Shown piece by piece: positions 1 to 64,000 of a stretch of DNA of 64,000 nucleotides. The notes under the pieces were generated by a model, which was given only the letters and a program-made list of their open reading frames with translations, was not told the DNA's origin and did not search any database. Position numbers and translations under genes: made by a program. How positions within the stretch are numbered: position 1 is the first letter of the stretch; each line of letters starts with the position of its first letter. Source of the stretch: Flagellimonas sp. (GTDB lineage: Bacteria; Bacteroidota; Bacteroidia; Flavobacteriales; Flavobacteriaceae); NCBI RefSeq assembly GCF_965212575.1, contig NZ_OZ243113.1, positions 1,115,662 to 1,179,661 of the forward strand. The letters run 5' to 3'.

Positions 1-1009
1 TTGGTATTTGCAAAATACGGTCGCATTTAGAAAACGCCAACCCTGATCTAAATTTGTTGTATTGGTCATAATTGGATTCATTTTCCAACCAAGCTAGATA
101 AATTGCAGGGGTGTTGACCCCGGCTTCGTGTGAAAAGGGATAACCTCCTCCAAAACGGGGGTTCATTTCCAAAAAGTAGACCTCACCATCGACCACAAAG
201 AAATCGCAATCCATGTTGCCAACATGTTTTGTCGCTTTAGCAATTTTTTCGGCAACCATATTATACTTTTGGTTAACAATGGAAATGGCCTTGTCCGTTT
301 CTCCAGAACGCATCCCCAATTTTTTACGAACAAACGAGCCATAGTATTCTCCATCAAAATTGTTCAAAATATCAATGCCATATTCCTCACCGTTAAGTTT
401 TTCTTGTATCATTATGCAATTTTCGGCATCTGAAGAGCTTACTGTTCCAAGAATTGACCTGCTTACCTTTAGGTGTTGTAATTTATAGGAAAGCTCAAGT
501 TCCTCAACGGATTTAACAATGTCAATGCTTATTGAAGCACTTCCCCAACGCGGTTTTACCACAAGTGGAAAATGTAATTCATTGTTTTTAAGTGCTTCTT
601 TGGCAGAAGCGATATTTATGTAGGTAAGCGGGGTTTTAATGCTATTTTCTTTAAAGAAGTGATAGGATTTCCATTTGTCAAAGCAGATATCAATCACATT
701 TTGGGATGAAATCAAAATCCGTGCTCCAGATTTTTCCAATTGTTCCTTGTTCTTTGCTAAAATGGGCAGCTCAAGGTCGTTAAGAGATATAACGGCATCA
801 ATTTTTTCTTCGGTAATGACTTTTTCAATTGCCGAAATATAATTTTTATCATATATACTTGGTACTTTTTTTGCAACATCAGCATCAACTAAAGCCGGTG
901 CCGAAAGCTGCATATCCACGGCAACAACGGATCCTTTGCCATTTAAAGCCTCTTTAAAATAGTTTATTAGATAATTTCTGCGACCTGCACAGGTAAATAG
1001 AATATTCAT
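1..1009 (-). CDS. ATP-grasp family amide ligase (carbamoyl-phosphate-synthase-like fold); C-terminus lies beyond the left window edge
   Basis: Absent from the ORF track because there is no stop inside the window. My hand translation of the minus strand from ATG at 1009 stays open to position 2: MNILFTCAGRRNYLINYFKEAL...HFPLVVKPRWGSASISI...VYFLEMNPRFGGGYPFSHEAGVN... The KPR.G..S and E.NPR.GG blocks are typical of ATP-grasp ligases. Confidence 0.75.
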   Translation of the reverse strand, partial: MNILFTCAGRRNYLINYFKEALNGKGSVVAVDMQLSAPALVDADVAKKVPSIYDKNYISAIEKVITEEKIDAVISLNDLELPILAKNKEQLEKSGARILISSQNVIDICFDKWKSYHFFKENSIKTPLTYINIASAKEALKNNELHFPLVVKPRWGSASISIDIVKSVEELELSYKLQHLKVSRSILGTVSSSDAENCIMIQEKLNGEEYGIDILNNFDGEYYGSFVRKKLGMRSGETDKAISIVNQKYNMVAEKIAKATKHVGNMDCDFFVVDGEVYFLEMNPRFGGGYPFSHEAGVNTPAIYLAWLENESNYDQYNKFRSGLAFSKCDRILQIP

Positions 1010-1019
1010 TGCGTTAGGA

Positions 1020-2039
1020 TTAAGCTGTTTTCAATCTATATTTTGGGAAAAAATTGGACTCCGTGTTTTTTTGTTCTTCAGTAAGCATGTTTTCATAGGC
1101 CTTTGGCATAACCACAAACTTCCACACCTTGAACGCTGCATAATTTTTGGAAAACGAAGATTTGAACCTCATCAAAGACCCTTCCCTTCCTCCGGTTCCA
1201 CCGCCAAGATTTAGAAATTTCACATCATTTTTTTTATATCGTTTTCGGCATTCGTCAAACAAAAGTCGCAAAGGGCTGCTTTTAAAATACTTTTCCACTG
1301 TAAATGCAAGCTCTACATGAGCAATTTCCTTTGTTTCAATTAGCAATGCACCAGCCATTATTTCATTGGTTTCGCAATTAACTGCAAATAGTATATCTGT
1401 TGTAAAGAAATTGGAATTGAACAATGTGGTGAAATAGTTTTCATCAAAATAGAATAGCGATTTGGCTTTCAACCTATCCAAACTTCTATGGTAGTATTTA
1501 ATAAAAGCTTTCAAATCCTTTTTTAAATCCCCAACCCGTATGTAACTGTTCTTCCTTAACTTTTTAAGGACTTGTCTTGTGTTTCTGCTGTATGCTGTAC
1601 GTTGCTCTTCTTCATTCGAAGTTTGGTCAAAATAAACCAATTCCCCAACATTTTCGATTCGCCCCATGTTCTTTAATATAGCGTTCTGCATAGGGACATA
1701 TGGATTGAGTTTTGAAAAAATGGCAATTATTTTTTTACTTTCCAACAAATTTTTCAGCGCCTTCGAAAAATCTTTGTTTTCAAAATCATGATCTAGGTTT
1801 TTATGGACCGGCCCAAGATAGCCATGAACAGAAGTTAAGTCCTTATAACCATTCTCCAAGGTTCTTTCAATAACAGGAAGTCCAATTTGTGTAGTTCCTT
1901 GTTCGTAAGCTATCAGTAAAACCTTTTCATCAATATTACAGAGCAATTGGTGATAATCATAGGTATGATAAAAATCGAAATGGTCCATACTTGAAACCCA
2001 TTTGTCCCATTCACCTTTATGTTCAATTATTTTGATCAT
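1020..2039 (-). CDS. FemAB/FemX-like (GNAT-fold) aminoacyl/acyl transferase
   Basis: 339-aa ORF. The C-terminal LNLGGGTGGREGSLMRFKSSFS resembles the G..G(L)..FK..F signature of FemAB-type transferases. Its start overlaps the upstream stop by 4 nt (ATGA, 2036-2039). Call rests on motif and length only. Confidence 0.55.
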   Translation of the reverse strand: MIKIIEHKGEWDKWVSSMDHFDFYHTYDYHQLLCNIDEKVLLIAYEQGTTQIGLPVIERTLENGYKDLTSVHGYLGPVHKNLDHDFENKDFSKALKNLLESKKIIAIFSKLNPYVPMQNAILKNMGRIENVGELVYFDQTSNEEEQRTAYSRNTRQVLKKLRKNSYIRVGDLKKDLKAFIKYYHRSLDRLKAKSLFYFDENYFTTLFNSNFFTTDILFAVNCETNEIMAGALLIETKEIAHVELAFTVEKYFKSSPLRLLFDECRKRYKKNDVKFLNLGGGTGGREGSLMRFKSSFSKNYAAFKVWKFVVMPKAYENMLTEEQKNTESNFFPKYRLKTA

Positions 2040-2908
2040 TTGGCCAAGTAATTAAATATCCCTCCCGTGTACCAAAACAACACCTGACCTTTGATATTGT
2101 TTTTCTTTACAGTTTCCAACATTCCATAAAAGGCTTTTGCGGTATATGTGGTATCAAGGGCAAAACCATAATTCATTAATGAATCATCGGCTATTTGTTT
2201 TATTTCTTCATTATATTTTTCATAACCACCACATAAAAAGGAATCATCAACTATGACTTTTGTCGATGTTCCGCTGATGTTATTTTTCTCGCATAATTGC
2301 TCATAAAACTCTTGTACGGTATTTTGGGCTTTTTTAGAAGTTCTGCCCACTGAAATCCCCACTACCTTAATGTCCAAACCCTTTTTGGTGATTCCAGCTA
2401 AAAGACCAGCATGAGTAGTCCCTGATCCTGAGGCCAAGAAAATATATTCCGGTGCATGGCCAGAATCTATTAACTTTTCCAGTTCGCTGATGTAACAGCT
2501 GCCCCCGTCGAATGTATGTCCTCCCCCATAGAGATAAAGCGGATTTAAACCACTTTCATTGTAGGCCTGCATCGCAAAATCCATTTTGCCCGATATTTCG
2601 CAGGGATTACAGAAAATTAGCGAAGCACCACTTTCTCTAATTATTTTGGCGTTACCCGATTCAATGAACATTCGTTCTCTATCGCCATGAAGTACCAAAG
2701 TGCATTTAAGGTTGTTCTTTTTTGAATAAAGAGCGGTTGCCCTACAGTGATTAGACTGAATGCCCCCGGTTGTAACAATGGCACTATAGTTCTCATCTTT
2801 TATTCTTGAATCCAAAGCCATCATTTTTCTAGCTTTATTGCCTCCACCCAAATACGGATACATATCATCACGAAAGACAGATATCTGATTAGTTATTCTT
2901 TGTATCAA
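2036..2908 (-). CDS. Fold-type II PLP enzyme, D-cysteine desulfhydrase / ACC deaminase family
   Basis: 290 aa. FRDDMYPYLGGGNKARKM (PLP-lysine motif) and GGIQSNHCRATAL match the DcyD/ACC-deaminase family. It looks shorter at the N-terminus than canonical DcyD. It overlaps the upstream sugar transferase gene by 20 nt. Confidence 0.7.
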   Translation of the reverse strand: MIQRITNQISVFRDDMYPYLGGGNKARKMMALDSRIKDENYSAIVTTGGIQSNHCRATALYSKKNNLKCTLVLHGDRERMFIESGNAKIIRESGASLIFCNPCEISGKMDFAMQAYNESGLNPLYLYGGGHTFDGGSCYISELEKLIDSGHAPEYIFLASGSGTTHAGLLAGITKKGLDIKVVGISVGRTSKKAQNTVQEFYEQLCEKNNISGTSTKVIVDDSFLCGGYEKYNEEIKQIADDSLMNYGFALDTTYTAKAFYGMLETVKKNNIKGQVLFWYTGGIFNYLAK

Positions 2909-3578
2909 AAGTGTCGGTTTTAATTGATGTTTTTTGGTTGGTTCGGTAAGTGTCTAGAGCATCCATTGTTAGATCTACAACAATTTCATCTTCCGAGGTA
3001 TGGAAGATTTTTTTGACCGTTTTCAAGAGAATAGCTACATCTAACCAGAAAGTAAGTCTGTTTACATATTCAATGTCCAGAGCTAATTTTTGATCCCAGT
3101 TCAATTTATTCCTTCCTGAGACTTGTGCCAATCCTGTAATTCCTGGCTTAACGGTATGCCTTATTTTTTCTTCCTGTGTATAATAGGGGAGATATCGTAC
3201 TCGCAATGGTCTAGGACCTACCAAACTCATGTCTCCCTTAATTACATTTATAAGTTGTGGTATTTCATCTAAAGAACTTTTTCTTAGAAAATTTCCAATG
3301 GGTGTTAGCCTATCAGCATCGGGAAGTAAACTTCCGGAAGCATTGGTTGCATCACTCATAGACTTGAATTTAATAATCTCAAATATTTCCTCATTTTTTC
3401 CAGGTCTTTTTTGGAAGTAAAAAGGTTGTTTTTTATTTGTGAACCATAAGATTATATAGATTATGATGAAAACTGGAGACAAGATAAGCAAGCCAATTAG
3501 GGATGAAATAAAGTCAATTATCCGTTTAATTAAGTTTCCGTACATATTGAGGTTTGTATGGTTATAAGTGTATTCCAA
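2889..3578 (-). CDS. Priming phosphoglycosyl transferase (bacterial sugar transferase, PglC / WbaP-C-terminal type)
   Basis: 229 aa. One N-terminal hydrophobic helix (LLILSPVFIIIYIILWF), then the KFKSM and LDEIPQLINVIKGDMSLVGPRPL motifs of the bacterial sugar transferase family. Confidence 0.85.
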   Translation of the reverse strand: MEYTYNHTNLNMYGNLIKRIIDFISSLIGLLILSPVFIIIYIILWFTNKKQPFYFQKRPGKNEEIFEIIKFKSMSDATNASGSLLPDADRLTPIGNFLRKSSLDEIPQLINVIKGDMSLVGPRPLRVRYLPYYTQEEKIRHTVKPGITGLAQVSGRNKLNWDQKLALDIEYVNRLTFWLDVAILLKTVKKIFHTSEDEIVVDLTMDALDTYRTNQKTSIKTDTFDTKNN

Positions 3579-3633
3579 AAGTACTTTATCATAACAGAGA
3601 AGTAATCATAATATTATAAGAATATTATTGGTT

Positions 3634-4938
3634 TTAAAGATTTGGTTCCTGATAATATTTGTTTAATGTCAACTTTCTTTTTCCAGAGGACAACCTTGGT
3701 ATTTCATCCACATATTCAAAATAGATGTTGGCCTCATCACCAAGGTATTTTTTTAATAAGGTTTTGGCCTTTTCCTCCTTGTGAAATATGCCTTCAATGT
3801 TGAGCAGAACTTTATAATCTTTTTTACCTTCTTGAATTACTTGAAATTGTTTGAGTTGGGGAAAATGTTCAAACTCATAAGCCAAATACGGTGATATTCT
3901 ATTTCCAGAGGAATCAAAAAGAACGTCCATTTTCCTTCCTTCAATTTGAGTTAAAACAGGAGCACTGCTAAACCGATTTTCGCAGATATCCATAATTCCT
4001 AAATCTCCGGTATCGTATCTTATCATTGGCATGCAATAGTTGAACAAATCGGTAATTACAATGCGCCCAAGTTGTCCGTTTTTCACTGGTTTATCACTAT
4101 CAATTTCCAGAATTTCCACATGATAGCTCGCCCAATTGATATAGAAATTGTCTCCGAGACCAGGTAATTGTTGGGCAATAATTCCGTTTTCGGCATTGCT
4201 ATACCTTGAAATGACATTGGTATTGAAAAAGCTCTCCAAGTCATTCTTGGTTTTTGGACTCAATGCCTCTGCAATTGCAATTATTGAAGATACTTTGGTG
4301 CCTAACTTGTCTTTTTTTCTTGTTAAATAATCACATAAGTCTTTGTAGGCGGAAGAATAGCCAATTAAAGAAATGGCCGCATTACTTTTCGAAAGTTTAT
4401 TTGTAAGGCTGTCTAAATGGCCATCTGTTAATTTTGAGACATCAATTGGAATGACATTCTGGATCCATTTAGTTATTGGGTTTTTGGAATTCGTTTTATC
4501 CCATTTCCTAAAATAGTACAACGGCTGCCCCAAAACATATCCACCTTTCTTTCCAAAATATAATGTATCTGCCGTATTTCGTTCTTTTTTTTTCCGATCT
4601 TGAACCACCTGAAAAGGAGTGCCTGTAGAGCCACTTGTCTGAACCTGGTATGTAGGTTCTTGGAAACCTGCGTTGGCTTGAAAATTTTTAAAATGCTTCC
4701 GTAATTTTATTTTATCAATTATCGGGAAATCGTTTAGAGAAGTGTGATCACTGAAATCTGAATAGAAAATTGTGTTAGTTGTTGAATGATCCAAAATGTT
4801 TTTAAGAATTTGTTCTCTGCGAGCTAATGAGTCTTCACTGTCGAACTTTTCTAAAATGGATTGGATATCATCAAAGTGGCTTTTTACATTGCCTCCCCTT
4901 AACTTGTCAAATAGCCAAAATGCCCTATCTCTGATCAT
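3634..4938 (-). CDS. CapK / PaaK-like adenylate-forming enzyme (phenylacetate-CoA ligase / F390 synthetase family), paralogue 2
   Basis: 434 aa. Has the TSGSTGTPF adenylation P-loop, IRYDTGDL and a C-terminal LSSGKRKL. Collinear with the ORF at 5984-7297. Confidence 0.7.
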   Translation of the reverse strand: MIRDRAFWLFDKLRGGNVKSHFDDIQSILEKFDSEDSLARREQILKNILDHSTTNTIFYSDFSDHTSLNDFPIIDKIKLRKHFKNFQANAGFQEPTYQVQTSGSTGTPFQVVQDRKKKERNTADTLYFGKKGGYVLGQPLYYFRKWDKTNSKNPITKWIQNVIPIDVSKLTDGHLDSLTNKLSKSNAAISLIGYSSAYKDLCDYLTRKKDKLGTKVSSIIAIAEALSPKTKNDLESFFNTNVISRYSNAENGIIAQQLPGLGDNFYINWASYHVEILEIDSDKPVKNGQLGRIVITDLFNYCMPMIRYDTGDLGIMDICENRFSSAPVLTQIEGRKMDVLFDSSGNRISPYLAYEFEHFPQLKQFQVIQEGKKDYKVLLNIEGIFHKEEKAKTLLKKYLGDEANIYFEYVDEIPRLSSGKRKLTLNKYYQEPNL

Positions 4939-5005
4939 TTTTGTTTAAGTTTTTATAACACCATTGGGCGTAAAACGGGGAAGCTTTTAAAAAATATTTG
5001 GTTGG

Positions 5006-5959
5006 TTACAAAACCATTTTGGTATCAATTCTCAGTTTTTCTAACATAATTTCAGTCATATCCATCAAGTTATGGTTAGGTTTCCAGCCCCAGTCCTGTC
5101 TAGCTCTAGAATCGTCGATTGTTTTTGGCCAACTGTCAGCTATTTTTTGGCGAAAATCCGGTTCATATTTTATTTGAAAATCTGGGTAGACAACTTTAAT
5201 TGAATGGGCAATTTCTTCAGGAGAAAAACTGATACCAGCCAAATTATAGGCCGATCGTACCCTAATATCGGATGAATCAGCCTCCATAATTTCCATAGTT
5301 GCGCGAATAGCATCATCCATATAGATCATGGGCAATGTGGTGTCCCCTTTTAAGAAACATATAAAATTCTGGTGGTTAACGGCTTTATGATAAATATCCA
5401 CGGCATAATCCGTTGTACCACCTCCAGGAAGCGATTGATAACCGATAATTCCAGGGTACCTTAGAGATCTTATATCCGTTTTATACTTTTTATGGTAATA
5501 CTGCATAAGGCTCTCTGCTGCCACCTTGTTAACCCCATACATGGTTGACGGGTTAAGTGGGGCATTTTGTGGCGTATTGAAAGAAGGTGCATCCTCTCCA
5601 AATACGGCAATTGAACTTGGGAAAAATACTTTTCCAATGTTATGCTTTCTTGAAACTTCCAAAACATTTAACAAAGATCCCATATTCACATCCCAAGTTA
5701 CAACTGGATTTTCTTCTCCTTTGGCTGAAAGTATTGCTGCCAAATGATAAATTTGGGAGATGCCATATTTCTGGACAATCTTTTCTAAAGCAGAATAATC
5801 GGTGGCGTCCAAATGTTCGAAAGTACCATCGGTAAATATTGATTCGGTAATATCGGATGCAACCACAGAATTTGTCCCATATTTATATCTTAAAGCTTCG
5901 GTTAAGACACTTCCAATCTGCCCACAGGCTCCGGTTACTAAGATGTTGCTAATTTTCAT
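5006..5959 (-). CDS. Extended SDR resembling UDP-galactose-4-epimerase-like L-threonine 3-dehydrogenase
   Basis: 317 aa. Motifs seen: VTGACGQIG (NAD), MYGVNKVAAE (Y-x-x-x-K), PGGGTTDYAV and YEPDFRQKIADSWPKTIDDSRARQDWGWKP. I recognise this pattern from SDR-type threonine dehydrogenases. Confidence 0.65.
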   Translation of the reverse strand: MKISNILVTGACGQIGSVLTEALRYKYGTNSVVASDITESIFTDGTFEHLDATDYSALEKIVQKYGISQIYHLAAILSAKGEENPVVTWDVNMGSLLNVLEVSRKHNIGKVFFPSSIAVFGEDAPSFNTPQNAPLNPSTMYGVNKVAAESLMQYYHKKYKTDIRSLRYPGIIGYQSLPGGGTTDYAVDIYHKAVNHQNFICFLKGDTTLPMIYMDDAIRATMEIMEADSSDIRVRSAYNLAGISFSPEEIAHSIKVVYPDFQIKYEPDFRQKIADSWPKTIDDSRARQDWGWKPNHNLMDMTEIMLEKLRIDTKMVL

Positions 5960-5983
5960 TGTAAATAGGCTTATGGATTTTGT

Positions 5984-7297
5984 TCAATTAGTTGTTTCAT
6001 TTACGACAAGTTTCCTTTTTCCAGAGGACAACAAAGGGATTCCTTTCACGTATTCAATATTGATATCGGCATCTTGCCCCAAATATCCTTTGAATTCGTT
6101 TATTAATTCATCTTCTCTCGGAAATGTTTTCCATGGGTTTAATCGGAATACATATTCTTTATGCCCTTTTTGTGCAAATTGATACTGTTTTAATTCTGTA
6201 TACTTCCACATATTAACCGTTACTATATGAGAAGTAATTACATTGTTGTTGGTGTCTCTTATCAAATCAACTTTCCTACCTTCGATACTCTTTAACACAG
6301 GTGCGCCATTTTCTTTGGAATTCTCAGACATATAAGCTAAATCTCCAGTATCATATCGTATCAAGGGCATACAATAGTTGAAAAGATCGGTAACCACTAC
6401 TCTTCCCATTTTTCCTGGCTCTACTGGAACATCTTTGTCAGGATGAAGCAGTTCAATATAAAAACTGGCCCAATTTACGTGAAACTCATACCCGCCCAAA
6501 CAGCTCTGCTGAGCTAGCATACCACACTCCATGTTGGAGTATCTTGATACCACAGGGACTTCAAAATAATGTTCCATTCTATCTTTGGTATGGTTACTTA
6601 AGGCATCTGAGTTTGTGATGACCGAGGTAATATTGTAATTGTTGGGTTTAGCTTTGACCGAATCTAAATAATTGGCTATGACATCACAAGTAGAGGCAAA
6701 GCAAACCAACCCTTTTTTGGATATGTCCTTATCTAAATCTTTAATCAATTGTTTGATATCTTCATCCGTATAGTTAAAAATACTGTAGGGTCTAATGTTT
6801 TCCATCCATAATTTGAAAGGGGATTTCTTGTTGATGTCATTCCATACCTTCATATAAATCAACCGGGAACCTATTTCAAATCCACCTTTTTTAGCAAAGT
6901 ATATAATATCGGCATTATTTCTGCACCTTTTATTTTGATTGTGAAACAGCTTAAAGGGTGTCCCCGTGGAACCGCTGGTTACTACAGGAGTATTTTCAGC
7001 GTTCAAGAACTTATCGGACTTAAACTGATCATAATTATCTCTGACTGTTCCCTTATTGATCACTGGAAAATCTTCCAATTTTGCCCCCTTAGCATGCCTT
7101 GTATAAAAGGGGACAGTTTTAATGGCATGGTCTAAGGCTTTTTTTAGATGCGAATCTCTTCTTTTCTTGGATTCTTTGGACTGGAAATTCTCCAAAATAA
7201 AAGTGATATCATTGTAGTGTTTTCTTATTGGACTACCTTTGAAAAAATCCAAACACCAAAAACATAGTTTCCTAAATCTCTCCAACAGTGGTTTCAT
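5984..7297 (-). CDS. CapK / PaaK-like adenylate-forming enzyme, paralogue 1
   Basis: 437 aa. Has TSGSTGTPF, VVSRYSNMECGMLAQQ, TDLFNYCMPLIRYDTGDL and LSSGKRKL. Its start overlaps the upstream stop by 1 nt (TAATG at 7297). Confidence 0.7.
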   Translation of the reverse strand: MKPLLERFRKLCFWCLDFFKGSPIRKHYNDITFILENFQSKESKKRRDSHLKKALDHAIKTVPFYTRHAKGAKLEDFPVINKGTVRDNYDQFKSDKFLNAENTPVVTSGSTGTPFKLFHNQNKRCRNNADIIYFAKKGGFEIGSRLIYMKVWNDINKKSPFKLWMENIRPYSIFNYTDEDIKQLIKDLDKDISKKGLVCFASTCDVIANYLDSVKAKPNNYNITSVITNSDALSNHTKDRMEHYFEVPVVSRYSNMECGMLAQQSCLGGYEFHVNWASFYIELLHPDKDVPVEPGKMGRVVVTDLFNYCMPLIRYDTGDLAYMSENSKENGAPVLKSIEGRKVDLIRDTNNNVITSHIVTVNMWKYTELKQYQFAQKGHKEYVFRLNPWKTFPREDELINEFKGYLGQDADINIEYVKGIPLLSSGKRKLVVNETTN

Positions 7298-8352
7298 TAT
7301 TGGTTTTTTATATTGGTTAGCATTTCTTTGAATAGAGGATGCTTCGCAAACCCTCCATACCCCATTTCACCGTAAAGAAGCCCAGGTTGGTCATTTCCCT
7401 CAATAATTATAGGGCCCAGAGGTGTTATAGCTATATCCCAACCTATTAATCTGTTTGGAATCTGTAAAGCCAGTTCTGAGCAAAGCACTTTTGCTTCATT
7501 CAAAAATGGGATTTTAAACCCTTCAAAGACAAATCCGGTGTCAGGATGTCTGTAATATACTTCACCTCCAAATTTCATGGATTGTGAACCCGCTTTGTCC
7601 AAGTGTTCGGTTTGTTGATTTATTTGGACGTAAAAACCTCCAGAGGACACATTATCCACATTGCTGCCTCCTGTTCCAAATCTCATAAAGTTTACCAAAA
7701 CATGTGGTTTGTGATCATTATCTATATAGGTATTTATACGAATTGTATTGACGGAGTTGGGATAGATTTCCTGTATTTTTGGATGTTGTACTACAGCTAT
7801 TTGATGTATAGTGGCCCCTTGTAATATGATATCTCCATATTTTTTGATTTTATCCGCAAGATTTTCAGGAGTTATCATGAAAATCTGTTTGCCCATACAT
7901 CCCGCCAGGGGTTTAATGAAAATTTTTGATTGACCGGTTTCTACAAATAAATCAGAGAAAAATACGATTAGGCCGTCCTTTGAATCTATTCTTGTCTTAT
8001 GTCCTTTTACAAAAAAAGTATTTTGCATATTGTAACTGAAAACTTCCGGTGTTGGTATCTGGTTTTCCTTACAGAATAACCAAAAAGAGAGCTTGTTTTC
8101 TAATAGGTATATATACTCCTCCTTATTGTGTATTGGAGCATGAATAATAGAAAAATACTCCTTCATAGTTAAAAAGTCTTGGGGTTTTTGAACTTCTTTT
8201 CGATATAAAAAACGTCCAAAATAATGTATTGGGAAGCTTTTCTTTAAAATCCATAATTCTAGAACTTCCTTGACCATTAGAAAAGGATTTTTTTTATCCT
8301 TATCTTTCAGAAACACGCTAATACGCTTAAGGTTATCGCTCAGTTGTCCCAT
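7297..8352 (-). CDS. Sugar-transfer-associated ATP-grasp / alpha-L-glutamate-ligase-related protein
   Basis: 351 aa; first gene of the minus-strand operon. The C-terminal half (NVSSGGFYVQI...HPDTG...IGWDIAITPLGPIIIEGNDQPGL) looks like the ATP-grasp family found next to sugar transferases. Call from motifs only. Confidence 0.6.
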   Translation of the reverse strand: MGQLSDNLKRISVFLKDKDKKNPFLMVKEVLELWILKKSFPIHYFGRFLYRKEVQKPQDFLTMKEYFSIIHAPIHNKEEYIYLLENKLSFWLFCKENQIPTPEVFSYNMQNTFFVKGHKTRIDSKDGLIVFFSDLFVETGQSKIFIKPLAGCMGKQIFMITPENLADKIKKYGDIILQGATIHQIAVVQHPKIQEIYPNSVNTIRINTYIDNDHKPHVLVNFMRFGTGGSNVDNVSSGGFYVQINQQTEHLDKAGSQSMKFGGEVYYRHPDTGFVFEGFKIPFLNEAKVLCSELALQIPNRLIGWDIAITPLGPIIIEGNDQPGLLYGEMGYGGFAKHPLFKEMLTNIKNQ

Positions 8353-8721
8353 AGGTAAAAAAGGGATGAAGGTTTTGGTTGTTATTATTGGTAAAACTAG
8401 ATCTATACGTTGTTATGGATAATTTTAATGGATTAACGTATTGATATTTTGGTTGTAGTGCTTTTCAAAAGGTAATCAATACCCTGTAATTGCACCAGAG
8501 GGGTTTTTATGTACGTCGTATTTATTTATACGTTTATATTCAAAGTTTTCGGAAGAGGATTTGTTTTTCTGGCTTTTTTTAGGAACAGGAAATTTGCAAA
8601 AAAATAATGCCAAGGGAATTATTTCTAAATTGCCTTTAGATAAAAATTTTAAGTATATAGAATTAAAATAGAGGGGATTATAAATCCTTTAGTTTTTAAA
8701 GAATGTTAAAATATGTGGCAG

Positions 8722-8793
8722 TTCATCGATAAAAGACCATCGATGAAATCCATATGTTTAGATAGGTTCGTAAAGTTACTGCATTTCATCGAA
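8722..8793. promoter_or_regulatory. Three copies of TTCATCGA: a perfect 9-bp inverted repeat plus one downstream direct copy; candidate operator upstream of the beta-helix lipoprotein gene
   Basis: TTCATCGAT (8722-8730), an 8-nt spacer, then ATCGATGAA (8739-8747). A third copy, TTCATCGA, lies at 8785-8792. All sit in the 503-bp divergent intergenic region. Confidence 0.35.
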
Positions 8794-8855
8794 TAATTTC
8801 GTTTTTAAACGATTTTGCTTTGAAGAAGACTTAATTTTAGAATCTCAATCTCTTT

Positions 8856-10922
8856 ATGACTATGAAAATTGCCTGTCCCCACCTACCTACTATGTTAATA
8901 TTGACTATTTTTATGTTGTTTTTTTCCTCATGCGATAAAGACAACGATCTTTTTTTGGAAGCTGTCCTCGAGGAAGAACAGGTTGAACAATCTGAGACAA
9001 CTGGGGATGAGACACCATCAGATAGCTCACCAGGGAATCCTAGCGGAAACACTAATACAACTATTATTAAGGATGACCCTGAAGGCCCCACGGCCAAGCC
9101 GCCTACAATTTTGGGTACTTATACCCCAAGTTCGGCAGCTGAGATCTCTGACCCTTCCAAAGCCAATTACAAAGCAATAATTTCAAGTTCTTTTGATTGT
9201 GATGACTGTGTTTTTGCCTCTGGTCAAGTTATTGAACCAAATGGTGGTGTAATTAGTGGACGAAATATTGACCTAAACGATGCATTTATTGAGGAGAATG
9301 GTAAACAGGCTTTTTCTTCTAGTGCCAAGTTTTCTTCAGTATATGATAAAACTAGGGTAAGTCCTGAACTTTTTGGAGGAATGGCAAATGACTCTAACAG
9401 TGATGATAATGCTATAGAAGCGTTAATTGATAACTGTCAGTTTGGCTCTGGGGTTTTGAATGGTGTTTACATCAAAAATAATGAATCCGTGCATAGGCGA
9501 CCTGGAGAATTCAACTGGAATATGAATGAAGCAATTGTACGGACGACCAATGGGGTCAACCTTAGCCATGGTACCGAAACGACCAATTTGGATAAATATC
9601 TAATTTTCTTTGAAGGGCTTATTCCTAAGATATTTAATGGTGAATTCGATGGAAACGAAATAGCTAGTAGAGCTATTAGGGTTGATAAAACGACATCATA
9701 CTTTTTTAAAGACTTATACATACACGATTATTATTCGCCTCCAAATGCTTACGCCAGAGCAGTAGCTTTAAAATTGGATGTTCGAGCGGATTCAGCCCAT
9801 AACTTTACATTAGGAGAAGTTTTTGATTGTAGAATAGAGAATATTGGAGCTGCCAGTAACTCAAATGCAAATGATTCTCCTTGGGGGGTTTCAAAAGCGA
9901 TTTGGACAAGTCAATCTGGTAATGGTGATGCAAATCTATATTTTTCTGGAAACCGCATCACCAATATTCATGGCGATGACGCTGAAGCTTATTATAGTGA
10001 CAAGCTATGGGGAGGTTCATACGACTATCAACAAAGCCGAGTGAATTACATTTTTGATAACGAGGATTACCGGGGGGCTCAACGAAGGGCTATGAAGATT
10101 ACTGTCTCCAACGCAGTGATTGTAAACTCTTATTTTGAGAGTGTTACCAACGCACCCACATTTGCTGGTGCCCAGGCAACCTTGTTACACTTTTTTAGTA
10201 CAAGTGGATCTGACCAACCGCTTGATGACATAACATTCAGTAACAATGAAATTAGAATTGTGGGGAATGCACAAAACAATCCTTTGGGCTTCAACGATAT
10301 CAAGGACTGTAAGTTTAATAACAACTCCATTATTTGCGATACCTTTACGGCTTACAGTTTTATTGGATTCGGAACGGGAATATCCGATCCATATTCCGGT
10401 GATTTCGAGAACGTGGAAATTAAGGGGAACAATATAACAAATGCATTTTGTCATTTTGACACAGTCTACAATCCTATCAATGGAGGACCGGAATTTGTTG
10501 ATAATGATTTTGATATAACCCTAGAGGAGAACCCTGGTGCTTATATAGGTGTTTTCAGAATTTTCCAATCTTCTGGTATTTATCCGGAATTCCATGCTAG
10601 CAACGTTGACATAAACGTTAATCTGGCATCAAATGCTGGAGCGGCCCTTTTTGGTGGCGTATTCAATACTTGGGGAGCTGAAGCTAAAAATTGGACTTTA
10701 GATAATATAACAATAAATTATACTGGTGTTAATCCTCAATACCCTTTTGCCTATACTGGCAAAAATGATACCTCAGCCGACTTTGACAGCACAAATACAA
10801 TTAGCAACTGTACTATCAATGGTGCAAGTGGGACAGGCGCGATATTTGTTAAAGGTGCTGATCAATCAGTAGTTATTTCAAATAGTTTTGGCGATGGGTC
10901 AACAGCACTTACCGTACAATAA
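8856..10922 (+). CDS. Secreted lipoprotein with predicted right-handed beta-helix (pectate-lyase/tailspike-like); candidate polysaccharide hydrolase or lyase
   Basis: 688 aa. Lipobox LFFSSC followed by an E/S/T/P/G-rich linker. GGMANDSNSDDNAIEALIDNC resembles the GA.GDG.TDDT.AIQ.AI start of pectate_lyase_3-type beta helices. N/G/I/V-rich segments recur (NNEIRIVGNAQNN, NNNSIICDTF, IKGNNITNAF). Confidence 0.55.
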   Translation: MTMKIACPHLPTMLILTIFMLFFSSCDKDNDLFLEAVLEEEQVEQSETTGDETPSDSSPGNPSGNTNTTIIKDDPEGPTAKPPTILGTYTPSSAAEISDPSKANYKAIISSSFDCDDCVFASGQVIEPNGGVISGRNIDLNDAFIEENGKQAFSSSAKFSSVYDKTRVSPELFGGMANDSNSDDNAIEALIDNCQFGSGVLNGVYIKNNESVHRRPGEFNWNMNEAIVRTTNGVNLSHGTETTNLDKYLIFFEGLIPKIFNGEFDGNEIASRAIRVDKTTSYFFKDLYIHDYYSPPNAYARAVALKLDVRADSAHNFTLGEVFDCRIENIGAASNSNANDSPWGVSKAIWTSQSGNGDANLYFSGNRITNIHGDDAEAYYSDKLWGGSYDYQQSRVNYIFDNEDYRGAQRRAMKITVSNAVIVNSYFESVTNAPTFAGAQATLLHFFSTSGSDQPLDDITFSNNEIRIVGNAQNNPLGFNDIKDCKFNNNSIICDTFTAYSFIGFGTGISDPYSGDFENVEIKGNNITNAFCHFDTVYNPINGGPEFVDNDFDITLEENPGAYIGVFRIFQSSGIYPEFHASNVDINVNLASNAGAALFGGVFNTWGAEAKNWTLDNITINYTGVNPQYPFAYTGKNDTSADFDSTNTISNCTINGASGTGAIFVKGADQSVVISNSFGDGSTALTVQ

Positions 10923-11119
10923 AGGAGTTTTTGCCTCCTCCAAGAACTAATGCAAAAGTAGACTTCCAATAAAATAGGTGGCACATATAAATACTGTTAT
11001 CAGGACAAGTTGACGATGCTTTTATTGTTGTCATGAATATGGCATCTGCAGCGGGATTTAATGTCATTAATCCCATTTAATATACTTTTCGTACAATAAA
11101 GCTTGTTTTATCCTGTTTA

Positions 11120-12265
11120 ATGGACATCTTTGCAAAAAAATGTCAAAACGTGTCTAAAAAAGCATTAATAACTGGTGTTACTGGCCAAGATGGGGCCTAT
11201 TTAAGTGAGTTTTTATTAAAAAAAGGGTATGAGGTACATGGATTGAAAAGACGGTCTTCGCTTTTCAATACCGATCGTATTGACCATTTGTACCAGGATC
11301 CCCATGTAGAAAACCGCAACTTCATTTTGCATTATGGGGACATGACGGATAGTACCAACCTGATTCGTTTAATTCAGGAAATCCAGCCTGACGAAATCTA
11401 TAATTTGGCGGCAATGAGCCATGTCCATGTGAGTTTTGAAACTCCTGAATATACCGGTAATGCGGATGGTTTGGGAACCTTGAGGATTCTTGACGCGGTA
11501 AGATTATTGGGCTTGGGCGATAAAACCAGAATATATCAAGCATCAACATCCGAATTATATGGAAAGGTGCAAGAAGTGCCCCAAAGTGAGGCCACCCCAT
11601 TTTACCCGAGGAGTCCTTACGCAGTGGCAAAGATGTATGCCTATTGGATAACGGTAAATTACCGTGAGGCCTATAATATGTATGCATGCAATGGTATTCT
11701 TTTTAACCATGAATCGCCAATCCGTGGAGAAACTTTTGTGACCCGGAAGATAACAAGGGCAACGGCGAGAATAGCAATGGGGTTGCAGGACAAATTTTTT
11801 CTTGGAAATCTTGATGCCCAAAGAGATTGGGGCCATGCCAAGGATTATGTGAGAATGATGTGGATGATACTTCAAGCGGACCAACCCGAAGATTGGGTCA
11901 TCGCCACCGGAAAAACTACAACTGTCCGTGACTTTGTTAGGATGAGTTTCAATGAGGTGGGAATAGAACTGGAATTCAAAGGAGAGGGGGTGAATGAAAA
12001 AGCTTTTGTTAAAGCCTGTGGCAATCCAGAGTTTCAATTGGAGATTGGGAAAGAAGTACTATCCGTGGACCCAAAGTACTTCAGACCGACAGAGGTCGAT
12101 TTGTTAATAGGAGACCCGACCAAGGCCAAGACCAAATTGGGGTGGATCCCTGAATATGACCTACCGGCTTTGGTCAAGGATATGATGCAAAGCGATGTCA
12201 AGCTAATGCAAAAAGAGCAATACCTTAAGGACGGTGGTTATCGCATTCTAAACTATTTTGAATAG
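11120..12265 (+). CDS. gmd: GDP-mannose 4,6-dehydratase
   Basis: [48 protein letters not shown] and [17 protein letters not shown] are collinear with E. coli Gmd. The GTG at 11150 would give MSKKALITG, which fits the canonical N-terminus better than the ATG at 11120. Confidence 0.93.
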
Positions 12266-12268
12266 AAA

Positions 12269-13354
12269 ATGGAACTAAATTCCAAGATTTACGTTGCTGG
12301 GCATAGAGGTTTGGTTGGTAGTGCATTGGTCAAGAATTTAAAATCAAAAGGTTATGGGAACATCATAACGCGGACACATGCCGAACTTGATTTGACCAAT
12401 TCCATTAAGGTTGCTGAATTTTTTGAAAAAGAAAAACCGGAATATGTCTTCTTGGCAGCGGCCAAAGTTGGAGGAATAGTGGCCAATAATATATATAGGG
12501 GGGAATTTATTTATGATAACCTGATGATTCAAAACAATGTGATCCATCAGAGTTATCAGCATGGAGTAAAAAAATTACTGTTTTTGGGAAGTACATGTAT
12601 CTATCCAAAACAGTGTCCTCAACCTATGCAAGAGGATTATTTGTTAACAGACACGTTGGAATATACGAACGAGCCTTATGCCATTGCCAAAATAGCGGGA
12701 ATCAAGTTATGTGAAAGCTATAACCTCCAATATGGGACAAATTTTATTTCGGTTATGCCAACGAACTTATATGGGCCCAATGACAATTTTGATTTGGAAA
12801 AATCCCATGTGCTCCCTGCTTTGATTCGTAAAATACACCTTGGAAAAGCATTGGAGAATGAAGATTGGGATATGATCGATAAAGATTTGGACACCCTTCC
12901 GATAGAAGGGGTTTCAGGAAGATCTTTGTTAGAGGACAAAGTGGCCATTCTTAAAAGATATGGTGTTTCAGTTGATGCCAGTGGTAAAGCTAAGGTTGAG
13001 ATATGGGGCACAGGAAAACCACGAAGGGAGTTTTTATGGTCCGAAGACATGGCTGACGCCTGTGTATTTATCATGCAAAAAAGAAATTTTGATGATACTT
13101 ACCAAAAAGACCAAGAAGAAGTAAGAAATACCCATATTAATATTGGAACAGGTATTGATATCTCCATAGCCGAATTGGCGGAACAAATTAAAAGGCACAT
13201 TGGATTTAAGGGAACTTTTGTCTTCAATACCGATAAGCCTGACGGTACCATGGTCAAAAGAACAGATGTTACCAAACTCCATAAATTGGGATGGAAACAC
13301 CAAATAGAACTGAACGAGGGAGTTTCACTTATGTATGAGCATTATCTGGGCTGA
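12269..13354 (+). CDS. fcl: GDP-L-fucose synthase (GDP-4-keto-6-deoxymannose 3,5-epimerase/4-reductase)
   Basis: 361 aa. Has IYVAGHRGLVGSAL, PYAIAKIAG, and TNLYGPNDNF. Lies immediately downstream of gmd. Confidence 0.9.
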   Translation: MELNSKIYVAGHRGLVGSALVKNLKSKGYGNIITRTHAELDLTNSIKVAEFFEKEKPEYVFLAAAKVGGIVANNIYRGEFIYDNLMIQNNVIHQSYQHGVKKLLFLGSTCIYPKQCPQPMQEDYLLTDTLEYTNEPYAIAKIAGIKLCESYNLQYGTNFISVMPTNLYGPNDNFDLEKSHVLPALIRKIHLGKALENEDWDMIDKDLDTLPIEGVSGRSLLEDKVAILKRYGVSVDASGKAKVEIWGTGKPRREFLWSEDMADACVFIMQKRNFDDTYQKDQEEVRNTHINIGTGIDISIAELAEQIKRHIGFKGTFVFNTDKPDGTMVKRTDVTKLHKLGWKHQIELNEGVSLMYEHYLG

Positions 13355-13398
13355 TCAAGTAATATCTGAAACTTTCTATTAACCATTAACCATAGAGT

Positions 13399-14724
13399 TT
13401 GATTTCCAAGATCACGAACTACTTAAAAAACAACTCTGGATTTACCAGATATCTGAAGAATACATCTTGGTTGATGGGTGAAAAGATTGTTAGACTGGTT
13501 GTTGCGTTGAGTATTGGTGTTTGGGTAACACGTTATTTGGGACCAGTGCAGTTTGGAATTTTAAGCTATGCCCAAAGTTTTGTTGGAATTTTTGCAGCTT
13601 TGTCATCATTGGGCCTTAGTGATATTATCGTAAGAGAGTTGGTGAAATCCCAAGAACGCAAGAACGTTCTTTTGGGGTCCTCATTTGGACTTCAGACGTT
13701 AGGCTCTACAGCGATAATGATAATTTTAGTCATTAGTATTTCTATTAATGACAATGAAGCCCTGACTAATAAGATTATCCTAATTCTAGGATTACTAACG
13801 TTTGTCAACAGTTTTGCCGTTATCACAACCTATTTTAATAGTATTGTTAAAAGTAAATTCTATGCAATTCCCGGATTACTCGGGCTGGCATTTTCCTCTT
13901 TGATAAAGGTGTTTTTAATATTAGAAGGATATCCTCTAATCTATTTTGTTTATGTACTTGCTTTTGACGTTATTTTTTTGACCATCGGTCAAATATGGTT
14001 TTATAGAAAGTTGGGGCATTCGATTTCAGATTGGAGCTTTTCATGGTCAGTTGCCAAGAGTTTATTGAAAGACGCTTGGCCTTTGATATTGAGCGGAATC
14101 ATAGTATCTATCTATATGAAAATAGATCAAGTAATGATCAAGGAGTTTATGGATAATGCTGATGTTGGGTATTATTCCGCCGCAGTCAGGCTTAGTGAAG
14201 CATGGTATTTTATACCCACTATCATTTGCAGTTCATTATTTCCAGCTATAATCAATGCAAAGATTATTTCCAGGGAAATGTATATGGCCAGACTACAGAA
14301 ACTCTATAATTTGATGGTCTTACTGGGAGTTGTTATAATTGTTCCGGTGCTATTATTGAGTGAATGGGTAATTCTTTTATTATATGGGGAGGCCTATAAT
14401 CAATCTGCGGGTGTTTTGAACATCCATATCTTAGGAAGTGTATTCGTATTTTTGGGAGTTGCAAACCAAAAATGGTTTGTCAGTGAAAATTTCCAAGCCT
14501 ACAATATTATCTGCCTAGGACTTGGAATGATTACGAACGTGGTCTTAAACATTTTTTTGATACCTAAATATGGTATTATTGGGGCGGCGTATGCTACACT
14601 TATTTCACAGTTTATTGCATCGGTTTTAGCTCCGGCATTTTTTGAGAAAACAAGAAATTCATTTTTTATGATGCTGAAGGCTATGTTCTTTGTACAAATT
14701 TTTAAAGAAAGGAAATTAGTTTAA
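13399..14724 (+). CDS. wzx: Wzx-type polysaccharide flippase (MOP superfamily)
   Basis: 441 aa and polytopic. The N-terminal RYLGPVQFG motif and overall hydrophobic profile fit. A TTG start is assumed at 13399; the next in-frame ATG is at 13474. Confidence 0.8.
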   Translation: MISKITNYLKNNSGFTRYLKNTSWLMGEKIVRLVVALSIGVWVTRYLGPVQFGILSYAQSFVGIFAALSSLGLSDIIVRELVKSQERKNVLLGSSFGLQTLGSTAIMIILVISISINDNEALTNKIILILGLLTFVNSFAVITTYFNSIVKSKFYAIPGLLGLAFSSLIKVFLILEGYPLIYFVYVLAFDVIFLTIGQIWFYRKLGHSISDWSFSWSVAKSLLKDAWPLILSGIIVSIYMKIDQVMIKEFMDNADVGYYSAAVRLSEAWYFIPTIICSSLFPAIINAKIISREMYMARLQKLYNLMVLLGVVIIVPVLLLSEWVILLLYGEAYNQSAGVLNIHILGSVFVFLGVANQKWFVSENFQAYNIICLGLGMITNVVLNIFLIPKYGIIGAAYATLISQFIASVLAPAFFEKTRNSFFMMLKAMFFVQIFKERKLV

Positions 14725-14844
14725 CACTTTAGAAAACAAAAATTAAATAAACAATTTTTGGATAAAAACGGAGTTTTTTAATTATCATCGATTTTTATAA
14801 CCAGGTCATTTTAAAAAGGATGGCCATCATACAAATTAAACCAA

Positions 14845-16701
14845 ATGTGTGGCATTTTAGGAACAGTACCCTCTTCAGGCTTTGACCAATTCAAGTCTGC
14901 TTTGGATACCTTGACACATCGCGGCCCTGACAGCTACGGAATTGAAAATATTTCTGATGAGGTTTCATTGGGGCACCGTAGACTTTCTATTTTAGACCTT
15001 TCTGAGAATGGACATCAACCCATGTTTCATGAAAGTAAGAAGTATGCCATTGTTTTAAATGGAGAGATCTATAATTTTCTTGAAATACAAAAAGAGCTTC
15101 GAGATCTAGGACATAGTTTTAGGTCCGCATCCGACACCGAAGTCCTGCTCAAGGCATACATACAATGGGGAGAGGATTGTGTTCTAAAATTCAATGGCAT
15201 GTGGGCATTTGCTATTTGGGATGTTGAAAAAAGAAGACTTTTTATGTCACGTGACCGCTATGGTAAAAAACCTTTGTTCTATACGCAGGTCGACGGGAAA
15301 TTTGTGTTTGCCTCTGAAATGAAGGCCATCTTCCCATTCTTAAAAGAAATGGAGGTCTCGGATGATTTTCATTGGATGAAGAAAAATATTTTTTTCTATG
15401 AAGCCACTGACAAATGCTTAATTAAAGGAATCAAGAGATTTCCTGCGGGACATAATGGTTTTTTAGAAAATGGTAAGCTTACTATCTCTAGATATTGGAA
15501 CACGTTGGATACTTTGGTGGATGTTCCAAAAAGATATGAGGACCAAGTTGAGCATTTTAGAGAGCTTTTTCTTGATGCCTGCAAGCTTAGAATGCGTGCC
15601 GATGTCACTATTGGAACGGCTTTAAGTGGCGGTCTTGATAGTAGCGCCACCATTGCCGCGATGGCTAATCTATCAAAAAACAACAAAAGTTACTCTAACG
15701 ATTGGCAGCATGCATTTGTTGCCGCGTTTCCAGGAACCCCATTGGATGAATCACACTACGCTAAAATGGTCACCGATCATTTAGGGATTGGAGCAACGTT
15801 CGTAGACATTGATCCATTAAAGCATTGGGAAAACATAGAACATTACTTCTATTTGTTCGAAGATTTGTATATAACGTCCCCGTTACCCATGATTATGCTA
15901 TACGGAGCGGTCAAAGACAATGGTGTAACAGTTACCTTGGATGGCCATGGAGCTGATGAGCTTTTAAGCGGATATCAGCAAGGTGCATTGGAAAGTCTAT
16001 GGGATGCCAGGTTTAGTCCTAAGAATACAAAAGACATTCTGAATATATATCAAGAATCAATAAATGAGGATAAAGTACAATATGAAAGAGTGGGGAATGC
16101 CAAGCTATACTCTAACTTTATGATCAGGAAAATGGGCAAAAAACTCTTAGGGAAAAAGATGCCTTCTATAGATAACGGTCATATCAATTTTAACAAGCTA
16201 GATAATCATTCCCAATATTTGTATGCAATGTTCCACGAAAACATTTTGCCCACATTGCTAAGAAACTATGATCGCTATGCAATGATCAATGGTGTTGAGA
16301 TTCGAATGCCGTTTATGGACCACAGAATTGTAAGTTTCGTCAACTCATTGCCTTATTCAAGTAAAATAGGAAATGGTTATACAAAAAGGATTGTAAGAGA
16401 CGCACTTGATCCATATCTTCCAAAAGAAATTACCTGGAGGAAATCCAAGATAGGTTTTAGTTCTCCGATAGTGGATTGGATGCAAAATGAGTTAAGCGAG
16501 TGGTTTTTGGATAACGTGAACTCTAAATCGTTCTTAGAGTCGAATCTTGTTGAAAGACCGAAAAAACTTCAGGAGAAAATAACCAATATTGTAACAAAAC
16601 AAAGCAACAGTTTCACTGAAGCACAAAACTGTTGGACTGAATTTTCACCATATATTTGGGAAAAAGCAATCTTTAAAACCGAGAGTCAAACGGTGGTTTG
16701 A
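14845..16701 (+). CDS. Asparagine synthase (glutamine-hydrolysing)-like amidotransferase
   Basis: 618 aa. N-terminal MCGI (Ntn cysteine) and the SGGLDSS PP-loop. It sits inside a glycan locus, so it is probably a sugar amidotransferase rather than housekeeping AsnB. Confidence 0.85.
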   Translation: MCGILGTVPSSGFDQFKSALDTLTHRGPDSYGIENISDEVSLGHRRLSILDLSENGHQPMFHESKKYAIVLNGEIYNFLEIQKELRDLGHSFRSASDTEVLLKAYIQWGEDCVLKFNGMWAFAIWDVEKRRLFMSRDRYGKKPLFYTQVDGKFVFASEMKAIFPFLKEMEVSDDFHWMKKNIFFYEATDKCLIKGIKRFPAGHNGFLENGKLTISRYWNTLDTLVDVPKRYEDQVEHFRELFLDACKLRMRADVTIGTALSGGLDSSATIAAMANLSKNNKSYSNDWQHAFVAAFPGTPLDESHYAKMVTDHLGIGATFVDIDPLKHWENIEHYFYLFEDLYITSPLPMIMLYGAVKDNGVTVTLDGHGADELLSGYQQGALESLWDARFSPKNTKDILNIYQESINEDKVQYERVGNAKLYSNFMIRKMGKKLLGKKMPSIDNGHINFNKLDNHSQYLYAMFHENILPTLLRNYDRYAMINGVEIRMPFMDHRIVSFVNSLPYSSKIGNGYTKRIVRDALDPYLPKEITWRKSKIGFSSPIVDWMQNELSEWFLDNVNSKSFLESNLVERPKKLQEKITNIVTKQSNSFTEAQNCWTEFSPYIWEKAIFKTESQTVV

Positions 16702-16750
16702 TGTTCAGCTAATAATTTGTGACAAGATTTCGGATAACTAAAATTTCAAA

Positions 16751-17464
16751 ATGGCCGAAGCACTAAAAAAAATAATTCTCTCAAACCGATGGTTCACATC
16801 CTTGGCCATTAGGCTTAACAAGTTTCGGTTAAAAAGAAAGTACAACCTTAAATTTGGTAAAGGAGTATTTGTAGGTTTTTCTGTAATCACTGAGGGGCGT
16901 AATTTTTTTGATGACAAAAGCTACATTACAAGTTCCCATATAGGGTACGGTTCTTATTTGGGAGCGAACACACAAATTTCAAAAGCTAGGATTGGACGTT
17001 ATTCATCCATTGGGCCTCGAGTAGATTGCGTATTTGGAAGGCATCCTTCAGATACGTTTGTTTCCACACATCCTGTTTTTTTTTCGACAAACAAACAAAT
17101 GGGCTATTCATATACAGAGGTTCCTTTGTTTGAAGAATCTGCACCAATGAGGGACACGGGAGGAAAGTACTCCATTTTGATTGGTAATGATGTTTGGATT
17201 GGAGCCAATGTGACCATCATGGATGGTGTCGCTATAGGGGATGGGGCTATTGTCGCGTCCAATGCACTTGTAACTAAAGATGTTCCCCCATATGCTATTG
17301 TTGGTGGGGTTCCGGCCAAGGTAATTAAAAAGAGGTTCACAGAAGAACAAATTGAATTTTTGCTCGAATTCAAATGGTGGGATAAACCGGAACAATGGAT
17401 TAGCAAAAATGCCCACCTGTTTGTTGATATTGAACGGTTATATACAGAGCATCAAAATGGATAA
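16751..17464 (+). CDS. Hexapeptide-repeat (LbH) acetyltransferase, CatB/Vat-like
   Basis: 237 aa. Has [49 protein letters not shown] and a C-terminal KWWD tail. Confidence 0.85.
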
Positions 17465-18623
17465 TCCTGTACCTATTGTTGTTGTTGGTTTTAATAGGCC
17501 TAGATCTATCTCAAGAATCCTTGAATCTTTGAGCAAAGCCTATTATCCAAATAAAAACATCCCCTTAATCATAAGTATTGATAAAGGTGACGATAATCAA
17601 GAAGTTTTGGATATAGCCAATAACTTTGAATGGTTGTATGGAGACAAAATTGTTCATAATAATCCAGAAAACCTTGGTCTTCGAAAACATATTATCCAAT
17701 GTGGTGATTTGAGCTTAAAATATGGTTCCGTGCTCATATTGGAAGATGATCTTTATGTCTCACCAAATTTCTATTATTATACGGTAAGGGCCCTTGAATT
17801 TTCGGATAACAAGACCTACATCGGAGGGATTTCACTTTACAACCACCAAACAAATGTTCATACGAATGACATTTTTTTGGCTTTGGACGATGGCTACGAT
17901 AATTGGTACTTTCAATTTGCCTCCTCTTGGGGTCAGGCTTGGACTGAAGGGCAATGGAAAAATTTTAAGGATTGGTATGGTGAAAATGATGTTTTACCAA
18001 GATCAGAGGCAATTCCCGCCAACGTAGCTAGCTGGTCGGACAAATCATGGTTGAAATTTTTTATTGCTTTTTTGATTGAAACCAACACCTATTTTTTATA
18101 TCCAAAACTATCCTTGACAACAAATTTCAGCGATGCTGGAACACATGTAAATACTAATAGTACGGGATATCAAGTGCCCTTGCTATCCATCAAAAAGGAA
18201 AATTATAATTTTAGCTCAATTGATAGTTGTAAAGGGATATATAATAGCTTTTATGAAAACACAACGTTAGCAAACTACTTGGAAATACCCAAAGAAGAAC
18301 TTTGTATTGACTTGTATGGATATCAACATTTAACCTCTGATCGGTATTGGCTGACATCAAAGACTGTTGGCTATAAAATCATCAAATCTTTTTCTCGGTC
18401 TTTAAGACCTTTAGAATTAAACATCATTGAAAATGTACAGGGTAACGAGTTCTTCTTATATGATACCAGTGTTATTGAGAAAAATGATTACAAGGAAAAT
18501 AGATATGGTAAAATCATGTATAATTTGAAACATTTAAACTACTATGATTTGTTGTATTTGTTTAAGGTTGAGACAAAAAGTAAAATTAAGCGCCTGATTC
18601 AAAAAGTAACCAGTAGATTCTAG
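17457..18623 (+). CDS. Glycosyltransferase, GT-A fold
   Basis: The track ORF starts at 17352. I prefer the ATG at 17457, which overlaps the upstream stop (ATGGATAA) and gives [15 protein letters not shown]... The acidic EDD motif (ILEDDLYV) is GT-A-like. Confidence 0.6.
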
Positions 18624-18690
18624 TATTAAACATTGACTAGTTTATAGGTATGATTTAGTTAAAAAGCACGGTATTCAAATCTTTGGGATT

Positions 18691-19290
18691 ATGAACTTTC
18701 TTAAAAAACTCTTATTACGCTTGCTAGGACTTCCAAACACCTTGTATAATCGATTTATTTTGACGTATAAAAAGGTTGAATACAAACAAACCCCTTCGAT
18801 TTATGGAAAACTCATTGTATTGGGGCAGGGCAGAATCGTATTCGGTGAAAATGTGGAAATCAATTCGAGTTTAAGATCAAATCCTATTGGTGGCGATTCT
18901 AGAACCATTATGTCGGTAGCCAAAGGGGCTATAATACAAATTGGAAACAATACTGGGATGTCCAATGTGACCTTGTTTTGCAAGAAAGGCATTACCATAG
19001 GTGATAATGTCAAAATAGGAGGTTCAGTGAAAATATATGATTCAGATTTTCATGCATTGGATTATGTCAAAAGAAGAAAAACAACTACAGATATAACCAA
19101 TATAGCACCTGTTTCCATAGGGAATGATTGTTTTATTGGAGCACATAGTATTATTCTAAAAGGCGTTGAAATTGGTAATAAATCTATTGTTGGAGCTGGC
19201 TCGGTTGTCACCAAATCCATTCCTGAAGGGGAAATATGGGCTGGAAACCCCGCTAAGTTGATAAGAAGATTAGCAAATACCAATTTGTAA
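18691..19290 (+). CDS. Hexapeptide-repeat O-acetyltransferase (WcaF/LacA-like)
   Basis: 199 aa. Has CFIGAHSIILKGVEIGNKSIVGAGSVVTKSIPEGEIWAGNPAKLIRRL. Confidence 0.85.
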   Translation: MNFLKKLLLRLLGLPNTLYNRFILTYKKVEYKQTPSIYGKLIVLGQGRIVFGENVEINSSLRSNPIGGDSRTIMSVAKGAIIQIGNNTGMSNVTLFCKKGITIGDNVKIGGSVKIYDSDFHALDYVKRRKTTTDITNIAPVSIGNDCFIGAHSIILKGVEIGNKSIVGAGSVVTKSIPEGEIWAGNPAKLIRRLANTNL

Positions 19291-19313
19291 TTAACAATAA
19301 ATAAAAACGTATA

Positions 19314-20495
19314 GTGTTTAGGGAGATTTCAAAAATTGGTATTCCATTTATTGTATTGTTTTTTTTGTATTTGATAAATCCTTATGGATTAAATATTTAT
19401 CTAGGTTATTTACTCGCTGCTTTAATGCTACTTCAAAGAGATTTCTTGGTCAAAAATGTAGATTTGAACTTTTTGTATCTTCTGGCATTTTCCGTTACAT
19501 ATGCTGCCTTCTTTTCCTTTGACCCCAAAGCTGGAAAACAATATATAGTTATCTATGCACTGGTGCCAGGAACATTTTATTTGATGGGAAAATATTTTAC
19601 TGAACGGATTGAAAAAAGACCGGATTTTGTTTTTTTTTTGTTGTTAATAACAGGAATAACCTTTTCTTTTTCCGCATTGTTATCGGTTTTCACCAACATC
19701 TTACAAAATGGTTATAATGTTGTTGATAGGAACTTGCCAAACTATTGGACGAATCAGATAGTTTCCGCAACCATTATGGGTTCCTTTTTGACAATGTTGA
19801 TGACAATTCCGTCACTATTGGTTTCACAGGTAAAAAAACTTTCCATCTTGTATAGGGTACTATTAATGCTTTTATATGGTGTTGCACTGGCCTGTGTACT
19901 AAGAATTGGAAGTAGAACACAGATAGGAATTAGCCTTATTACGCTATTGGCCTCTTTGGTTTATATTATGCCAAGGCAATCCTTCCGAAGAAATTTGATG
20001 ATGTTCGCTATTTTTTTTGCTGGTGTTTTCTATATAATTAGTAATGTAAGTTTTGATTTGGATCAAGGATGGCTTTCTGCTTTTGCGGGAAGAATGGAGG
20101 ATAATGGAGCAGCTGACTTAGCTTCTGGTGGGGGTAGAACGGACAGATGGCTTAAATCAATGGAATATCTTTTTGAAAAGCCCCTGGGCTGGAGCGAGCA
20201 TGAGTTTGGCCATGCTCATAATCTTTGGTTTGATGTTCTTAGGATAGGGGGATTTCTTTCTTTTTTTCTTTTGATTTTTTTTACGAGCAGTGCCTATCTA
20301 ACAGTATGGCAAGGGATAAATAAAAATAAAACCGCTTATGCATTGAACAATCAGATAATAATATATGTATTGGCATTTTCCATGGTTTTTATGGTAGAGC
20401 CTATATTGGAGGGTATGTTTGACTTTTTTGCTCTTTTCTGTTTTTTTATTGGTGTAGTTAAAAAATATAATACCGATTATCCCGTAATTAAGTAG
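19314..20495 (+). CDS. wzy: Wzy-type O-antigen/capsule repeat-unit polymerase
   Basis: 393 aa with many hydrophobic segments. A predicted loop (GRTDRW...GHAHNLWFDVLRIGG) resembles the O-antigen ligase/polymerase domain. GTG start. Confidence 0.65.
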   Translation: MFREISKIGIPFIVLFFLYLINPYGLNIYLGYLLAALMLLQRDFLVKNVDLNFLYLLAFSVTYAAFFSFDPKAGKQYIVIYALVPGTFYLMGKYFTERIEKRPDFVFFLLLITGITFSFSALLSVFTNILQNGYNVVDRNLPNYWTNQIVSATIMGSFLTMLMTIPSLLVSQVKKLSILYRVLLMLLYGVALACVLRIGSRTQIGISLITLLASLVYIMPRQSFRRNLMMFAIFFAGVFYIISNVSFDLDQGWLSAFAGRMEDNGAADLASGGGRTDRWLKSMEYLFEKPLGWSEHEFGHAHNLWFDVLRIGGFLSFFLLIFFTSSAYLTVWQGINKNKTAYALNNQIIIYVLAFSMVFMVEPILEGMFDFFALFCFFIGVVKKYNTDYPVIK

Positions 20496-20591
20496 TATCA
20501 TCCAAAATATACTTAAAGATTGATTTTAAGCTATATTTTTGACATGTAAAAACTAAGTTTTCGATTAATTGTTCCTCCCCAAAACCTTAAT

Positions 20592-21473
20592 ATGAACAAG
20601 TTTGCCGTTCTTCTTACGTGTTTTAATCGCAAAGAAAAGACAATCAAGGCATTGAATGCCTTACATTCAGCATATAACAAAATATCACGAGAATGGGAGA
20701 TGTCAATCTATCTAACCGATGATGGCTCAACCGATGGGACTTCTGACGCTGTTATAAAAAAATTCCCAAAAGTAAATATTTTGAAAGGTTCTGGGTCACT
20801 TTATTGGGCCGGAGGAATGCGAAATTCTTGGACTGAGGCAAAAAAAGGAGACTATGGCGCCTATTTGTTGCTAAATGACGACACGAATATTCATCCAGAT
20901 GTTTTTAATAAAATTTTTGAAACTGAAAAATATTGCCTTAAAACGTTTAAGGAACCAGGCATATATGTAGGCACCACGATTGATGCGGAGTCTGGAAAGG
21001 TCTCTTACGGAGGTTCTGTTTTCACTAATAGGTTTCTGGGAAAAATGAAAAGAGTGCATATGGACAATAAAACACCTATGTCATGCGAACTCGGGAACGC
21101 AAACATTATGTGGGTGCCAAAAAATGTTGTGGAGATCATAGGTATCTTATCACCTGGGTATATCCATGGAATGGCGGATTATGATTACACTATGAAGGCG
21201 GTTAAGAAGAAGATTCCGGTGTTAACGCTTCCAGGAGTTTCCGGCGAATGTATTAACGATCATGGTGAAATCTACGAAAGGTTTGAGAAACTTTCCTTTA
21301 AAGAACGAGTTCGGTTTTTATACAATCCAGTTGGTTTGGATTTCAGCTCGCAGCTTTATCATATGAGAAGGCATTTCCCAATCAGGTTACCCTTATTTTA
21401 TTTGATGGGCTGGTTCAAAGTAATTTTTCCTAATATATATGCTAAAAAAGTTTACGGATCTAGAGTAGGTTAG
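20592..21473 (+). CDS. Glycosyltransferase family 2
   Basis: 293 aa. Has FAVLLTCFNRKEKT, YLTDDGSTDGT and LLLNDDT (DxD-type), the typical GT2 N-terminal domain. Confidence 0.8.
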   Translation: MNKFAVLLTCFNRKEKTIKALNALHSAYNKISREWEMSIYLTDDGSTDGTSDAVIKKFPKVNILKGSGSLYWAGGMRNSWTEAKKGDYGAYLLLNDDTNIHPDVFNKIFETEKYCLKTFKEPGIYVGTTIDAESGKVSYGGSVFTNRFLGKMKRVHMDNKTPMSCELGNANIMWVPKNVVEIIGILSPGYIHGMADYDYTMKAVKKKIPVLTLPGVSGECINDHGEIYERFEKLSFKERVRFLYNPVGLDFSSQLYHMRRHFPIRLPLFYLMGWFKVIFPNIYAKKVYGSRVG

Positions 21474-21518
21474 GTAGGTATAACCCATTGAGGTTTGAAA
21501 AGTTTATAATTCTTCAAA

Positions 21519-22586
21519 ATGAATAAAAAAACCAACGATCTAATATTTCTCATTCAATCTTTTGAGCAGCCAAGAATTCTTAAGATTATCATAGACAAGT
21601 CCAAGATTTATGACAACATCTATGTCTATGGTTTTACGAGAAAAATACATGCGGTTGAAAACTATAAGATATTGGATGATTATAAAAATGTGTCCTACGC
21701 AATAGTTGGGGCCTTGGAAGATAGAAAATACTGGAACCGACTGCATCATTACATAAAACTTCTGAGGATAATTTATAATAATCATGGATTAAGGAAGAAA
21801 CAACTATATGTGGTGGGTATGGATCTAAGATTGTTGTGTGTTGCGATATTCAATAAATATACCGAATACGTAATTAGCGATTTGGCATGGCTTTATTACA
21901 AACAGCCCTTTAAAACTGTGTGGGGAATGCTAGACAAATTATTGGCAAAAAGCTCGGACAAAGTTCTAATGACCTCTAGGGGTTTTTACGAAACGTATTA
22001 TAAGAAGTTTGTAAAAAAAGAAAACCTTGTACTAACTGAAAATAAACTGGCAACATATGGTAGGGTATTTCCATTGGAAAAACTTAAAGATGATAAAATT
22101 CACATTGCCTATGTTGGAGCTTTCAGGTATAAAAAGATTATATCCAATCTGCTAAATGTTGTAAAGGGCGATTCTAGGTTGGCATTGAACTTCTATGGAG
22201 ATGGATTTTCGGATATTGTTGAAAAAATGAAAGAACACGCTGAAACTTATGATAATATAACGTTTAATGGTGCGTTTAAGAACCCTGATGACCTACAGAA
22301 AATTTATGAGCAAAATAATATCAATTTCGTGGTATACAATAATGAGCAGGAGAATGAACGTGTAGCGATGCCGAATAAATTTTATGAATCCGGTTTTTTT
22401 AATGTTCCAATTGTTTGCGCAACAAAAACTTATGTTGGAAAAAGAGCTTTGGAATTAAATATGGGATGGGTGTGTGATATAGATCAAGATGGAATTCAAA
22501 ACTTTTTTGATTCCTTGAATATTGATCAGATAATGGATTGTCATAATGGAATAAAAAAACTGGACAAAAGCTTGTTTAATTATTGA
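21519..22586 (+). CDS. Glycosyltransferase, GT-B fold (GT4-like)
   Basis: 355 aa. The C-terminal E-x7-E-like block NERVAMPNKFYESGFFNVPIV fits GT4-type enzymes. Confidence 0.65.
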   Translation: MNKKTNDLIFLIQSFEQPRILKIIIDKSKIYDNIYVYGFTRKIHAVENYKILDDYKNVSYAIVGALEDRKYWNRLHHYIKLLRIIYNNHGLRKKQLYVVGMDLRLLCVAIFNKYTEYVISDLAWLYYKQPFKTVWGMLDKLLAKSSDKVLMTSRGFYETYYKKFVKKENLVLTENKLATYGRVFPLEKLKDDKIHIAYVGAFRYKKIISNLLNVVKGDSRLALNFYGDGFSDIVEKMKEHAETYDNITFNGAFKNPDDLQKIYEQNNINFVVYNNEQENERVAMPNKFYESGFFNVPIVCATKTYVGKRALELNMGWVCDIDQDGIQNFFDSLNIDQIMDCHNGIKKLDKSLFNY

Positions 22587-22621
22587 AATAAACAAAAACA
22601 AATAAGTAAACTGCAAATAAG

Positions 22622-23740
22622 TTGAAAAAGAAAAACCTTATTATATTCGGAACTCGACCTGAAGCTATAAAAATGGCTCCTTTGGTGAAAAAGTTCCAAG
22701 GATCAGATGAATTTGAAACCAAAGTTTGTGTAACCGCCCAACATCGTGAAATGTTGGATCAAGTATTGGATTTTTTTGGAATTACTCCTGACTATGATCT
22801 TGACTTAATGAAACCGGGCCAAAATTTATATGGATTAACGGCAAGAATTATTGAAGGATTGCAAAAGGTTTTGGAAGATTTCAAGCCAGATTTTGTATAC
22901 GTGCATGGAGATACAACAACAACAATGGGCTCCAGTATAGCTGGGTTTTATTCCGGTGCACGGGTTTGTCATGTAGAGGCCGGATTAAGAACTTTCAATA
23001 AATGGGCTCCTTTTCCTGAAGAAATAAATCGAAGAATCACAGGGCATGTTGCGGATTTCCATTTCGCACCCACTCAAACTTCATTCAACAATTTAAAGCG
23101 CGAAGGTATTCAGCAGAAGGATATAATAATTACGGGAAACACAGTAATTGATGCGCTGCATGAAAGTGTAGCTCGTGTACAATCCTTGGATTCGCCGGCG
23201 TTGAAAATACTGAAAGAAACGATTTCTGAAGATAAAAAGATTATTTTGGTGACCGGTCATCGACGTGAAAATCATGGCCAAGGTTTTATAAATATTTGCC
23301 AAGCACTTAAAACTATAGCGGAAAAGTTCGAAGATGTTGAAATTGTTTATCCGGTACATTTAAATCCCAAAGTACAAAAACCTGTATACGAATTATTGGG
23401 AGATTTGGACAACGTTAAATTAATTGATCCATTGGCCTACCCTGAATTTGTATGGTTAATGAATGAAAGTATCATTGTGATTACCGATAGTGGCGGTGTT
23501 CAAGAAGAAGCGCCCAGTTTGGGAAAACCCGTTTTGGTTATGAGGGATACCACCGAAAGGCCTGAAGCGGTAGAAGCTGGCACCGTCATTTTGGTGGGCA
23601 CAGATAAAGAAAAAATTGTTGCAGAGGCAACATCGCTGTTGACCAATGAAGAAAGATACAAAGACATGAGCAGGCTTCATAATCCATATGGAGATGGTAA
23701 GGCTTGTGAACGGATTGTGGACTTTATGAAAAAACAATAA
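22622..23740 (+). CDS. wecB: UDP-N-acetylglucosamine 2-epimerase (non-hydrolysing)
   Basis: 372 aa. Has FGTRPEAIKMAPL, HVEAGLRT and DSGGVQEEAPSLGKPVLVMR. TTG start. Confidence 0.9.
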   Translation: MKKKNLIIFGTRPEAIKMAPLVKKFQGSDEFETKVCVTAQHREMLDQVLDFFGITPDYDLDLMKPGQNLYGLTARIIEGLQKVLEDFKPDFVYVHGDTTTTMGSSIAGFYSGARVCHVEAGLRTFNKWAPFPEEINRRITGHVADFHFAPTQTSFNNLKREGIQQKDIIITGNTVIDALHESVARVQSLDSPALKILKETISEDKKIILVTGHRRENHGQGFINICQALKTIAEKFEDVEIVYPVHLNPKVQKPVYELLGDLDNVKLIDPLAYPEFVWLMNESIIVITDSGGVQEEAPSLGKPVLVMRDTTERPEAVEAGTVILVGTDKEKIVAEATSLLTNEERYKDMSRLHNPYGDGKACERIVDFMKKQ

Positions 23741-23741
23741 C

Positions 23742-24746
23742 ATGTTTAAAGGAAAAAAACTACTTATTACAGGAGGAACAGGATCATTTGGTAATGCGGT
23801 TCTGGACCGATTTTTGCAAACTGATATAGGAGAGATTCGCATTTTTAGCCGTGATGAGAAAAAGCAGGATGACATGCGCAACCGGTTGAAGAATCCAAAA
23901 ATTAAATTCTATATTGGAGATGTAAGGGATTATAACAGTATAGATCGTGCAATGCACGGAGTGGACTATGTTTTTCATGCAGCTGCCTTAAAACAGGTTC
24001 CTTCCTGCGAATTTTTTCCAATAGAAGCGGCGAAAACAAATGTTTTTGGAACTCAAAATACTATTGATGCGGCAGTGGCCAACAAGGTAGATAAAATAAT
24101 TTGTCTCAGCACGGATAAAGCAGCTTACCCCATAAATGCTATGGGGATTAGCAAAGCCTTAATGGAAAAAGTTGCGGTTGCTGCTTCAAGGAACATACCT
24201 GAAGAAGCCACAACGGTTTGCCTTACGCGTTATGGAAATGTAATGGCGTCAAGGGGATCTGTAATACCACTATTTGTAGACCAGATTAAAGAAGGAAACG
24301 CTTTGACGGTTACCGATCCAAATATGACCCGATTCTTAATGTCGTTGGAAGATGCTGTAGACTTGGTTCTATTTGCCTTTGAGCATGGCAACCAAGGTGA
24401 TCTGTTTGTAAACAAAGCTCCAGCGAGTACAATTGGAGATTTGGCTGAAGCGATTAAGGACATATTTAAAGCCAATAACGAAATCAAGGTAATTGGAACG
24501 CGTCATGGCGAAAAACTCTACGAAACTCTCTGTACCCGCGAAGAAATGCAAAAAGCAGTCGATATGGGAGATTTTTATAGAATACCGGCCGACAATCGGG
24601 ATTTGAATTACAGCAGGTATTTTTCTGAAGGAGAAAAGGACATAAGTGCCATAGAGGATTATCACTCTCATAATACGAAGCATTTGAATGAAGAGGAGCT
24701 AAAGAATACGCTTTTGAACTTGGATTTTATCAAAGAAAATCTTTAA
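23742..24746 (+). CDS. fnlA: UDP-GlcNAc 4,6-dehydratase/5-epimerase (FnlA / CapE / WbjB type), L-FucNAc pathway step 1
   Basis: 334 aa. Has LLITGGTGSFGNAV. AMGISKALMEK carries M-x-x-x-K in place of Y-x-x-x-K, a CapE/FnlA hallmark. Confidence 0.88.
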   Translation: MFKGKKLLITGGTGSFGNAVLDRFLQTDIGEIRIFSRDEKKQDDMRNRLKNPKIKFYIGDVRDYNSIDRAMHGVDYVFHAAALKQVPSCEFFPIEAAKTNVFGTQNTIDAAVANKVDKIICLSTDKAAYPINAMGISKALMEKVAVAASRNIPEEATTVCLTRYGNVMASRGSVIPLFVDQIKEGNALTVTDPNMTRFLMSLEDAVDLVLFAFEHGNQGDLFVNKAPASTIGDLAEAIKDIFKANNEIKVIGTRHGEKLYETLCTREEMQKAVDMGDFYRIPADNRDLNYSRYFSEGEKDISAIEDYHSHNTKHLNEEELKNTLLNLDFIKENL

Positions 24747-25174
24747 TGTTAGACAATTATTTGATTAAAGGAGAGGTTTTTGAAGACGTTCGTGGAACTT
24801 TGCGTGCATTTAATAGCTTCAATTTGACCGAAATAGTTAGGATTTATGAAATTGCCCCTAAAAATGAGAGCACTATAAGAGCTTGGCAAGGACATAAATA
24901 TGAAAAAAAATGGTTCCGATGCTTGTCAGGATCATTTGTGGTAAACATGATTGAAATTGATAATTTTGACCAACCCTCAAGTCAGCTCGTTCCAACTCGA
25001 TTTGTTTTAAATGGTAAAACCCCTGAAATTTTAGCAGTGCCAAATGGATTCGCCACAGGCATAAAAGCGATATTTGCGGAATCTAGGCTTGAGGTGTTTT
25101 CAAATTTTGATTTAGAGAAATCCGAAAAGGACGACTATAGGTTTTCTTTGGAGAAATGGCAAGCAGAATGGTAG
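24746..25174 (+). CDS. Small cupin, WxcM/FdtA-like (sugar ketoisomerase/epimerase fold), function unclear
   Basis: 142 aa, inserted between fnlA and fnlB with a TAATG overlap at 24746. DVRGTL...IRAWQGHKYEKKWF is cupin-like. Confidence 0.55.
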   Translation: MLDNYLIKGEVFEDVRGTLRAFNSFNLTEIVRIYEIAPKNESTIRAWQGHKYEKKWFRCLSGSFVVNMIEIDNFDQPSSQLVPTRFVLNGKTPEILAVPNGFATGIKAIFAESRLEVFSNFDLEKSEKDDYRFSLEKWQAEW

Positions 25175-25179
25175 AGACA

Positions 25180-26322
25180 ATGAAAAAACATAGAATTGGT
25201 ATAACCGGACAGGCTGGTTTTGTGGGTAATCACCTATATACCACCTTATCTTTGCTCGATAATGTTGAACTGATATATTTTGAACGCCTTTTTTTTGAAA
25301 ACGAGGATCAGCTGACACAATTTGTGTCAAAGTGTGATACCATTGTGCATTTGGCCGCAATGAACCGGCATGAAGACCAAAATGTAATATACCAAACAAA
25401 TATTGATTTGGTGGAGAAACTGATCAAGGCATGTGAGAGGGCCAATACGACACCACACATCATTTTCTCATCATCATCCCAAGAAGTTAAGGATAATCTT
25501 TATGGACGATCCAAAAAAGAAGGGAAGCAAAAGTTAGTGAAATGGGCAAAAGAATCAGGTGGAAAATTCACCTCATTGACCATCCCGAATGTTTTTGGAC
25601 CCTTTGGAAAACCAAATTATAACTCGGTTGTCGCCACCTTTTGTCATAAAGTTGCCAATGATGAAAATCCAACCATTATAAATGATGGTGAGGTAGGACT
25701 TATCTATATTAATGACTTGGTTAAAGTCTTTGTGGACACCATTTTTGGAAACCAACCCTCAAATACTTTAGAAGAAAATAGTTTTGAGGTCAACATTGAA
25801 CCCATGCACCAGGTTAAAGTTTCGAGACTATTGGAACTATTGAATAAGTTCAAAGCGGATTACTTGAAAAACGGAATTTTTCCAAATCTGGATGATCACT
25901 TTCAAAAATCGCTATTTAATACCTTTAGGTGTTATATCCCAGAAGCCCATTATCCGGTCAAATACACAAAACATACAGATCCAAGAGGCAGTTTCGTAGA
26001 AATCGCCAGAACCCAAACTTCTGGGCAATTTTCCTTTTCTACTACTGTCCCGGGAATAACTAGAGGAAATCATTTTCACACAAGAAAAGCTGAACGTTTT
26101 GCTGTTATCAGTGGAAAGGCCAGGATTCAATTGCGAAAAATTGGTACCGATCATGTCATCAACTATGATTTGGATGGTAATGAACCGGCTTATGTGGATA
26201 TGCCCATATGGTATACCCATAATATTACAAACACTGGTGATACAGAATTGATAACACTTTTTTGGATTAATGAACCTTATGATCCGGACGATGCGGATAC
26301 CTATTTTGAAAACGTTGAATAA
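25180..26322 (+). CDS. fnlB: FnlB / CapF-type reductase (SDR N-domain plus C-terminal cupin), L-FucNAc pathway step 2
   Basis: I chose the ATG at 25180 (MKKHRIGITGQAGFVGNHL), just after the upstream stop at 25172-25174; the track ORF begins at 25156. The C-terminal DPRGSFVE...GNHFH block is the cupin domain, as in CapF. Confidence 0.85.
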   Translation: MKKHRIGITGQAGFVGNHLYTTLSLLDNVELIYFERLFFENEDQLTQFVSKCDTIVHLAAMNRHEDQNVIYQTNIDLVEKLIKACERANTTPHIIFSSSSQEVKDNLYGRSKKEGKQKLVKWAKESGGKFTSLTIPNVFGPFGKPNYNSVVATFCHKVANDENPTIINDGEVGLIYINDLVKVFVDTIFGNQPSNTLEENSFEVNIEPMHQVKVSRLLELLNKFKADYLKNGIFPNLDDHFQKSLFNTFRCYIPEAHYPVKYTKHTDPRGSFVEIARTQTSGQFSFSTTVPGITRGNHFHTRKAERFAVISGKARIQLRKIGTDHVINYDLDGNEPAYVDMPIWYTHNITNTGDTELITLFWINEPYDPDDADTYFENVE

Positions 26323-26342
26323 CTCATATTAACACTAGACCA

Positions 26343-27476
26343 TTGAAAAAACTTAAAGTTTTAACTGTTGTTGGGACACGGCCGGAAATTATTCGTCTTG
26401 CTTGCGTATTAAATGCCTTGGATGCCAACGAAGCTATTGAACATACCTTGGTTCATACAGGTCAAAATTATGATTATGAACTAAACGAAATATTTTTCGA
26501 AGATTTTGGCATTCGAAAACCTGACCATTTTTTAAGCGCCGCAGGGAAAAACGCCACCGAAACCGTGGGCAATATTTTAATCAAAATTGACCCGCTTTTA
26601 GAAAAAATTGACCCGGACGCCTTTTTGGTTTTAGGAGATACAAATTCCTGTCTTTGTGCTATCCCTGCAAAAAAGAGAAAGATTCCGGTTTTTCATATGG
26701 AAGCCGGAAATAGATGCTTTGACCAAAGAGTTCCAGAGGAGACCAATAGAAAAATTGTAGACCATGTGGCTGATATCAATCTCACATATAGTGATATAGC
26801 TCGAGAATATTTACTAAGGGAAGGACTATCACCAGATCGAGTTATAAAAACTGGAAGTCCCATGTTTGAAGTACTGGGAAAGTTTAAAGAAAAAATTGAT
26901 TCCTCATCGGTGTTAAAGGATTTGGGCTTGGAGAAAGAAAAATATTTTGTGGTCTCTTCCCATCGCGAGGAGAACATAAATAACCCCGATAATTTTAAGG
27001 GCCTAATAGATTCCCTGAATCAGATTGCCGAGGTTTATGATTTTCCCATTATTGTGTCAACGCATCCACGTACGAGGAACATGCTGGATTCTAAAAACGT
27101 AAAAACCCATAAGAATATACAATTTTTAAAACCTCTCGGTTTCTCGGATTACAATGCACTACAAGTTAATTCCTTTGCTGTTTTGTCCGATAGCGGAACA
27201 ATTTCTGAAGAATCATCAATTTTGAACTTTCGGGCATTGAACATAAGAGAGGCACATGAAAGGCCAGAGGCCATGGAGGAAGCTTCTGTAATGATGGTAG
27301 GACTAAACCCAGAAAGAATATTGCAAGGACTTCAGGCTTTGGAAATGCAAAAAAGAAGCCCTGAACGTAATTTTAGGGAAGTATCAGATTACACCATGCC
27401 CAATGTTAGTGAGAAAGTTGTGCGAATAATTATCTCATACGTTGATTATGTGAATCGAGTAGTTTGGTCAAAATAG
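26343..27476 (+). CDS. fnlC: FnlC / CapG-type UDP-2-acetamido-2,6-dideoxy-L-talose 2-epimerase, L-FucNAc pathway step 3
   Basis: 377 aa. Has VVGTRPEIIRL, HMEAGNRCFD and SDSGTISEES. Position after fnlA and fnlB fits. TTG start. Confidence 0.85.
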   Translation: MKKLKVLTVVGTRPEIIRLACVLNALDANEAIEHTLVHTGQNYDYELNEIFFEDFGIRKPDHFLSAAGKNATETVGNILIKIDPLLEKIDPDAFLVLGDTNSCLCAIPAKKRKIPVFHMEAGNRCFDQRVPEETNRKIVDHVADINLTYSDIAREYLLREGLSPDRVIKTGSPMFEVLGKFKEKIDSSSVLKDLGLEKEKYFVVSSHREENINNPDNFKGLIDSLNQIAEVYDFPIIVSTHPRTRNMLDSKNVKTHKNIQFLKPLGFSDYNALQVNSFAVLSDSGTISEESSILNFRALNIREAHERPEAMEEASVMMVGLNPERILQGLQALEMQKRSPERNFREVSDYTMPNVSEKVVRIIISYVDYVNRVVWSK

Positions 27477-27481
27477 AAGCA

Positions 27482-28696
27482 ATGAAGAAAGTTCTTTATT
27501 TGGGACTTGGATATCCTGATGTCAAAAAGTCAACAATTCTATATACCGATTTAATGCAGGAATTTGCCAAACAAGGGCATGAGGTGCTAGTTGTGGCTCC
27601 GGCATTAAACAAGGGAGACTACGGAATACGAACGGAAGGAGAGGTGCAAGTTTTAAGAGTACGCACATTACCGCTTTTTAATGTAGGTACGATAAGAAAA
27701 GGACTTGGTAATCTACTACTACCTTACCAGTATAAAAGAGCAATAAAAAAATATTGCTCGGAGTTTGATTTTGACCTTATTATATTGCCTACACCACCAA
27801 TAACCTTGGCATCGATAGCTTCTTGGTTAAAGAAAAAAAGTAAAGGCAAAATATACCTGATTTTAAGGGACATTTTTCCACAGAACGCTGTTGACTTGGG
27901 TATGATGAAGGAAAACGGGTTTTTTCATCGATATTTTAGGAAGCAAGAAGAAAGACTATATGTAGCATCGGATTCCATTGGCTGTATGTCTCCAGCAAAC
28001 GTTGCATATGTAAAGCAGCATAACCCTGTAGTTGAATCTGAAAAACTGCATCTTCTTCCCAATTGGGAAAAAATTCCTGAGTCTGTACCTAAAGAAGAAA
28101 TCGAAATAATTAAGAAAAAATTTGATTTGACGGATAAATTTGTGGCAATTTTTGGTGGAAATCTTGGGCGGCCCCAAAAAATGGAGAACATTATAAACCT
28201 GGCCAAAAGCTGTACAGATTATAAAGACATTTTCTTTTTGATTTTGGGCAGTGGGACAGAGAAAGAGGCTATTAAGGAAGTGATTGCTACTTCTAATCTA
28301 TCCAATATAAGACTAATAGATAGGTTGCCAAAAAAGGAGTATATTCAAGTCTTAGCTGCCGCCGATGTTGGTCTTATCTCTTTAAGCGAAGAATTTACAA
28401 TCCCTAACTTTCCCTCAAAAGTTCTCACATATTTTGGACTTAAAAAACCAGTTTTGGCTTCGTTGGATTTAGCTACGGATTTTGGCCAAATGTTGGAAGA
28501 AACAAAATCAGGACTTTGGGGAGAAGCTGGTAAAACCGACAATTTAAGGGAAAAACTTTTGTGGTTATATCACAACCCTGAGGCTAGAAACGAAATGGGG
28601 GAGAATGGTCATAAACATATGGCAAAAAACCTTACACCTGAAATTGCCTATGAAACCATCATCTCTAACATAAATGGTTCAAAGAAAAAAGCTTGA
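27482..28696 (+). CDS. Glycosyltransferase family 4 (WbuB-like; likely L-FucNAc transferase by context)
   Basis: I chose the ATG at 27482 (MKKVLYLGLGYP); the track ORF begins at 27464 inside fnlC. Has GGNLGRPQ and a GT-B C-terminal domain. The acceptor/donor assignment comes from adjacency only. Confidence 0.7.
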   Translation: MKKVLYLGLGYPDVKKSTILYTDLMQEFAKQGHEVLVVAPALNKGDYGIRTEGEVQVLRVRTLPLFNVGTIRKGLGNLLLPYQYKRAIKKYCSEFDFDLIILPTPPITLASIASWLKKKSKGKIYLILRDIFPQNAVDLGMMKENGFFHRYFRKQEERLYVASDSIGCMSPANVAYVKQHNPVVESEKLHLLPNWEKIPESVPKEEIEIIKKKFDLTDKFVAIFGGNLGRPQKMENIINLAKSCTDYKDIFFLILGSGTEKEAIKEVIATSNLSNIRLIDRLPKKEYIQVLAAADVGLISLSEEFTIPNFPSKVLTYFGLKKPVLASLDLATDFGQMLEETKSGLWGEAGKTDNLREKLLWLYHNPEARNEMGENGHKHMAKNLTPEIAYETIISNINGSKKKA

Positions 28697-28768
28697 GGGC
28701 TTTTTCTTGTCTTACAATTTTATACCGCGGGCCATTAATATACAGTCGTAGCACCCTAAGGAGGCTGG

Positions 28769-30097
28769 TTATTTTTTTCCTATTTGATAATAAGTAAACC
28801 CTAGTTCATCCAATCTAGTATGGTCGAATTGGTTTCTTCCGTCAAAAATAATAGGTTCCATTAAAGTGTCTTTCATCTCCATAAAATCCGGGGAACGAAA
28901 CTCTTTCCATTCGGTAAGCAACAACATAGCATCTGCATTTTGAAGCGCCTCGTATTTCGTCTTTGTGTACGTCACGTTTGGTACGTTCTTTAGATAAAAT
29001 GACTGTGCTTCATGTATGGCTTTAGGATCATATGCTTGAACTTTAGCCCCTAAACCAGTCAGTTTTTTGATTATGTAAATGGAAGGAGCTTCGCGCATGT
29101 CATCGGTTCCTGGTTTGAAGGACAGCCCCCAAACTGCAAAAGTTTTGCCTTCCAAATCATCTCCATAATGACCTATTACCTTATCTGCTATCACAAATTT
29201 TTGTCGGTCATTGACATCTTCCACTGCATTCAGGAGTTGAGCATCATAGCCTTCTTGTTCGGCGGTCTTTTTTAAAGCCTTAACATCTTTGGGGAAACAA
29301 GAACCTCCATATCCACTACCTGGATAAATAAAACTGTATCCAATACGACTATCTGAACCAATACCAATTCTAACCTTGTTGACGTCAGCTCCAACGCGTT
29401 CGCAAATATTAGCTACCTCGTTCATAAACGAAATTTTGGTGGCCAACATCGCATTCGCTACATATTTGGTCATTTCCGCAGAGCGTACATCCATTACCAG
29501 CATACGATCCATACTACTTCTAAAAAAAGGAGCGTACAACCGTCGCATTTTTTCTGCCGTTTCCTTATCCTCCGTTCCTACTACAACTCTGTCTGGTTTC
29601 ATAAAATCGCCTAAGGCGTCACCTTCCTTTAAAAATTCAGGATTGGAGACAACATGAAATGTTATGTCCTCATTTCTCTTTTTCAATTCTTTCTGAATAG
29701 TGGCTCTTACTTTGTCCGCAGTTCCAACAGGCACAGTGGATTTGTCAACAACAATAAGAGGGGTGGTCATATGTTGCCCAATCTCCTTGGCAACTTGTAG
29801 CACGTATTGCAAATCTGCAGAACCATCTTCTCCCATAGGAGTTCCTACGGCAATAAAGGCCATATCACAATTTTCCAAACAGTCTTTTAATTGGGTGTGA
29901 AAATGCAGAGTTCCATTGGCCACATTACGTTTTACCATGGCTTCAAGGCCTGGCTCATAGATGGGTATTATGCCATTTTTAAGGTTTTCTATTTTCTTCT
30001 CATCAATGTCCACACAGGTAACATTGTTTCCCATTTCTGCGAAACATGTACCTGTGACCAAACCTACATATCCTGTCCCTACAATTGTTAATCTCAT
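28769..30097 (-). CDS. ugd: UDP-glucose 6-dehydrogenase
   Basis: 442 aa. Has [16 protein letters not shown] and the catalytic GGSCFPKD. Confidence 0.93.
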
Positions 30098-30157
30098 GTT
30101 TGAATTCTTAACTTAAAATATTCTTAGTTGTAACAGTCACAAAATAACCTCCACTCA

Positions 30158-30179
30158 CAAATCTATAGTGTCAAAATTA
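30158..30179 (-). promoter_or_regulatory. Two perfect matches to the Bacteroidetes -7 promoter element TAnnTTTG upstream of ugd
   Basis: On the minus strand: TAATTTTG (30179-30172) and TAGATTTG (30165-30158), about 60-80 nt upstream of the ugd ATG at 30097. I found no convincing -33 TTG at the expected spacing. Confidence 0.3.
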
Positions 30180-30355
30180 ATCCTTTGGTAGGGAGGGTTA
30201 TTGATTGCTAAAATTTAACGCAAAGATGCAACAAAGAAATTAATAGACTTTAGGTTTTAGATGAACTTTTTATAAAACAGATTAAATGCAAAATTGGAAG
30301 TGTTGGCCGAATCGGCAATGATCAAAATTGATGTCATACACCAAACAAAAATGTA

Positions 30356-31381
30356 TTATAATTTGTAAAAAGAACGATACCATTTAACGAATTGTTTTAT
30401 TCCTTCATTTACCGGGGTATTTGGACAATAGTTGTAATCTTTTTGCAAATTGGTTACATCTGCCCAAGTTTTTTTAACATCCCCTGGCTGCATTGGCTTC
30501 ATGATTTTATTGGCTTTTAACCCCAAATTTTCCTCGATATTTTCTATAAAGTCTAAAAGCTTAACAGACTTACTGTTACCAATATTATAGAGATGATATA
30601 GTTTTTTGGTGTTATAGGTGTTCGTGTACCTGTCTTCAATAATACGTTCTACTCCTTCAATAATGTCGGTTATATATGTAAAATCCCGTTCCAAATCTCC
30701 ATTATTAAATACATCTATGGGCTTATTTTCGATAATGGCCTTTGTGAATAGAAACATGGCCATATCGGGCCTTCCCCACGGCCCATAAACAGTAAAGAAC
30801 CTTAATCCGGTAGTACGAAATCCATAAAGGTGGCTATACGTATGAGCCATTAACTCATTACTTTTTTTGGAAGCCGCATAAAGACTGACGGGGTGGTCCA
30901 CTGACTGAGACACATTGAATGGAATTTCTCTATTAAGTCCATATACGCTTGAACTACTTGCATAAACCAAATGCTTAACCGAATGATTTCTACAACACTC
31001 TAAAATATTAAGAAAACCAACTATATTACTGTCGACATAGGCTTCTGGATTTTCCAAACTGTATCTGACACCGGCTTGGGCAGCTAAATTGCAAACAACA
31101 TCTATATTTTCTTGTTTAAAAAGTTTCGGAAGGCCTTCACGATCTTCTATAGATAGTTTGACAAATTTAAATGAGGGGTATGTGTCACTTTGCCAGAAAT
31201 CACTTGGCTTCACATTTTTCTTTGCATACACTCCCAGGTCTTTTAGTCTGGCGTGTTTGAGGTTAACATCGCAATAGTCATTGATGTTGTCTACACCAAT
31301 TACTTCGTGATCATTTTCCAAGAGTTTTTTGCAAAGATGATATCCTATAAAACCTGCTGCACCTGTAATCAAGATTTTCAT
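30356..31381 (-). CDS. UDP-glucuronate 4-epimerase (NAD-dependent epimerase, Cap1J/LpsL-like)
   Basis: 341 aa. Has MKILITGAAGFIGYHL, DNINDYCDVNLKHARL and YAASKKSNE. Lies in the same minus-strand block as ugd. Confidence 0.8.
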   Translation of the reverse strand: MKILITGAAGFIGYHLCKKLLENDHEVIGVDNINDYCDVNLKHARLKDLGVYAKKNVKPSDFWQSDTYPSFKFVKLSIEDREGLPKLFKQENIDVVCNLAAQAGVRYSLENPEAYVDSNIVGFLNILECCRNHSVKHLVYASSSSVYGLNREIPFNVSQSVDHPVSLYAASKKSNELMAHTYSHLYGFRTTGLRFFTVYGPWGRPDMAMFLFTKAIIENKPIDVFNNGDLERDFTYITDIIEGVERIIEDRYTNTYNTKKLYHLYNIGNSKSVKLLDFIENIEENLGLKANKIMKPMQPGDVKKTWADVTNLQKDYNYCPNTPVNEGIKQFVKWYRSFYKL

Positions 31382-31630
31382 GAAGTTTTTATTTGTCGCT
31401 TTATGGCCGTTTAATGACGGATCAAATTTAAGATAATCACAGTTGAAAAGACCATTTGTAGTTAAGATTTTGGTTATATTCCAAAAAGCATGTATTCATC
31501 AAAAAAAGGAGTTTAAACACGTGTATTTATCAATTTATCGAGTATTTTATGCATAGGACGAATAGTCAAATCGATATTCGCTGAAACGTTTCATAAGAGG
31601 TAACTTAGCTTAAATTTCCAACAAGCTTAC

Positions 31631-32764
31631 ATGGAAACTACTTTGCAGAAAAAAATATGGTTGTCATCTCCCCACATGGGTGGCACGGAACAAAGCTATG
31701 TGAATGAAGCCTTTGCAACCAATTGGGTTGCACCTTTGGGTCCAAACGTTAGTGGTTTTGAAATAGATATTCAAGAGTATATTGGGAATAATATTAATGC
31801 CGCATGTTTAAGTTCGGGTACTGGTGCTATTCATTTGGCTTTGGAACTTCTCGGGGTAACTCAAGGGGATGAGGTGCTTTGCCAAAGTTTTACGTTTGCG
31901 GCCTCGGCCAACCCAATTACCTATTTGGGGGGCAAGCCTATTTTTATTGATAGTGAACGTGATACATGGAATATTTCTCCAGATTTGCTGGAGAGGGCAA
32001 TATTGGATAGAATTCAATATGGTAAAAAACCCAAGGCTATTATCGCCGTGCATTTATATGGAATGCCCTACAAGGTCGATGAGGTTATTTCAATTTCCCA
32101 TAAATATGACATCCCAGTAATTGAGGATAGTGCAGAAGCTTTAGGTAGCAGGTATAAAGACATAAGATGCGGAAGCTTTGGTGATATGGCCATTTTGTCG
32201 TTTAATGGAAATAAAATCATTACAACTTCTGGCGGAGGGGCCTTATTGTGTAAAGATGAACACATTAAAAAAAGAGCAGTTTTTCTAGCTACCCAGGCAA
32301 GAGACAACGCTCCGCATTATCAACATTCCCACATAGGCTACAATTATCGAATGAGCAATGTTCTTGCTGGTATTGGACGAGGACAGATGGAAGTTCTTCC
32401 GCAACGAGTTCAGGCAAGGCGGGATAATTTTGCGTTTTACCATAAAAACTTAGCCGGAATTTCAGAGATAAAATTTCTTGAAGAACCAAAAGGATTCTAT
32501 TCAAACAGATGGCTCACATGTATTTTAACCCCTTCATTTGAGGTACGAGAGAATATTAGAGTGAAGTTGGAACATGAGAATATTGAATCCCGACCACTAT
32601 GGAAGCCCATGCATTTGCAGCCAGTATTTGAAAACGAAGTCCATTATACTAATGGTGTGAGTGAAGATCTTTTTAATAGAGGTTTATGCCTGCCCAGTGG
32701 TTCTAATCTGGACCAAGAAGATTTAGAAAAGATTTGCCACATCATTAAAAACCTACTTAAATGA
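31631..32764 (+). CDS. DegT/DnrJ/EryC1/StrS-family sugar aminotransferase (PglE-like, 4-keto-6-deoxy-HexNAc 4-aminotransferase)
   Basis: 377 aa. Has SFNGNKIITTSGGGALL (PLP lysine). An ATGA overlap links it to the downstream PglF/CapD-like dehydratase. Confidence 0.85.
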   Translation: METTLQKKIWLSSPHMGGTEQSYVNEAFATNWVAPLGPNVSGFEIDIQEYIGNNINAACLSSGTGAIHLALELLGVTQGDEVLCQSFTFAASANPITYLGGKPIFIDSERDTWNISPDLLERAILDRIQYGKKPKAIIAVHLYGMPYKVDEVISISHKYDIPVIEDSAEALGSRYKDIRCGSFGDMAILSFNGNKIITTSGGGALLCKDEHIKKRAVFLATQARDNAPHYQHSHIGYNYRMSNVLAGIGRGQMEVLPQRVQARRDNFAFYHKNLAGISEIKFLEEPKGFYSNRWLTCILTPSFEVRENIRVKLEHENIESRPLWKPMHLQPVFENEVHYTNGVSEDLFNRGLCLPSGSNLDQEDLEKICHIIKNLLK

Positions 32765-34707
32765 TAAAAAAGTACATTTTTGACAATAATCGGCACTATG
32801 CATCTAAATGGACGGTATTGTTCATTGATTTGTTCATCGCCGCCGCTTGTTTCATCTTGGCTTATTTTATAAGATTTAATCTCAGCTTCAGCTTTGATGT
32901 TCAAAAATTGTGGACACAGCTACCAATAGTAATTCTTCTGTTTTTGGGAGCCTTTCTCATATCAGGAAGTTATAAAGGAGTTGTTCGGCATACCGGAATA
33001 AAGGATGTCTATGCAATTTTCAATGCTATCTGTTTGGCCAGTATTAGTACCATTGTGTTGATTCTATTTAACAGATATGCCAAGATAGTTGATGGATTCA
33101 CTATTCCATTATCCATTATTATCATTAACAGCTTACTTGCATTCATTGCACTTACGGCGGCTAGATACGTTTTTAAGATTGTATTTGAAAGTTTGGTTAA
33201 CAGAAATGAGATTCCGACCAAGAACATTATCGTTTACGGTGCGGGTGAGTCAGGTATAATCACATACAACACCTTGACAAATCATTCCAAAATGAAGGTT
33301 AAGGTTGTTGGATTTGTTGATAACAACCTTCAGAAAGTTGGTAAACAGATAAATGGGGTCAAAGTATATAACAAAAATATCCTTACAAGGGATTTCGTTA
33401 GATTTAACAACATTTCGGAAATTATTTTCTCTATTCAGAGTATCCCGCCTAGAAAACTTAGAACTCTGGTTAACGAGATTGTAGATCTTCCTGTAAATGT
33501 GAAGATCGTACCCCCAGTGGAAGATTGGATAAACGGGGAGCTGAAAGTTTCTCAGATCAAGCAGGTCCAGATTGAAGATTTATTGGATAGACCTCCAATT
33601 CAAATCAAAAACAGCAAGGTCATGAAGGATTTTGAAGACAAGGTCATCATGGTTACTGGAGGTGCAGGATCTATTGGAAGCGAGTTGGTTCGTCAAATCT
33701 GTAAATACAACTATAGGGCGCTAGTTGTTGTCGACCAAGCGGAATCGGCGCTCTATGACCTACAACAAGAGCTTAAACAGGCAGGATACTTCAATTTTAT
33801 CCCAATAGTCGGTGATATCAGGGATAAAAATAAAATGCGTGTTTTGTTCGAGGAATATAAACCGGATAGAATTTTTCATGCCGCTGCATATAAGCATGTT
33901 CCGCTCATGGAATGTAACCCCTATGAAGCAGTTAAGATTAATGTAGCGGGCACAAAAAACCTGGTCGATTTGGCAATCGAGTATGATGTTGAAAAATTTG
34001 TTTTTGTATCCACCGATAAAGCTGTCAACCCCACTAATGTAATGGGCGCGACCAAGAGAATCGCTGAAATGTATATCAGTAGTAGACAACAAGACGACAA
34101 GACAAAATTTGTTACTACAAGATTTGGAAATGTTTTGGGGTCCAATGGTTCGGTTATACCTTTGTTCAGGAAACAAATTGAAAAAGGAGGGCCTTTAACG
34201 GTTACACACAAGGATATCACAAGATATTTTATGACAATTCCTGAAGCTTCCCAGTTGGTTCTTGAAGCCGGAGCGATGGGAAAGGGAGGTGAGATTTTTA
34301 TATTTGATATGGGTGAATCTGTCAAGATTATGGATTTGGCCAAAAATATGATTCGACTTTCTGGGCTCCATTACCCTGATGATATTGATATAAAAATTAC
34401 AGGGCTCCGTCCGGGCGAAAAGCTATATGAAGAACTTTTGGCCAATGGTGAAAACACTTTACCAACCTATCATGACAAAATAATGATAAGTAAGGTTAGG
34501 GATATTGATTATGCTAAAACAAGGAATATGATTGATGAGCTTTGTATTTCAAATCTATTCTTTAAAGATAATGTAGTTCAATTAATGAAAAGAATTGTTC
34601 CTGAGTACATCTCTAACAACTCCGATTTTTGTAAATTGGACGATGAGAAGGAAGAATCAAAAACTGAGAAAACTTCAAGATCTAATATTGCACAACTCAA
34701 CAGCTAA
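32761..34707 (+). CDS. Membrane-anchored UDP-GlcNAc 4,6-dehydratase (CapD / PglF / WbpM family)
   Basis: 648 aa. N-terminal TM helices, then VTGGAGSIGSEL, HAAAYKHVP and MGATKRIAE. Confidence 0.88.
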   Translation: MIKKYIFDNNRHYASKWTVLFIDLFIAAACFILAYFIRFNLSFSFDVQKLWTQLPIVILLFLGAFLISGSYKGVVRHTGIKDVYAIFNAICLASISTIVLILFNRYAKIVDGFTIPLSIIIINSLLAFIALTAARYVFKIVFESLVNRNEIPTKNIIVYGAGESGIITYNTLTNHSKMKVKVVGFVDNNLQKVGKQINGVKVYNKNILTRDFVRFNNISEIIFSIQSIPPRKLRTLVNEIVDLPVNVKIVPPVEDWINGELKVSQIKQVQIEDLLDRPPIQIKNSKVMKDFEDKVIMVTGGAGSIGSELVRQICKYNYRALVVVDQAESALYDLQQELKQAGYFNFIPIVGDIRDKNKMRVLFEEYKPDRIFHAAAYKHVPLMECNPYEAVKINVAGTKNLVDLAIEYDVEKFVFVSTDKAVNPTNVMGATKRIAEMYISSRQQDDKTKFVTTRFGNVLGSNGSVIPLFRKQIEKGGPLTVTHKDITRYFMTIPEASQLVLEAGAMGKGGEIFIFDMGESVKIMDLAKNMIRLSGLHYPDDIDIKITGLRPGEKLYEELLANGENTLPTYHDKIMISKVRDIDYAKTRNMIDELCISNLFFKDNVVQLMKRIVPEYISNNSDFCKLDDEKEESKTEKTSRSNIAQLNS

Positions 34708-34720
34708 ACACAAGTATTTT

Positions 34721-35485
34721 ATGAGGATAAAGTTTAAATTGGTCAGTCTGTCTTTTCTGGCATTGGTTATATTTTCATGCGGCCCACAACAAGGTGTGGT
34801 ATATTTTCAAGATGCCGATCAGTTCGAAACACTCGTAGATGATAATTCTTTTACCACAAAATTCAAAGTTGATGATTTGGTTAGCATCAATGTTTCTACA
34901 TTGGATCCTGAAGCAAGTGCTCCCTTTAACCTTTTTAGAGGAGCGGAAGAAGGTGGAATAAGACCTGAGCAGGTTAATTATTTGGTAGATAAAAATGGAG
35001 AGATAGATTTTCCCGTAATAGGGAAGGTAAAGATAGTTGGATTGTCACCGGCCGAAACACAAGAATTGTTAAAAAAAGAACTCTCCGATTATCTTAAGGA
35101 TCCCATCATTAACATACGGATAAGAAATTTTACGGTAACTGTTTTGGGGTCGGTAAATAGACCTGGAACGTACACAGTGAATGGTGAGCAAATTACCATA
35201 ATGGAGGCGCTAGGGCTGGCAGGCGATATAAATATTAAAGGTAGACGTGACAATGTGATGGTAATAAGGGATTTTGATGGCACAAAAGTGTACAATAGAA
35301 TAAATTTAAATAGAAAGGATGCCCTAAAATCACCAGTTTATTACCTTACTCAAAATGATGTGGTTTATATTGAACCAAATAAATCTGGCAAAACGGCTTC
35401 CACTTTAGACCAAAGAGCTTCGATAACTGTATCCATAATTTCTGTTTTGATTACATCCGCGGTTATTGTATTGACCAGAAATTAA
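34721..35485 (+). CDS. wza: Wza-like outer-membrane polysaccharide export lipoprotein
   Basis: I chose the ATG at 34721 (MRIKFKLVSLSFLALVIFSC lipobox); the track ORF starts at 34595 inside the upstream gene. Poly_export/SLBB-like blocks are present (DLVSINV, VNGEQITIMEALGLAGD). Confidence 0.82.
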   Translation: MRIKFKLVSLSFLALVIFSCGPQQGVVYFQDADQFETLVDDNSFTTKFKVDDLVSINVSTLDPEASAPFNLFRGAEEGGIRPEQVNYLVDKNGEIDFPVIGKVKIVGLSPAETQELLKKELSDYLKDPIINIRIRNFTVTVLGSVNRPGTYTVNGEQITIMEALGLAGDINIKGRRDNVMVIRDFDGTKVYNRINLNRKDALKSPVYYLTQNDVVYIEPNKSGKTASTLDQRASITVSIISVLITSAVIVLTRN

Positions 35486-35524
35486 CATTTGTATTTCATT
35501 CATTCCCCAAAACTTTCTTTAGAA

Positions 35525-37894
35525 ATGTCAAATACAACAGAACTAGACTTAAAAAGTTTATTGGCCATATGCCTTAGAAATTGGAAATGGTTTTTGATTT
35601 CGGTTTTCGTTAGTGTAGCATTGGCAATACTTTACTTAAGGTATACAATCCCAGAGTATAGTGCTACGGCTAAAATCCAAATTTTGGAGGAATCTGGCCA
35701 AGCTTCCGAACTTAGTGTTTTGGCCGATTTGGACATGTTTTCTTCAGGAACATCTAAGATTGAAGATGAAACACAACTTTTGGCTGCAAGGGATAATTTC
35801 ATTCATATTGTTGAAAAATTGGACTTGAATGTCCAATTTTTCGTTCTTGGGAATATAAAAAATACAGAATTGTATAGAAAAGAGAATATTCCATTTTCTA
35901 TTAATTTTTTGGCCAATGATTCAATCGTTGGCAGTTCCAAATATGATTTTTACATTAAAATTTATTCAAACACATCCTTCGGTTTTAAAGAAAAGGAGGA
36001 CGAAGCGGATAAAGAATACGACTTCGGTGATAAAATTAAAAGTGAGATAGGGGATTTCATTTTAACACCAAATAAAAAACTCTCCGAATATATAGACAAA
36101 CAGTTGCATGTTATAATCAATCCGATAGACTTTATCGCAGATTCCTATAGACAAAAAATGTTAATTGCCCCGAATGATAAGAAGCTTTCCAATATTATAA
36201 ATATCTCTCTGACCGATCATATTGAGCAGCGTGCAATAGATATAATTAATGAATTGATCGGAATAAATAATAATAATGCTGTTTCCGATAAAAAAGCTAT
36301 TGCTGACAGGACATCCAAGTTCATAGATGATCGAATTTCGGAAATATATAATAGTTTGTCCACAGTTGATGAAACAGCCGAAACATTCAAGTCCAGCAGA
36401 GGTATCGCTGATTTGGGATCCCAATCAAATGTAAATTTTAGCATGAGTGCTGCCAGTGAACAAGAGTTGCAGAATGCTAATATTCAGTTGAGTATTGCCG
36501 GATCAATGAGAGATCTTATAGATGGCCAAGAAGGGTATGATATAATTCCGGAGGTTGGCTTATCGGATCAAGGAATTTCAAATACTGCACAGCGGTACAA
36601 TGAGCTTGTGGCCCAAAGAAATAGGCTCATGGAGAGTTCGGGTGAAAAAAACCCGGTAGTGGTAAAATTGGACCAACAGCTAGAAGATTTGAAAAGAGGA
36701 ATGCAGTCAAGCCTGAACAATGTCACCAATAACCTTAATCTTCAGGTGAACAGCTTGAGCAAACAGTTGTCCCAGATCAACTCTAGAATATATGCTGCTC
36801 CAAGCAATGAAAGAGCATTAAGGGATATTTCTAGAAGACAGCAGACTACAGAGTCCTTGTATCTATATCTTTTGCAAAAAAGGGAAGAGTCTCAAATTAC
36901 CTTTGCATCAGCTTCGCCCAAGTCTAAGGTGATAGATTCTGCGTACGGATCTAATTTTCCCGTTTCTCCAAAAAGAAATGCAATATTTTTGGCATCCATG
37001 ATCTTAGGCCTTTTAATTCCGTTTTCAATAATATATGTGAGGGATTTGTTGGACAATAAGGTGCATAACAAAATTGGCCTTGAAAAAATAATATCGAATA
37101 AAGTCCCGGTATTGGCTGAGCTTCCTAAAGTTAAGAAAAAGGACAAAAAACTGATTGCCAGCCAGGATCGTTCCGTATTAGGCGAATCTCTGCGAATTTT
37201 AAGAACGAATTTGGATTATATACTCAAGAAAAATGTTAAACCGGGTCGAGGTGCTGTAGTATTAGTAACTTCAAGTGTACCTGGTGAAGGAAAAACATTT
37301 TTGTCGTCAAACCTGGCAATGGTTTTTGCGAGCACAAAAAGAAAGGTACTATTGATAGGAGCGGATATAAGAAATCCCAAATTATATGATTTCTATTCTG
37401 ATTTGGGTGAAACTGTTGATGGTATCAATAGAAGAAGGAGAGACTTAACGGGGCTTACCGAATATTTGCACAGTGATAGGGTTAGAACTGAAGATATTAT
37501 TACTAAAATTCAAGTTGAAGGGAATACCGTAGATGTTATTTTTTCGGGTAAGATTCCTCCAAACCCAGCCGAACTTTTGATGAGTGACCGTTTTAAGGAT
37601 TTGATTGAGTTTTGCTCCGAAGAATATGACAATATAATTATTGATTCCGCTCCCTTGCTTCCTGTAACGGACACATTATTGATAAATGGATATGCCCATC
37701 ATACTGTTTATGTAACAAAGGCAGGAGTTACAGAACAAAAGGTTTTAGAACATCCAATCAAACTTAACGAAGAAAAAAAGTTAAAGAACCTATCTTTTGT
37801 GGTAAATGGGGTTAAGGAATCCAATCTTGGCTATGGGGGTATTTATAGTTATGGTTATGGGAAAACCGTAAAAAGGTGGTGGAAATTCACCTAA
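35525..37894 (+). CDS. wzc: Wzc-like polysaccharide co-polymerase / BY-tyrosine kinase
   Basis: I chose the ATG at 35525 (MSNTTELDLK). It has an N-terminal Wzz-type domain, Walker A (SSVPGEGKT), A' (LLIGADIRNP) and B (IIIDSAPLLPVTD). The C-terminal tail is Tyr-rich (GYGGIYSYGYG). Confidence 0.88.
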   Translation: MSNTTELDLKSLLAICLRNWKWFLISVFVSVALAILYLRYTIPEYSATAKIQILEESGQASELSVLADLDMFSSGTSKIEDETQLLAARDNFIHIVEKLDLNVQFFVLGNIKNTELYRKENIPFSINFLANDSIVGSSKYDFYIKIYSNTSFGFKEKEDEADKEYDFGDKIKSEIGDFILTPNKKLSEYIDKQLHVIINPIDFIADSYRQKMLIAPNDKKLSNIINISLTDHIEQRAIDIINELIGINNNNAVSDKKAIADRTSKFIDDRISEIYNSLSTVDETAETFKSSRGIADLGSQSNVNFSMSAASEQELQNANIQLSIAGSMRDLIDGQEGYDIIPEVGLSDQGISNTAQRYNELVAQRNRLMESSGEKNPVVVKLDQQLEDLKRGMQSSLNNVTNNLNLQVNSLSKQLSQINSRIYAAPSNERALRDISRRQQTTESLYLYLLQKREESQITFASASPKSKVIDSAYGSNFPVSPKRNAIFLASMILGLLIPFSIIYVRDLLDNKVHNKIGLEKIISNKVPVLAELPKVKKKDKKLIASQDRSVLGESLRILRTNLDYILKKNVKPGRGAVVLVTSSVPGEGKTFLSSNLAMVFASTKRKVLLIGADIRNPKLYDFYSDLGETVDGINRRRRDLTGLTEYLHSDRVRTEDIITKIQVEGNTVDVIFSGKIPPNPAELLMSDRFKDLIEFCSEEYDNIIIDSAPLLPVTDTLLINGYAHHTVYVTKAGVTEQKVLEHPIKLNEEKKLKNLSFVVNGVKESNLGYGGIYSYGYGKTVKRWWKFT

Positions 37895-38638
37895 TCAATA
37901 AAAAGTGCGAATTGTATTTTCAATTACTGGTAAGATTTTTTTCAATGTAGCACTGGATATTTTAGCTTCTTTGATCATACGGAGTTGCTGGATGTTATGA
38001 ACATCTGATGCCACAAAATGTATAAGTCCATCTTCCAATAATTTTTGAGCACATTTGTGTACCCCATTGCCATAGGCATTGGCTGTAAGGGATAACAAGT
38101 TAAGTTGTAGTAGAACGCCCTGATTTTTTAAAGATTGATATACCTTGGATTTCTGGTGGAAATAAGCGTATCTCTCAGGATGGGCCAAAATTGGAAAGTA
38201 TTTTCGTTTGGCAACTTCTTCAATAGCTTGCTCAAAATTTATGGACGGCTGTAAATATGACATTTCCACTAACAAATAGTCGTTCTTAAGAGGTACAACC
38301 TCTCCATTCCTCAAAATTGTCTCGAAATTGTCATCAATCATATGTTCAGCAGAAAACTGTATCGAGATATCTTTCATATTTTGATTTTCCAACTCTATCC
38401 GAAGCTTGTTAAACGAGTTTTGAATGGTCGCTGGGGTATTGGGATAATAATTATGCATTATGTGAGGGGTACAAATAAAATTTGTAATTCCAACTTTCTT
38501 AAACTCATTGATTAAATACAAAGAATCCTGGACAGTTTTGGCGCCATCATCTATACCAGGCAATATATGGTTATGGATGTCAACCAGTCCATGAAGGTAG
38601 TCTGCCAAAAAAATCTTCTTTTGGAAAAAAGTAAACAT
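37895..38638 (-). CDS. PHP-family protein-tyrosine phosphatase (CpsB/CapC type)
   Basis: 247 aa. Has DIHNHILPGIDDGA near the N-terminus. Its stop codon abuts the wzc stop with no spacer. Confidence 0.85.
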   Translation of the reverse strand: MFTFFQKKIFLADYLHGLVDIHNHILPGIDDGAKTVQDSLYLINEFKKVGITNFICTPHIMHNYYPNTPATIQNSFNKLRIELENQNMKDISIQFSAEHMIDDNFETILRNGEVVPLKNDYLLVEMSYLQPSINFEQAIEEVAKRKYFPILAHPERYAYFHQKSKVYQSLKNQGVLLQLNLLSLTANAYGNGVHKCAQKLLEDGLIHFVASDVHNIQQLRMIKEAKISSATLKKILPVIENTIRTFY

Positions 38639-38692
38639 GATTAAAATTTGGAAAGCAAATATAAGGGTTTAATACAAGCTTAGTTTAGCCAG

Positions 38693-38707
38693 ATTGTACT
38701 GTACAAT
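38693..38707. promoter_or_regulatory. Perfect 15-bp palindrome ATTGTACTGTACAAT upstream of the phosphatase gene
   Basis: Read directly from the sequence. It lies between the mnmE stop (38720) and the phosphatase start (38638). The centre is too tight for a hairpin, so it looks more like a dimeric protein-binding site. Confidence 0.3.
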
Positions 38708-38719
38708 AGCCGTGCCAAT

Positions 38720-40090
38720 CTATTTGCCGATGCAAAAGTTTGAAAAGATGTTGCCCAATAGGTCATCAGTGGTGACACTTCCTGTAATTTCCCCCAAATG
38801 ATATAACGCTCGTTTAATATCAATTGAGATTAAATCACCTGATAAGCCCATTTCCAACCCTTCTTTCACTTTTTGGATTTCTTCCAAGGCTTTAAGTAGC
38901 GAATCATAATGTCTACTATTGGTTACAATGGTTTCACCACTGCTCAGTTTTCCAGAATCTACCAATGAAAGTAATTTTTGTTCAAGTTCGGATATTCCTG
39001 TCCTAAGTTTAGCCGAAAGAAACAAAGTGTCTGGCAAATGTTCTTTAATGGAATTAATCTCTGAATCACGCAGCCTATCCACTTTATTACAGATAGATAA
39101 GAGTTCTTTGTTTGGATAATTGTGTTTTATGGATTCATATTGAGACGTATCACTATTCGACTTATCGAAAAGATAAATAATCAATCTGGCCTTTTCAACT
39201 TTATCAAAAGTACGTTGGATACCAATTTTTTCTACAGCGTCGGTAGTTTCCCGAATCCCAGCCGTATCAATAAACCTAAAATTGATTCCATTGATGCTTA
39301 TTTGGTCTTCCACTGTGTCACGGGTGGTTCCGGCAACATCACTCACAATGGCACGCTCTTCATTCAATAGCGCATTAAGAAGTGTAGACTTACCAACATT
39401 AGGTTCGCCAACAATAGCAACCGGAATCCCGTTCTTGATGACATTGCCCAAGGCAAAGGAGTCAATTAACTTTTTAAGGACTTCACTGATTTTATTCAGA
39501 AGATGATTGAATTGTTCACGATTTGCGAATTCCACATCTTCTTCAGAGAAATCAAGCTCCAATTCAATAAGGGAAGCAAAGTTCAAGAGTTCTTGCCGAA
39601 GTTCTTGGATTTCGTTACTGAAACCTCCTCGCATCTGCTGCATGGCAATTTCATGGGAAGCATCGCTGTCGCTGGCAATCAAATCTGCCACAGCCTCCGC
39701 CTGACTTAAATCCATTTTTCCATTTAGGAACGCCCGCAATGTAAATTCACCGGCTGATGCCATTCGACAACCTTTTTTTAAAAATAACTGTATTATTTGT
39801 TGCTGAATGTAAGACGAACCATGGCAGGATATCTCTACCACATCTTCGCCTGTGTAGGAATTGGGACTTTTAAAAATTGAAACCAAAACTTTATCTATAT
39901 CTTTTTCTTCATTGGTAATAAACCCCAAATGAATAGAATGGCTTCTTTGAGCAACTAATTTCTTTCTTGTAATTGATTTGAATTGAGCATCGACAATTTC
40001 GATTGAATCGGGTCCTGAAACACGAATTATTGCTAATGCACCAGCTCCGGGGGGAGTGGCAAGGGCAATTATGTTCTCTTGATAATACAT
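38720..40090 (-). CDS. mnmE: tRNA modification GTPase MnmE
   Basis: 456 aa. Has ATPPGAGALAIIRVSG, GEPNVGKSTLLNAL and the C-terminal CIGK. Confidence 0.93.
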   Translation of the reverse strand: MYYQENIIALATPPGAGALAIIRVSGPDSIEIVDAQFKSITRKKLVAQRSHSIHLGFITNEEKDIDKVLVSIFKSPNSYTGEDVVEISCHGSSYIQQQIIQLFLKKGCRMASAGEFTLRAFLNGKMDLSQAEAVADLIASDSDASHEIAMQQMRGGFSNEIQELRQELLNFASLIELELDFSEEDVEFANREQFNHLLNKISEVLKKLIDSFALGNVIKNGIPVAIVGEPNVGKSTLLNALLNEERAIVSDVAGTTRDTVEDQISINGINFRFIDTAGIRETTDAVEKIGIQRTFDKVEKARLIIYLFDKSNSDTSQYESIKHNYPNKELLSICNKVDRLRDSEINSIKEHLPDTLFLSAKLRTGISELEQKLLSLVDSGKLSSGETIVTNSRHYDSLLKALEEIQKVKEGLEMGLSGDLISIDIKRALYHLGEITGSVTTDDLLGNIFSNFCIGK

Positions 40091-40174
40091 GTCGGCAAAA
40101 ATACGAATTCGTTAATAGTGTAACGCAAAGCAAATTTTGTATACAGATATAGTAAATCATAAAATCTATAAAAA

Positions 40175-40540
40175 ATGGAAATCATCAATCAAAATCAAAA
40201 TGCAGCACAAAGAGATAATATGCTATTATCCATTGCACATTTGACCCAATTATTACATTATGTTACTGGCTTTGGTGGTTTTATTGTTCCTCTGACCATC
40301 TGGTTAACATCAAGAAAAAATGTTGAAGGTATGGATGAACATGGAAAAGCCATAGTTAACTTTCAGTTGAGTTTGTTACTTTATTTGATAATTAGTATTC
40401 CAGCTATTTTACTTTTTGGACTGGGAATTCTAGGGCTTATTGTAGTTGGAATTTTAGGATTTGTATTGCCTATCGTAAATGCCATAAAGGCATCGAACGG
40501 TGAATCTCCATCCTTATTTTTGACTATTCCCTTTATATAA
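40175..40540 (+). CDS. Small membrane protein, DUF4870-like
   Basis: 121 aa with hydrophobic helices and a HGKAIVNFQLS block. Confidence 0.6.
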   Translation: MEIINQNQNAAQRDNMLLSIAHLTQLLHYVTGFGGFIVPLTIWLTSRKNVEGMDEHGKAIVNFQLSLLLYLIISIPAILLFGLGILGLIVVGILGFVLPIVNAIKASNGESPSLFLTIPFI

Positions 40541-40571
40541 AAAAGCCAGGAAATTCATTCCTGGCTTTTTT
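40540..40571. terminator. Bidirectional intrinsic terminator
   Basis: AAAAAGCCAGG (40540-50), loop AAATTCATT, then CCTGGCTTTTT (40560-70). This is a perfect 11-bp stem with A and T tracts on both sides, lying between convergent genes. Confidence 0.8.
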
Positions 40572-40591
40572 GCATTTATTTCGGTTGTATT

Positions 40592-41653
40592 CTAGTCAAA
40601 GTCACCACAGACGACGGCATGAGCAATTACGTAAATATCACCAGATAGATTTTCTTGAATGCTATACTGTCCAGGAGCAACAGTAGCTTTTCCTTTTTTA
40701 TCGGTTGGGAACATCCCATTACCTGCATAGGTATGTGTCTCATCAACAGTATAATCATCATCAATATTGTATGTTACTGTTACGTCACCACCCACATAAC
40801 TCACATCTACCGTACCTACTAACTCTCCTTTGTTAATGTCACACTGTCCGGCAGCTGCATAAATCTCATAGGACTCTTCAGCACCTTCGGAAAGAGGACC
40901 TATAGTCCAACCCCATCTGCTGAAACCTTCATCCAAGAAACAGGTATTTCCGTTATCACCTCTTGCAAAGGCGGTTTCACATGAAGGTTCCGGTTCACAA
41001 CCAAGAGGAATTGGTATTATTACAGACTGGCGGAAGTTGTTCGGAATCAAAACAATTGCCAAGACGTCACCTTCTCCAGGCTCATAACCTTCTCCATTTG
41101 CAATGGCAGCATCAACAATTTCCTGTCCCCTATCAATGCTCCAATCGCTTCCAAAGTCACTACAGGTTTGACAATTGTTGTCATCTATCAATTCCCAGAT
41201 AGCCCATTGTACATCACCAAATGTAAAAGCACCACCGCTGGTAGATTCTTTTCCTACAAAATTTTGGTTTAGAATCCAGTTGACCAAATCAAAGTTCTGT
41301 GGATTCTCAAAGAAATTCGCAGGAAGTGTTTCATAACTGGAATATACTGATGCCTCAAAACATTCTTGATCTCCCAAATCCAAATCTATATCTACGCACC
41401 ATGCACCATAATCTCCGGCTAGTTCGGTGTCACTAATGGTTAAATCAAAAAAAGTGCCTCCTGCATCTTCACCTTGAGCGGTAGTACATGCATTTACAAT
41501 AGATGGTAGATCAGGTGTCACACTTACCACGCAATCTTCACTAAGCTCCCCTAGGGCTTCAACCCCATGGATTTCAGAATCAGCAGGCTCTGTCTCACAA
41601 GAGTACAGACCAATAACAGTTACAGCCAAACAGGCCAATAGTAATTTTTTCAT
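40592..41653 (-). CDS. Acidic, Cys-rich lipoprotein of unknown function
   Basis: 353 aa. Lipobox GLYSC, many D/E residues and 14 Cys. I recognise no catalytic motif. Confidence 0.8.
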   Translation of the reverse strand: MKKLLLACLAVTVIGLYSCETEPADSEIHGVEALGELSEDCVVSVTPDLPSIVNACTTAQGEDAGGTFFDLTISDTELAGDYGAWCVDIDLDLGDQECFEASVYSSYETLPANFFENPQNFDLVNWILNQNFVGKESTSGGAFTFGDVQWAIWELIDDNNCQTCSDFGSDWSIDRGQEIVDAAIANGEGYEPGEGDVLAIVLIPNNFRQSVIIPIPLGCEPEPSCETAFARGDNGNTCFLDEGFSRWGWTIGPLSEGAEESYEIYAAAGQCDINKGELVGTVDVSYVGGDVTVTYNIDDDYTVDETHTYAGNGMFPTDKKGKATVAPGQYSIQENLSGDIYVIAHAVVCGDFD

Positions 41654-41839
41654 GTTTTTCGATAATTTAGTTAATGTTTACCTGGGGAATTGCCGTAAAA
41701 CTAGTGATAAGGGCGTGTGCTCTTAAAAAATGACGGTAAAACGTAGAGAAAATCGCCGAAACGCATGTCAAATCTGACATGTATTATGCCTTATCATAAT
41801 CTTTAATTAAAATGTAGGAAGTAGCTTACCAGTAATTAA

Positions 41840-42958
41840 TTAACCATTCAGCATAACCGGCATAACCAGCATGGTGACCAGTTCGCCTTCGTCCAATCCA
41901 TCAATGGGAGTCAAGATGCCTGCACGGTTGGGCAAACTCATTTCCAAGGAAACATCGTCTGAGGTTAAATTGTTAAGCATTTCCACCAAAAATCTTGAGT
42001 TGAAACCTATCTGCATATCATCACCTTGGTAGGAGCAAGAAAGTCTTTCTTCCGCCTTGTTGCTGTAATCCACATCTTCTGCGGAAATATTCAATTCGGC
42101 CCCCGCAATTTTTAACCGAATTTGATGTGTCGTCTTATTCGAGAAAATGGAAACCCTGCGTACCGAACTCAAGAATTGATTTCTTGAAATGGTAAGCTTG
42201 TTTGGATTTTCCTTTGGGATAACAGCCTCGTAATTAGGATATTTTCCGTCAATCAATCGGCAAATCAACTCTGAATTTTCAAAAATGAACTTGGCGTTGC
42301 TATCATTGTACTCGATGGTAACTTCTGACTCGGAACCAGATAAAATTCCCTTGAGCAAGTTCAACGGTTTTTTCGGCATTATAAATTCAGCAACTTGGGA
42401 GGCTGAAACATCGTTTCGTTGATATTTCACCAATTTATGCGCATCCGTAGCTACAAAAGTCAAATTTTCAGTGGAAAATTGAAAAAAGACACCGCTCATC
42501 ACGGGTCTCAAGTCATCGTTGCCTGCAGCAAAAATGGTCTTATTAATAGCGGTTGCCAAAACATCGCCCAGAAGTGTAGTGGAACTGGGATTTGATACTT
42601 CAACAGCTTTTGGAAATTCAGCCCCATCAGCATAGGCCAATGCATATTTACCGTGATTTGAGCTGATTTCAACTGTATTGTTATCCTCAACAACAAAAGT
42701 CAATGGTTGCTCTGGGAAGGTTTTTAAGGTATCCAATAATAGCCTTGCAGGAACCGCAATGGCCCCTTCGGCATCCGAATCAACCTCCAAAACGGAACTC
42801 ATGGTAGTTTCCAAATCGGAAGCGGACACGGTCAACTTGTTCTGTTTTAAATCAAATAGGAAATTGTCAAGTATAGGTAGCGTATTGCTATTGTTGATAA
42901 CACCTCCCAAAACCTGCAATTGTTTTAACAAATATGTGCTGGATACGATAAACTTCAT
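41840..42958 (-). CDS. dnaN: DNA polymerase III beta subunit (sliding clamp)
   Basis: 372 aa. MKFIVSSTYLLKQLQVLGGVI...LPILDNFLF, with a three-domain length and a C-terminal LVMPVML. Confidence 0.92.
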   Translation of the reverse strand: MKFIVSSTYLLKQLQVLGGVINNSNTLPILDNFLFDLKQNKLTVSASDLETTMSSVLEVDSDAEGAIAVPARLLLDTLKTFPEQPLTFVVEDNNTVEISSNHGKYALAYADGAEFPKAVEVSNPSSTTLLGDVLATAINKTIFAAGNDDLRPVMSGVFFQFSTENLTFVATDAHKLVKYQRNDVSASQVAEFIMPKKPLNLLKGILSGSESEVTIEYNDSNAKFIFENSELICRLIDGKYPNYEAVIPKENPNKLTISRNQFLSSVRRVSIFSNKTTHQIRLKIAGAELNISAEDVDYSNKAEERLSCSYQGDDMQIGFNSRFLVEMLNNLTSDDVSLEMSLPNRAGILTPIDGLDEGELVTMLVMPVMLNG

Positions 42959-43068
42959 TAAAGAAATTCTTTTAATATTGACGCCCTAAAGGTTTGGCTA
43001 GGGCAGATAAATCGATAAAAACAAATATATTTTAAAACCCCTTAGTAAAGAAACAAACTTATTAACAT

Positions 43069-44733
43069 CTACGCGGCATATTTTCGCTTGCGATAGTATC
43101 TGAAGAAAATACCGGCCAACAGGGTCAATACCACTGGAATCCCAATGTTTATGAATTGCCATTTGCTTTTTTGTACTGCAATTTTCTCCGTATCGAGCAA
43201 CGGAATGGAAACTCTTTTATTTCTAATGTTTATAAGTCCAGTATCATCAAGCAGGTAATTAATGCAATTCACCAAAAATTCTTTGTTTCCATAGGAACTA
43301 TTGGTCCATTTGTCGTACCCCAGTTCCAAAGGCCCGCCATTTCGCAATTGATTTTTTATAAGATCACCATCTGAGACAATGATCATCTTGTTTTCTGGAC
43401 CTGTTTCCTGTATTTCTGAAAAATCTAACGGCTTAATTCTGTTTTTGAACATGGAACTGAATTTCCCTTCGATCAAAACTGCCAAAGGGTGGTTCCCATC
43501 TGTGTACGATTCTCTATCAGGAGGAGTATTCAATATATCCAAACCAATTTGTCTTGGGGTTCCATCTGTTTTTGATAATGGCGAACTCTGTAAAAGTGCG
43601 GTTTTGCGGTAATCGTTTTCCAGAATATCCATAGGACTGGTGAATTGATAGCGTACCGCTTCAATATTGGTGTTTATGGGATGATTGTTTCTTGAAAACA
43701 CCATTGGATGGTAATACCAGGGAACAGGGTTGTACTGTGAATCATTTCCTTCACCGGAGGCCAACACAATTTGGGTGAAATACAGGTCATTTATCAGCAC
43801 CGGGTTGATGCGTACGCCATAATTGAAAAAGAAATCTTTTAGGTTGAGATCTCGTGGTATGGCCAGAGCGCTTCCCCCATTGTTAAAAATGCTATCCATT
43901 TCCATGGCTACTTGATCCATTAGCCAAATCGACCTTCCACCATTGACCACAAATTGATCTAGCACAAACTTTTCCTCATCCGAAAAGACTTCGGTTGGTT
44001 TTGCAATAAGAGCGAGGTCAAATGCATTTAGCTGATCTAATGTTTTTTGTGGATTTTCAGCCACCGAATCCAAAGTAATGGCGCCAATGTTATAATATTC
44101 CCGGATAGTGGTCAAATAATCGGCGATGTAAATATCATCCAATTCACCATTGCCCTTAATAACGGCCACACGCTTTTTATCGGTAATGCTCAATTTGGTG
44201 AAAGCATCGGCAAATGCATATTCCAATTGTTGAACCGAATTGTTGATACGGTCCTCCATCGAGGATCCCAATTTGTTTTTGAGCAAGGATACCTTAACGG
44301 TTTTATTTTTGTAATTGACCATGGCCCATGGAAAGACCAGTTCTTGTGAGACTTTTCCATTTTCCTCTATCGTAACATTGGCGGGTTTTAGACCGATTTG
44401 TTGTAAATCGGCAATGGTTTGCTGGCTTCGGGTTTCATCCTCCAGCGGATTGACCAAATTGTATTGAATATGCTTGTTTTTTACCGTAAACGATTCCAAC
44501 AATTGAATGGTCTCCACTTTTAATTTTGCAAATTCAGGTGGAATGTTTCCATCCAATAATACATCAACAATTACGGGCGAGTCAAATTTTTGCACAGCCT
44601 CAACCGAAGGTTGGGATAAAGTGAACCTTTTATCTTCGGTTAAATCAAATCTTCCATAGAAAAAACCGGCAATTACATTCAGAACAACCACTATCGCCAA
44701 AACTTTTACAGCCGAAATAACAAACTTCCCCAT
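43069..44733 (-). CDS. gldG: GldG-like gliding-motility ABC transporter auxiliary protein
   Basis: 554 aa with N- and C-terminal TM anchors. RFDLTEDKRFTLS is typical of GldG. A TAATG overlap links it to the upstream ABC-2 permease gene. Confidence 0.75.
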   Translation of the reverse strand: MGKFVISAVKVLAIVVVLNVIAGFFYGRFDLTEDKRFTLSQPSVEAVQKFDSPVIVDVLLDGNIPPEFAKLKVETIQLLESFTVKNKHIQYNLVNPLEDETRSQQTIADLQQIGLKPANVTIEENGKVSQELVFPWAMVNYKNKTVKVSLLKNKLGSSMEDRINNSVQQLEYAFADAFTKLSITDKKRVAVIKGNGELDDIYIADYLTTIREYYNIGAITLDSVAENPQKTLDQLNAFDLALIAKPTEVFSDEEKFVLDQFVVNGGRSIWLMDQVAMEMDSIFNNGGSALAIPRDLNLKDFFFNYGVRINPVLINDLYFTQIVLASGEGNDSQYNPVPWYYHPMVFSRNNHPINTNIEAVRYQFTSPMDILENDYRKTALLQSSPLSKTDGTPRQIGLDILNTPPDRESYTDGNHPLAVLIEGKFSSMFKNRIKPLDFSEIQETGPENKMIIVSDGDLIKNQLRNGGPLELGYDKWTNSSYGNKEFLVNCINYLLDDTGLINIRNKRVSIPLLDTEKIAVQKSKWQFINIGIPVVLTLLAGIFFRYYRKRKYAA

Positions 44734-45476
44734 TAGTATGCCAGTTGTTTTAAGCGTTGAAAGGTCAGATATAAAAAGAAAATCGAGATAGAAATAAAGA
44801 ACACAAGGTCTCGCGTGTCGATGATACCTCTGGCGATACTGTTGAAATGCGCTTTAGCCCCAATACCTTGAATCAATTGCTGAATTTCTCCATTGGAAAA
44901 CAAGGATGAAACCGCTTCAAAACCATTGAACATTAAAAAGCAAATCAGAATACCAATAATAAAGGAGACAATTTGGTTATCGGATAGGGTCGATGCGAAA
45001 ACACCCATTGAAGTATAAGCTGCAATCAAAAAGAAAAGCCCGAAATAAGAGCCGAGCACCACACCAGAATCAAAATTTCCTTCCACAATACCTAAGCTCG
45101 AGATAGAGAATACATAAATGATGGTGGGAACAACGGCAATGACACAGAGAAAAAAAGCGCCCCAAAACTTCCCCAAAACCAGTTTCCAAATGGAGATAGG
45201 TTTAATGAGCAATAACTCCAACGTACCCACTTTTCGTTCCTCGGAAAAGCTTTTCATGGTAATTGCAGGAACCAAAAAGATAAAAATCCATGGCGCCAAC
45301 AAAAATAGATTGCCCAAATCCGCAAAACCATAATCAAAAATGTTGTATTCCCCCTTAAAGACCCATAGGAACAGGCCGTTGAGCAGAAGAAACAACCCAA
45401 CAATCAAATAACCTATGGGAGATGTGAAAAAAGACTGTACTTCTCGTTTAAAAATGGCAAACATTTCAGTTGTCAA
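44733..45476 (-). CDS. gldF: GldF-like ABC-2 type transporter permease
   Basis: 247 aa, polytopic, directly coupled to gldG. No ATPase (gldA) is present in the window. Confidence 0.72.
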   Translation of the reverse strand: MTTEMFAIFKREVQSFFTSPIGYLIVGLFLLLNGLFLWVFKGEYNIFDYGFADLGNLFLLAPWIFIFLVPAITMKSFSEERKVGTLELLLIKPISIWKLVLGKFWGAFFLCVIAVVPTIIYVFSISSLGIVEGNFDSGVVLGSYFGLFFLIAAYTSMGVFASTLSDNQIVSFIIGILICFLMFNGFEAVSSLFSNGEIQQLIQGIGAKAHFNSIARGIIDTRDLVFFISISIFFLYLTFQRLKQLAY

Positions 45477-45538
45477 TTAACAGTTATCAATGATCAATTA
45501 TTTATTAAAGGTGATGGATATCGTTGATGTTTGCATTG

Positions 45539-45850
45539 CTAATTGAACATTGTTTTATTGCTCATTGAACGTTGTTTTAAACTCCAGGCTTCCGGCTTTT
45601 CTGCAAACAATTGTTTGGTTTTGCTCCAAACTTCCTTAAAAAAATCCGATGCTCTATAATTTTCCAAATCCGATTCTTTGTCCCAAAAGCTATAGGTGAA
45701 AAAGATACATGGATTTTTAAGGTCCTGGTATAATTCTACTTTATTGCATCCCTGAAAATCCGTAATTCCCGATTTTGTTGTTTCAAAGATTCGCTCAAAA
45801 CTAGGAATATTTTCGGGTTTAAAAGTGAGTTTAACAATGCGTATCAACAT
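45539..45850 (-). CDS. ABM (antibiotic biosynthesis monooxygenase)-like small protein
   Basis: 103 aa. The length and alpha+beta pattern (IRIVKLTFKPE...FWDKESDLENYR) fit; this is a weak call. Confidence 0.5.
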   Translation of the reverse strand: MLIRIVKLTFKPENIPSFERIFETTKSGITDFQGCNKVELYQDLKNPCIFFTYSFWDKESDLENYRASDFFKEVWSKTKQLFAEKPEAWSLKQRSMSNKTMFN

Positions 45851-46681
45851 TTATAAGAAATTTATGGTCACGGTATCCCTGTAATTTAAACCTAATAGGG
45901 TAGAGGCCCCTCCCACGGTATTCAGGTCACTTTTATAGATGGCCAGTTCAATGTATCCTGCGGAATTGAACAACGCCAAAGCGTCTCCGGGCCCTTTACG
46001 TTGCCCTTTCTCCAAACTAAAATTGACAATTCCGTTATAGCTATTGTGAATTGCTGTGATTTTATTGGTTCGGGCAATTACCTCAAAATCACGACCATTG
46101 CGGTAGGCCTCAAACAAACTTTTCTGGATGTTGGTGATCACATTCCCATAATTGTCAACGTAAACCACATTGCCAATAATGGTTTTTCCATTGTTTGAAA
46201 TGCGCGGTTCAAACTCACGAAGTTCCTTTAGATCATCAAAGGGCTTTCCAATGACCTCCAAAGTTCCGCCACGAGCAATATGACAGGCTACTTGCACAAA
46301 AACATTCATAACGGGAAAAGAACTTGGACTAAAACCCGGAATGCTTATTTCCACTACTTTTTCTGGTTTTACTTCCGAAGTAATCAACGAAATAACCCCG
46401 TTATTGGCACTAATAAAATAATGTCCGTCAACCTGAACGGCTATATGCTGATTTTCCGGGGATTGCTCTGAGTCAACACCTACAATGTGGACGGTTCCCG
46501 AAGGGAATGAACGGTAGGCATTTTTAAGGATATAAGCACACTCTTGAATGTTGAAGGGGTTTATCTCGTGCGAAATATCAACAATGTTAACATCGGGTAA
46601 GTTATTCAGAATGGTTCCCTTTATTGCACCAACAAAGTGATCTTTATGGCCAAAATCAGTAGTTAAGGTTATGATAGCCAT
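45851..46681 (-). CDS. SAM hydrolase / SAM hydroxide adenosyltransferase family (DUF62)
   Basis: 276 aa. Starts with MAIITLTTDFGHKDHFVGAIKG, which is characteristic of this family. Confidence 0.8.
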   Translation of the reverse strand: MAIITLTTDFGHKDHFVGAIKGTILNNLPDVNIVDISHEINPFNIQECAYILKNAYRSFPSGTVHIVGVDSEQSPENQHIAVQVDGHYFISANNGVISLITSEVKPEKVVEISIPGFSPSSFPVMNVFVQVACHIARGGTLEVIGKPFDDLKELREFEPRISNNGKTIIGNVVYVDNYGNVITNIQKSLFEAYRNGRDFEVIARTNKITAIHNSYNGIVNFSLEKGQRKGPGDALALFNSAGYIELAIYKSDLNTVGGASTLLGLNYRDTVTINFL

Positions 46682-46802
46682 GCAGTACTGTTGATATGTT
46701 TTTCCCCGTTCAAATCGTTTTTTGGTTAAGTTTGTGGGGTAAAATTAAGTAAAAAGAAAGAATAAAATTTCTTCAAAAAATAACCTTTAAATACCCCATT
46801 TA

Positions 46803-47756
46803 TTGAACGAGCTGATTATTGAACTGACGGAGATAAGCCCACAGGATTTCTTTGGGCAGCAGAATGAGAATATCGAGCTACTTAAAAAGTACTTCCCAAA
46901 GCTTAAAATAGTGGCCAGGGGAAGCAAAATCAAAGTATACGGAGACGAAGAATTATTGGAGGAGTTCGACCGGCGCTTTGATATGCTCACGGCCCATTTT
47001 GCCAAATACAATAAACTGGATGAAAATTCCATAGAGCGCGTACTTACGAGCAATGGACAAGAGGATTACAGCTCTTCCAAAAGTAGTGGCGATGTTTTGG
47101 TCCATGGTGTCAGTGGTAGATTGATCAAGGCCCAAACCGTGAATCAACGCAAATTGGTTGACGCCTGTAAAAAGGACGATATGGTCTTTGCCATCGGCCC
47201 TGCAGGAACTGGAAAAACCTATACCGGTGTCGCCCTCGCAGTAAAAGCCTTAAAGGAAAAACAGGTTAGACGTATTATTCTGACCCGCCCAGCCGTTGAG
47301 GCAGGTGAGAATTTAGGATTTCTTCCTGGCGATTTAAAAGAAAAGTTGGATCCCTACATGCAACCGTTATACGATGCACTTCGTGATATGATTGCTCCAG
47401 AGAAATTGGAAAAATATATAGAAGATGGCACCATTCAAATTGCACCCATGGCCTTTATGCGAGGTAGGACATTGGATAATGCCTTTGTTATTCTTGATGA
47501 GGCTCAAAATACTACCCATGCCCAAATGAAAATGTTCCTCACCCGTATGGGAAAGAATGCCAAATTTCTTTTGACCGGCGATCCAGGACAAATCGATTTA
47601 CCACGAAGGGTAATCTCAGGACTCAAGGAAGCCCTCCTGATTTTGAAAAATGTTGAGGGCATCAGCATTATTTACTTGGATGATAAAGATGTGATTCGAC
47701 ATAAATTGGTCAAAAAAGTCATTGACGCCTACAAAAATATTGAGCACCAAAACTAG
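46803..47756 (+). CDS. phoH: PhoH-like ATPase
   Basis: 317 aa. Has GPAGTGKTY, ILTRPAVEAGENLGFLPGD and ILDEAQN. TTG start. Confidence 0.9.
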   Translation: MNELIIELTEISPQDFFGQQNENIELLKKYFPKLKIVARGSKIKVYGDEELLEEFDRRFDMLTAHFAKYNKLDENSIERVLTSNGQEDYSSSKSSGDVLVHGVSGRLIKAQTVNQRKLVDACKKDDMVFAIGPAGTGKTYTGVALAVKALKEKQVRRIILTRPAVEAGENLGFLPGDLKEKLDPYMQPLYDALRDMIAPEKLEKYIEDGTIQIAPMAFMRGRTLDNAFVILDEAQNTTHAQMKMFLTRMGKNAKFLLTGDPGQIDLPRRVISGLKEALLILKNVEGISIIYLDDKDVIRHKLVKKVIDAYKNIEHQN

Positions 47757-47762
47757 CTTAGC

Positions 47763-48719
47763 ATGCCAAATACATTGATGGATACCAATTTCCATTTCTC
47801 TGGACAAAAATCGGTTTATAAAGGAAAAGTGAGAGAGGTGTATACTTTGCAAAACGATATTTTGGTTATGGTTGCCACCGATCGTTTATCAGCTTTTGAT
47901 GTTGTAATGCCAAAAGGAATTCCTTACAAGGGACAAATACTCAACCAGATTGCCACCAAAATGATGAAGGCCACGGAAGATATTGTTCCCAACTGGTTGA
48001 TGGCCACACCAGATGCCAATGTTGCGGTGGGAAAAGCCTGTGAACCTTTTAAGGTCGAAATGGTGATCCGGGGATATATGTCAGGACATGCTGCACGTGA
48101 ATACAAGACCGGAAAACGCATTTTATGCGGAGAACCTATGCCTGAAGGCATGAAGGAAAATGACAAATTTCCAGAACCCATCATCACTCCTGCCACCAAA
48201 GCTGAGCAGGGCGATCACGATGAGGATATTTCAAAAGCCGAAATTTTAAGTCGGGGAATCGTCTCGGAAGAAGATTATGCCGTTCTGGAAAAATACACCA
48301 AAGCACTTTTTCAAAGAGGAACGGAATTGGCTGCCAAAAGAGGTTTGATTCTTGTTGATACCAAATACGAGTTTGGAAAAACCAAGGATGGGGAAATTGT
48401 GTTGATCGATGAAATCCATACCCCGGACTCATCGCGATATTTTTATGCGGAGGGATATGAAGAACGTCAAGCAAAAGGCGAGGCCCAAAAACAGTTGTCC
48501 AAGGAATTTGTTCGGCAATGGCTCATTTCAAACGGATTTCAAGGACTGGAAGGCCAAACCTTGCCAGAAATGAGCGATGAATACATCGAATCGGTTTCTG
48601 ACCGCTATATAGAACTTTATGAAAGTATCACAGGTGAAATTTTCCAGAAGGCCGATGTCTCCAACATCCATGAACGCATAGGTCAAAATGTTTCTAACTA
48701 TTTGAATTCAATCAGTTAA
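47763..48719 (+). CDS. purC: Phosphoribosylaminoimidazole-succinocarboxamide (SAICAR) synthase
   Basis: 318 aa. Has [17 protein letters not shown] and [10 protein letters not shown]. Confidence 0.9.
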
Positions 48720-48785
48720 AAATTGTCCCCTCGAGGAGACTTTAGAGGTGTTTTTCATATATTTCAAGAATAAACCAACCTTGAA

Positions 48786-49040
48786 ATGGACGCTTCGCAA
48801 CGCAAAAAATATTGGCGGGAAAATCTAAGATACCTCGCTATTCTTCTCATAATCTGGTTTTTGGTCTCGTATGGCTTTGGAATTCTTCTCGTGGATGAGT
48901 TGAATACCATTCGTTTAGGAGGTTTCAAATTGGGCTTTTGGTTTGCGCAACAAGGCTCAATATACGTTTTTGTGCTGCTCATCTTCATATACGTCCGCTT
49001 GATGAACAAGTTGGATAAAAAATACGGGGTAAACGAATAA
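48786..49040 (+). CDS. DUF4212 small subunit of Na+/solute symporter
   Basis: 84 aa with two TM helices. YWRENLR...GFWFAQQGSIYVF is typical, and it lies directly upstream of the symporter gene. Confidence 0.75.
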   Translation: MDASQRKKYWRENLRYLAILLIIWFLVSYGFGILLVDELNTIRLGGFKLGFWFAQQGSIYVFVLLIFIYVRLMNKLDKKYGVNE

Positions 49041-49043
49041 GAT

Positions 49044-50819
49044 ATGGGAATTCAAACTTGGACGTTTATCATCGTCGGAATCACTTTTGCATTATATATT
49101 GGAATTGCCATTTGGTCCAGGGCCAGTTCAACAAAGGAATTTTATGTAGCCGGTGGAGGGGTTTCCCCTTTGGCGAACGGATTGGCCACCGCAGCAGATT
49201 GGATGTCGGCCGCTTCTTTTTTGGGAATGGCCGGAATCATTGCCTTTTCTGGCTATGACGGCTCGGTATATTTGATGGGTTGGACAGGGGGTTATGTGCT
49301 TTTGGCCTTATTGCTGGCACCTTACTTGAGAAAATTCGGAAAATTTACGGTTCCCGATTTTATCGGTGACCGCTACTATAGCAATGTCGCCCGGACGGTA
49401 GCTGTTATCGCTGCACTTTTTGTCTCCTTCACCTATGTTGCTGGACAAATGCGTGGCGTTGGCGTGGTTTTTTCACGCTTTTTGGATGTTGAGGTAAATA
49501 CCGGCGTTTATATTGGAATGGCGGTGGTATTGTTCTACGCCTTTTTAGGTGGAATGAAAGGAATCACCTATACCCAGGTGGCCCAATATTGTGTGTTGAT
49601 TTTTGCCTTTATGGTCCCGGCCATATTTATCTCGATTATGGCTACCGGAAATCCAATTCCGCAATTAGGTTTTGGTTCTGCAGGTGAAGATGGAATCTAT
49701 TTATTGGATAAATTGGATGGTTTGATGACGGATTTGGGATTTACGGCCTATACCGATGGTACGAAGTCGACCACCGATGTCTTTTTTATTACGGCAGCCT
49801 TGATGTTGGGAACCGCAGGCTTGCCCCATGTGATCATCCGTTTCTTTACCGTACCGAAGGTACGGGATGCCCGTAAATCAGCAGGGTATGCCTTATTGTT
49901 CATTGCCATTCTCTATACCACTGCACCGGCCATTGCTGTTTTTGCCCGTACAAATTTGATGGAAACGGTTGAGGATACACCCTACAAAGAAATTCCGCCT
50001 TGGTTTACCAAATGGGAAGATACCGGACTTATAGCCTGGACCGATAAAAACGGAGATGGAAAGATTCAATATTTACCCGGTTCCGCAATTGATGGCAAAA
50101 AACCTTTGTTTAGCGGTCAAAGAGGAGACTACGGGGAACGAAAAATATCAAACTTAAGTGTTTCTGCCAATGAGCTTTATGTAGATAGGGACATTACGGT
50201 TCTTGCAAACCCTGAAATTGCCGGATTACCCAATTGGATCATTGCTTTGGTGGCGGCTGGCGGATTGGCAGCAGCCCTATCCACAGCAGCCGGATTACTT
50301 TTGGTAATCTCAACTTCAATTTCACATGATTTGATCAAGAAACAATTTGCTCCGGACATTTCGGATAAAAAAGAGCTATTGATTGCCCGCCTTGCTGCCG
50401 TTCTTGCGGTTACGGTTGCTGGTTACTTTGGAATTCATCCGCCCGGTTTTGTGGCATCTGTGGTAGCCTTGGCCTTTGGCCTTGCTGCGTCTTCTTTTTT
50501 CCCTGCAATTGTTATGGGAATTTTTAGCAAGCGGATGAATAGGGAAGGAGCCATCACAGGCATGATCGCTGGTCTTGGAATTACAACCTATTATATTGCC
50601 CGATTCAAATTGGGATGGATTGGAGACCCGGAAACCAGCACATCCAATGATTGGTGGTTTGGTATTTCGCCAGAGGGCTTTGGAACTGTTGGTATGTTGG
50701 TCAATTTTGCTATTTCGTTGGCGGTATCACGATTTTATGCTCCTCCTCCTGAACATGTGCAAGAAATTGTGGAGAATATCCGAATTCCAAGTGGGGCAGG
50801 AGATGCCATAGATCATTAA
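49044..50819 (+). CDS. Sodium:solute symporter family permease (acetate/monocarboxylate-type, DUF4212-partnered)
   Basis: 591 aa, polytopic. SSS blocks are present (GLATAADWMSAASFLGMAG, GGMKGITYTQVAQ). Confidence 0.85.
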   Translation: MGIQTWTFIIVGITFALYIGIAIWSRASSTKEFYVAGGGVSPLANGLATAADWMSAASFLGMAGIIAFSGYDGSVYLMGWTGGYVLLALLLAPYLRKFGKFTVPDFIGDRYYSNVARTVAVIAALFVSFTYVAGQMRGVGVVFSRFLDVEVNTGVYIGMAVVLFYAFLGGMKGITYTQVAQYCVLIFAFMVPAIFISIMATGNPIPQLGFGSAGEDGIYLLDKLDGLMTDLGFTAYTDGTKSTTDVFFITAALMLGTAGLPHVIIRFFTVPKVRDARKSAGYALLFIAILYTTAPAIAVFARTNLMETVEDTPYKEIPPWFTKWEDTGLIAWTDKNGDGKIQYLPGSAIDGKKPLFSGQRGDYGERKISNLSVSANELYVDRDITVLANPEIAGLPNWIIALVAAGGLAAALSTAAGLLLVISTSISHDLIKKQFAPDISDKKELLIARLAAVLAVTVAGYFGIHPPGFVASVVALAFGLAASSFFPAIVMGIFSKRMNREGAITGMIAGLGITTYYIARFKLGWIGDPETSTSNDWWFGISPEGFGTVGMLVNFAISLAVSRFYAPPPEHVQEIVENIRIPSGAGDAIDH

Positions 50820-50821
50820 TG

Positions 50822-50835
50822 CCAGGTTAACCTGG
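50822..50835. terminator. Short palindromic hairpin between convergent genes
   Basis: CCAGGTTAACCTGG gives a 5-bp stem with a 4-nt loop and no clear U tract. Weak. Confidence 0.25.
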
Positions 50836-50844
50836 GGAAGAAAA

Positions 50845-51987
50845 TCATATTCTGATGTCAAAATCCAATCGAATACGTTGACCATTTTCAAGGGTTGTTC
50901 CCGTAGGCACCAATTGTTCCACCCAGTAATATTTCATTTTTATGCTCATGTTCTTACCGATCATATGGCCCAGAACAAATTCCAAACCCTGTAAATTGGT
51001 CAATCTCCCATCTGGTGAATCAAAAGAGGAGTAATCCCATCGGGCCCAATCGTTTTGAGCAAGAAAGTCAACTGCAGCATACTTTTCCAAGTGGGTATAG
51101 GTGACTTTGGCCACCCAATCGCTTTTCTTTTTTAGATTTCCATAGCCAATGGCCATTGACCAAGCTGTTTTCTCATCTTTGAAATCTATTGGGATGGAAG
51201 TGTTGCTGTCATAATTTTCAAGATTTTGATAATAATCCAATTCAATAGTTACAGGATATGATTCAAAAGGTTTGATCGAAGTGCCCAGATGTATTATGGA
51301 ATAGTCAAAAAGGAAGGTAGCAGCCCCATCCGGAATGTCTTGGATATTTTTGAACAAATAAATGCTTGGGTATAGTTGCCATCTTTTATTCCATAGGTTT
51401 GCTACAGCCTGAAATCCTTGAAAATAACTGTCCTGGTCAAACGAAGACCCTCGGGCATTGATAACAAAATGCCCTCCACTGATAGAAATTTCATCAATGG
51501 GACCGGAGGCTGTTGAAAACGCTTTCTTAAGAAAGACCCCTTCAGGATACACATTATCGCTCCAAAAAAGTTCGTTTTTTTTTTCGTACGGAAATGTATT
51601 CTTACCGAACCATGCCGTAAATCCATCTTTTTCGGCTTTAAAATAGGCCTTTTCAAGGGCGATTGGCAGAGTTCCGAATTCGTTAAAACCATCTCCCAAG
51701 GTCAGTTGGGGATCTTGTTGTTTTTTGGGATCCCCGGTACGGATTCTTGCACCCACACTTGCCCAGTCGTTATGTTGATAAGTGGCTCCCGCTCTTAACC
51801 TATACCGTAACCGGGAACGATCGTCCCTAAATGTACCATCGGATTTTCTGGAGTTCCAATCCTGCTCAATGCGAAATCTAAAATCCCCCTCCAATTTAAT
51901 TTTTTTGACCTTTTCTTGGGCCGTTACTATGATGGATAAAAGAAATAGGGTGTAAACGAGATTGGTCAGTTTTGATTTCAAAATCAA
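50845..51987 (-). CDS. Putative outer-membrane porin (beta-barrel)
   Basis: 380 aa. Signal peptide ending TAQE, with alternating hydrophobic beta-strand patterns throughout. The function call is contextual. Confidence 0.55.
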   Translation of the reverse strand: MILKSKLTNLVYTLFLLSIIVTAQEKVKKIKLEGDFRFRIEQDWNSRKSDGTFRDDRSRLRYRLRAGATYQHNDWASVGARIRTGDPKKQQDPQLTLGDGFNEFGTLPIALEKAYFKAEKDGFTAWFGKNTFPYEKKNELFWSDNVYPEGVFLKKAFSTASGPIDEISISGGHFVINARGSSFDQDSYFQGFQAVANLWNKRWQLYPSIYLFKNIQDIPDGAATFLFDYSIIHLGTSIKPFESYPVTIELDYYQNLENYDSNTSIPIDFKDEKTAWSMAIGYGNLKKKSDWVAKVTYTHLEKYAAVDFLAQNDWARWDYSSFDSPDGRLTNLQGLEFVLGHMIGKNMSIKMKYYWVEQLVPTGTTLENGQRIRLDFDIRI

Positions 51988-52235
51988 ATGGATTGATATT
52001 TATGTGATAAGGATGAAAAAATGGACTTGAATCCAATACCGATGCTAAGGTAGCCCATGTTGGGCACAACCCAAAAATAAGATTCTAAATAATTTTACAT
52101 TTTGATTGGTTATTCATTAGAATTTTACGGCTTAAAATATGGGATGCGCAATTTTGTTGAGTTTAGTTTGAACAGGGCTCGGGCAGTATCACTTTTTTGC
52201 TATTTTTAGTTCTTCGTAAAATTTCAACCGATACC

Positions 52236-54143
52236 ATGAGCAATTATCACATCAAGCACCTGGAAGAGTATTTTCAGGTATACCGAAAATCAGTTAGAAA
52301 TCCAGAAGCATTTTGGGAAGAAATCGCAGAGGAACACTTTGTTTGGCGTAAACGATGGGACAATGTTCTGGAATGGGATTTTTTGAAACCTGAAGTAAAA
52401 TGGTTTGATGGAGCAAAGCTTAATATTACCGAAAACTGCATCGACAGGCATTTGCACATTCGTGGAGACAAGACGGCTATTCTTTTTGAACCCAATAGTC
52501 CAGACGAAGAAGCGGAGCATATCACTTACAAACAACTTCATGAACGTGTTTGCAAGTTTGCCAATGTGCTAAAGGATAATGGAATCCAAAAAGGGGATAG
52601 GGTAGTTATCTATTTGCCCATGATTCCAGAATTGGCGGTTTCCGTACTGGCCTGTGCCCGAATTGGTGCTATTCATTCGGTGGTTTTTGCAGGATTTTCA
52701 TCCACCGCATTGGCCACTAGAATCAATGATTGCGAAGCCAAAATGGTGCTGACCTCCGATGGTTCTTACAGAGGTGGAAAAACAATAGATTTAAAAGGAA
52801 TTGTAGACGATGCACTAAAACAATGTCCGGGAGTGGAAACGGTTTTGGTAGCCAAGCGTACCAATGCGGAAATTCATATGGAAACCGGAAGAGACCATTG
52901 GCTACAACCTTTGTTGGACAATGCATATGCCGATTGTCCTTCAGAAATTATGGATGCAGAGGATCCCTTGTTTATTTTGTACACTTCCGGTTCTACAGGT
53001 CGCCCAAAAGGGATGATGCACAGTACTGCCGGATATATGGTGTATACCGCCTTTACATTTAAAAATGTGTTCCAATACCGTGAAGATGATGTGTATTGGT
53101 GTACTGCCGACATTGGTTGGATCACCGGTCATTCCTATATTGTTTATGGGCCATTGGCCAATGGTGCCACCACGGTGATGTTCGAGGGAGTTCCTTCATA
53201 TCCTGATTTTGGGCGGTTCTGGGAGATTGTTGAAAAACATAAAGTGACACAATTTTATACTGCCCCTACAGCAATTAGAGCCTTGGCAAAGGAGAACCTT
53301 GATTTTGTGACCAAGCACGACCTTTCGAGCCTAAAGGTCTTAGGAACCGTTGGAGAGCCCATAAACGAAGAGGCATGGCATTGGTACAATGATCATGTTG
53401 GTGAGAAGAAATGTCCCATTGTGGACACATGGTGGCAAACCGAAACAGGAGGAATATTGATTTCCCCAGTACCTTTTTCAACCCCAACCAAGCCTACCTA
53501 TGCCACTTTGCCCATGCCAGGGGTACAACCTGCGCTAATGGATGAGAATGGCAAGGAGATTCACGGAAACCAGGTGGATGGACGACTTTGCATCAAATTC
53601 CCATGGCCTTCTATTGCCAGAACCATTTGGGGAGACCATAAAAGATATAAGGACACCTATTTTTCAGCTTATGAAGGAAAATATTTTACTGGAGATGGTG
53701 CGTTGAGGGATGAAGTTGGATACTATCGAATCACAGGTAGGGTAGATGATGTGATCATAGTTTCAGGTCACAATTTAGGTACGGCACCCATTGAAGATGC
53801 CATTAACGAACATCCAGCGGTGGCAGAATCAGCCATTGTTGGTTTCCCGCACGACATTAAAGGAAATGCGCTTTATGGTTATGTGATATTGAAAGAAACA
53901 GGTGAGTCCCGAGATCGCGACAATTTGAAAAAGGAAATCAATCAAATGATAACAGACCATATTGGACCAATCGCCAAGTTGGACAAGATTCAATTTGTTC
54001 CAGGACTTCCCAAAACCCGTAGTGGAAAAATCATGCGACGTATCCTTAGGAAAATTGCATCAAAAGACACGGCTAACCTCGGCGATATATCAACTTTGTT
54101 GAATCCAGAGGTGGTCGAGAAAATTATGGAAGAAGCCTTATAA
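52236..54143 (+). CDS. acs: Acetyl-CoA synthetase
   Basis: I chose the ATG at 52236 (MSNYHIKHLEEYF); the track ORF starts at 52197. Has YTSGSTGRPKG, WWQTETGG and PKTRSGKIMRR. Confidence 0.93.
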   Translation: MSNYHIKHLEEYFQVYRKSVRNPEAFWEEIAEEHFVWRKRWDNVLEWDFLKPEVKWFDGAKLNITENCIDRHLHIRGDKTAILFEPNSPDEEAEHITYKQLHERVCKFANVLKDNGIQKGDRVVIYLPMIPELAVSVLACARIGAIHSVVFAGFSSTALATRINDCEAKMVLTSDGSYRGGKTIDLKGIVDDALKQCPGVETVLVAKRTNAEIHMETGRDHWLQPLLDNAYADCPSEIMDAEDPLFILYTSGSTGRPKGMMHSTAGYMVYTAFTFKNVFQYREDDVYWCTADIGWITGHSYIVYGPLANGATTVMFEGVPSYPDFGRFWEIVEKHKVTQFYTAPTAIRALAKENLDFVTKHDLSSLKVLGTVGEPINEEAWHWYNDHVGEKKCPIVDTWWQTETGGILISPVPFSTPTKPTYATLPMPGVQPALMDENGKEIHGNQVDGRLCIKFPWPSIARTIWGDHKRYKDTYFSAYEGKYFTGDGALRDEVGYYRITGRVDDVIIVSGHNLGTAPIEDAINEHPAVAESAIVGFPHDIKGNALYGYVILKETGESRDRDNLKKEINQMITDHIGPIAKLDKIQFVPGLPKTRSGKIMRRILRKIASKDTANLGDISTLLNPEVVEKIMEEAL

Positions 54144-54322
54144 AAAAGCCCTATTAATGGTTTTTTTTTGTAGCGAGAGGGGGACTTGAACTCCCTAGCT
54201 CAAGGTTATAAAGGAAAGTTTGAGCATTTTCCAAAAGGTTGGTCTGGATAGCTGCAAATCATGATATAGAATTATTTTGCAAAATGTTTATCGTATCAAT
54301 TAAACAACCAACACTATGCTAA

Positions 54323-55798
54323 TCAACTTTTATAACTTCTAACAAGCTGGGCCATCATACGTAGTTTTTTTGTCATCAAAATCTCATTCACCGAACAATA
54401 TCCCATGACAAGGCCGTTCCCTTCCTTTGGGTTCTTATAATAGTTCCCCAAAGGGTGTGCAACTATCCCATTTTGTCCCAAGTATTCTGATAAATCCTTA
54501 TCATTAATATTCCTGTTCAATTTTCCAATAAGATGCAGTCCCTGGGATTTTTCTTCAAGGGAGATATGGGCAGCAAGATGCTTTTCAAAATAGCCAACAA
54601 ATATTTCCCTCCTTCGAGCGGTGACCTCCATTATGTTCCTCAAATGGTCGTTCAGATAGTCCCTTTCCATAAAGGCATTCAAAGTTTTTTGCAGGTACGG
54701 GGAAATAAATCTATTGGAATGCTGGTGAAGAGCCAGAACCGAATCCAACATAAAGTTGGGCACTATGGCATAGCCAACTCGGAGCGACGGATGTAACAAT
54801 TTATTAAATGTTCCCAAATACACAACCCTATCATCATTGTTAAGGCTATAAATGGCAGGTAATGGATTTTCCCAATTGCTAAACTCATGGTCATAGTCGT
54901 CCTCGATGATTATGGACTGTTTGGTTTGGACCCAATCGTTTAATTTTATCCTACGGTCCATGCTCATTCTAACACCGGTGGGGTACTGGTTTGATGGGGT
55001 AGTATAGACCAATTTGGGCTGTCGGTTTCTGAAAGATTCCAAATCGATGCCCTCTTTGTCAACAGGCGCATAAAAAATCTTGGACTGGAGAGCTTCCAGA
55101 ATTTTTCGGGCATTGGGATACGTTGGGTTCTCGGTCACCACTTGGTCTCCTTTATCGACCAATACATTAAAAATCAGGTACAGGGAGTGCAGGGAGCCAG
55201 TGGTAATGACAATTTGATGGGGATCACATTCAATATTCCTATAAAACTTAAGGTAGTTGGCGATGTTCTTCCGCAATGACTTTATCCCACTGGACCCATA
55301 ATAAGTGAGCTCAGAGCTGGTCACCTTTTTCCAATATTCGTTGGAGAGTGTCTGCCATTTTACCAACGGAAATAAATCCAATGGTGGCAGACCAGGTCTA
55401 AAAGGAATACTTTTGCGTTCTTCTCTTAGGTTAATTCTTTTGCTGAACTTTAACCCTAACTTGGACAAATGGGGTTTTCGCTTCTCTTTTGTTGATTTTA
55501 GCTCCGATACAACGTCCAGCGCCATCATTTTTTTGGGTGCGATGAAAACCCCAGCGCCACCTTTGGACCAAGCAAATCCATCCCCAATCAATTTGTCATA
55601 CGCTTTGATAACCGTACTCCTGGATACACCCAAGTCTTTGGCCATCAACCTGGTTGGAGGTAAGGCTTCGTTTTCATTCAGCGTACCAAAAACAATGGAA
55701 TCTCTTAGCGCGTGATAGAGATTCTGATAAATATTGGTATAGGGTAGATTTGTATCGAATCCATGTTTCCTCAATATGCTTTTAATGTTGTATCGCAA
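54323..55798 (-). CDS. MocR/GabR/PdxR-type regulator (GntR HTH fused to fold-type I aminotransferase-like domain)
   Basis: 491 aa. N-terminal wHTH (LPPTRLMAKDLGVSRSTVIKAYDKLIGDG) plus a roughly 350-aa aminotransferase-like domain. TTG start assumed. Confidence 0.85.
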   Translation of the reverse strand: MRYNIKSILRKHGFDTNLPYTNIYQNLYHALRDSIVFGTLNENEALPPTRLMAKDLGVSRSTVIKAYDKLIGDGFAWSKGGAGVFIAPKKMMALDVVSELKSTKEKRKPHLSKLGLKFSKRINLREERKSIPFRPGLPPLDLFPLVKWQTLSNEYWKKVTSSELTYYGSSGIKSLRKNIANYLKFYRNIECDPHQIVITTGSLHSLYLIFNVLVDKGDQVVTENPTYPNARKILEALQSKIFYAPVDKEGIDLESFRNRQPKLVYTTPSNQYPTGVRMSMDRRIKLNDWVQTKQSIIIEDDYDHEFSNWENPLPAIYSLNNDDRVVYLGTFNKLLHPSLRVGYAIVPNFMLDSVLALHQHSNRFISPYLQKTLNAFMERDYLNDHLRNIMEVTARRREIFVGYFEKHLAAHISLEEKSQGLHLIGKLNRNINDKDLSEYLGQNGIVAHPLGNYYKNPKEGNGLVMGYCSVNEILMTKKLRMMAQLVRSYKS

Positions 55799-55801
55799 AA
55801 T

Positions 55802-55855
55802 TGGTATGTTTAATTCTAAAAAATTGGTAGGTGTAATTTAAGATAACTTTGGTAT
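55802..55855. promoter_or_regulatory. Three direct TGGTA(T/G) repeats in the MocR-divergent intergenic region; candidate MocR operator
   Basis: TGGTAT at 55802-55807, TGGTAG at 55825-55830 and TGGTAT at 55850-55855, spaced 23 and 25 nt apart. The first two sit inside a 17/20-identical direct repeat, AAAATTGGTA(T/G)GT(T/G)TAATT. TGGTAT is the complement of ATACCA. Confidence 0.45.
55824..55851 (+). promoter_or_regulatory. Candidate Bacteroidetes promoter for the M14-SusC-SusD operon
   Basis: TTG (55824-55826), a 17-nt spacer, then TAACTTTG (55844-55851). The latter is a perfect TAnnTTTG -7 element 38 nt upstream of the start at 55890. Confidence 0.4.
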
Positions 55856-55889
55856 AATTTCAAGTAGCTAACGACAAACCAAAAGAACA

Positions 55890-57131
55890 TTGACTCGGAT
55901 ACCCATAAAATATGTTTGGGTTATATGCCTATTATTCTTAATAATCGCATGCGCGGGTGTGCCCAAGGTCCGTTTTGAATCCCCTGTGGATACAAGAACC
56001 AAGACCATAGAGCAACAGCTAAAGACCACCTACTCATTGAGTGAAATTGGTGTGCACGCCAGTAATAAGTTTGATGGTGCCCGGCTGAACGGTTTTAAAA
56101 TCTTGAATGACTCCACCGCCAAGGTTATCATTAAACCTGAAAATACTCCCATTAACAATAGTCCCTATTACGCATTTTCCATTTGGTCCGATGATCAGCG
56201 TCCTTTTTATCTGACCTTTGATTACCCTGAAGGGTTCAAACATAGGTATACACCAAAATTAAAGCGGTCAGGCAGGTGGAGTATCATCGATTCCACCAAA
56301 ATATTCAAAAAGGATACCATAGTGACCATAAAGGTAGAATTGGACAGGCAACCACTTACTATTGCTGCCCAAGAGATCCAATCTTCACGGGATGTTTCCA
56401 ATTGGTATACGCCCTTAATGGGCAACTATTCCTATGCGCATAAAAATAGTATTGGGCAGAGTACATTGGGAAGGGATTTGGTAGTATTGGATATCAATAA
56501 GCCATCTAGCCACAAAAAAGAACTCGTGGTACTCATGACCAGGCAACATCCACCTGAGGTCACAGGTTATTATGCATTTCAATCCTTTTTGGAGACCATA
56601 TTGGATAATTCTGAATTGGCAAATACCTTTTTGGAACGCTATCGCGTATTGGCCTTTCCACTAATGAATCCCGACGGAGTGGATCTTGGACATTGGAGGC
56701 ACAATGCGGGAGGTGTTGATACCAACAGGGATTGGTCCAAGTACAGACAACCAGAAGTGAGGCATGCAGCGGATTATATCCATGATATCATGAAAAGGGA
56801 AGAAATGGAGTTAGTGTTGGGGCTTGATTTTCATTCCACCTGGTACGATGTTTTTTACACCAATACGAAACGCGAAGAAACTGCAATGCCGGAATTTGTG
56901 GACGAGTGGTTTTCGGCACTTGAAAACAACATTGAAGACTATAAGGTCAATGAGCAGGCAGGGAACAGCAAAAAGCCAGTGTCCAAAGGTTGGTTTTTAT
57001 ATGGTCACAATGCAGTGGGTATCACTTATGAAATTGGAGATGCCACTCCCAAGGACGACATAGAAAAATTTGGAACTATATCTTCCAAAGAAATGATGAA
57101 ACTATTAATCAATAAACAAATGAGCAACTAA
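55890..57131 (+). CDS. M14-family zinc carboxypeptidase, lipoprotein
   Basis: 413 aa. Lipobox LIIAC. Has QHPPE (HxxE zinc motif), NPDGV, DTNRDW and LDFHS. TTG start. Confidence 0.8.
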   Translation: MTRIPIKYVWVICLLFLIIACAGVPKVRFESPVDTRTKTIEQQLKTTYSLSEIGVHASNKFDGARLNGFKILNDSTAKVIIKPENTPINNSPYYAFSIWSDDQRPFYLTFDYPEGFKHRYTPKLKRSGRWSIIDSTKIFKKDTIVTIKVELDRQPLTIAAQEIQSSRDVSNWYTPLMGNYSYAHKNSIGQSTLGRDLVVLDINKPSSHKKELVVLMTRQHPPEVTGYYAFQSFLETILDNSELANTFLERYRVLAFPLMNPDGVDLGHWRHNAGGVDTNRDWSKYRQPEVRHAADYIHDIMKREEMELVLGLDFHSTWYDVFYTNTKREETAMPEFVDEWFSALENNIEDYKVNEQAGNSKKPVSKGWFLYGHNAVGITYEIGDATPKDDIEKFGTISSKEMMKLLINKQMSN

Positions 57132-57146
57132 CTTAAATCTAGCTAA

Positions 57147-60100
57147 ATGAGAAAAACCCTCTTACTTTTAATTTTTTTGACTTTGGGACTGTCAGCAGCC
57201 AGTGCCCAACAAACCGTCACCGGAACCGTAAGTGACGGAAACGTACCCTTGCCCGGGGCTTCGGTCGTGGTAAAGGGAACCACCAATGGCACAACAACCG
57301 ATTTTGATGGGAACTACTCCATTTCTGTGGAAGTTGGCCAAATCCTTGTTTTCACTTATGTGGGATATGCAACACAGGAACAAACGGTGACAGACCAAAC
57401 AACCATTCATGTGGTTTTGACCGAAGATGCCCAAGCTCTTGATGAAGTTGTGGTTACCGCTTTGGGATTTGTGGAAAAACGAGATAAAATGGCGTCCACT
57501 TATTCCAAAATTGATGCGGATAAACTAGTGCAACCTGTTGAAAACAAAATTATTGATGGAATTGCTGGTAAAGCGGCCGGTGTTAGCATCAATGCCACGT
57601 CAGGTGACCCTGGTGCCGGTTCCAACATTCAGATTCGGGGAACCAGTTCACTTAGTGGATCCAGCCAACCTTTGATTGTTGTGGATGGTATTCCACTGAA
57701 CAACGACAATATAGCGGGATCTGGGGATAGCGATCAGTCGGCTGGTGTGTCACAACAGTCAAGGCTCAATGACATCAATCCAGAGGATATTGAATCGTTC
57801 CAAGTGTTCAAAGGAGCCTCTGCAGGTGCCTTGTACGGTTCACGGGCGTTGAATGGGGTCATTGTAATAACCACCAAAAAAGGTAAGGCCGGTAAATTCA
57901 ATATTAACTACTCCACCGGTGTTTCCATTGATCAAATTTCAATTAAGCATCCTTTGCAAACCACATTTGGACAAGGAAACGGAGGTAATTTTGTTGCCGA
58001 TGCACAAAGATCCTGGGGAGATAGGATTTCGGAACGGGCCGGGGGCGCTGATGAGGTGAATACATCCGGTCAATTCTTCGAGTCCTTGGTCTCCGACAAC
58101 ATTATTTATCCCATTACCCAAAAGAACTCCAGGGAGATATTCGTGGACAGGAACTTTGACCAGGTTTTTCAATCGGGGATAACTTATGATAATAAGGTTT
58201 CCGTGAGCAGCGGTAATGAAAAAGGCACCTATTACATAAGTGCGGCCCATGTAAATCAGGATGGTATTATTAAAGGAAGTTATTACAAGAAAACCAATTT
58301 TACCATGAATCTGACCCAAAACCTAACGGATAGGCTACGCGCCAATTTTAAGGCCAACTATGTGCATACCGGATCCAATAGAACCCAACAAGGTTCAAAT
58401 ACCGCAGGTTTATATCTAGGACTTTTGCGTACCGCACCGGATTTTGATCAGTCGGATTACATTGGAAATCACCATAGTAGTTCTGGTTCAATTACCCCAA
58501 ACAGACACCGGGGTTACCGAAGGTACCTTGGAAGCAGTGACAACGTTATATACAATAACCCACTGTGGACGGTCAAGGAACAAAAAAGTACGGCTAACGT
58601 AAATCGATTGATAGGCACAGGTGAAGTGTCCTACCAATGGAATGATAACATTAGCACCATAGTACGGGGAGGTGTGGATTTTTACGTGGACAGCAGGGTA
58701 TATTTCTTCCCTTATTATACAGCTGGTGCAGATCGACGATTTGGGCTATTAAATGACGAAACCATCAACAACGAGGAATATAATGGTGATTTATTGACTA
58801 ATTTCAATTATGAATTGACCGAAAAATTGAATACCAATGTGGTTGTCGGTTTTGGTATCAATGATAGAAGGCGAAAACGAATCTTTACCGAAGCGGATAA
58901 TTTTATTGCCAATTTCAGAAGTCCTTTGGATGCTACGGAGCTTTCAGCTAGAGAAAATATTGGCTCCGAGACAACAAGAACCAATAGGAGGAACATTCGT
59001 TTTTATGGAACTGCCAATTTTGATTATGCCGATCAGTTGATCTTGCAACTGGGAGGGGCCTTTGAAAAACATTCTGTATTGCCAGCAGACAATAATGGTT
59101 TCTTTTATCCAAGTGCCGAATTGGGGTGGACCTTCACCAATGCACTAAAAGATACAGGACCCTTGTCATTTGGTAAAGTAAGGTTGGCCTACGGTCAAGT
59201 GGCCAATGTGCCCATCGCTCACAGGGAGCAAACCGTATTCGAAGTGGGAAGTTTTTCTTCCTTTTCGGATGAGATTGCACTTGAGAATTTCGGAGGTGGA
59301 TTCCAATTTGATGAACGTCTTGGGAATTCAAATCTAAAACCCGAGATCAAAACAGAATACGAGGTAGGTCTAGATCTGAGGTTCCTAAGAAATAGGTTGG
59401 GGATTTCCACCACCTATTACACCAACAAAACTGAGGATGTTCTGCTGGATTTGGCTTTGGTCCCATCCCTTGGTTTTGATGAAATATATGCCAACGGCGC
59501 CACCATAGAAAACGATGGGCTCGAAATTGAGTTCAGATATGACTTCTTGAGAAAACAAGATTGGAGAGGTTCCATTGCCCTAAATTATAGTACCAATGAA
59601 AATATAGTTAGGGGTGTAAATGGTGAAGGGGAGTTTATCCAGGAATTTTCTGAGGGCTCCTCCATCCAATCCGTGGCCATTGATGGCGAACCCCTCGGGG
59701 TTCTATATACCCAGGGAGCCCTTAGAAATGCGGATGGAAGTTTAGCATTGGATGCCAATGGCTTTCCTCAAGTGGACACAAGTGGTAACTTGATTGTAGG
59801 TGATCCCAATCCGGATTGGAGGGGTGGTCTGCAGTTTGACCTTTCCTATAAAAACCTTTCTTTGGCGGCATCCTTTGATACCAGTCAAGGTAACGATCTA
59901 GCACAACGAACACGCTTTATCCTTGCTTTCTTTGGAACCCATGCTGATGTGGGTAAGACCATCACTCTGGATGAGCAATTGGTGAATTATGACGGCGATG
60001 TTTTCCCTGCTGGTTCTGTTGTGAGAGGCAATATTGAAAATTTTGGCGGCGGAAATGTACTTCTTGATGAGGATTACTATACTTCCTTATATGGATTTGG

Positions 60101-60380
60101 TGATGGAAAATTAAATGAATTTGCTGTGGAAGATGGGAGTTGGACACGTCTTAGGGAACTATCGCTGGCCTATACCTTAAATTCCGAGAAATTTAAGAAA
60201 GCTACGGGCTTAAGTTCAGTACAGTTTACGGCTTCCGGTCGTAACCTGATCATTTGGTCCGATGTGGTCGGAATTGATCCTGACATTAACCAGTTTGGAG
60301 TAGGAAGAGCACGTGGTTTGGACTACTTCTCCAATCCTGGATCGAGAACATATGCTTTTGGAATCAATTTTAATTTTTAA
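57147..60380 (+). CDS. SusC/RagA-family TonB-dependent outer-membrane transporter
   Basis: 1077 aa. Signal peptide, a CarbopepD_reg-like N-domain (VTGTVSDGNVPLPGASVVVKGT..GTTTDFDGNYSI), a plug, then a large barrel ending in F. Confidence 0.92.
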   Translation: MRKTLLLLIFLTLGLSAASAQQTVTGTVSDGNVPLPGASVVVKGTTNGTTTDFDGNYSISVEVGQILVFTYVGYATQEQTVTDQTTIHVVLTEDAQALDEVVVTALGFVEKRDKMASTYSKIDADKLVQPVENKIIDGIAGKAAGVSINATSGDPGAGSNIQIRGTSSLSGSSQPLIVVDGIPLNNDNIAGSGDSDQSAGVSQQSRLNDINPEDIESFQVFKGASAGALYGSRALNGVIVITTKKGKAGKFNINYSTGVSIDQISIKHPLQTTFGQGNGGNFVADAQRSWGDRISERAGGADEVNTSGQFFESLVSDNIIYPITQKNSREIFVDRNFDQVFQSGITYDNKVSVSSGNEKGTYYISAAHVNQDGIIKGSYYKKTNFTMNLTQNLTDRLRANFKANYVHTGSNRTQQGSNTAGLYLGLLRTAPDFDQSDYIGNHHSSSGSITPNRHRGYRRYLGSSDNVIYNNPLWTVKEQKSTANVNRLIGTGEVSYQWNDNISTIVRGGVDFYVDSRVYFFPYYTAGADRRFGLLNDETINNEEYNGDLLTNFNYELTEKLNTNVVVGFGINDRRRKRIFTEADNFIANFRSPLDATELSARENIGSETTRTNRRNIRFYGTANFDYADQLILQLGGAFEKHSVLPADNNGFFYPSAELGWTFTNALKDTGPLSFGKVRLAYGQVANVPIAHREQTVFEVGSFSSFSDEIALENFGGGFQFDERLGNSNLKPEIKTEYEVGLDLRFLRNRLGISTTYYTNKTEDVLLDLALVPSLGFDEIYANGATIENDGLEIEFRYDFLRKQDWRGSIALNYSTNENIVRGVNGEGEFIQEFSEGSSIQSVAIDGEPLGVLYTQGALRNADGSLALDANGFPQVDTSGNLIVGDPNPDWRGGLQFDLSYKNLSLAASFDTSQGNDLAQRTRFILAFFGTHADVGKTITLDEQLVNYDGDVFPAGSVVRGNIENFGGGNVLLDEDYYTSLYGFGDGKLNEFAVEDGSWTRLRELSLAYTLNSEKFKKATGLSSVQFTASGRNLIIWSDVVGIDPDINQFGVGRARGLDYFSNPGSRTYAFGINFNF

Positions 60381-61814
60381 ATGAAGGAAATTATGAAATC
60401 TAGATACAAAATAATTTTATCATTGATTTTTCTAACATCGGCAACGGCATGTGACGATTACCTAGATGTAAATGAAAACCCAAATCAATTGGTGGAAGTT
60501 CCTTCCGGAGATCTAATGCTTACCGGAACATTATTGGCCAATGCCCAGATACAACAGGGACAACTGGCAAGAACAAGCATGTACTATACAGGAGGTTTAA
60601 TTGGACTACAATTGGTACAACAAACCCTGTATAATTATGACTATACGCCCGGCGACTCCAATGCCGTTTGGGGACATTTGTACAATGGTATTTTGGTCCA
60701 GAATAAAGAAATTCGCCGGCTCTCGCCAGATGTAGGGCGTTTGCAAGGGATTATTGATGTAAATGAGGCCTTGGCCGTAGGTACCGCAGCATCCCTCTTT
60801 GGTGATATTCCTTATTCCACTGCTACTCCGGATAATCCTGGCGTAGACTCTGAGGATCCTACTCTGGACGGCCAAGCTGATGTTTATGCCGCCCTTCAAA
60901 CCTTGCTGGACAATGCCATACCAAAATTGCAGAATGGTTCCACAACCAGCATCACAAATAGCCAGGATAATTATTTTGGAGGGGATGCCGATAGCTGGAT
61001 TGCGGCAGCCTACACGCTAAAGGCACGCTATTATTTGCAAACAAAACAATACGCGCAGGCTTTGGCCAATGTTGCAAATGGGATCAACGCTGCCTCTGGG
61101 ACCATGTATTACAATCCAATAGGCGATGTGCCCGGGAACAGTAACATTCTTTTCAACTTTGTCAACAGTAGTAGGGCAGGTGATATGACGGGGGATGGAG
61201 CCTTCTACAGGGATTTGATTGATCCCGCCAATGTGAATGGCAGGAACAATGCCAAGACCGACGAGACAGCACGGAGAAACTATTCCTATATCAGCGGCGA
61301 TGGTGACCAAGTAGACGGAATAGATGGTCCAACCACTAAAATGAAGCTGGTGAGTTATGAGGAGAATATTTTGATATGGGCTGAGTGCTTGATCAGGGCT
61401 AACAATGATGTTCAGGGTGCCATAGACAAACTGAACGAGTTGCGGGCTTACTTGAACACAGGAGCAGCCTTTAACCTGATCAATGGAGATGAGACCTTCC
61501 TTTATGATGCCTATGTACTGGCCGATTTTGAAGCCGGGGGCATGGAAAACTCGGATAATATAGCCACAGATAGGGCAGTACTGCGTGAAATAATTGAAGA
61601 GCGGTACGTAACTGGCTTCAGTACCTATATGCCATTCAATGATGCAAGGAGACTTCGTACCGAAACAGATGTACTGGTACCTTTCCCATTGAACAATGGC
61701 ACAACAACAGTAAATCCACAGCGATTTTTATATGCACAAGATGAAATAAACAACAATAGTAACTTGCCAAATCCAATTCCGGATTTGTTCACACCGACAC
61801 CGGTTAACCAATAA
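60381..61814 (+). CDS. SusD/RagB-family lipoprotein
   Basis: 477 aa. Lipobox TSATAC, followed by DDYLDVNENPN. Lies immediately after SusC. Confidence 0.88.
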   Translation: MKEIMKSRYKIILSLIFLTSATACDDYLDVNENPNQLVEVPSGDLMLTGTLLANAQIQQGQLARTSMYYTGGLIGLQLVQQTLYNYDYTPGDSNAVWGHLYNGILVQNKEIRRLSPDVGRLQGIIDVNEALAVGTAASLFGDIPYSTATPDNPGVDSEDPTLDGQADVYAALQTLLDNAIPKLQNGSTTSITNSQDNYFGGDADSWIAAAYTLKARYYLQTKQYAQALANVANGINAASGTMYYNPIGDVPGNSNILFNFVNSSRAGDMTGDGAFYRDLIDPANVNGRNNAKTDETARRNYSYISGDGDQVDGIDGPTTKMKLVSYEENILIWAECLIRANNDVQGAIDKLNELRAYLNTGAAFNLINGDETFLYDAYVLADFEAGGMENSDNIATDRAVLREIIEERYVTGFSTYMPFNDARRLRTETDVLVPFPLNNGTTTVNPQRFLYAQDEINNNSNLPNPIPDLFTPTPVNQ

Positions 61815-61861
61815 CATGGAACAACCACCAACCAATCAGTGTTTGAGTTAGCTCTGTTCCC

Positions 61862-61894
61862 GAAGGCTGCCTATTTGATGGATAGGCAGCCTTC
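61862..61894 (+). terminator. Strong 13-bp stem-loop after susD (terminator or attenuator / processing site)
   Basis: GAAGGCTGCCTAT (61862-74), loop TTGATGG, then ATAGGCAGCCTTC (61882-94). The stem is perfect, and no U tract follows. Confidence 0.45.
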
Positions 61895-61933
61895 CTTGGG
61901 AAAAGACCATTTGTCAATGTAAAAGGTATTCCT

Positions 61934-63478
61934 ATGCTTAAAATCCCCTACTTTTTGGGTTTGTTTTTACTGCTTTCTGCCTGCGCCAAAGACAAGTCCA
62001 AAGTAGACATCTTAATTGTAAATGGCAGAGTATATGACGGCATTTCAGAAGTACCCACAACTTTGGACGTTGCCATTAAAAATGGTAAGATTATTTCCGT
62101 CGGAACGTTGGATTCCTTGGAACTCAAACCGGAAAGGGTCATCAATGCTTCCGGTAAAATAGTTTGCCCAGGATTTATTGACCCCCATACCCATGCGGAT
62201 AGGGATTTGATAAACCCGGAAACCTCCCATAATATGCCCTTTTTAATGCAAGGTATTACTACCGTGGTGGTTGGTAACGATGGGGACAGTTTTCTTCCAT
62301 TAAAAAAACACGCCCAATTATATGATTCCATTGGTATTGGAACCAACGTGGTGCAGCTTGTTGGCCACGGTTCGGTACGCAGGCACATCATGGGGAAAAG
62401 TGACCGAAAACCGACTCCTCTGGAATTACAGGATATGAAAGCATTGGTTCAAGAGGAAATGGACCAGGGAGCCTTTGGAATGTCTACGGGCCTGTTTTAT
62501 GCACCTGGCAGTTACTCCAATACAGATGAAGTAGTAGCATTGGCAAAGGTCGTTGCCATGAACGATGGCATCTATGATACCCATCTTAGGGATGAGAGTT
62601 CGTATACCGTAGGTCTAGTAAAAGCGGTGCAGGAAGCTTTGGAAATTGGAGAGAAAGCCCAAATCCCAATTCACATTTCCCATATCAAATGCTTGGGCAA
62701 GGATGTTTGGGGGAAAAGCCAGGAAATTATAGATCTCGTTACAGAGGCTAAAAATAAAGGAGTCCATGTAACTGCAAATCAGTACCCTTATGATGCTTCG
62801 GCCACCAGCCTGAAGGCAGCTGTGGTACCTCGCTGGGCGGAAAGTGGCGGTCTCGACTCCCTTTTTATCCGACTGGAAAACCTTGACCTTAAGAAACGTA
62901 TTTTGGAAGAAACCGGCCATAATATTGAACGACGTGGCGGACCATCAAAATTACTGGTTGTTAAACTACCCGATACTTCCTTCGTTGGAAAGAACTTAAA
63001 GGAAATTTCAGATGTATTGCAGGTGACCCCCGAGCAAGCTGTCTTTGAACTATTGCAAATTGGCCATGCTAAGGTTGTTTCATTCAACATGACTGAAGAA
63101 GACATCCACAACTTTATGAAACAAGATTGGGTGGTCACAGGTTCCGATGGAAATACTGGACACCCTAGAAAATATGCCAAATACGTGAAACAAGACAGTA
63201 TCATAACCCTTGCCGAGTTTATCAATGGCAGTACCTACAAAACAGCAGAAATTTTTAAAATACCCCTGCGAGGAGCCATAAAAGAGGGGTATTATGCGGA
63301 CATTATCATTTTTGATCCTGATAAATTTGCGGACGACGCTAAATATACAGACGCTTTTTTATATGCCAAGGGGCTTGAATATGGCATAATCAATGGCAGA
63401 ATATCGGTGGAAAAAGGCCAATTCACACAACAATTGAACGGAAGGGCGCTTCTAAAAAATAAGAGTTATAACCAATAA
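61934..63478 (+). CDS. N-acyl-D-amino-acid deacylase (D-aminoacylase) family amidohydrolase, lipoprotein
   Basis: 514 aa. Lipobox LLSAC. Has ILIVNGRVYDG, CPGFIDPHTHAD, IPIHISHIK and TGSDGNTGHPR, typical of D-aminoacylases. Confidence 0.75.
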   Translation: MLKIPYFLGLFLLLSACAKDKSKVDILIVNGRVYDGISEVPTTLDVAIKNGKIISVGTLDSLELKPERVINASGKIVCPGFIDPHTHADRDLINPETSHNMPFLMQGITTVVVGNDGDSFLPLKKHAQLYDSIGIGTNVVQLVGHGSVRRHIMGKSDRKPTPLELQDMKALVQEEMDQGAFGMSTGLFYAPGSYSNTDEVVALAKVVAMNDGIYDTHLRDESSYTVGLVKAVQEALEIGEKAQIPIHISHIKCLGKDVWGKSQEIIDLVTEAKNKGVHVTANQYPYDASATSLKAAVVPRWAESGGLDSLFIRLENLDLKKRILEETGHNIERRGGPSKLLVVKLPDTSFVGKNLKEISDVLQVTPEQAVFELLQIGHAKVVSFNMTEEDIHNFMKQDWVVTGSDGNTGHPRKYAKYVKQDSIITLAEFINGSTYKTAEIFKIPLRGAIKEGYYADIIIFDPDKFADDAKYTDAFLYAKGLEYGIINGRISVEKGQFTQQLNGRALLKNKSYNQ

Positions 63479-63487
63479 AATAAGGTG

Positions 63488-64000
63488 ATGATCGGTTTAA
63501 GTCATAAAATGTCCAGGGTGAAACCATCCGCAACCTTGGCTATCAATGAGCTTTCCGTAAAACTGATAACGGAAGGAAAAGAGGTTTACCGTTTGGGCTT
63601 TGGACAATCCCCCTTTCCGGTACCGGATATCATTGTGGAGGCGCTGAAGAGGCACGCACACCAAAAGGACTATTTGCCTGTGCAAGGACTTTTGCCATTG
63701 CGCCAGGTTGTTGCACAGTTTTTCAACAGAACATATCATCTTCCGGTAGGTGCTGAAAATGTATTGGTAGGTCCGGGTTCCAAAGAGCTTATTTATAATT
63801 TCCAGGTAGCAGCTTCCTTTGACGAATTGTTGTTGCCATCTCCAAGTTGGGTCTCATATGAGCCCCAGGCCCTACTCAGCGGCCATAAAGCGATATGGTT
63901 GGAAACCCAAGAAGCAGATGGCTACAAATTGAAGGCCAAGACCTTGCTCGATCATTGTAGCAAGCACCCGGGAAAGAAGAGGGTCATCATTCTAAATTAC
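63488..64000 (+). CDS. Class I/II (aspartate-type) aminotransferase, N-terminal 171 codons; continues past the right edge
   Basis: Not in the track because there is no stop in the window. Hand translation from ATG 63488 gives MIGLSHKMSRVKPSATLAINELS...YRLGFGQSPFPVP...VLVGPGSKELIYN...LLPSPSWVSYEP, open to position 64000. Confidence 0.8.
   Translation, partial: MIGLSHKMSRVKPSATLAINELSVKLITEGKEVYRLGFGQSPFPVPDIIVEALKRHAHQKDYLPVQGLLPLRQVVAQFFNRTYHLPVGAENVLVGPGSKELIYNFQVAASFDELLLPSPSWVSYEPQALLSGHKAIWLETQEADGYKLKAKTLLDHCSKHPGKKRVIILNY

Follow-up and report, generated by a model that had tools for sequence, protein, structure and literature searches.

A widespread predicted sugar-acylation cassette joined to rarer amide-ligase modules in a Flagellimonas surface-polysaccharide locus

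An eight-gene block in a Flagellimonas genome most likely attaches an unusual side chain of amino-acid type to the first sugar of a surface polysaccharide. Judged from gene neighbourhoods across related loci, the block is a mosaic of separable modules, in which a widespread core cassette (genes 5–8) is combined with rarer add-ons (Table 1). The 64-kb stretch of DNA analysed here (the window) also encodes gmd/fcl, wzx, glycosyltransferases, wecB, fnlABC, ugd, DegT, PglF, wza, wzc and cpsB, and the block is best explained as the initiation and tailoring arm of a Wzx/Wzy-type locus. We propose a six-step pathway for its action, to which, taken as a whole, we assign a probability of about 0.5.

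Table 1 Genes of the block, its upstream region and the genes that may supply the acceptor sugar
Feature	Coordinates	Strand	Size	Assignment	Support
Gene 1	7297..8352	-	351 aa	Sugar-transfer-associated ATP-grasp (ATPgrasp_ST), first in operon	PF14397 6.8e-43
Gene 2	5984..7297	-	437 aa	CapK/PaaK-like adenylate-forming enzyme, paired with gene 3 downstream	NF045666 3e-26
Gene 3	5006..5959	-	317 aa	SDR-type L-threonine 3-dehydrogenase (TDH)-like enzyme	PDB 2yy7 9e-107
Gene 4	3634..4938	-	434 aa	Second CapK/PaaK-like adenylate-forming enzyme	PF27533 CapK_C
Gene 5	2889..3578	-	229 aa with TTG start; 218 aa with first ATG	Small monotopic PglC-type phosphoglycosyl transferase (PGT), priming enzyme	PF02397 5.4e-62
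Gene 6	2036..2908	-	290 aa, TTG start	Fold-type II PLP enzyme, D-cysteine desulfhydrase/ACC-deaminase group	PF00291 1.7e-20
Gene 7	1020..2039	-	339 aa	FemX-like two-GNAT-domain transferase	Acetyltransf_6 8e-5; family profile
Gene 8	1..1009	-	336 aa visible	ATP-grasp ligase, PylC-like N-terminal domain	PF21360 4e-28; ATP-grasp_3; ATPgrasp_Ter
Divergent intergenic region	8353-8855		503 bp	Upstream of gene 1, presumed promoter region	
ugd	28769-30097	-		UDP-glucose 6-dehydrogenase	TuaD model 530 bits; NDP-sugar dehydrogenase subfamily above cut-off
Epimerase	30356-31381	-		GalE/TviC-like; with ugd, alternative uronate acceptor supply	
DegT	31631..32764	+		DegT/PglE/LegC-type aminotransferase, presumed 4-amino-group maker	PF01041 1.7e-92
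PglF	32761..34707	+		PglF-like membrane-anchored UDP-GlcNAc 4,6-dehydratase	PseB and FnlA dehydratase models, residues 291-592

A compact block of separable modules

The initial annotation described eight tightly spaced minus-strand genes running from 8352 down to 1, and the junctions lie exactly as it claimed. Genes 1 and 2 share a TAATG (1-nt overlap at 7297), genes 6 and 7 share an ATGA (4-nt overlap at 2036-2039) and genes 5 and 6 overlap by 20 nt (2889-2908); the remaining intergenic gaps are 24, 67, 55 and 10 nt. This spacing suggests that the eight genes are co-transcribed. No terminator-like sites were found between them, site counts being at or below those in shuffled sequence. Seven of the ORFs are complete within the window, and gene 8, truncated by the window start, is missing only its last few codons (orthologues have 339–343 residues). 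The 3′ end of the operon lies beyond the window; in two related blocks (L002 and L084) an additional CapK gene comes next. The presumed promoter region contains no listed ORF, Rfam match or TAnnTTTG motif and is not enriched for sigma-70-like sites. The GC content of the polysaccharide locus is lower than that of the flanking genome.

All eight family assignments of the initial annotation were borne out by profile and structure-database searches, the FemAB-like call for gene 7 being weak in Pfam, and, as it had counted, five of the products are candidates for amide-bond formation, belonging to three mechanistic classes. Its proposal of a single operon building a single side chain fared less well. 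ATPgrasp_ST followed by CapK, and CapK followed by the TDH-like gene, are separate recurrent pairs; genes 5–8 are found without CapK, TDH or ATPgrasp_ST, and the ATPgrasp_ST–CapK pair is found without genes 6–8. As to whether the block travels as a unit, genes 5–8 do recur, but the complete eight-gene set was found in 0 of ~165 other loci, and in the sole orthologous block ATPgrasp_ST has decayed to a deletion remnant. Because the modules are separable, the block need not build just one side chain; a single multi-amide chain is plausible, and the modules may decorate different sites.

Genes 5–8 as a core cassette

Among 30 related loci anchored on the PLP gene, that gene adjoins a gene-8-type ATP-grasp in 29 and a PGT in 27, across distant taxa. 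These adjacencies point to genes 5–8 being a widespread cassette, on which our literature search found no paper. In a capsule-type locus of Acinetobacter indicus, for example, the order is PGT-GNAT-PLP-ATP-grasp-DegT-Gdr. The FemX-like gene is present in 7 of the 30 loci and a small GNAT in 9, never together, an exclusivity that is statistically weak (hypergeometric P ~0.06, treating loci as independent). Around 20 CapK-anchored loci have a gene-8-type ATP-grasp next to a PGT without the PLP gene, and the PLP enzyme is thus not obligatory.

Gene 5 aligns only to the C-terminal catalytic part of large PGT models and carries the motifs LDEIPQ, with its Asp-Glu pair, and PRP. Gene 6 matches CuyA (1e-40) and TIGR01275 (1.5e-39), all below their cut-offs, and the structures 1j0a and 4d8t (~1e-24). 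Its K25 (in GGNKARK), QSNH motif and Y255 are invariant in the family alignment, and residue 256 is Thr rather than Glu, as in the majority consensus of the same alignment. Gene 6 keeps the motif for holding the carboxylate of a free amino acid, and therefore probably acts on such a substrate. Gene 8 scores 410 bits with NCBIfam NF009404, above the cut-off of 316, matches PDB entry 2pn1 at 8e-50 and carries an E-x-N motif (LEMNPR).

Comparative context favours a 4-amino acceptor

Two acceptors encoded in the locus had been put forward previously, the 4-amino group made by the PglF/DegT pair and a uronate carboxyl derived from ugd and the epimerase. Comparative context favours the former and provides no link between the block and uronate genes. 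DegT lies directly after a gene-8-type ATP-grasp in ~16 of the 45 related loci spanning 5 kb or more, many of these homologues being 50–64% identical to the window DegT, and in five cassettes a PglF-like gene follows DegT. By contrast, none of 80 loci has a Ugd homologue within 10 kb of CapK. The window DegT scores 377 bits against the LegC family TIGR04181 (cut-off 420). Together with the Pyl precedent discussed below, the linkage of the cassette to DegT makes the 4-amino group of UDP-4-amino-4,6-dideoxy-HexNAc the likely acceptor. No N-acetyltransferase of the PglD/NeuD type is encoded in the window locus, whose two hexapeptide enzymes both resemble Vat/WbbJ O-acetyltransferases; no alternative acylating enzyme is thus at hand, which we count in favour of the pathway.

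A possible but unlikely division of labour would have genes 5–8 acylate the 4-amino sugar while the CapKs and ATPgrasp_ST amidate the carboxyl of a uronic acid, with ugd and the epimerase supplying UDP-GlcA/GalA and TDH, for instance, generating the amine in situ as aminoacetone or 2-amino-3-oxobutanoate. The modules are indeed separable across loci, ugd and the epimerase lie within this locus, and the TDH-like enzyme, probably acting on free L-threonine, has no kbl partner to consume its product. The structural neighbours of CapK also include PaaK-family enzymes, some of which join a carboxylate directly to an amine, and in the type 1 capsule of Staphylococcus aureus (cap1 locus, the source of the CapK name) taurine is amide-linked to GalNAcA. 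The analogue would be Campylobacter Cj1438 with its in-cluster amine-making enzymes, and glucuronate amidation by an ATP-grasp is established in C. jejuni HS:2. We found no sequence link to Cj1438, however, and the locus encodes an AsnB-like amidotransferase that could already explain uronamide formation. Moreover, whereas Ugd is absent from the surroundings of CapK in the 80 loci, a PGT adjoins CapK in 56 of 81 CapK-anchored loci.

CapK-like enzymes and the FemX-like transferase

Gene 1 homologues adjoin CapK, mostly immediately upstream, in ~30 of the 81 CapK-anchored loci. Their E-x-N metal-binding motif (E318 and N320 in gene 1) is invariant among 23 aligned sequences, and a sequence search for a solved structural relative returned none. 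The two CapK copies, genes 2 and 4, are 41% identical and match NF045666 at 3e-26 and 3e-18; CapK_C is precomputed for gene 4 and for both orthologous copies in L002. The ANL core motifs TSGSTG, RYSNxENG, YDTGD, EGRKxD and SSGKRK are invariant in the CapK alignment. Gene 2 matches PaaK models at ~1e-15, far under the equivalog cut-offs, and ClxA and PaaK in the PDB. The AlphaFold model of gene 4 (pLDDT 86.7) retrieved BT_0428 and PaaK1/2 as best Foldseek matches (~1e-22), followed by ClxA, AjiA1 and NatL2, and thus predicts a PaaK-family enzyme fold. NatL2, AjiA1 and ClxA form amide or ester bonds without CoA.

The Acetyltransf_6 match of gene 7 is weak, barely over the gathering score. Its family profile, however, matches Weissella FemX (4ii9) at 1.1e-10 over residues 158-339, and FmhB at 0.01. 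F292-K293 aligns with the F-K pair by which FemX contacts the tRNA end; across the family the Lys never changes and the aromatic position is variable. These similarities make gene 7 a candidate aminoacyl-tRNA-dependent transferase.

More doubtful still is the view that the CapKs are ordinary acyl-CoA or acyl-carrier ligases, whose products gene 7 would use as a CoA-dependent GNAT for N- or O-acylation without aminoacyl-tRNA. Phenylacetate-CoA ligases and BT_0428 are the nearest solved relatives of CapK, whose neighbourhoods often contain further Acetyltransf_6 paralogues, AMP-binding enzymes and MBOAT acyltransferases, and gene 7, with its marginal GNAT-family match in Pfam, aligns to FemX by the C-terminal domain only. 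Yet the PaaK equivalog scores fall far short, the aligned F-K pair retains its invariant Lys, and gene 7 is present in three cassettes that lack CapK altogether.

A threonine-dehydrogenase-like enzyme linked to CapK

Gene 3 matches engineered TDHs at up to 8e-127 as well as the Flavobacterium frigidimaris enzyme (2yy7), and carries Y-x3-K (MYGVNK). Its ~63% identity to housekeeping tdh genes that adjoin a kbl-type gene suggests that free L-threonine is probably still its substrate; a kbl partner is absent. Its nearest relatives (67–81%) all lie behind CapK in polysaccharide loci, the CapK-TDH-like order recurring in three other loci (L002, L164 and L165), and in a rough NJ tree gene 3 and these relatives cluster apart from housekeeping copies. 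That the TDH-like and PLP genes are metabolic passengers, and the 'amide-ligase-rich operon' of the initial annotation a chance juxtaposition in a mosaic locus, is very improbable: gene 3 is only modestly diverged from housekeeping TDHs, polysaccharide loci are mosaic recombination hot spots and this one has a low GC content, but the PLP gene stays next to the PGT and ATP-grasp genes in 27–29 of 30 loci from distant taxa, the TDH-like relatives keep to CapK in a group of their own, and overlapping stop and start codons join the genes.

Proposed pathway

In the pathway we favour, the PglF-like dehydratase and DegT, by family membership, would first make UDP-4-amino-4,6-dideoxy-HexNAc. Gene 8 would then convert a carboxylic or amino acid into its acyl-phosphate and couple it to the 4-amino group, a step suggested by the conserved cassette and the Bacillus cereus Pyl precedent. 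The unusual acid would come from gene 6, which might release a 2-oxo acid by elimination or deamination or instead produce an amino acid with the D configuration or some other modification; this third step is the least certain of the six. Gene 7 would next transfer an aminoacyl residue, with aminoacyl-tRNA as the probable donor, onto a free amine of the nucleotide-linked intermediate, much as FemX acts on UDP-MurNAc-pentapeptide, with the small GNAT occupying its position in sister cassettes. The ATPgrasp_ST-CapK and CapK-TDH-like pairs would use acyl-adenylate and acyl-phosphate chemistry either to lengthen this side chain or to modify a different site, one unit being threonine-derived with its 3-hydroxyl oxidized to 3-oxo. 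Finally, the gene 5 PGT would move the finished phospho-sugar onto undecaprenyl phosphate, starting the repeat unit.

Several considerations weigh against this scheme. The small GNAT of sister cassettes could be PseH-like and acetylate the sugar 4-amine directly, in which case the PLP/ATP-grasp pair would act elsewhere. Supplying pyruvate or 2-oxobutyrate hardly calls for a dedicated enzyme, and the PLP enzyme is dispensable in some loci. In the window, DegT and PglF are 23–30 kb from the block on the opposite strand, whereas DegT is adjacent in many sister loci. The block is a good target for enzymology.

Comparison with known systems

No characterized system with this gene combination was found in the searchable literature, as the initial annotation had stated, although it overlooked a characterized precedent for part of the block. 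The N-acylation of amino sugars by ATP-grasp enzymes is itself a known kind of chemistry. The UDP-yelosamine pathway of B. cereus ATCC 14579 comprises the dehydratase Pdeg, the aminotransferase Pat, the ATP-grasp Pyl, which ligates 2-oxoglutarate to a UDP-4-amino sugar, and an adjacent small PGT (PMC11626204; Hwang 2014 in PMC8987622). The two systems would share a 4,6-dehydratase and aminotransferase, ATP-grasp acylation of the 4-amine and a small monotopic PGT. Gene 8 is likened to Pyl by its matching size and its gene context, in the same operon as the PGT and adjacent to it in many sister loci, and one solved structure in its family, PDB 2pn1, comes from the Bacillales. Unlike in the UDP-yelosamine pathway, the related ATP-grasps here are almost invariably accompanied by a PLP enzyme of the DcyD type, and the window adds a FemX-like transferase, two CapKs, a second ATP-grasp family and a TDH-like SDR.

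C. jejuni HS:2 offers a second parallel, where the ATP-grasp Cj1438 amidates glucuronate and the in-cluster Cj1435-1437 make its small-molecule partner. A glycan-amide-forming ATP-grasp, predicted in our case, and co-clustered partner-making enzymes are common to both. For Cj1438, however, the acceptor is the glucuronate carboxyl, the partner is an amine and the capsule is built by a poly-Kdo-anchored route, whereas the context of the Flagellimonas block points to an amino-sugar amine.

Gene 7 resembles FemX of Weissella viridescens in length (339 versus 335 aa), in its second GNAT domain and in the aligned F-K pair, but only half of the protein aligns by sequence, and it sits in a polysaccharide locus rather than in a peptidoglycan context. 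FemX is an Ala-tRNA-dependent UDP-MurNAc-pentapeptide:L-alanine transferase with a soluble, nucleotide-linked substrate that bears a free amine.

Genes 2 and 4 share with PaaK1/2, BT_0428, NatL2, AjiA1 and ClxA the predicted fold (TM ~0.6) and all the ANL motifs checked, but are only 13–23% identical to them and have a distinct conserved N-terminal helical region. Gene 3 matches the F. frigidimaris TDH over its full length; unlike other SDR-type TDHs, which are normally paired with Kbl, it stands behind CapK in a small separate clade, and its substrate may be either free threonine or an amide-linked threonyl group.

Organization of the block and the surrounding locus

The block comprises seven complete minus-strand open reading frames (ORFs) between positions 8352 and 1, with an eighth crossing the start of the window. 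The tight junctions reported in the initial annotation were borne out, with overlaps of 1, 20 and 4 nt and gaps of 24, 67, 55 and 10 nt. From gene spacing alone, the genes are likely to be co-transcribed, in an operon whose 3' end lies beyond the window. A 503-bp divergent intergenic region lies 5' of the block. A scan of the block revealed no terminator-like site between its genes. Promoter-like and terminator-like sites in the block and its upstream region did not rise above shuffled controls, and searches of the same DNA for Rfam families and repeats returned nothing beyond chance.

Features of the window and of related loci, with supporting matches. Locus numbers denote homologous loci from other genomes or metagenome contigs
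Feature	Sequence	Position	Strand	Observation
Gene 1, sugar-transfer-associated ATP-grasp (ATPgrasp_ST)	Window	7297-8352	-	PF14397, 6.8e-43, 147 bits (cut-off 31)
Gene 2, CapK	Window	5984-7297	-	
Gene 3, threonine dehydrogenase (TDH)-like SDR	Window	5006-5959	-	PDB 2yy7, 9e-107, 360 bits, full-length
Gene 4, second CapK	Window	3634-4938	-	AlphaFold model, pLDDT 86.7
Gene 5, phosphoglycosyl transferase (PGT)	Window	2889-3578	-	PF02397 (Bac_transf), 209 bits, whole profile covered
Gene 6, DcyD-like PLP enzyme	Window	2036-2908	-	TIGR01275, 136 bits (cut-off 289); CuyA, 140 (450); DcyD models, 90-102 (429-610)
Gene 7, FemX-like transferase	Window	1020-2039	-	Marginal Pfam match only
Gene 8, PylC-N-type ATP-grasp	Window	1-1009	-	NCBIfam NF009404, 410 bits (cut-off 316); PDB 2pn1 (Bacillales organism), best solved relative, 8e-50
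688-aa ORF	Window	8856-10922	+	No Pfam or NCBIfam match
AsnB-type glutamine amidotransferase	Window	14845-16701	+	TIGR01536, 425 bits
142-aa ORF	Window	24746-25174	+	No Pfam match
ugd and epimerase	Window	28769-31381	-	
DegT aminotransferase	Window	31631-32764	+	
PglF-like dehydratase	Window	32761-34707	+	
ATPgrasp_ST remnant	L002	7236-7640		Internal deletion; only residues 1-46 and 257-351 align
Genes downstream of gene-8 orthologue	L002	15010-21305		Third CapK, convergent CapK, 317-aa weakly AlgX-like protein, MBOAT, carbamoyltransferase
CapK between AsnC-type regulator and TDH-like gene	L164 (Flaviramulus sp. BrNp1-15)	3917-6960		kbl absent

The surrounding DNA is an ordinary Wzx/Wzy-type polysaccharide locus. 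It encodes gmd/fcl, wzx, an AsnB-like amidotransferase, two O-acetyltransferase-like hexapeptide proteins, glycosyltransferases, wecB, fnlABC, ugd, an epimerase, DegT, a PglF-like dehydratase, wza, wzc and cpsB, and ends before mnmE. A PglD/NeuD-type N-acetyltransferase is absent from this locus in the window; we rejected both hexapeptide proteins as PglD candidates, as their alignment is confined to the C-terminal repeat region. The AsnB-type enzyme, which has homologues of 80-83% identity in Flagellimonas/Allomuricauda loci (L030, L061 and L079), is a sixth potential amide-former of the locus and could make uronamide or acetamidino groups. The 688-aa ORF is divergent from the operon and has homologues of ~700 aa in five related loci. 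Between the fnlA-like and fnlB-like genes is the 142-aa ORF; its counterpart in L002, a locus with a related block, bears a faint FdtA-like mark. GC content is 33-40% in the polysaccharide locus and near flank (1-46000) compared with 42-44% after ~48 kb (48000-64000), a contrast that fits a horizontally exchanged, mosaic locus.

Predicted functions of the block proteins

Genes 1 and 8 are assigned to the ATP-grasp superfamily and are predicted carboxylate-amine ligases. The E-x-N (Mg/ATP-binding) motif of gene 1 is formed by E318 and N320, both invariant in its family alignment (A3). Gene 8 has a PylC-like N-domain, matches PF21360, PF02655 and PF15632 above their cut-offs and, by reading of the sequence, carries its E-x-N motif as LEMNPR.

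Genes 2 and 4 encode paralogues with 41% identity, which we place in the CapK_C/PaaK-like branch of adenylate-forming enzymes. All ANL motifs checked, among them the TSGSTG P-loop and the catalytic lysine of the C-terminal part, are invariant in an alignment of 38 sequences (A1) and are carried by both paralogues. A Foldseek search with the gene 4 model returned a PaaK-type fold, with 4r1m (BT_0428) at 9e-23 followed by PaaK1/2 at ~1e-22. Further structural neighbours were ClxA, AjiA1 and NatL2, enzymes that we take to form amide or ester bonds without CoA. Phenylacetate-CoA ligase PaaK itself was rejected for genes 2 and 4, given TIGR02155 scores of 55.7 and 32.4 bits, far under the equivalog cut-off of 646. 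CapK relatives are numerous, with more than 3,800 recovered from a single search.

Proteins of the Bac_transf family of ~200 aa with an Asp-Glu dyad and a PRP motif have the defining features of PglC. Gene 5 contains the motifs LDEIPQ (Asp-Glu dyad) and GPRP by reading of the sequence, and is predicted to be a small monotopic PglC-type phosphoglycosyl transferase.

Gene 6 encodes a fold-type II PLP enzyme whose nearest families are D-cysteine desulfhydrase and cysteate sulfo-lyase. Because all of its family scores are below the curated cut-offs, we assign it to a separate subfamily within the D-cysteine desulfhydrase/ACC deaminase family. Aligned to 1j0a, the PLP lysine K25, the carboxylate-binding QSNH loop (Q51-H54) and the catalytic Y255 are invariant in its family alignment (A4). 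A Glu following the catalytic Tyr (Y-E) is a marker of ACC deaminase. Gene 6 has Y255-T256 in its place and scores far below the cut-offs, and ACC deaminase was rejected; together with the invariant lysine, QSNH loop and Tyr, the Thr at this position argues for a free amino acid as the substrate. More than 2,500 relatives were found at E <1e-10, among them Acinetobacter proteins of 49-54% identity. The public annotation of gene 6 (P0121, 261 aa) covers 90% of the ORF and appears to be N-terminally truncated: its start would drop K25. The TTG start at 2908, which creates the 20-nt overlap with the PGT gene, is supported by homologues of 289-300 aa and by the L002 orthologue.

The single gene 7 sequence had no match in the PDB. 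A family profile built from 16 sequences matched Weissella FemX at 1.1e-10, over residues 158-339 only (the second GNAT domain) and with the F-K pair aligned. An AlphaFold model of gene 7 made without an alignment had a pLDDT of 31.8 and was unusable.

Sub-modules of the block recur, and the complete order is rare

The initial annotation raised the question of whether the block travels as a unit. We scanned loci anchored on CapK, using one genome per species, and searched them by tblastn with all eight block proteins (81 loci). The sub-modules do recur, and the complete order was found only in the Logan assembly L002, at 58-82% identity. There the ATPgrasp_ST gene is a remnant, implying that ATPgrasp_ST is dispensable for the rest of the block. 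ATPgrasp_ST adjoins CapK, mostly directly upstream, in ~30 of the 81 loci; PGT lies beside CapK in 56. A gene-8-type ATP-grasp is present in 21 loci and a FemX-like gene in 17. Other frequent neighbours include GT4 transferases, PglD-type acetyltransferases, AMP-binding enzymes, Acetyltransf_6 paralogues and MBOAT. Given this recurrence, Flavobacteriaceae commonly carry amide- and ester-forming genes close to the priming transferase, and the exact eight-gene set is rare. DegT and PglF are rarely within 10 kb of CapK, an uninformative result given that the pair in the window is itself 23-30 kb distant.

Two further features of these neighbourhoods were apparent. Secreted proteins that combine a tyrosinase domain with a Por secretion tail, and large fn3 or beta-helix proteins, recur next to CapK or cassette loci of Flavobacteriaceae (L016, L083 and others; 17-21 loci per cluster). 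Exact-sequence look-ups of window proteins gave no record of the DNA beyond position 1, and the related blocks L002 and L084 served as the guide to it. By analogy with the genes downstream of the gene-8 orthologue in L002, that DNA may carry O-acyl/carbamoyl tailoring genes of this type.

Besides its match to an SDR-type L-threonine 3-dehydrogenase of solved structure, gene 3 had 17 further sequence matches at 275-426 bits, almost all to proteins named as TDHs, and its catalytic Y-x3-K can be read in MYGVNK. No Kbl (2-amino-3-ketobutyrate CoA ligase) partner was found beside gene 3, which is flanked by the CapK genes. Its L002 orthologue is 81% identical, and the next relatives (67-68%) lie directly behind CapK, near PGT and a gene-8-type ATP-grasp. 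A 63% identical homologue has a housekeeping arrangement, in which an AsnC-type regulator and tdh are followed by an adjoining Aminotran_1_2 gene that we read as kbl from its family, size and position. The CapK-linked copies cluster together in a rough neighbour-joining tree, which with their position behind CapK indicates that CapK and the TDH-like gene form a recurrent two-gene module. Gene 3 has diverged modestly from housekeeping TDH, which suggests that threonine 3-oxidation chemistry is retained. The arrangement in L164 raises the possibility that the module may be a remodelled housekeeping tdh locus.

A conserved core cassette

We also scanned metagenome contigs with the PLP enzyme as anchor and analysed the matches by tblastn. 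Among 30 loci with enough flank, a gene-8-type ATP-grasp adjoins the PLP gene in 29, and PGT does so in 27. In ~16 of the 45 loci that span 5 kb or more, DegT directly follows the ATP-grasp; its identity to the window DegT is often 50-64%, and a PglF-like gene is sometimes next. PGT, gene-8-type ATP-grasp, DegT and PglF are contiguous in five loci (L082, L094, L095, L130 and L156), and all four are present in the window locus. A capsule-type locus of Acinetobacter indicus has the order fnlABC-GT4-PGT-GNAT-PLP-ATP-grasp-DegT-Gdr-galU-ugd-gpi-gne-pgm, and Arenibacter palladensis has PGT-PLP-Acetyltransf_6-ATP-grasp-Acetyltransf_6. CapK joins the core in ~10 of 45 loci and ATPgrasp_ST in ~5 of 45, at varying positions. 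A small GNAT (9 loci) and a FemX-like gene (7 loci) never co-occurred among the 30 loci (P ~0.06, kinship ignored), weakly suggesting that they are alternative cappers of one amine.

Discussion

From the observed family memberships, motif conservation and gene linkages we infer a model, including every substrate and the order of its steps, on the basis of the Bacillus cereus Pyl precedent, the conserved cassette and the lack of PglD in the locus. PglF and DegT would provide a UDP-4-amino sugar, the 4-amine of which would be acylated by gene 8 with an acid supplied or edited by gene 6. Gene 7 would extend a free amine, the CapK, ATPgrasp_ST and TDH-like modules would add further units or decorate another site, and gene 5 would prime the repeat unit. 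In its fullest form, to which we give roughly a one-in-five chance, the operon would be a nucleotide-sugar-templated, ribosome-independent assembly line. Acyl-phosphate, acyl-adenylate and aminoacyl-tRNA chemistries would act in sequence, ahead of priming, to furnish UDP-4-amino-4,6-dideoxy-HexNAc with a short peptide-like chain. One unit of the chain would be a threonine-derived 2-amino-3-oxobutanoyl group, which owes its stability entirely to the amide bond at its carboxyl.

Alternatively, the CapK and ATPgrasp_ST modules could couple a threonine-derived amine to the carboxyl of a uronate, by analogy with Campylobacter jejuni Cj1438, which is reported to be an ATP-grasp making a uronate amide. 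No chain named Cj1438 was among the PDB sequence-search matches of genes 1 and 8 (compared by name only), and a Ugd homologue was found within 10 kb of CapK in 0 of 80 loci, which speaks against uronate amidation. CapK could also feed acyl-CoA to a CoA-dependent gene 7. That genes 3 and 6 could be passengers is contradicted by the linkage data.

The gene families and a predicted amino-acid-to-sugar role will not surprise a specialist. The capsule and O-antigen loci of Bacteroidota abound in CapK-like, ATPgrasp_ST and FemX-like proteins; in the literature searched we found no reported function for CapK-like, ATPgrasp_ST or polysaccharide-locus FemX-like proteins, and the block offers a defined, testable entry point to these three families. 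The analysis distinguishes a core cassette of wide occurrence (PGT, PLP enzyme, ATP-grasp, DegT and PglF; also in Acinetobacter) from rarer add-ons, which opens the question to direct in vitro tests on a defined acceptor. If all modules serve a single side chain, the operon would illustrate in compact form how peptide-like synthesis can proceed on a sugar nucleotide. Assembly-line synthesis would, if true, provide the first biochemical functions for the CapK and ATPgrasp_ST families and the first demonstration of a FemX-type enzyme acting on a polysaccharide precursor. Bacterial antigens commonly bear amino-acid-type N-acyl groups on their amino sugars, and these groups shape recognition by antibodies and phages; to our knowledge, the genes for them are mostly unassigned. 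An ATP-grasp amidoligase of a Vibrio capsule locus is required for phage infection (PMC11382117).

The initial annotation knew of no characterised system with this gene combination, and we likewise found no paper on the cassette in the literature searched. It is not described in a Tenacibaculum O-antigen cluster paper or in the Acinetobacter K-locus catalogue, where the only genes given for modifications of this sort in A. baumannii are qhb, gdr, atr and alt. The one characterised analogue found in that literature is B. cereus Pyl, which joins 2-oxoglutarate to a UDP-4-amino sugar that the adjacent dehydratase and aminotransferase produce (PMC11626204; Hwang 2014, cited in PMC8987622). The Pyl ATP-grasp has an adjoining small PGT, and the window locus likewise has an ATP-grasp, a PGT, a dehydratase and an aminotransferase. 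ATP-grasp N-acylation of a UDP-4-amino sugar is of a known kind, and the PLP-coupled cassette and its multi-ligase extension here are uncharacterised variants of it.

Follow-up and report, generated by a model that had tools for sequence, protein, structure and literature searches.

A threonine dehydrogenase paralog co-inherited with a CapK-type ligase in glycan-tailoring loci of marine Flavobacteriaceae

L-threonine 3-dehydrogenase (TDH) is a catabolic enzyme, the reactive product of which is removed at once by 2-amino-3-ketobutyrate coenzyme A ligase (KBL). This product, 2-amino-3-oxobutanoate (AKB), is unstable: where KBL does not cleave it, it breaks down to aminoacetone (PMC9814548). In the stretch of DNA analysed here (the window; 64,000 nt from a flavobacteriaceal genome consisting of one 3.84-Mb contig), a gene for a TDH-like short-chain dehydrogenase/reductase (SDR) is embedded in a glycan locus, and no match to TIGR01822 (kbl) was found in the window, in line with the original prediction. 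Which reaction is catalyzed by an enzyme in such a position, and what consumes its product?

The gene is an uninterrupted ORF on the minus strand (Table 1); the plus-strand frame across the same positions contains many stops. It belongs to a string of eight same-strand genes with intergenic distances of -20, -4 and -1 nt (overlaps) and 10-67 nt (gaps), which are given in Table 1 in the order of transcription. As had been stated in the original prediction, the TDH gene is located between two CapK/PaaK-like adenylating enzymes, CapK1 on the upstream side (24-nt gap) and CapK2 on the downstream side (67-nt gap). The 24-nt gap to CapK1 suggests co-transcription, and CapK1 in turn is overlapped by the gene of the sugar-transfer-associated ATP-grasp protein (ATP-grasp_ST) by 1 nt. 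A scan of positions 1-9000 for sigma-70 promoters and terminators returned fewer promoter-like sites than shuffled sequences and no intergenic terminator, the sigma-70 model being uninformative for Bacteroidota.

Table 1. Features of the minus-strand gene string, in the order of transcription, and one further gene of the window
Feature	Position in the window	Strand	Remarks
Sugar-transfer-associated ATP-grasp (ATP-grasp_ST), first gene of the string	7297..8352	-	PF14397, E = 7e-43
CapK1, CapK/PaaK-like adenylate-forming ligase, conserved TDH partner	5984..7297	-	437 aa
SDR-type L-threonine 3-dehydrogenase paralog, CapK-linked clade	5006..5959	-	317 aa
CapK2, second CapK-like ligase, different CapK clade	3634..4938	-	434 aa
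Small polyprenyl-phosphate phosphoglycosyltransferase (PGT; Bac_transf)	2889..3578	-	229 aa; PF02397, E = 5e-62
PLP enzyme, ACC-deaminase/D-cysteine-desulfhydrase fold	2036..2908	-	accessory gene
FemAB-like GNAT	1020..2039	-	accessory gene
PylC-like ATP-grasp ligase (PRK12767 type)	2..1009	-	3' end past window edge; NF009404
Ugd-family dehydrogenase	28769..30097		uronic-acid gene

The PylC-like ATP-grasp protein matched NF009404 with 410 bits (cut-off 316) and PDB entry 2pn1 with an E-value of 8e-50. Beyond the window start the string goes on with a third CapK gene and two more ATP-grasp_ST genes, followed by a convergent block of a fourth CapK gene, an AlgX-like gene, an MBOAT gene and a carbamoyltransferase gene. 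On the other side of the string lies a divergent Wzx/Wzy locus with gmd/fcl, wzx, an asnB-like gene, wzy, a wecB-like gene and fnlABC, which also holds the Ugd-family dehydrogenase gene, PglE/PglF-like genes, wza and wzc. The uronic-acid genes of the window are those for the Ugd-family dehydrogenase, the WecB-like epimerase and the AsnB-like amidotransferase, and the 4-amino-sugar genes of the locus are the PglF/PglE-like ones, located at 32761-34707 and 31631-32764, respectively. CapK-type ligases are thus found together with glycan assembly genes (PGT, Wzx/Wzy, Wza and Wzc) in the window.

Regarding the family of the dehydrogenase, the 18 best matches in a PDB sequence search were all SDR-type TDHs (246-426 bits), including those from F. 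frigidimaris, C. necator, T. volcanium, mouse and trypanosomes, which have been studied biochemically, whereas the best epimerase scored 77 bits. The E-values were 9e-107 for the Flavobacterium frigidimaris TDH (2yy7) and 8e-127 for a designed TDH. An AlphaFold (AF2) model (pLDDT 93.9) was superposed on the C. necator holo-TDH with a TM-score of 0.95 and an rmsd of 1.1 Å, and the top 50 Foldseek matches in the PDB were all TDHs (TM 0.92-0.95, rmsd 1.0-2.4 Å). The window protein is alike in family, fold and length to the TDHs of F. frigidimaris (2YY7), C. necator (3WMX) and T. volcanium (3A1N), with 50-52% identity in structural alignment (TM 0.94-0.95), and the GxxGxxG motif, the Ser/Tyr/Lys residues and the GGGTTDYAV and DSWP blocks are common to all of them. 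Pfam assigned generic Epimerase/GDP_Man_Dehyd domains only, and the public annotation of the protein is 'NAD-dependent epimerase/dehydratase family'. No NCBIfam model was passed; sugar-nucleotide models scored 20-67 bits against cut-offs of 224-760 (e.g., galE 66.9 (cut-off 262), heptose epimerase 61.6 (274.6), rmlD 34.2 (224) and gmd 29.3 (415)).

All motifs quoted in the original prediction were located in the 317-aa product, namely GACGQIG (residues 10-16), YGVNK (141-145), GGGTTDYAV (179-187), YEPDFRQKIADSWP (265-278) and DDSRARQDWGW (282-292). The first of these is the Rossmann motif (G10-A-C-G13-Q-I-G16), the glycines of which are (nearly) invariant in a family alignment of 118 sequences, collected from a library of 1.8 billion proteins and by searching for near homologues, 111 of them from outside the clade described below; the acidic residue after beta-2 (VVASD36) points to a preference for NAD+. 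The extended-SDR catalytic set (P114-S115-S116, Y141 and K145) is present, in columns that are 94-98% conserved family-wide, as are the family-specific blocks S78..E82, PGGGTTDYAV, PDFRQ..DSWP and DDS.A..DW.W. Thr and Tyr have been named as catalytic residues in the TDH of T. cruzi (PMC11910319). Among the 111 non-clade members 41 columns are at least 85% conserved, and the window protein keeps every one of them (41/41), including S78, E82, P114-S115, Y141, K145, G180-G181, D184 and the proline of DSWP. Given the PDB scores, the structural matches and these retained columns, membership in the SDR-type TDH family, and not among the sugar epimerases, may be regarded as settled at the level of sequence and model, as the original prediction had assigned it. 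The public label is thereby corrected to TDH, which gives the protein a testable substrate.

Columns separating the CapK-linked clade from the catabolic clade are few: only four real ones were found (I15, S95, V143 and L151), the residue at each of them being common elsewhere in the family, and the family alignment contained no clade-specific insertions or deletions. The active site of the window enzyme appears unchanged, as judged from family-wide column conservation rather than from mapped substrate contacts. With four ordinary discriminating columns and no indels, an unchanged reaction on free L-threonine is the most economical reading. The window copy and the asnC-linked copy 2 of the same genome also score alike against the validated TDH of F. 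frigidimaris (360 and 352 bits, respectively). A neofunctionalised pocket was ruled out, as the discriminating columns hold only residues already present elsewhere in the family and indels are absent. The ratio dN/dS between clade members was 0.04-0.12, with synonymous sites near saturation; a pseudogene or decaying copy was ruled out on this ratio.

The genome contains four full-length TDH genes, the other three products being 59%, 54% and 54% identical to the window copy. Such a number is unusual: a TDH match was found in 133 of 150 genera of the family sampled, with exactly one copy in 129 of the 133, and 14 of 15 congeners have a single TDH copy, none of the 15 carrying a TDH more than 57% identical to the window copy. 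The catabolic arrangement, a divergent asnC/lrp regulator followed by tdh and kbl, was observed in nine of the 13 loci of the best-scoring relatives examined, which agrees with the pairing with kbl that the original prediction took to be normal. Copy 2 (L012) keeps its asnC partner and groups with an asnC-type locus at a support of 98, and on these grounds it is the catabolic-type copy of the genome; copy 4 (L014) is the nearest of the genome's copies to the validated F. frigidimaris TDH (479 bits). The sole true kbl gene (TIGR01822, 707 bits) is located at 3.10 Mb, about 2 Mb from the window, and adjoins no TDH gene, so that the genome holds three further TDHs and one kbl but no linked tdh-kbl pair. 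The absence of kbl from the surroundings of the window copy holds as an observation; as an argument it is weak, because the catabolic-type copy also lacks an adjacent kbl and one exists elsewhere in the genome. Glycine could still be formed from AKB by KBL supplied in trans.

Compared with the catabolic tdh-kbl operon, by which threonine is converted to glycine and acetyl-CoA, the first enzyme is alike and the first product, AKB, presumably so (PMC9814548). Unlike in that operon, the window copy is found without kbl and without a divergent asnC, and the position of kbl, which encodes a PLP-dependent CoA-acetyltransferase, is taken by an ATP-dependent ligase.

This exchange is conserved. The genes of the nearest relatives of the window TDH (81%, 67% and 68% identity) are in each case neighboured by ligases with a CapK_C domain, by Bac_transf and by an ATP-grasp gene of the PylC-like type. 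In a maximum-likelihood tree seven CapK-linked TDHs formed one clade within the Flavobacteriaceae TDHs (UFBoot 98 / SH-aLRT 96), sister to the asnC-tdh(-kbl) clade; three of the seven, then uninspected, had the same CapK context. When all 120 near homologues were placed in a tree, the clade gained three further members, two of them with usable contigs, and both loci showed CapK, TDH and then a convergent ATP-grasp gene (plus CapK) and PGT, as the tree predicted. In total, a CapK gene directly adjoins TDH in 9/9 assessable loci of the clade, with a PylC-like ATP-grasp gene and a small PGT gene nearby in eight of the nine (window included) and kbl in none. Orthologues of the PylC-like ATP-grasp (63-79% identity) were measured in five other loci and those of the PGT (55-76% identity) near TDH in six other loci, in each case with two more recognized by Pfam. 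Unlike the known SDR-type TDHs, the members of this clade are never kbl-linked and always located beside a CapK-type ligase in a glycan locus. Within the DNA covered, the short loci of the clade contained no uronic-acid or amino-sugar genes. In Flaviramulus sp. BrNp1-15 the locus is compact, at 12 kb.

Regarding the ligases, orthologues of CapK1 (64-82% identity) lie beside TDH in every locus of the clade and form one CapK clade (support 99), the branching order of which broadly matches the TDH tree; the nearest CapKs of TDH-less genomes (58-59% identity) are a sister group, even at the otherwise syntenic locus L037. CapK2, which is 40% identical to CapK1, adjoins TDH only in the window and in its closest relative (L017), as the PLP enzyme and the FemAB-like GNAT also occur in these two and are absent from the other loci of the clade. 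The original prediction had treated both flanking ligases as partners; this applies to the upstream CapK1, whereas CapK2 is not a conserved TDH partner. Among the best 80 CapK loci of species-representative genomes, a TDH gene was found within 6 kb in only one, which is a member of the clade, and a Bac_transf gene within 6 kb in 39. About ten instances of the cassette have been seen, all of them in marine Flavobacteriaceae or related metagenomes. Taken together, the 9/9 adjacency, the matching clades, the purifying selection and the 1/80 scan indicate that CapK1 and TDH form a rare cassette, kept by selection and inherited together, in a type of CapK/PGT locus that is itself widespread, and the near-saturated synonymous sites at dN/dS values of 0.04-0.12 imply that the linkage has been kept over a long divergence.

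CapK-family ligases are very common in glycan loci of Bacteroidota and, to our knowledge, almost uncharacterised. CapK1 matched PaaK-type NCBIfam models below their cut-offs, its orthologues carry PF27533 (CapK_C), and the solved structures nearest to it are those of phenylacetate-CoA ligases and of PaaK-like ligases that form amides. For the family, a single functional precedent was found, VpsH of Vibrio cholerae, a CapK/PaaK-like protein needed for glycine to be added to the GulNAcA residue of the lipid-linked VPS disaccharide (mBio 2026, PMC13463779); this function rests on genetic and LC-MS evidence, the chemistry not having been reconstituted (PMC13463779). Both cases, likened by family and not by alignment, have a CapK-family adenylate-forming protein in a polysaccharide locus and, for CapK1 putatively, an amide-linked amino compound. 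In contrast to the window cassette, VpsH takes a ready-made amino acid, with no dedicated amine-making gene. In-cluster synthesis of an amine is reportedly part of the glucuronamide pathway of Campylobacter jejuni HS:2 (Cj1435-Cj1438), in which serinol or ethanolamine is made and then attached by an ATP-grasp amide ligase. The logic is alike in that the locus encodes the maker of a small amine from a primary metabolite together with a ligase to a uronic acid, but the enzymes are unrelated (a PLP transaminase or decarboxylase plus a phosphatase, and a TupA-like ATP-grasp protein) and the amine differs.

Because of the instability of AKB, the VpsH precedent and the nearest structures of CapK1, it is proposed that what TDH produces is consumed by CapK1 instead of by KBL. 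The window copy would be a catalytically ordinary NAD+-dependent TDH, an extra paralog that no longer serves threonine catabolism (asnC<>tdh-kbl) and now makes up, together with CapK1, a cassette of two genes, in a glycan-tailoring locus arranged around a small PGT and a PylC-like ATP-grasp protein. Free L-threonine would be oxidised to AKB and, without co-expressed KBL, AKB or aminoacetone would be captured by CapK1 through ATP-dependent amide formation, the acceptor being a sugar linked to a nucleotide or a lipid. This could proceed in two ways: (a) the amine of AKB or aminoacetone could attack an adenylated uronic-acid carboxylate, as VpsH would do with glycine, or (b) AKB itself could be adenylated and passed to a 4-amino sugar supplied by the PglF/PglE-like enzymes of the locus. 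For this reading as a whole, in which we infer the substrate (free L-threonine), the transfer of the product to CapK1 and the kind of decoration, the chances are about even. The original prediction that the TDH product feeds a flanking ligase is supported insofar as the TDHs of one separate clade have, in every locus assessed, a CapK from a single group of orthologues beside them; its chemical part keeps the status of a proposal. Structure prediction of a complex of TDH and CapK1, with an own alignment for each protein, gave a score of 0.00, which speaks neither for nor against binding.

The cassette suggests that oxidised threonine is used in some marine Flavobacteria to decorate surface sugars. 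In its most specific form, which is considered quite improbable, the proposal has CapK1-TDH attach an amino ketone derived from threonine to a surface glycan, either as an N-(2-oxopropyl) uronamide or as a 2-amino-3-oxobutanoyl N-acyl group. By calculation, an amide of aminoacetone would add 55.04 Da and a 2-amino-3-oxobutanoyl group 99.03 Da, a threonyl group adding 101.05 Da. We know of no bacterial glycan reported with an aminoacetone or a 2-amino-3-oxobutanoyl group. The amino-acid-type groups listed in a review are Thr, allo-Thr and oxoprolyl only (PMC10609480). Literature searches returned nothing on TDH in O-antigen or capsule clusters or on aminopropanol or aminoacetone uronamides, and nothing relevant on CapK enzymology or amidoligase context analyses. 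If the 2-amino-3-oxobutanoyl option were true, it would provide a biosynthetic entry to the 3-hydroxy-3-methyl-5-oxoprolyl groups of Vibrio cholerae O5 and Plesiomonas O74, which are known glycan substituents; a published biosynthetic route to them was not found, and none is given in the review (PMC10609480). On paper, and by way of speculation, the ring of these groups can be derived from N-acetyl- or N-malonyl-2-amino-3-oxobutanoate by an intramolecular aldol reaction, and their carbon skeleton is the one that cyclisation of an N-acyl-AKB would be expected to give.

If the reading with CapK1 as consumer of AKB or aminoacetone is true, it would be the first case of either compound being made on purpose as a building block of a cell-surface polysaccharide. 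What is new is the recruitment of a standard enzyme into a conserved glycan-tailoring cassette, and CapK1-TDH offers a defined two-gene system for working out the function of CapK-family ligases. The comparative data give a clean signal that lends itself to a simple biochemical test, but the cassette is seldom met with, which makes it important for mechanism rather than for ecology.

The order of the two reactions might also be reversed. L-threonine (or another beta-hydroxy amino acid) would then be attached to the sugar by CapK1 or an ATP-grasp protein, and TDH would oxidise the bound residue or help to make allo-threonine via a keto intermediate. Amides and N-acyl groups of Thr, L-allo-Thr and D-allo-Thr are documented glycan decorations (PMC10609480), and the tight CapK1-TDH linkage fits either order. 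However, to accommodate a bulky substrate linked to a sugar, the pocket should have had to be remodelled, whereas all family-conserved columns, including those of GGGTTDYAV and DSWP, are unchanged and no indels of lid or loops are seen; for the allo-threonine route, inversion at C3 would in addition call for another reductase, but no such enzyme is a conserved part of the module. This order of events is regarded as unlikely.

Alternatively, the window copy may raise the flux from threonine to glycine, with KBL acting in trans, and so supply a precursor to a glycine-adding CapK ligase. The genome has a functional-looking kbl (707 bits), the window enzyme looks like a normal TDH, and glycine is the amino acid added by VpsH (PMC13463779). 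Against precursor supply it may be said that glycine is an abundant primary metabolite seldom in need of a dedicated in-cluster gene, that kbl occurs in none of the nine CapK-linked loci, and that the co-variation of TDH is with a single group of CapK orthologues, CapK loci at large having a TDH in only 1/80 cases. Glycine supply is therefore rated as distinctly unlikely.

Less probable still, to the point of being very unlikely, is a redundant catabolic paralog that was brought into the glycan locus by chance during gene transfer and takes no part in glycan synthesis. The four TDH copies do indicate that an accumulation of paralogs is under way, and this copy occurs in 0/15 congeners, but an accident is difficult to reconcile with the adjacency to CapK1 in 9/9 loci across lineages with near-saturated synonymous sites, with the matching clades of both genes and with the short gap that suggests their co-transcription. 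An epimerase, dehydratase or reductase of nucleotide sugars with no more than a resemblance to TDH, the alternative offered by the original prediction and favoured by the generic Pfam domains and the public annotation, has next to no chance and was ruled out by the NCBIfam scores, the PDB bit scores (77 for the best solved epimerase, at least 246 for every TDH), the top 50 structural matches and the intact TDH-specific motifs. A second TDH copy is also present in Flaviramulus and Cognatitamlana, both of which carry the CapK-linked type.

Besides the window copy, the genome (one 3.84-Mb contig) encodes three full-length TDH paralogs, giving a total of four, and a single copy was found in 129 of the 133 sampled genera that had a TDH match. 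Among the genome's copies, the nearest to the validated F. frigidimaris TDH was copy 4 (479 bits). Only one true kbl is present in the genome; it is detached from the asnC-tdh pair, whereas most relatives have the order asnC<>tdh-kbl. The G+C content was 36.1% for the minus-strand operon (window 1-8352), 38.6% for the window TDH gene and 40.8% for the genome, with the other three TDH copies (41-43%) lying above the window gene. The window copy was present in none of 15 congeners. Acquisition by transfer fits both the low G+C content of operon and gene and this absence.

The ligase-rich locus extends beyond the window into the stretch directly before its start (L016, genome 1100000-1116000), which carries a third CapK-family ligase, two further ATP-grasp_ST genes and a fourth, convergent CapK, together with an AlgX-like gene, MBOAT, carbamoyltransferase, OmpA, GT4 and a GH3/beta-lactamase fusion. 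The set of MBOAT, AlgX-like and CapK genes is reminiscent of O-acylation systems. Because the GH3-beta-lactamase/GT4/OmpA end is syntenic in the loci L018, L037 (from a genome without the CapK-linked TDH) and L112, this region is a conserved chromosomal site hosting a variable glycan module. Species-representative genomes supplied a set of 80 CapK loci (L040-L119), and in 39 of these the CapK-family ligase had a small Bac_transf phosphoglycosyltransferase no more than 6 kb away, which suggests that the priming sugar or its precursor is a frequent target of CapK enzymes.

In the compact loci, where relatives carry a CapK-linked TDH, a UbiE-type methyltransferase was seen near TDH (Flaviramulus, Cognatitamlana and one metagenome contig). 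A YqcI/YcgG-family protein flanked by ATP-grasp_ST and a second CapK occurred in two of the three compact loci (L019, L033 and L035).

Coordinates of TDH paralogs, kbl and other features (L012-L015, stretches of the window genome; L019, L033 and L035, compact loci)
Feature	Position	Strand	Remarks
TDH copy 2	genome 2246607-2247524 = L012 9584-10534	-	divergent asnC adjoining
TDH copy 3	genome 3828454-3829377 = L013 9452-10405	+	neighbours two Exo_endo_phos genes, TPR-AraC regulator
TDH copy 4	genome 3620746-3621672 = L014 9741-10685	-	neighbours moaC/moaE
kbl	genome 3104584-3105759 = L015 9570-10772	+	TIGR01822, 707 bits
Compact-locus region of the UbiE-type methyltransferase and, in two loci, the YqcI/YcgG-family protein	L019 13007-17063, L033 13656-16008, L035 2931-3668		
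Edge-of-ligase-module protein	window 8856-10922	+	roughly 650-690 aa, no clear Pfam match
Putative counterpart of edge protein	L019 20311-20960		

At the edge of L033 (20882-20960), a putative counterpart of the window's edge-of-module protein showed faint NosD/Beta_helix matches.

Follow-up and report, generated by a model that had tools for sequence, protein, structure and literature searches.

A CAZyme-free SusCD operon of Flagellimonas sp. that may target small peptide-like molecules with D- and acidic residues

Classical PULs of Bacteroidota couple a SusCD pair to CAZymes and an HTCS, ECF or SusR regulator, and follow a common logic of capture, TonB-dependent import, periplasmic exo-degradation, transfer by an inner-membrane carrier and local regulation. 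In the murein-peptide recycling of E. coli (MpaA, LdcA, YcjG/PepD), L-Ala-γ-D-Glu-mDAP(-D-Ala) is broken down by stepwise exo-cleavage, involving a zinc M14 enzyme and D-/L-specific peptidases. SusC/SusD-type pairs can also serve peptides instead of glycans, as exemplified by RagAB of Porphyromonas gingivalis and other peptide-binding SusCD pairs; RagAB imports protease-generated L-oligopeptides and belongs to a CAZyme-free locus without a dedicated set of co-encoded hydrolases (10.1101/755678). Poly-γ-glutamate (γ-PGA) is degraded in Bacillus by a GGT without lid loop (PMC8062742). In the gammaproteobacterium NOR5-3, genome context led to the prediction that TBDTs encoded beside a D-aminoacylase gene take up N-acyl-D-amino-acid derivatives of marine DOM (Tang et al. 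2012, PMC3400609).

The locus described here lies at the end of the window, a 64,000-nucleotide stretch of DNA from a marine Flagellimonas sp., and follows the PUL logic, including a hairpin after susD in a classical PUL-like layout, but it contains no glycoside hydrolases, lyases or esterases, and its regulator is of the PLP-dependent MocR type (Table 1). Unlike RagAB, the SusCD pair is co-transcribed, as judged from gene spacing, with four exported exo-hydrolases of D- and acidic-residue families, a carrier and a transaminase, under MocR control. The NOR5-3 case, a genome-context prediction as is the present one, is a single adjacency without SusD, CCP-type M14, GGT-like, AstE and MocR proteins.

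The ORF and domain check of positions 54323-64000 returned the gene order and domains listed in the original prediction, which had also suggested that the locus might continue past the window. There, the aminotransferase gene is completed and followed by genes for a GGT-family protein, an AstE/AspA-type enzyme and a DUF819 protein, giving a MocR-controlled operon of eight genes and ~12.7 kb with tight spacing (successive gaps of 15, 0, 119, 6, -19, 15 and -17 bp). In line with the earlier claim that no CAZyme-like gene is visible, the domain scan found no CAZyme domain in the window or the downstream operon genes, nor in ~27 extra ORFs of related loci or among the 25 commonest Pfam families in 113 ORFs that neighbour more distant M14 homologues in their operons; glycoside hydrolases, which had been named as potential counter-evidence, were sought beyond position 64000 and are not there. 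The locus also contains no endopeptidase, broad aminopeptidase or DPP, and no amidase or glycosidase was found in it, a muramoyl-L-alanine amidase and an endo-PGA hydrolase included.

Table 1. Features of the locus. Positions refer to the window; w.e., window-equivalent coordinates (L001 + 53338, equal to G000:C1 - 1115661).
Feature	Position	Strand	Basis or remark
MocR/GabR-type regulator	54323-55798	-	GntR wHTH + Aminotran_1_2 (Pfam); divergent from operon
Direct repeat, candidate MocR operator	55800-55830	.	Two copies abutting MocR start codon
CCP-type M14D zinc carboxypeptidase, exported lipoprotein	55890-57131	+	Lipobox, profile, fold
SusC/RagA-type TonB-dependent transporter	57147-60380	+	TIGR04056, TIGR04057
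SusD-like surface lipoprotein	60381-61814	+	Pfam SusD-like_2, SusD-like
Stem-loop between susD and amidohydrolase gene	~61857-61902	+	Folding of intergenic stretch
D-aminoacylase-family amidohydrolase, exported lipoprotein	61934-63478	+	PDB matches, lipobox
AspAT-like class I aminotransferase (425 aa)	63485-64762 (w.e.)	+	Pfam Aminotran_1_2; cut by window end
Exported non-canonical GGT-family Ntn hydrolase	64744-66375 (w.e.; L001 11406-13037)		Pfam; beyond window
Exported AstE/AspA-family zinc deacylase	66391-67443 (w.e.; L001 13053-14105)		PF24827; beyond window
DUF819 membrane carrier, last operon gene	67427-68572 (w.e.; L001 14089-15234)		PF05684; beyond window

The regulator scores 383 bits with the NCBIfam rhizopine MocR model, below its cut-off, and 380.9 bits with PdxR (cut-off 320). 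Its divergent arrangement is shared with L021, L024, L025, L026, L030, L015 and L018, while in L022 the MocR gene diverges from the aminotransferase-GGT end. The direct repeat adjoining the MocR gene consists of ATTGGTAT(G) and ATTGGTAG(G), 23 bp start to start. All seven loci compared, which come from different genera, have a two-copy ATTGGTAT repeat with equal spacing in the intergenic DNA next to the MocR gene; it represents a candidate MocR operator. Regulators of the MocR type usually respond to small amino compounds, and this one would bind the repeat and sense an amino compound via PLP.

SusC is well supported by TIGR04056 (628.8 bits, cut-off 368) and the TIGR04057 signature (52.8 bits, cut-off 46.2); it contains CarbopepD_reg_2, plug and barrel domains, and an STN signalling domain was not detected. 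SusD matches Pfam SusD-like_2 (53.1 bits) and SusD-like (47.8 bits), carries acidic residues after its lipobox Cys (SATAC) and shows 94 % identity to the F. flava protein and 90 % to that of F. hymeniacidonis. Its best PDB relatives are SusD homologues with unknown ligand, e.g., 3fdh (6e-12); none of the matches listed is a P. gingivalis chain under the name RagB, and the 'RagB/SusD domain protein' 5j5u scored 1e-5. The 125-nt intergenic stretch downstream of susD folds at -41.4 kcal/mol (z = -3.98; 0/200 shuffles as good), and its stem-loop, which has no U-tract, is a possible attenuator or processing/stability element.

As judged by sequence profile and modelled fold, the M14 protein is an exported CCP-type M14D enzyme (lipobox LIIAC) with an N-terminal β-sandwich and a carboxypeptidase domain. 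CCP-type M14 enzymes are peptide carboxypeptidases; to our knowledge no substrate of the bacterial CCPs is known. A 77-sequence profile aligns with 3l2n, 4a37, 3k2k and 4b6z, all of them bacterial CCPs, over the two domains (E 3e-25 to 7e-18). In the Foldseek search with the AF2 model (pLDDT 95.1), human CCP5 and bacterial CCPs take the first 14 places (E 8e-26 to 6e-21), while other M14 enzymes follow at ~4e-13 or weaker. The γ-D-Glu-mDAP peptidase type considered in the original prediction does not hold, as the protein scores 18 bits with the MpaA/M14C model (cut-off 157). H220, E223, R270, N279, R280, H315, E381 and NPDG (260-263) are invariant in the 77 sequences. Position 366, a Lys or Arg in 67 of them, is at most one residue away from the S1' site residue Lys330 of BcCCP, an enzyme that cleaved a furylacryloyl-Glu test substrate at low levels only (PMC3940198). 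Of 12 well-flanked orthologues with at least 49 % identity, 10 are encoded together with SusCD and nine together with the amidohydrolase.

The amidohydrolase (lipobox LLSAC) matches 9g5m, 1m7j, 3gip and 9kb1 in the PDB (E 1e-58 to 1e-48). It has the same fold as AfDam (1m7j), BbDam (3gip) and PpOngB (9kb1) (PMC12017989), and with them it shares the HxH motif and the catalytic Asp, a pair of His ligands for the metal, and the Lys, Tyr and Arg that bind the carboxylate; retained are HxH, H217, H250, K252, YPY, D405 and R412. Unlike these enzymes, it is an exported lipoprotein, their specificity-setting insertion-domain loop cannot be aligned with it, and their subtype-V Cys ligand is an Asp throughout its orthologue clade. 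GNDG replaces GNCG in this strain and in 10/11 close orthologues (at least 41 % identity), and F. flava has GSDG, so that none of them has lost the Asp. The proposed comparison with D-aminoacylase active sites therefore upholds the family and the carboxylate-binding residues but not the Cys-His-His metal site, and this departure leaves chemistry and specificity only putative.

The aminotransferase (Aminotran_1_2, 171 bits) has no signal peptide and is predicted to be a cytoplasmic, AspAT-like enzyme; its best PDB matches are aspartate aminotransferases (6f77 at 5e-50). The GGT-like protein (Pfam, 363 bits; TIGR00066, 320.9 bits, below the cut-off of 357.85) keeps the Thr nucleophile, Asn411, Asp433 and Ser462/463, but shows the substitutions Arg114 to Thr, Gln430 to Tyr and Gly484 to Ser. 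As it lacks Arg114, which binds the normal γ-glutamyl α-carboxylate, and has a Tyr found in engineered glutaryl-acylase variants, its acyl group may not be a standard γ-Glu. The lid loop is deleted, as in L021, L022, L065 and L073. It resembles the lid-loop-negative exported GGT-family hydrolase of Bacillus, and the product would be D/L-glutamate, but it differs by the missing Arg, by the absence of a PgdS-/PghP-type endo-hydrolase and by its coupling to an M14D enzyme, a D-aminoacylase homologue and SusCD. The AstE/AspA protein (PF24827, 107 bits) has a signal peptide and matches 3na6 and DoeB (6twl) at ~1e-15 with aligned metal motifs. The export signals on the hydrolases agree with the predicted action outside the cytoplasm. 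DUF819 (PF05684, 103.6 bits) belongs to the CPA/AT re-entrant fold group together with GltS (PMC8396727).

The whole gene set is syntenic in F. flava (79-94 % identity) and recurs in shuffled order across several Bacteroidota families: MocR, aminotransferase, GGT, AstE, M14, SusC, SusD, amidohydrolase in L022; M14, SusD, SusC, GGT, aminotransferase, DUF819, M20 in L065 (Cyclobacteriaceae); and aminotransferase, GGT, SusC, SusD, M14 in L073 (Saprospiraceae). DUF819 is replaced by a Glu/Asp-type SDF carrier after the amidohydrolase in L029, L038 and L044, and in L022 by a DASS carrier whose gene separates those of the GGT-like and AstE proteins. The F. hymeniacidonis locus (SusCD 87-90 % identical) contains a gene resembling those of D-amino-acid transaminases (259.7 bits). 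Jejuia (L038) and Reichenbachiella (L044) each encode, between amidohydrolase and SDF carrier, an exported glutamate-racemase-family lipoprotein with both catalytic-Cys motifs; such exported proteins are rare (1/301 Bacteroidia genomes sampled). Related loci also contain an M23 peptidase (L044), an S12/β-lactamase-fold peptidase (L073 and five more), M20 and M28 peptidases and large T9SS surface proteins. Racemase, D-transaminase, M23 and S12 genes each occur in just one or a few loci; the present genome has no exported racemase, only a MurI-like match, and no close D-amino-acid transaminase, only a 26 %-identical class IV enzyme.

On balance, these features suggest that the operon probably targets small peptide-like molecules with D- and acidic glutamate-type residues, most likely cell-wall stem peptides and/or γ-glutamyl (γ-PGA) oligomers; the substrate could equally be γ-glutamyl or γ-PGA fragments. 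The acidic bias follows from the deglutamylase-branch M14 with its K/R366, the GGT, AstE/AspA and AspAT families, the SDF/DASS carriers and the fold group of DUF819 and GltS. The D-residue reading is based on the D-aminoacylase-family enzyme and on the D-transaminase-like, racemase, M23 and S12 genes, which lend comparative support to the D-amino-acid link of the original prediction. Sugar-bearing muropeptides find no support in the locus; neither an amidase nor a glycosidase was found. The operon's own transaminase, an L-specific class I type, counts against D-residues.

Two other substrate classes, small N-acylated or amide-linked amino compounds and general oligopeptides, both appear improbable, the second slightly more so. 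The former, e.g., N-acetyl-, N-succinyl- or N-glutaryl-D/L-Glu or Asp or algal opine-/rhizopine-like metabolites, would be hydrolysed by deacylases that each serve a different acyl or stereo variant. All four hydrolase families include N-acyl-amino-acid deacylases (D-aminoacylases, AstE/AspA/DoeB, and M20 ArgE/DapE in relatives), the GGT-like Tyr favours glutaryl-type acyl groups, the MocR type of regulator and the occurrence of near-identical DNA in algae metagenomes fit such compounds, and N-acyl-D-amino-acid import was proposed for the NOR5-3 TBDTs; yet M14 enzymes of the CCP type are peptide carboxypeptidases, the M23 and S12 peptidases and large T9SS surface proteins of related loci point to polymers or peptides as substrates, and a SusCD pair is unusual for molecules of 150-250 Da. 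Scavenging of L-peptides from proteases encoded elsewhere, trimmed by exported exopeptidases while the D-aminoacylase-like and GGT-like proteins merely deal with odd bonds, has a precedent in the peptide import described for RagAB and accords with the generic exopeptidase families (M14, M20, M28, S12) and the L-specific transaminase. It is at odds with the missing endopeptidase, aminopeptidase and DPP, with a conserved core of deglutamylase-branch M14D and D-aminoacylase-family enzymes, and with related loci that add D-transaminase, exported Glu racemases and Glu/Asp-specific carriers but no general peptide permeases.

A glycan-related role, either in the uptake of oxidised chitin products, with the amidohydrolase as an OngB-type GlcNAc1A deacetylase, or in the use of glycopeptides with CAZymes encoded elsewhere, is very improbable. 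PpOngB matches nearly as well as the D-aminoacylases (4e-53), from which OngB enzymes are derived in evolution (PMC12017989), but the profile search prefers AfDam (6e-87) over OngB (3e-70), the residue equivalent to PpOngB Ser292, located by its distance from the YPY motif, is a Thr like that of D-aminoacylases, chitinase, LPMO, GH20, OngC-like and other CAZyme genes are absent from the locus and the related loci checked, and all other enzymes perform amino-acid or peptide chemistry. Whatever the ancestral substrate, the pathway might be decaying and non-functional in this strain, which is unlikely but a chance to be reckoned with. A 21-bp in-frame deletion at ~63164-63167 of the amidohydrolase gene removes seven residues, present in 12/12 orthologues, directly after the carboxylate-binding Arg motif and may impair the enzyme; environmental relatives (95-99 % identity) carry the undeleted version. 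On the other hand, the reading frame is maintained, the remaining genes are all intact and have kept their conserved catalytic residues, and a PRKY motif is restored at the junction, since PRKY repeats flank the deleted segment.

For the preferred substrates, peptide-like molecules with D- and acidic residues, SusD would capture the ligand and SusC would import it, energised by TonB. Four exported hydrolases, probably located in the periplasm or else at the cell surface, would then dismantle it from its ends. The M14D carboxypeptidase would take off a C-terminal L-residue with a carboxylate side chain, the amidohydrolase would cut the acyl-D-amino-acid bond of a C-terminal D-residue or X-D-Glu dipeptide, the lid-less GGT-family Ntn hydrolase would remove a γ-glutamyl-like N-terminal acyl unit, and the AstE/AspA-type enzyme would deacylate the remaining N-acyl acidic amino acid. 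Released Glu/Asp-type amino acids would be carried over the inner membrane by DUF819 and channelled into central metabolism by the AspAT-like aminotransferase. Exo-cleavage of stem peptides, as in murein recycling, would make D-specific as well as L-specific hydrolases necessary. While the enzymes of murein recycling work in the cytoplasm and come from different families or subfamilies, the operon of Flagellimonas sp. would allow the extracytoplasmic scavenging of foreign cell-wall debris via SusCD.

The genome that carries the locus is complete (3.84 Mb), and ORF mapping combined with domain searches reproduced the gene list and the coordinates of the original prediction. In the next 10 kb past the window the operon runs on unbroken. 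Its genes are separated by gaps of 15, 0, 119, 6, -19, 15 and -17 bp, with the susD start directly abutting the susC stop, and this spacing argues for a single predicted operon of eight genes and approximately 12.7 kb, from the M14 gene to the DUF819 gene.

Genes of the predicted operon and its divergent regulator (window coordinates)
Feature	Position	Strand	Product	Basis
MocR-type regulator	54323-55798	-		ORF map and domain searches
M14 lipoprotein	55890-57131	+		ORF map and domain searches; lipobox
SusC/RagA transporter	57147-60380	+		TIGR04056, 628.8 bits (cut-off 368.25)
SusD-like lipoprotein	60381-61814	+		SusD-like_2 and SusD-like Pfam matches; lipobox
D-aminoacylase-family amidohydrolase	61934-63478	+		domain search; lipobox
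Class I aminotransferase	start 63485, truncated by window end	+	425 aa at full length	ORF map and domains; closest PDB relatives are aspartate aminotransferases (5e-50)
GGT-family protein	beyond window, after aminotransferase		exported, 543 aa
AstE/AspA-family zinc deacylase	beyond window, after GGT-family gene		exported, 350 aa
DUF819 membrane protein	beyond window, closes operon		381 aa

The transporter also scores above the cut-off of the TIGR04057 signature (52.8 versus 46.2 bits), and the pair is a SusC/RagA TonB-dependent transporter with its SusD partner. The hairpin predicted between susD and the amidohydrolase gene proved to be genuine and unusually stable (125-nt intergenic sequence, -41.4 kcal/mol, z = -3.98, with none of 200 shuffles as good). 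A scan for sigma-70-type promoters and terminators was discarded, as the sites were no commoner than in shuffled sequence. Domain searches detected no CAZyme domain in the genes from MocR through DUF819 or in their flanks, and neither a CAZyme nor a glycoside hydrolase was found in the related loci checked. The locus thus lies outside the strict definition of a polysaccharide utilisation locus, in which at least one glycoside hydrolase, polysaccharide lyase or carbohydrate esterase accompanies SusCD. Since the operon is free of CAZymes to its end, the objection that glycoside hydrolases might follow downstream falls away.

Past DUF819 the genes are convergent and unrelated. In the DNA fetched beyond the window (L001; window coordinate = L001 coordinate + 53338), positions 15409-18575 encode on the minus strand a 2OG-Fe(II) oxygenase, a SET-domain protein, a 122-aa protein without family match and a 474-aa fusion of retropepsin-like RimB with the alpha-L-glutamate ligase RimK. 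The vicinity of a poly-glutamate ligase to a putative glutamyl-peptide degradation operon is probably a coincidence. Upstream, window positions 49044-54143 hold a VC_2705-type Na/solute symporter, a porin-like protein and an acetyl-CoA synthetase, together an acetate-type module with no relation to the operon.

The divergently encoded regulator combines an N-terminal GntR winged helix-turn-helix with a C-terminal fold-type I aminotransferase domain, and a direct repeat of two ATTGGTAT copies, 23 bp apart, abuts its start codon. The same repeat occurs in the MocR-proximal intergenic DNA of all seven loci compared, which belong to different genera. This architecture is as expected of MocR/GabR operators; the repeat is therefore a candidate operator, and its presence together with the domain composition marks the protein as a putative regulator of the MocR/GabR type. 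The protein also exceeds the NCBIfam PdxR equivalog cut-off (380.9 versus 320 bits). Its identity as PdxR is doubtful, because the conserved partner is a SusCD operon rather than pdxST, and automatic annotation likely mislabels this regulator.

Flagellimonas is a marine genus of the Flavobacteriaceae, and Flagellimonas flava contains the whole locus at 79-94 % identity. Neighbouring genes were mapped in 80 loci gathered around M14 homologues. Among the 12 M14 orthologues with at least 49 % identity and adequate flanks, ten are accompanied by SusCD and nine by the amidohydrolase. The order differs between lineages: MocR, aminotransferase, GGT, AstE, M14, SusC, SusD, amidohydrolase in a Flavobacteriales MAG (L022), M14, SusD, SusC, GGT, aminotransferase, DUF819, M20 in a Cyclobacteriaceae MAG (L065) and aminotransferase, GGT, SusC, SusD, M14 in a Saprospiraceae MAG (L073). 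The recurrence of the set in shuffled order across families argues for a functional link between its genes. A Polaribacter MAG contains the minimal set of M14, amidohydrolase and SDF carrier, and the inner-membrane carrier varies by locus, being of the SDF, the DASS (L022) or the DUF819 type. An M23 peptidase is found in a Reichenbachiella locus (L044), and S12/beta-lactamase-fold proteins in the Saprospiraceae locus and in five other M14 neighbourhoods.

In Flagellimonas hymeniacidonis (L016/L034), the SusC/SusD pair is 87-90 % identical to the present one, yet the neighbouring M14 protein reaches only 53 % identity and the remaining enzymes differ. They comprise two M20 peptidases, a second D-aminoacylase homologue, an Ord-like diamino-acid dehydrogenase and a class IV enzyme resembling D-amino-acid transaminases (259.7 bits). 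Such a mosaic suggests independent exchange of the transporter cassette and the enzyme modules. A second SusCD lineage is accompanied by a 386-aa lipoprotein with no Pfam or NCBIfam match. In Jejuia (L038, 14428-15963) and Reichenbachiella (L044, 14216-15730), exported, lipobox-containing lipoproteins of approximately 510 aa from the glutamate racemase family are encoded between the amidohydrolase and an SDF (GltP/DctA-type) carrier. Both catalytic-Cys motifs are covered by their alignment to MurI structures, and a glutamate racemase outside the cytoplasm would be unusual; an exported member of this family was present in only one of 301 sampled Bacteroidia genomes, there in an unrelated context. 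With the queries used, the genome under study yielded no exported racemase or close D-amino-acid transaminase, only a MurI-like match and a class IV enzyme of 26 % identity.

Some neighbourhoods show further arrangements. A second, SusCD-less module occurs in other Flagellimonas species (L020, 12301-18085; L098, 1772-7504), where an amidohydrolase and a Na:alanine symporter are encoded with an M14 paralogue at 36-38 % identity and a canonical GGT; the present genome has no copy of this paralogue at E <= 1e-20. In some related loci (L044, 3387-8144; L059, 3976-8667; L024, 5132-6496), large T9SS-sorted surface proteins of up to about 1580 aa with lamin-tail and Calx-beta domains are encoded between SusD and the M14 gene, and these may be substrate binders.

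The original prediction pointed to the gamma-D-glutamyl-meso-diaminopimelate peptidases within the M14 family. This assignment to the MpaA type (M14C) was rejected on the basis of the equivalog score (NF007897, 18.2 bits versus a cut-off of 157), the profile alignment and the fold matches, with no MpaA-type structure among the top 50. A profile of 77 M14 sequences spans the N-terminal beta-sandwich and the catalytic domain of the cytosolic carboxypeptidase (CCP) structure 3l2n (residues 11-352) and matches four bacterial CCP structures (3l2n, 4a37, 3k2k and 4b6z; E 3e-25 to 7e-18) and likewise human CCP5. In a Foldseek search with the AlphaFold model (pLDDT 95), the top 14 matches were all CCPs (E 8e-26 to 6e-21, TM 0.65-0.76), and other M14 enzymes were weaker by about eight orders of magnitude. 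Invariant in all 77 sequences are H220, E223, H315, E381, R270, N279, R280 and N260-P-D-G263, corresponding to the zinc ligands HxxE...H, the catalytic Glu, the Arg127/Asn144/Arg145 equivalents with the Asn-Arg that binds the carboxylate, and the CCP-typical NPDG, with motif roles assigned from PMC3940198. Domain, motifs and modelled fold thus place the protein in the M14D/CCP subfamily. It carries a lipoprotein signal, as do nearly all orthologues, and in this it differs from the crystallised CCPs and from the cytosolic location typical of the subfamily. Position 366 is Lys or Arg in 67 of the 77 sequences; K366 is an approximate S1' match, aligning one residue ahead of SdCCP Asn321 and BcCCP Lys330, and Lys330 at S1' of the Burkholderia enzyme was argued to signal an acidic substrate (PMC3940198). 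Bacterial CCP-type M14 enzymes have no known substrate (PMC3940198).

The amidohydrolase is homologous to D-aminoacylases (1m7j, 9g5m; E 1e-58 in a single-sequence search, 6e-87 in a profile search), to N-acyl-D-glutamate deacylase (3gip) and to the GlcNAc1A deacetylase PpOngB. Its close orthologues (at least 41 % identity) conserve H85/H87, H217, H250, K252, Y284, D405 and R412, i.e. the HxH motif, two His ligands, the catalytic Asp and the Lys/Tyr/Arg residues that hold the substrate alpha-carboxylate, with roles taken from PMC12017989. Homology and these motifs support a putative assignment to the D-aminoacylase family (subtype V; EC 3.5.1.81-83), whose members were studied chiefly as biocatalysts (PMC12149444). 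The Cys-His-His beta-metal set is altered: GNCG aligns to GNDG, with Asp116 in place of the Cys (Cys96 in AfDam, Cys97 in PpOngB; PMC12017989), and Asp116 is kept in every orthologue of at least 41 % identity. In loop 2 of the insertion domain, the specificity residue is Leu298 in AfDam, Arg295 in BbDam and Gln298 in PpOngB (PMC12017989). HMMER alignments, both single-sequence and profile-based, break across residues 297-347, and a near-invariant Arg300 (PRW motif) stands 1-3 residues from the extrapolated specificity position. An OngB-like role in the use of oxidised chitin was rejected on gene context and on the residue at the Ser292 position, which is Thr291 by the YPY-motif offset; domain searches found no chitin-pathway genes in the locus.

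In this isolate, the amidohydrolase gene contains a 21-bp in-frame deletion (window 63164-63167, L001 ~9826), flanked by CC(A/T)AGAAAATATG direct repeats. Seven residues are lost immediately behind the carboxylate-binding Arg motif, and HPRKY runs straight into AKYV, where all 12 orthologues retain HPRKYG(S/T)FP(R/Y/K)K(Y/F)x. In algae metagenomes, contigs of relatives at 95-99 % identity break at the exact deletion point; these relatives carry the undeleted form, and the loose end of one contig contains the missing codons. The enzyme may therefore be impaired in this isolate. Near-identical DNA to window positions 55800-64000 was found in three algae-metagenome runs of one study (23-42 % of sampled words), with contigs over 61900-63500 mostly 95-99 % identical, which hints at an alga-associated habitat; no RNA dataset was among the matches listed.

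The GGT-like protein belongs to the GGT superfamily (Pfam, 363 bits) and stays below the TIGR00066 cut-off (320.9 versus 357.85 bits). It retains the Thr nucleophile, Asn411, Asp433 and Ser462/463 (E. coli numbering), while Arg114, which binds the alpha-carboxylate in GGT, is replaced by Thr, Gln430 by Tyr and Gly484 by Ser, and a lid-loop segment is deleted. A canonical GGT was rejected because of this score and the incomplete gamma-glutamyl binding set (Arg114, Asn411, Gln430, Asp433, Ser462/463). The same pattern of changes is shared by all SusCD-linked GGT orthologues, and canonical GGTs adjoin the M14 paralogue in other Flagellimonas genomes. E423Y, the equivalent of Gln430 to Tyr, is among the substitutions that convert the B. 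subtilis enzyme to a glutaryl acylase (PMC8062742). The AstE/AspA protein matches PF24827 with 107 bits (cut-off 25), and HGxE, NRxFPG, the His of DxH and the Glu of ExG align with 3na6; for DoeB, too, the metal and carboxylate motifs are aligned, and its score for the DoeB equivalog is 71 bits against a cut-off of 402. DUF819 belongs to the re-entrant CPA/AT fold group together with the glutamate symporter GltS (PMC8396727), and a Neisseria DUF819 protein is paired with an M15 peptidase (PMC12671195). From these two relationships and the exchange of carriers between loci, we infer that DUF819 would carry the same Glu/Asp-type product as the SDF and DASS carriers of related loci.

All enzyme families present act at a free-carboxylate residue or on Glu/Asp derivatives, and one is D-specific. 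Related loci contribute enzymes that handle D-Glu, as well as carriers for Glu/Asp. In the best-supported model, SusCD would import small peptides bearing D-residues and acidic residues, and the exported hydrolases would degrade them by exo-hydrolysis, probably in the periplasm, since the lipobox Cys of the M14 protein is followed by non-acidic residues. The Glu-type amino acids set free would then be taken up and transaminated. SusCD-type peptide import is already known from RagAB. A 2012 survey described a marine TonB-dependent transporter beside a D-aminoacylase and suggested uptake of N-acyl-D-amino acids (PMC3400609), which is the sole precedent found; literature searches retrieved no paper with both SusD and D-aminoacylase, and no account of such a locus type in work on peptidoglycan, D-glutamate or TonB.

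Peptidoglycan stem peptides and gamma-glutamyl oligomers are both compatible with this model. Stem peptides would fit the M23, S12 and diamino-acid enzymes of the related loci and the fact that cell-wall debris is abundant in seawater. Gamma-glutamyl oligomers would fit the lid-less GGT, the M14 enzyme of the deglutamylase branch and a downstream handling confined to glutamate. The true chemistry may also differ from both, as the GGT pocket lacks its Arg and the amidohydrolase has an Asp-variant metal site. The locus is a real and conserved peptide-type variant of the SusCD utilisation locus, and its candidate substrates are well constrained.

Peptidoglycan-derived D-amino acids constitute a large, slow-cycling share of marine dissolved organic nitrogen and, to our knowledge, bacterial uptake systems for D-amino-acid peptide debris are poorly known. 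The wider claim, that marine Bacteroidota own a dedicated system for outer-membrane import and periplasmic dismantling of the D-glutamate peptides of other bacteria, be they stem peptides or gamma-polyglutamate, is tentative and in our judgement rather unlikely. If true, it would provide the first physiological roles for bacterial CCP-type M14D enzymes, for the clade of exported Asp-variant D-aminoacylases and for the Arg-less GGT clade, assign to DUF819 the role of a glutamate-type carrier, and offer a molecular handle on the marine remineralisation of D-amino-acid-rich dissolved organic nitrogen. The conserved, regulator-linked locus joins bacterial CCP-type M14 enzymes, D-aminoacylases and DUF819, all without an assigned physiological function, in one testable pathway for which candidate substrates are defined. 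It indicates that the SusCD systems of free-living marine Flavobacteriaceae reach beyond glycans and may be under the control of a PLP-dependent MocR regulator.
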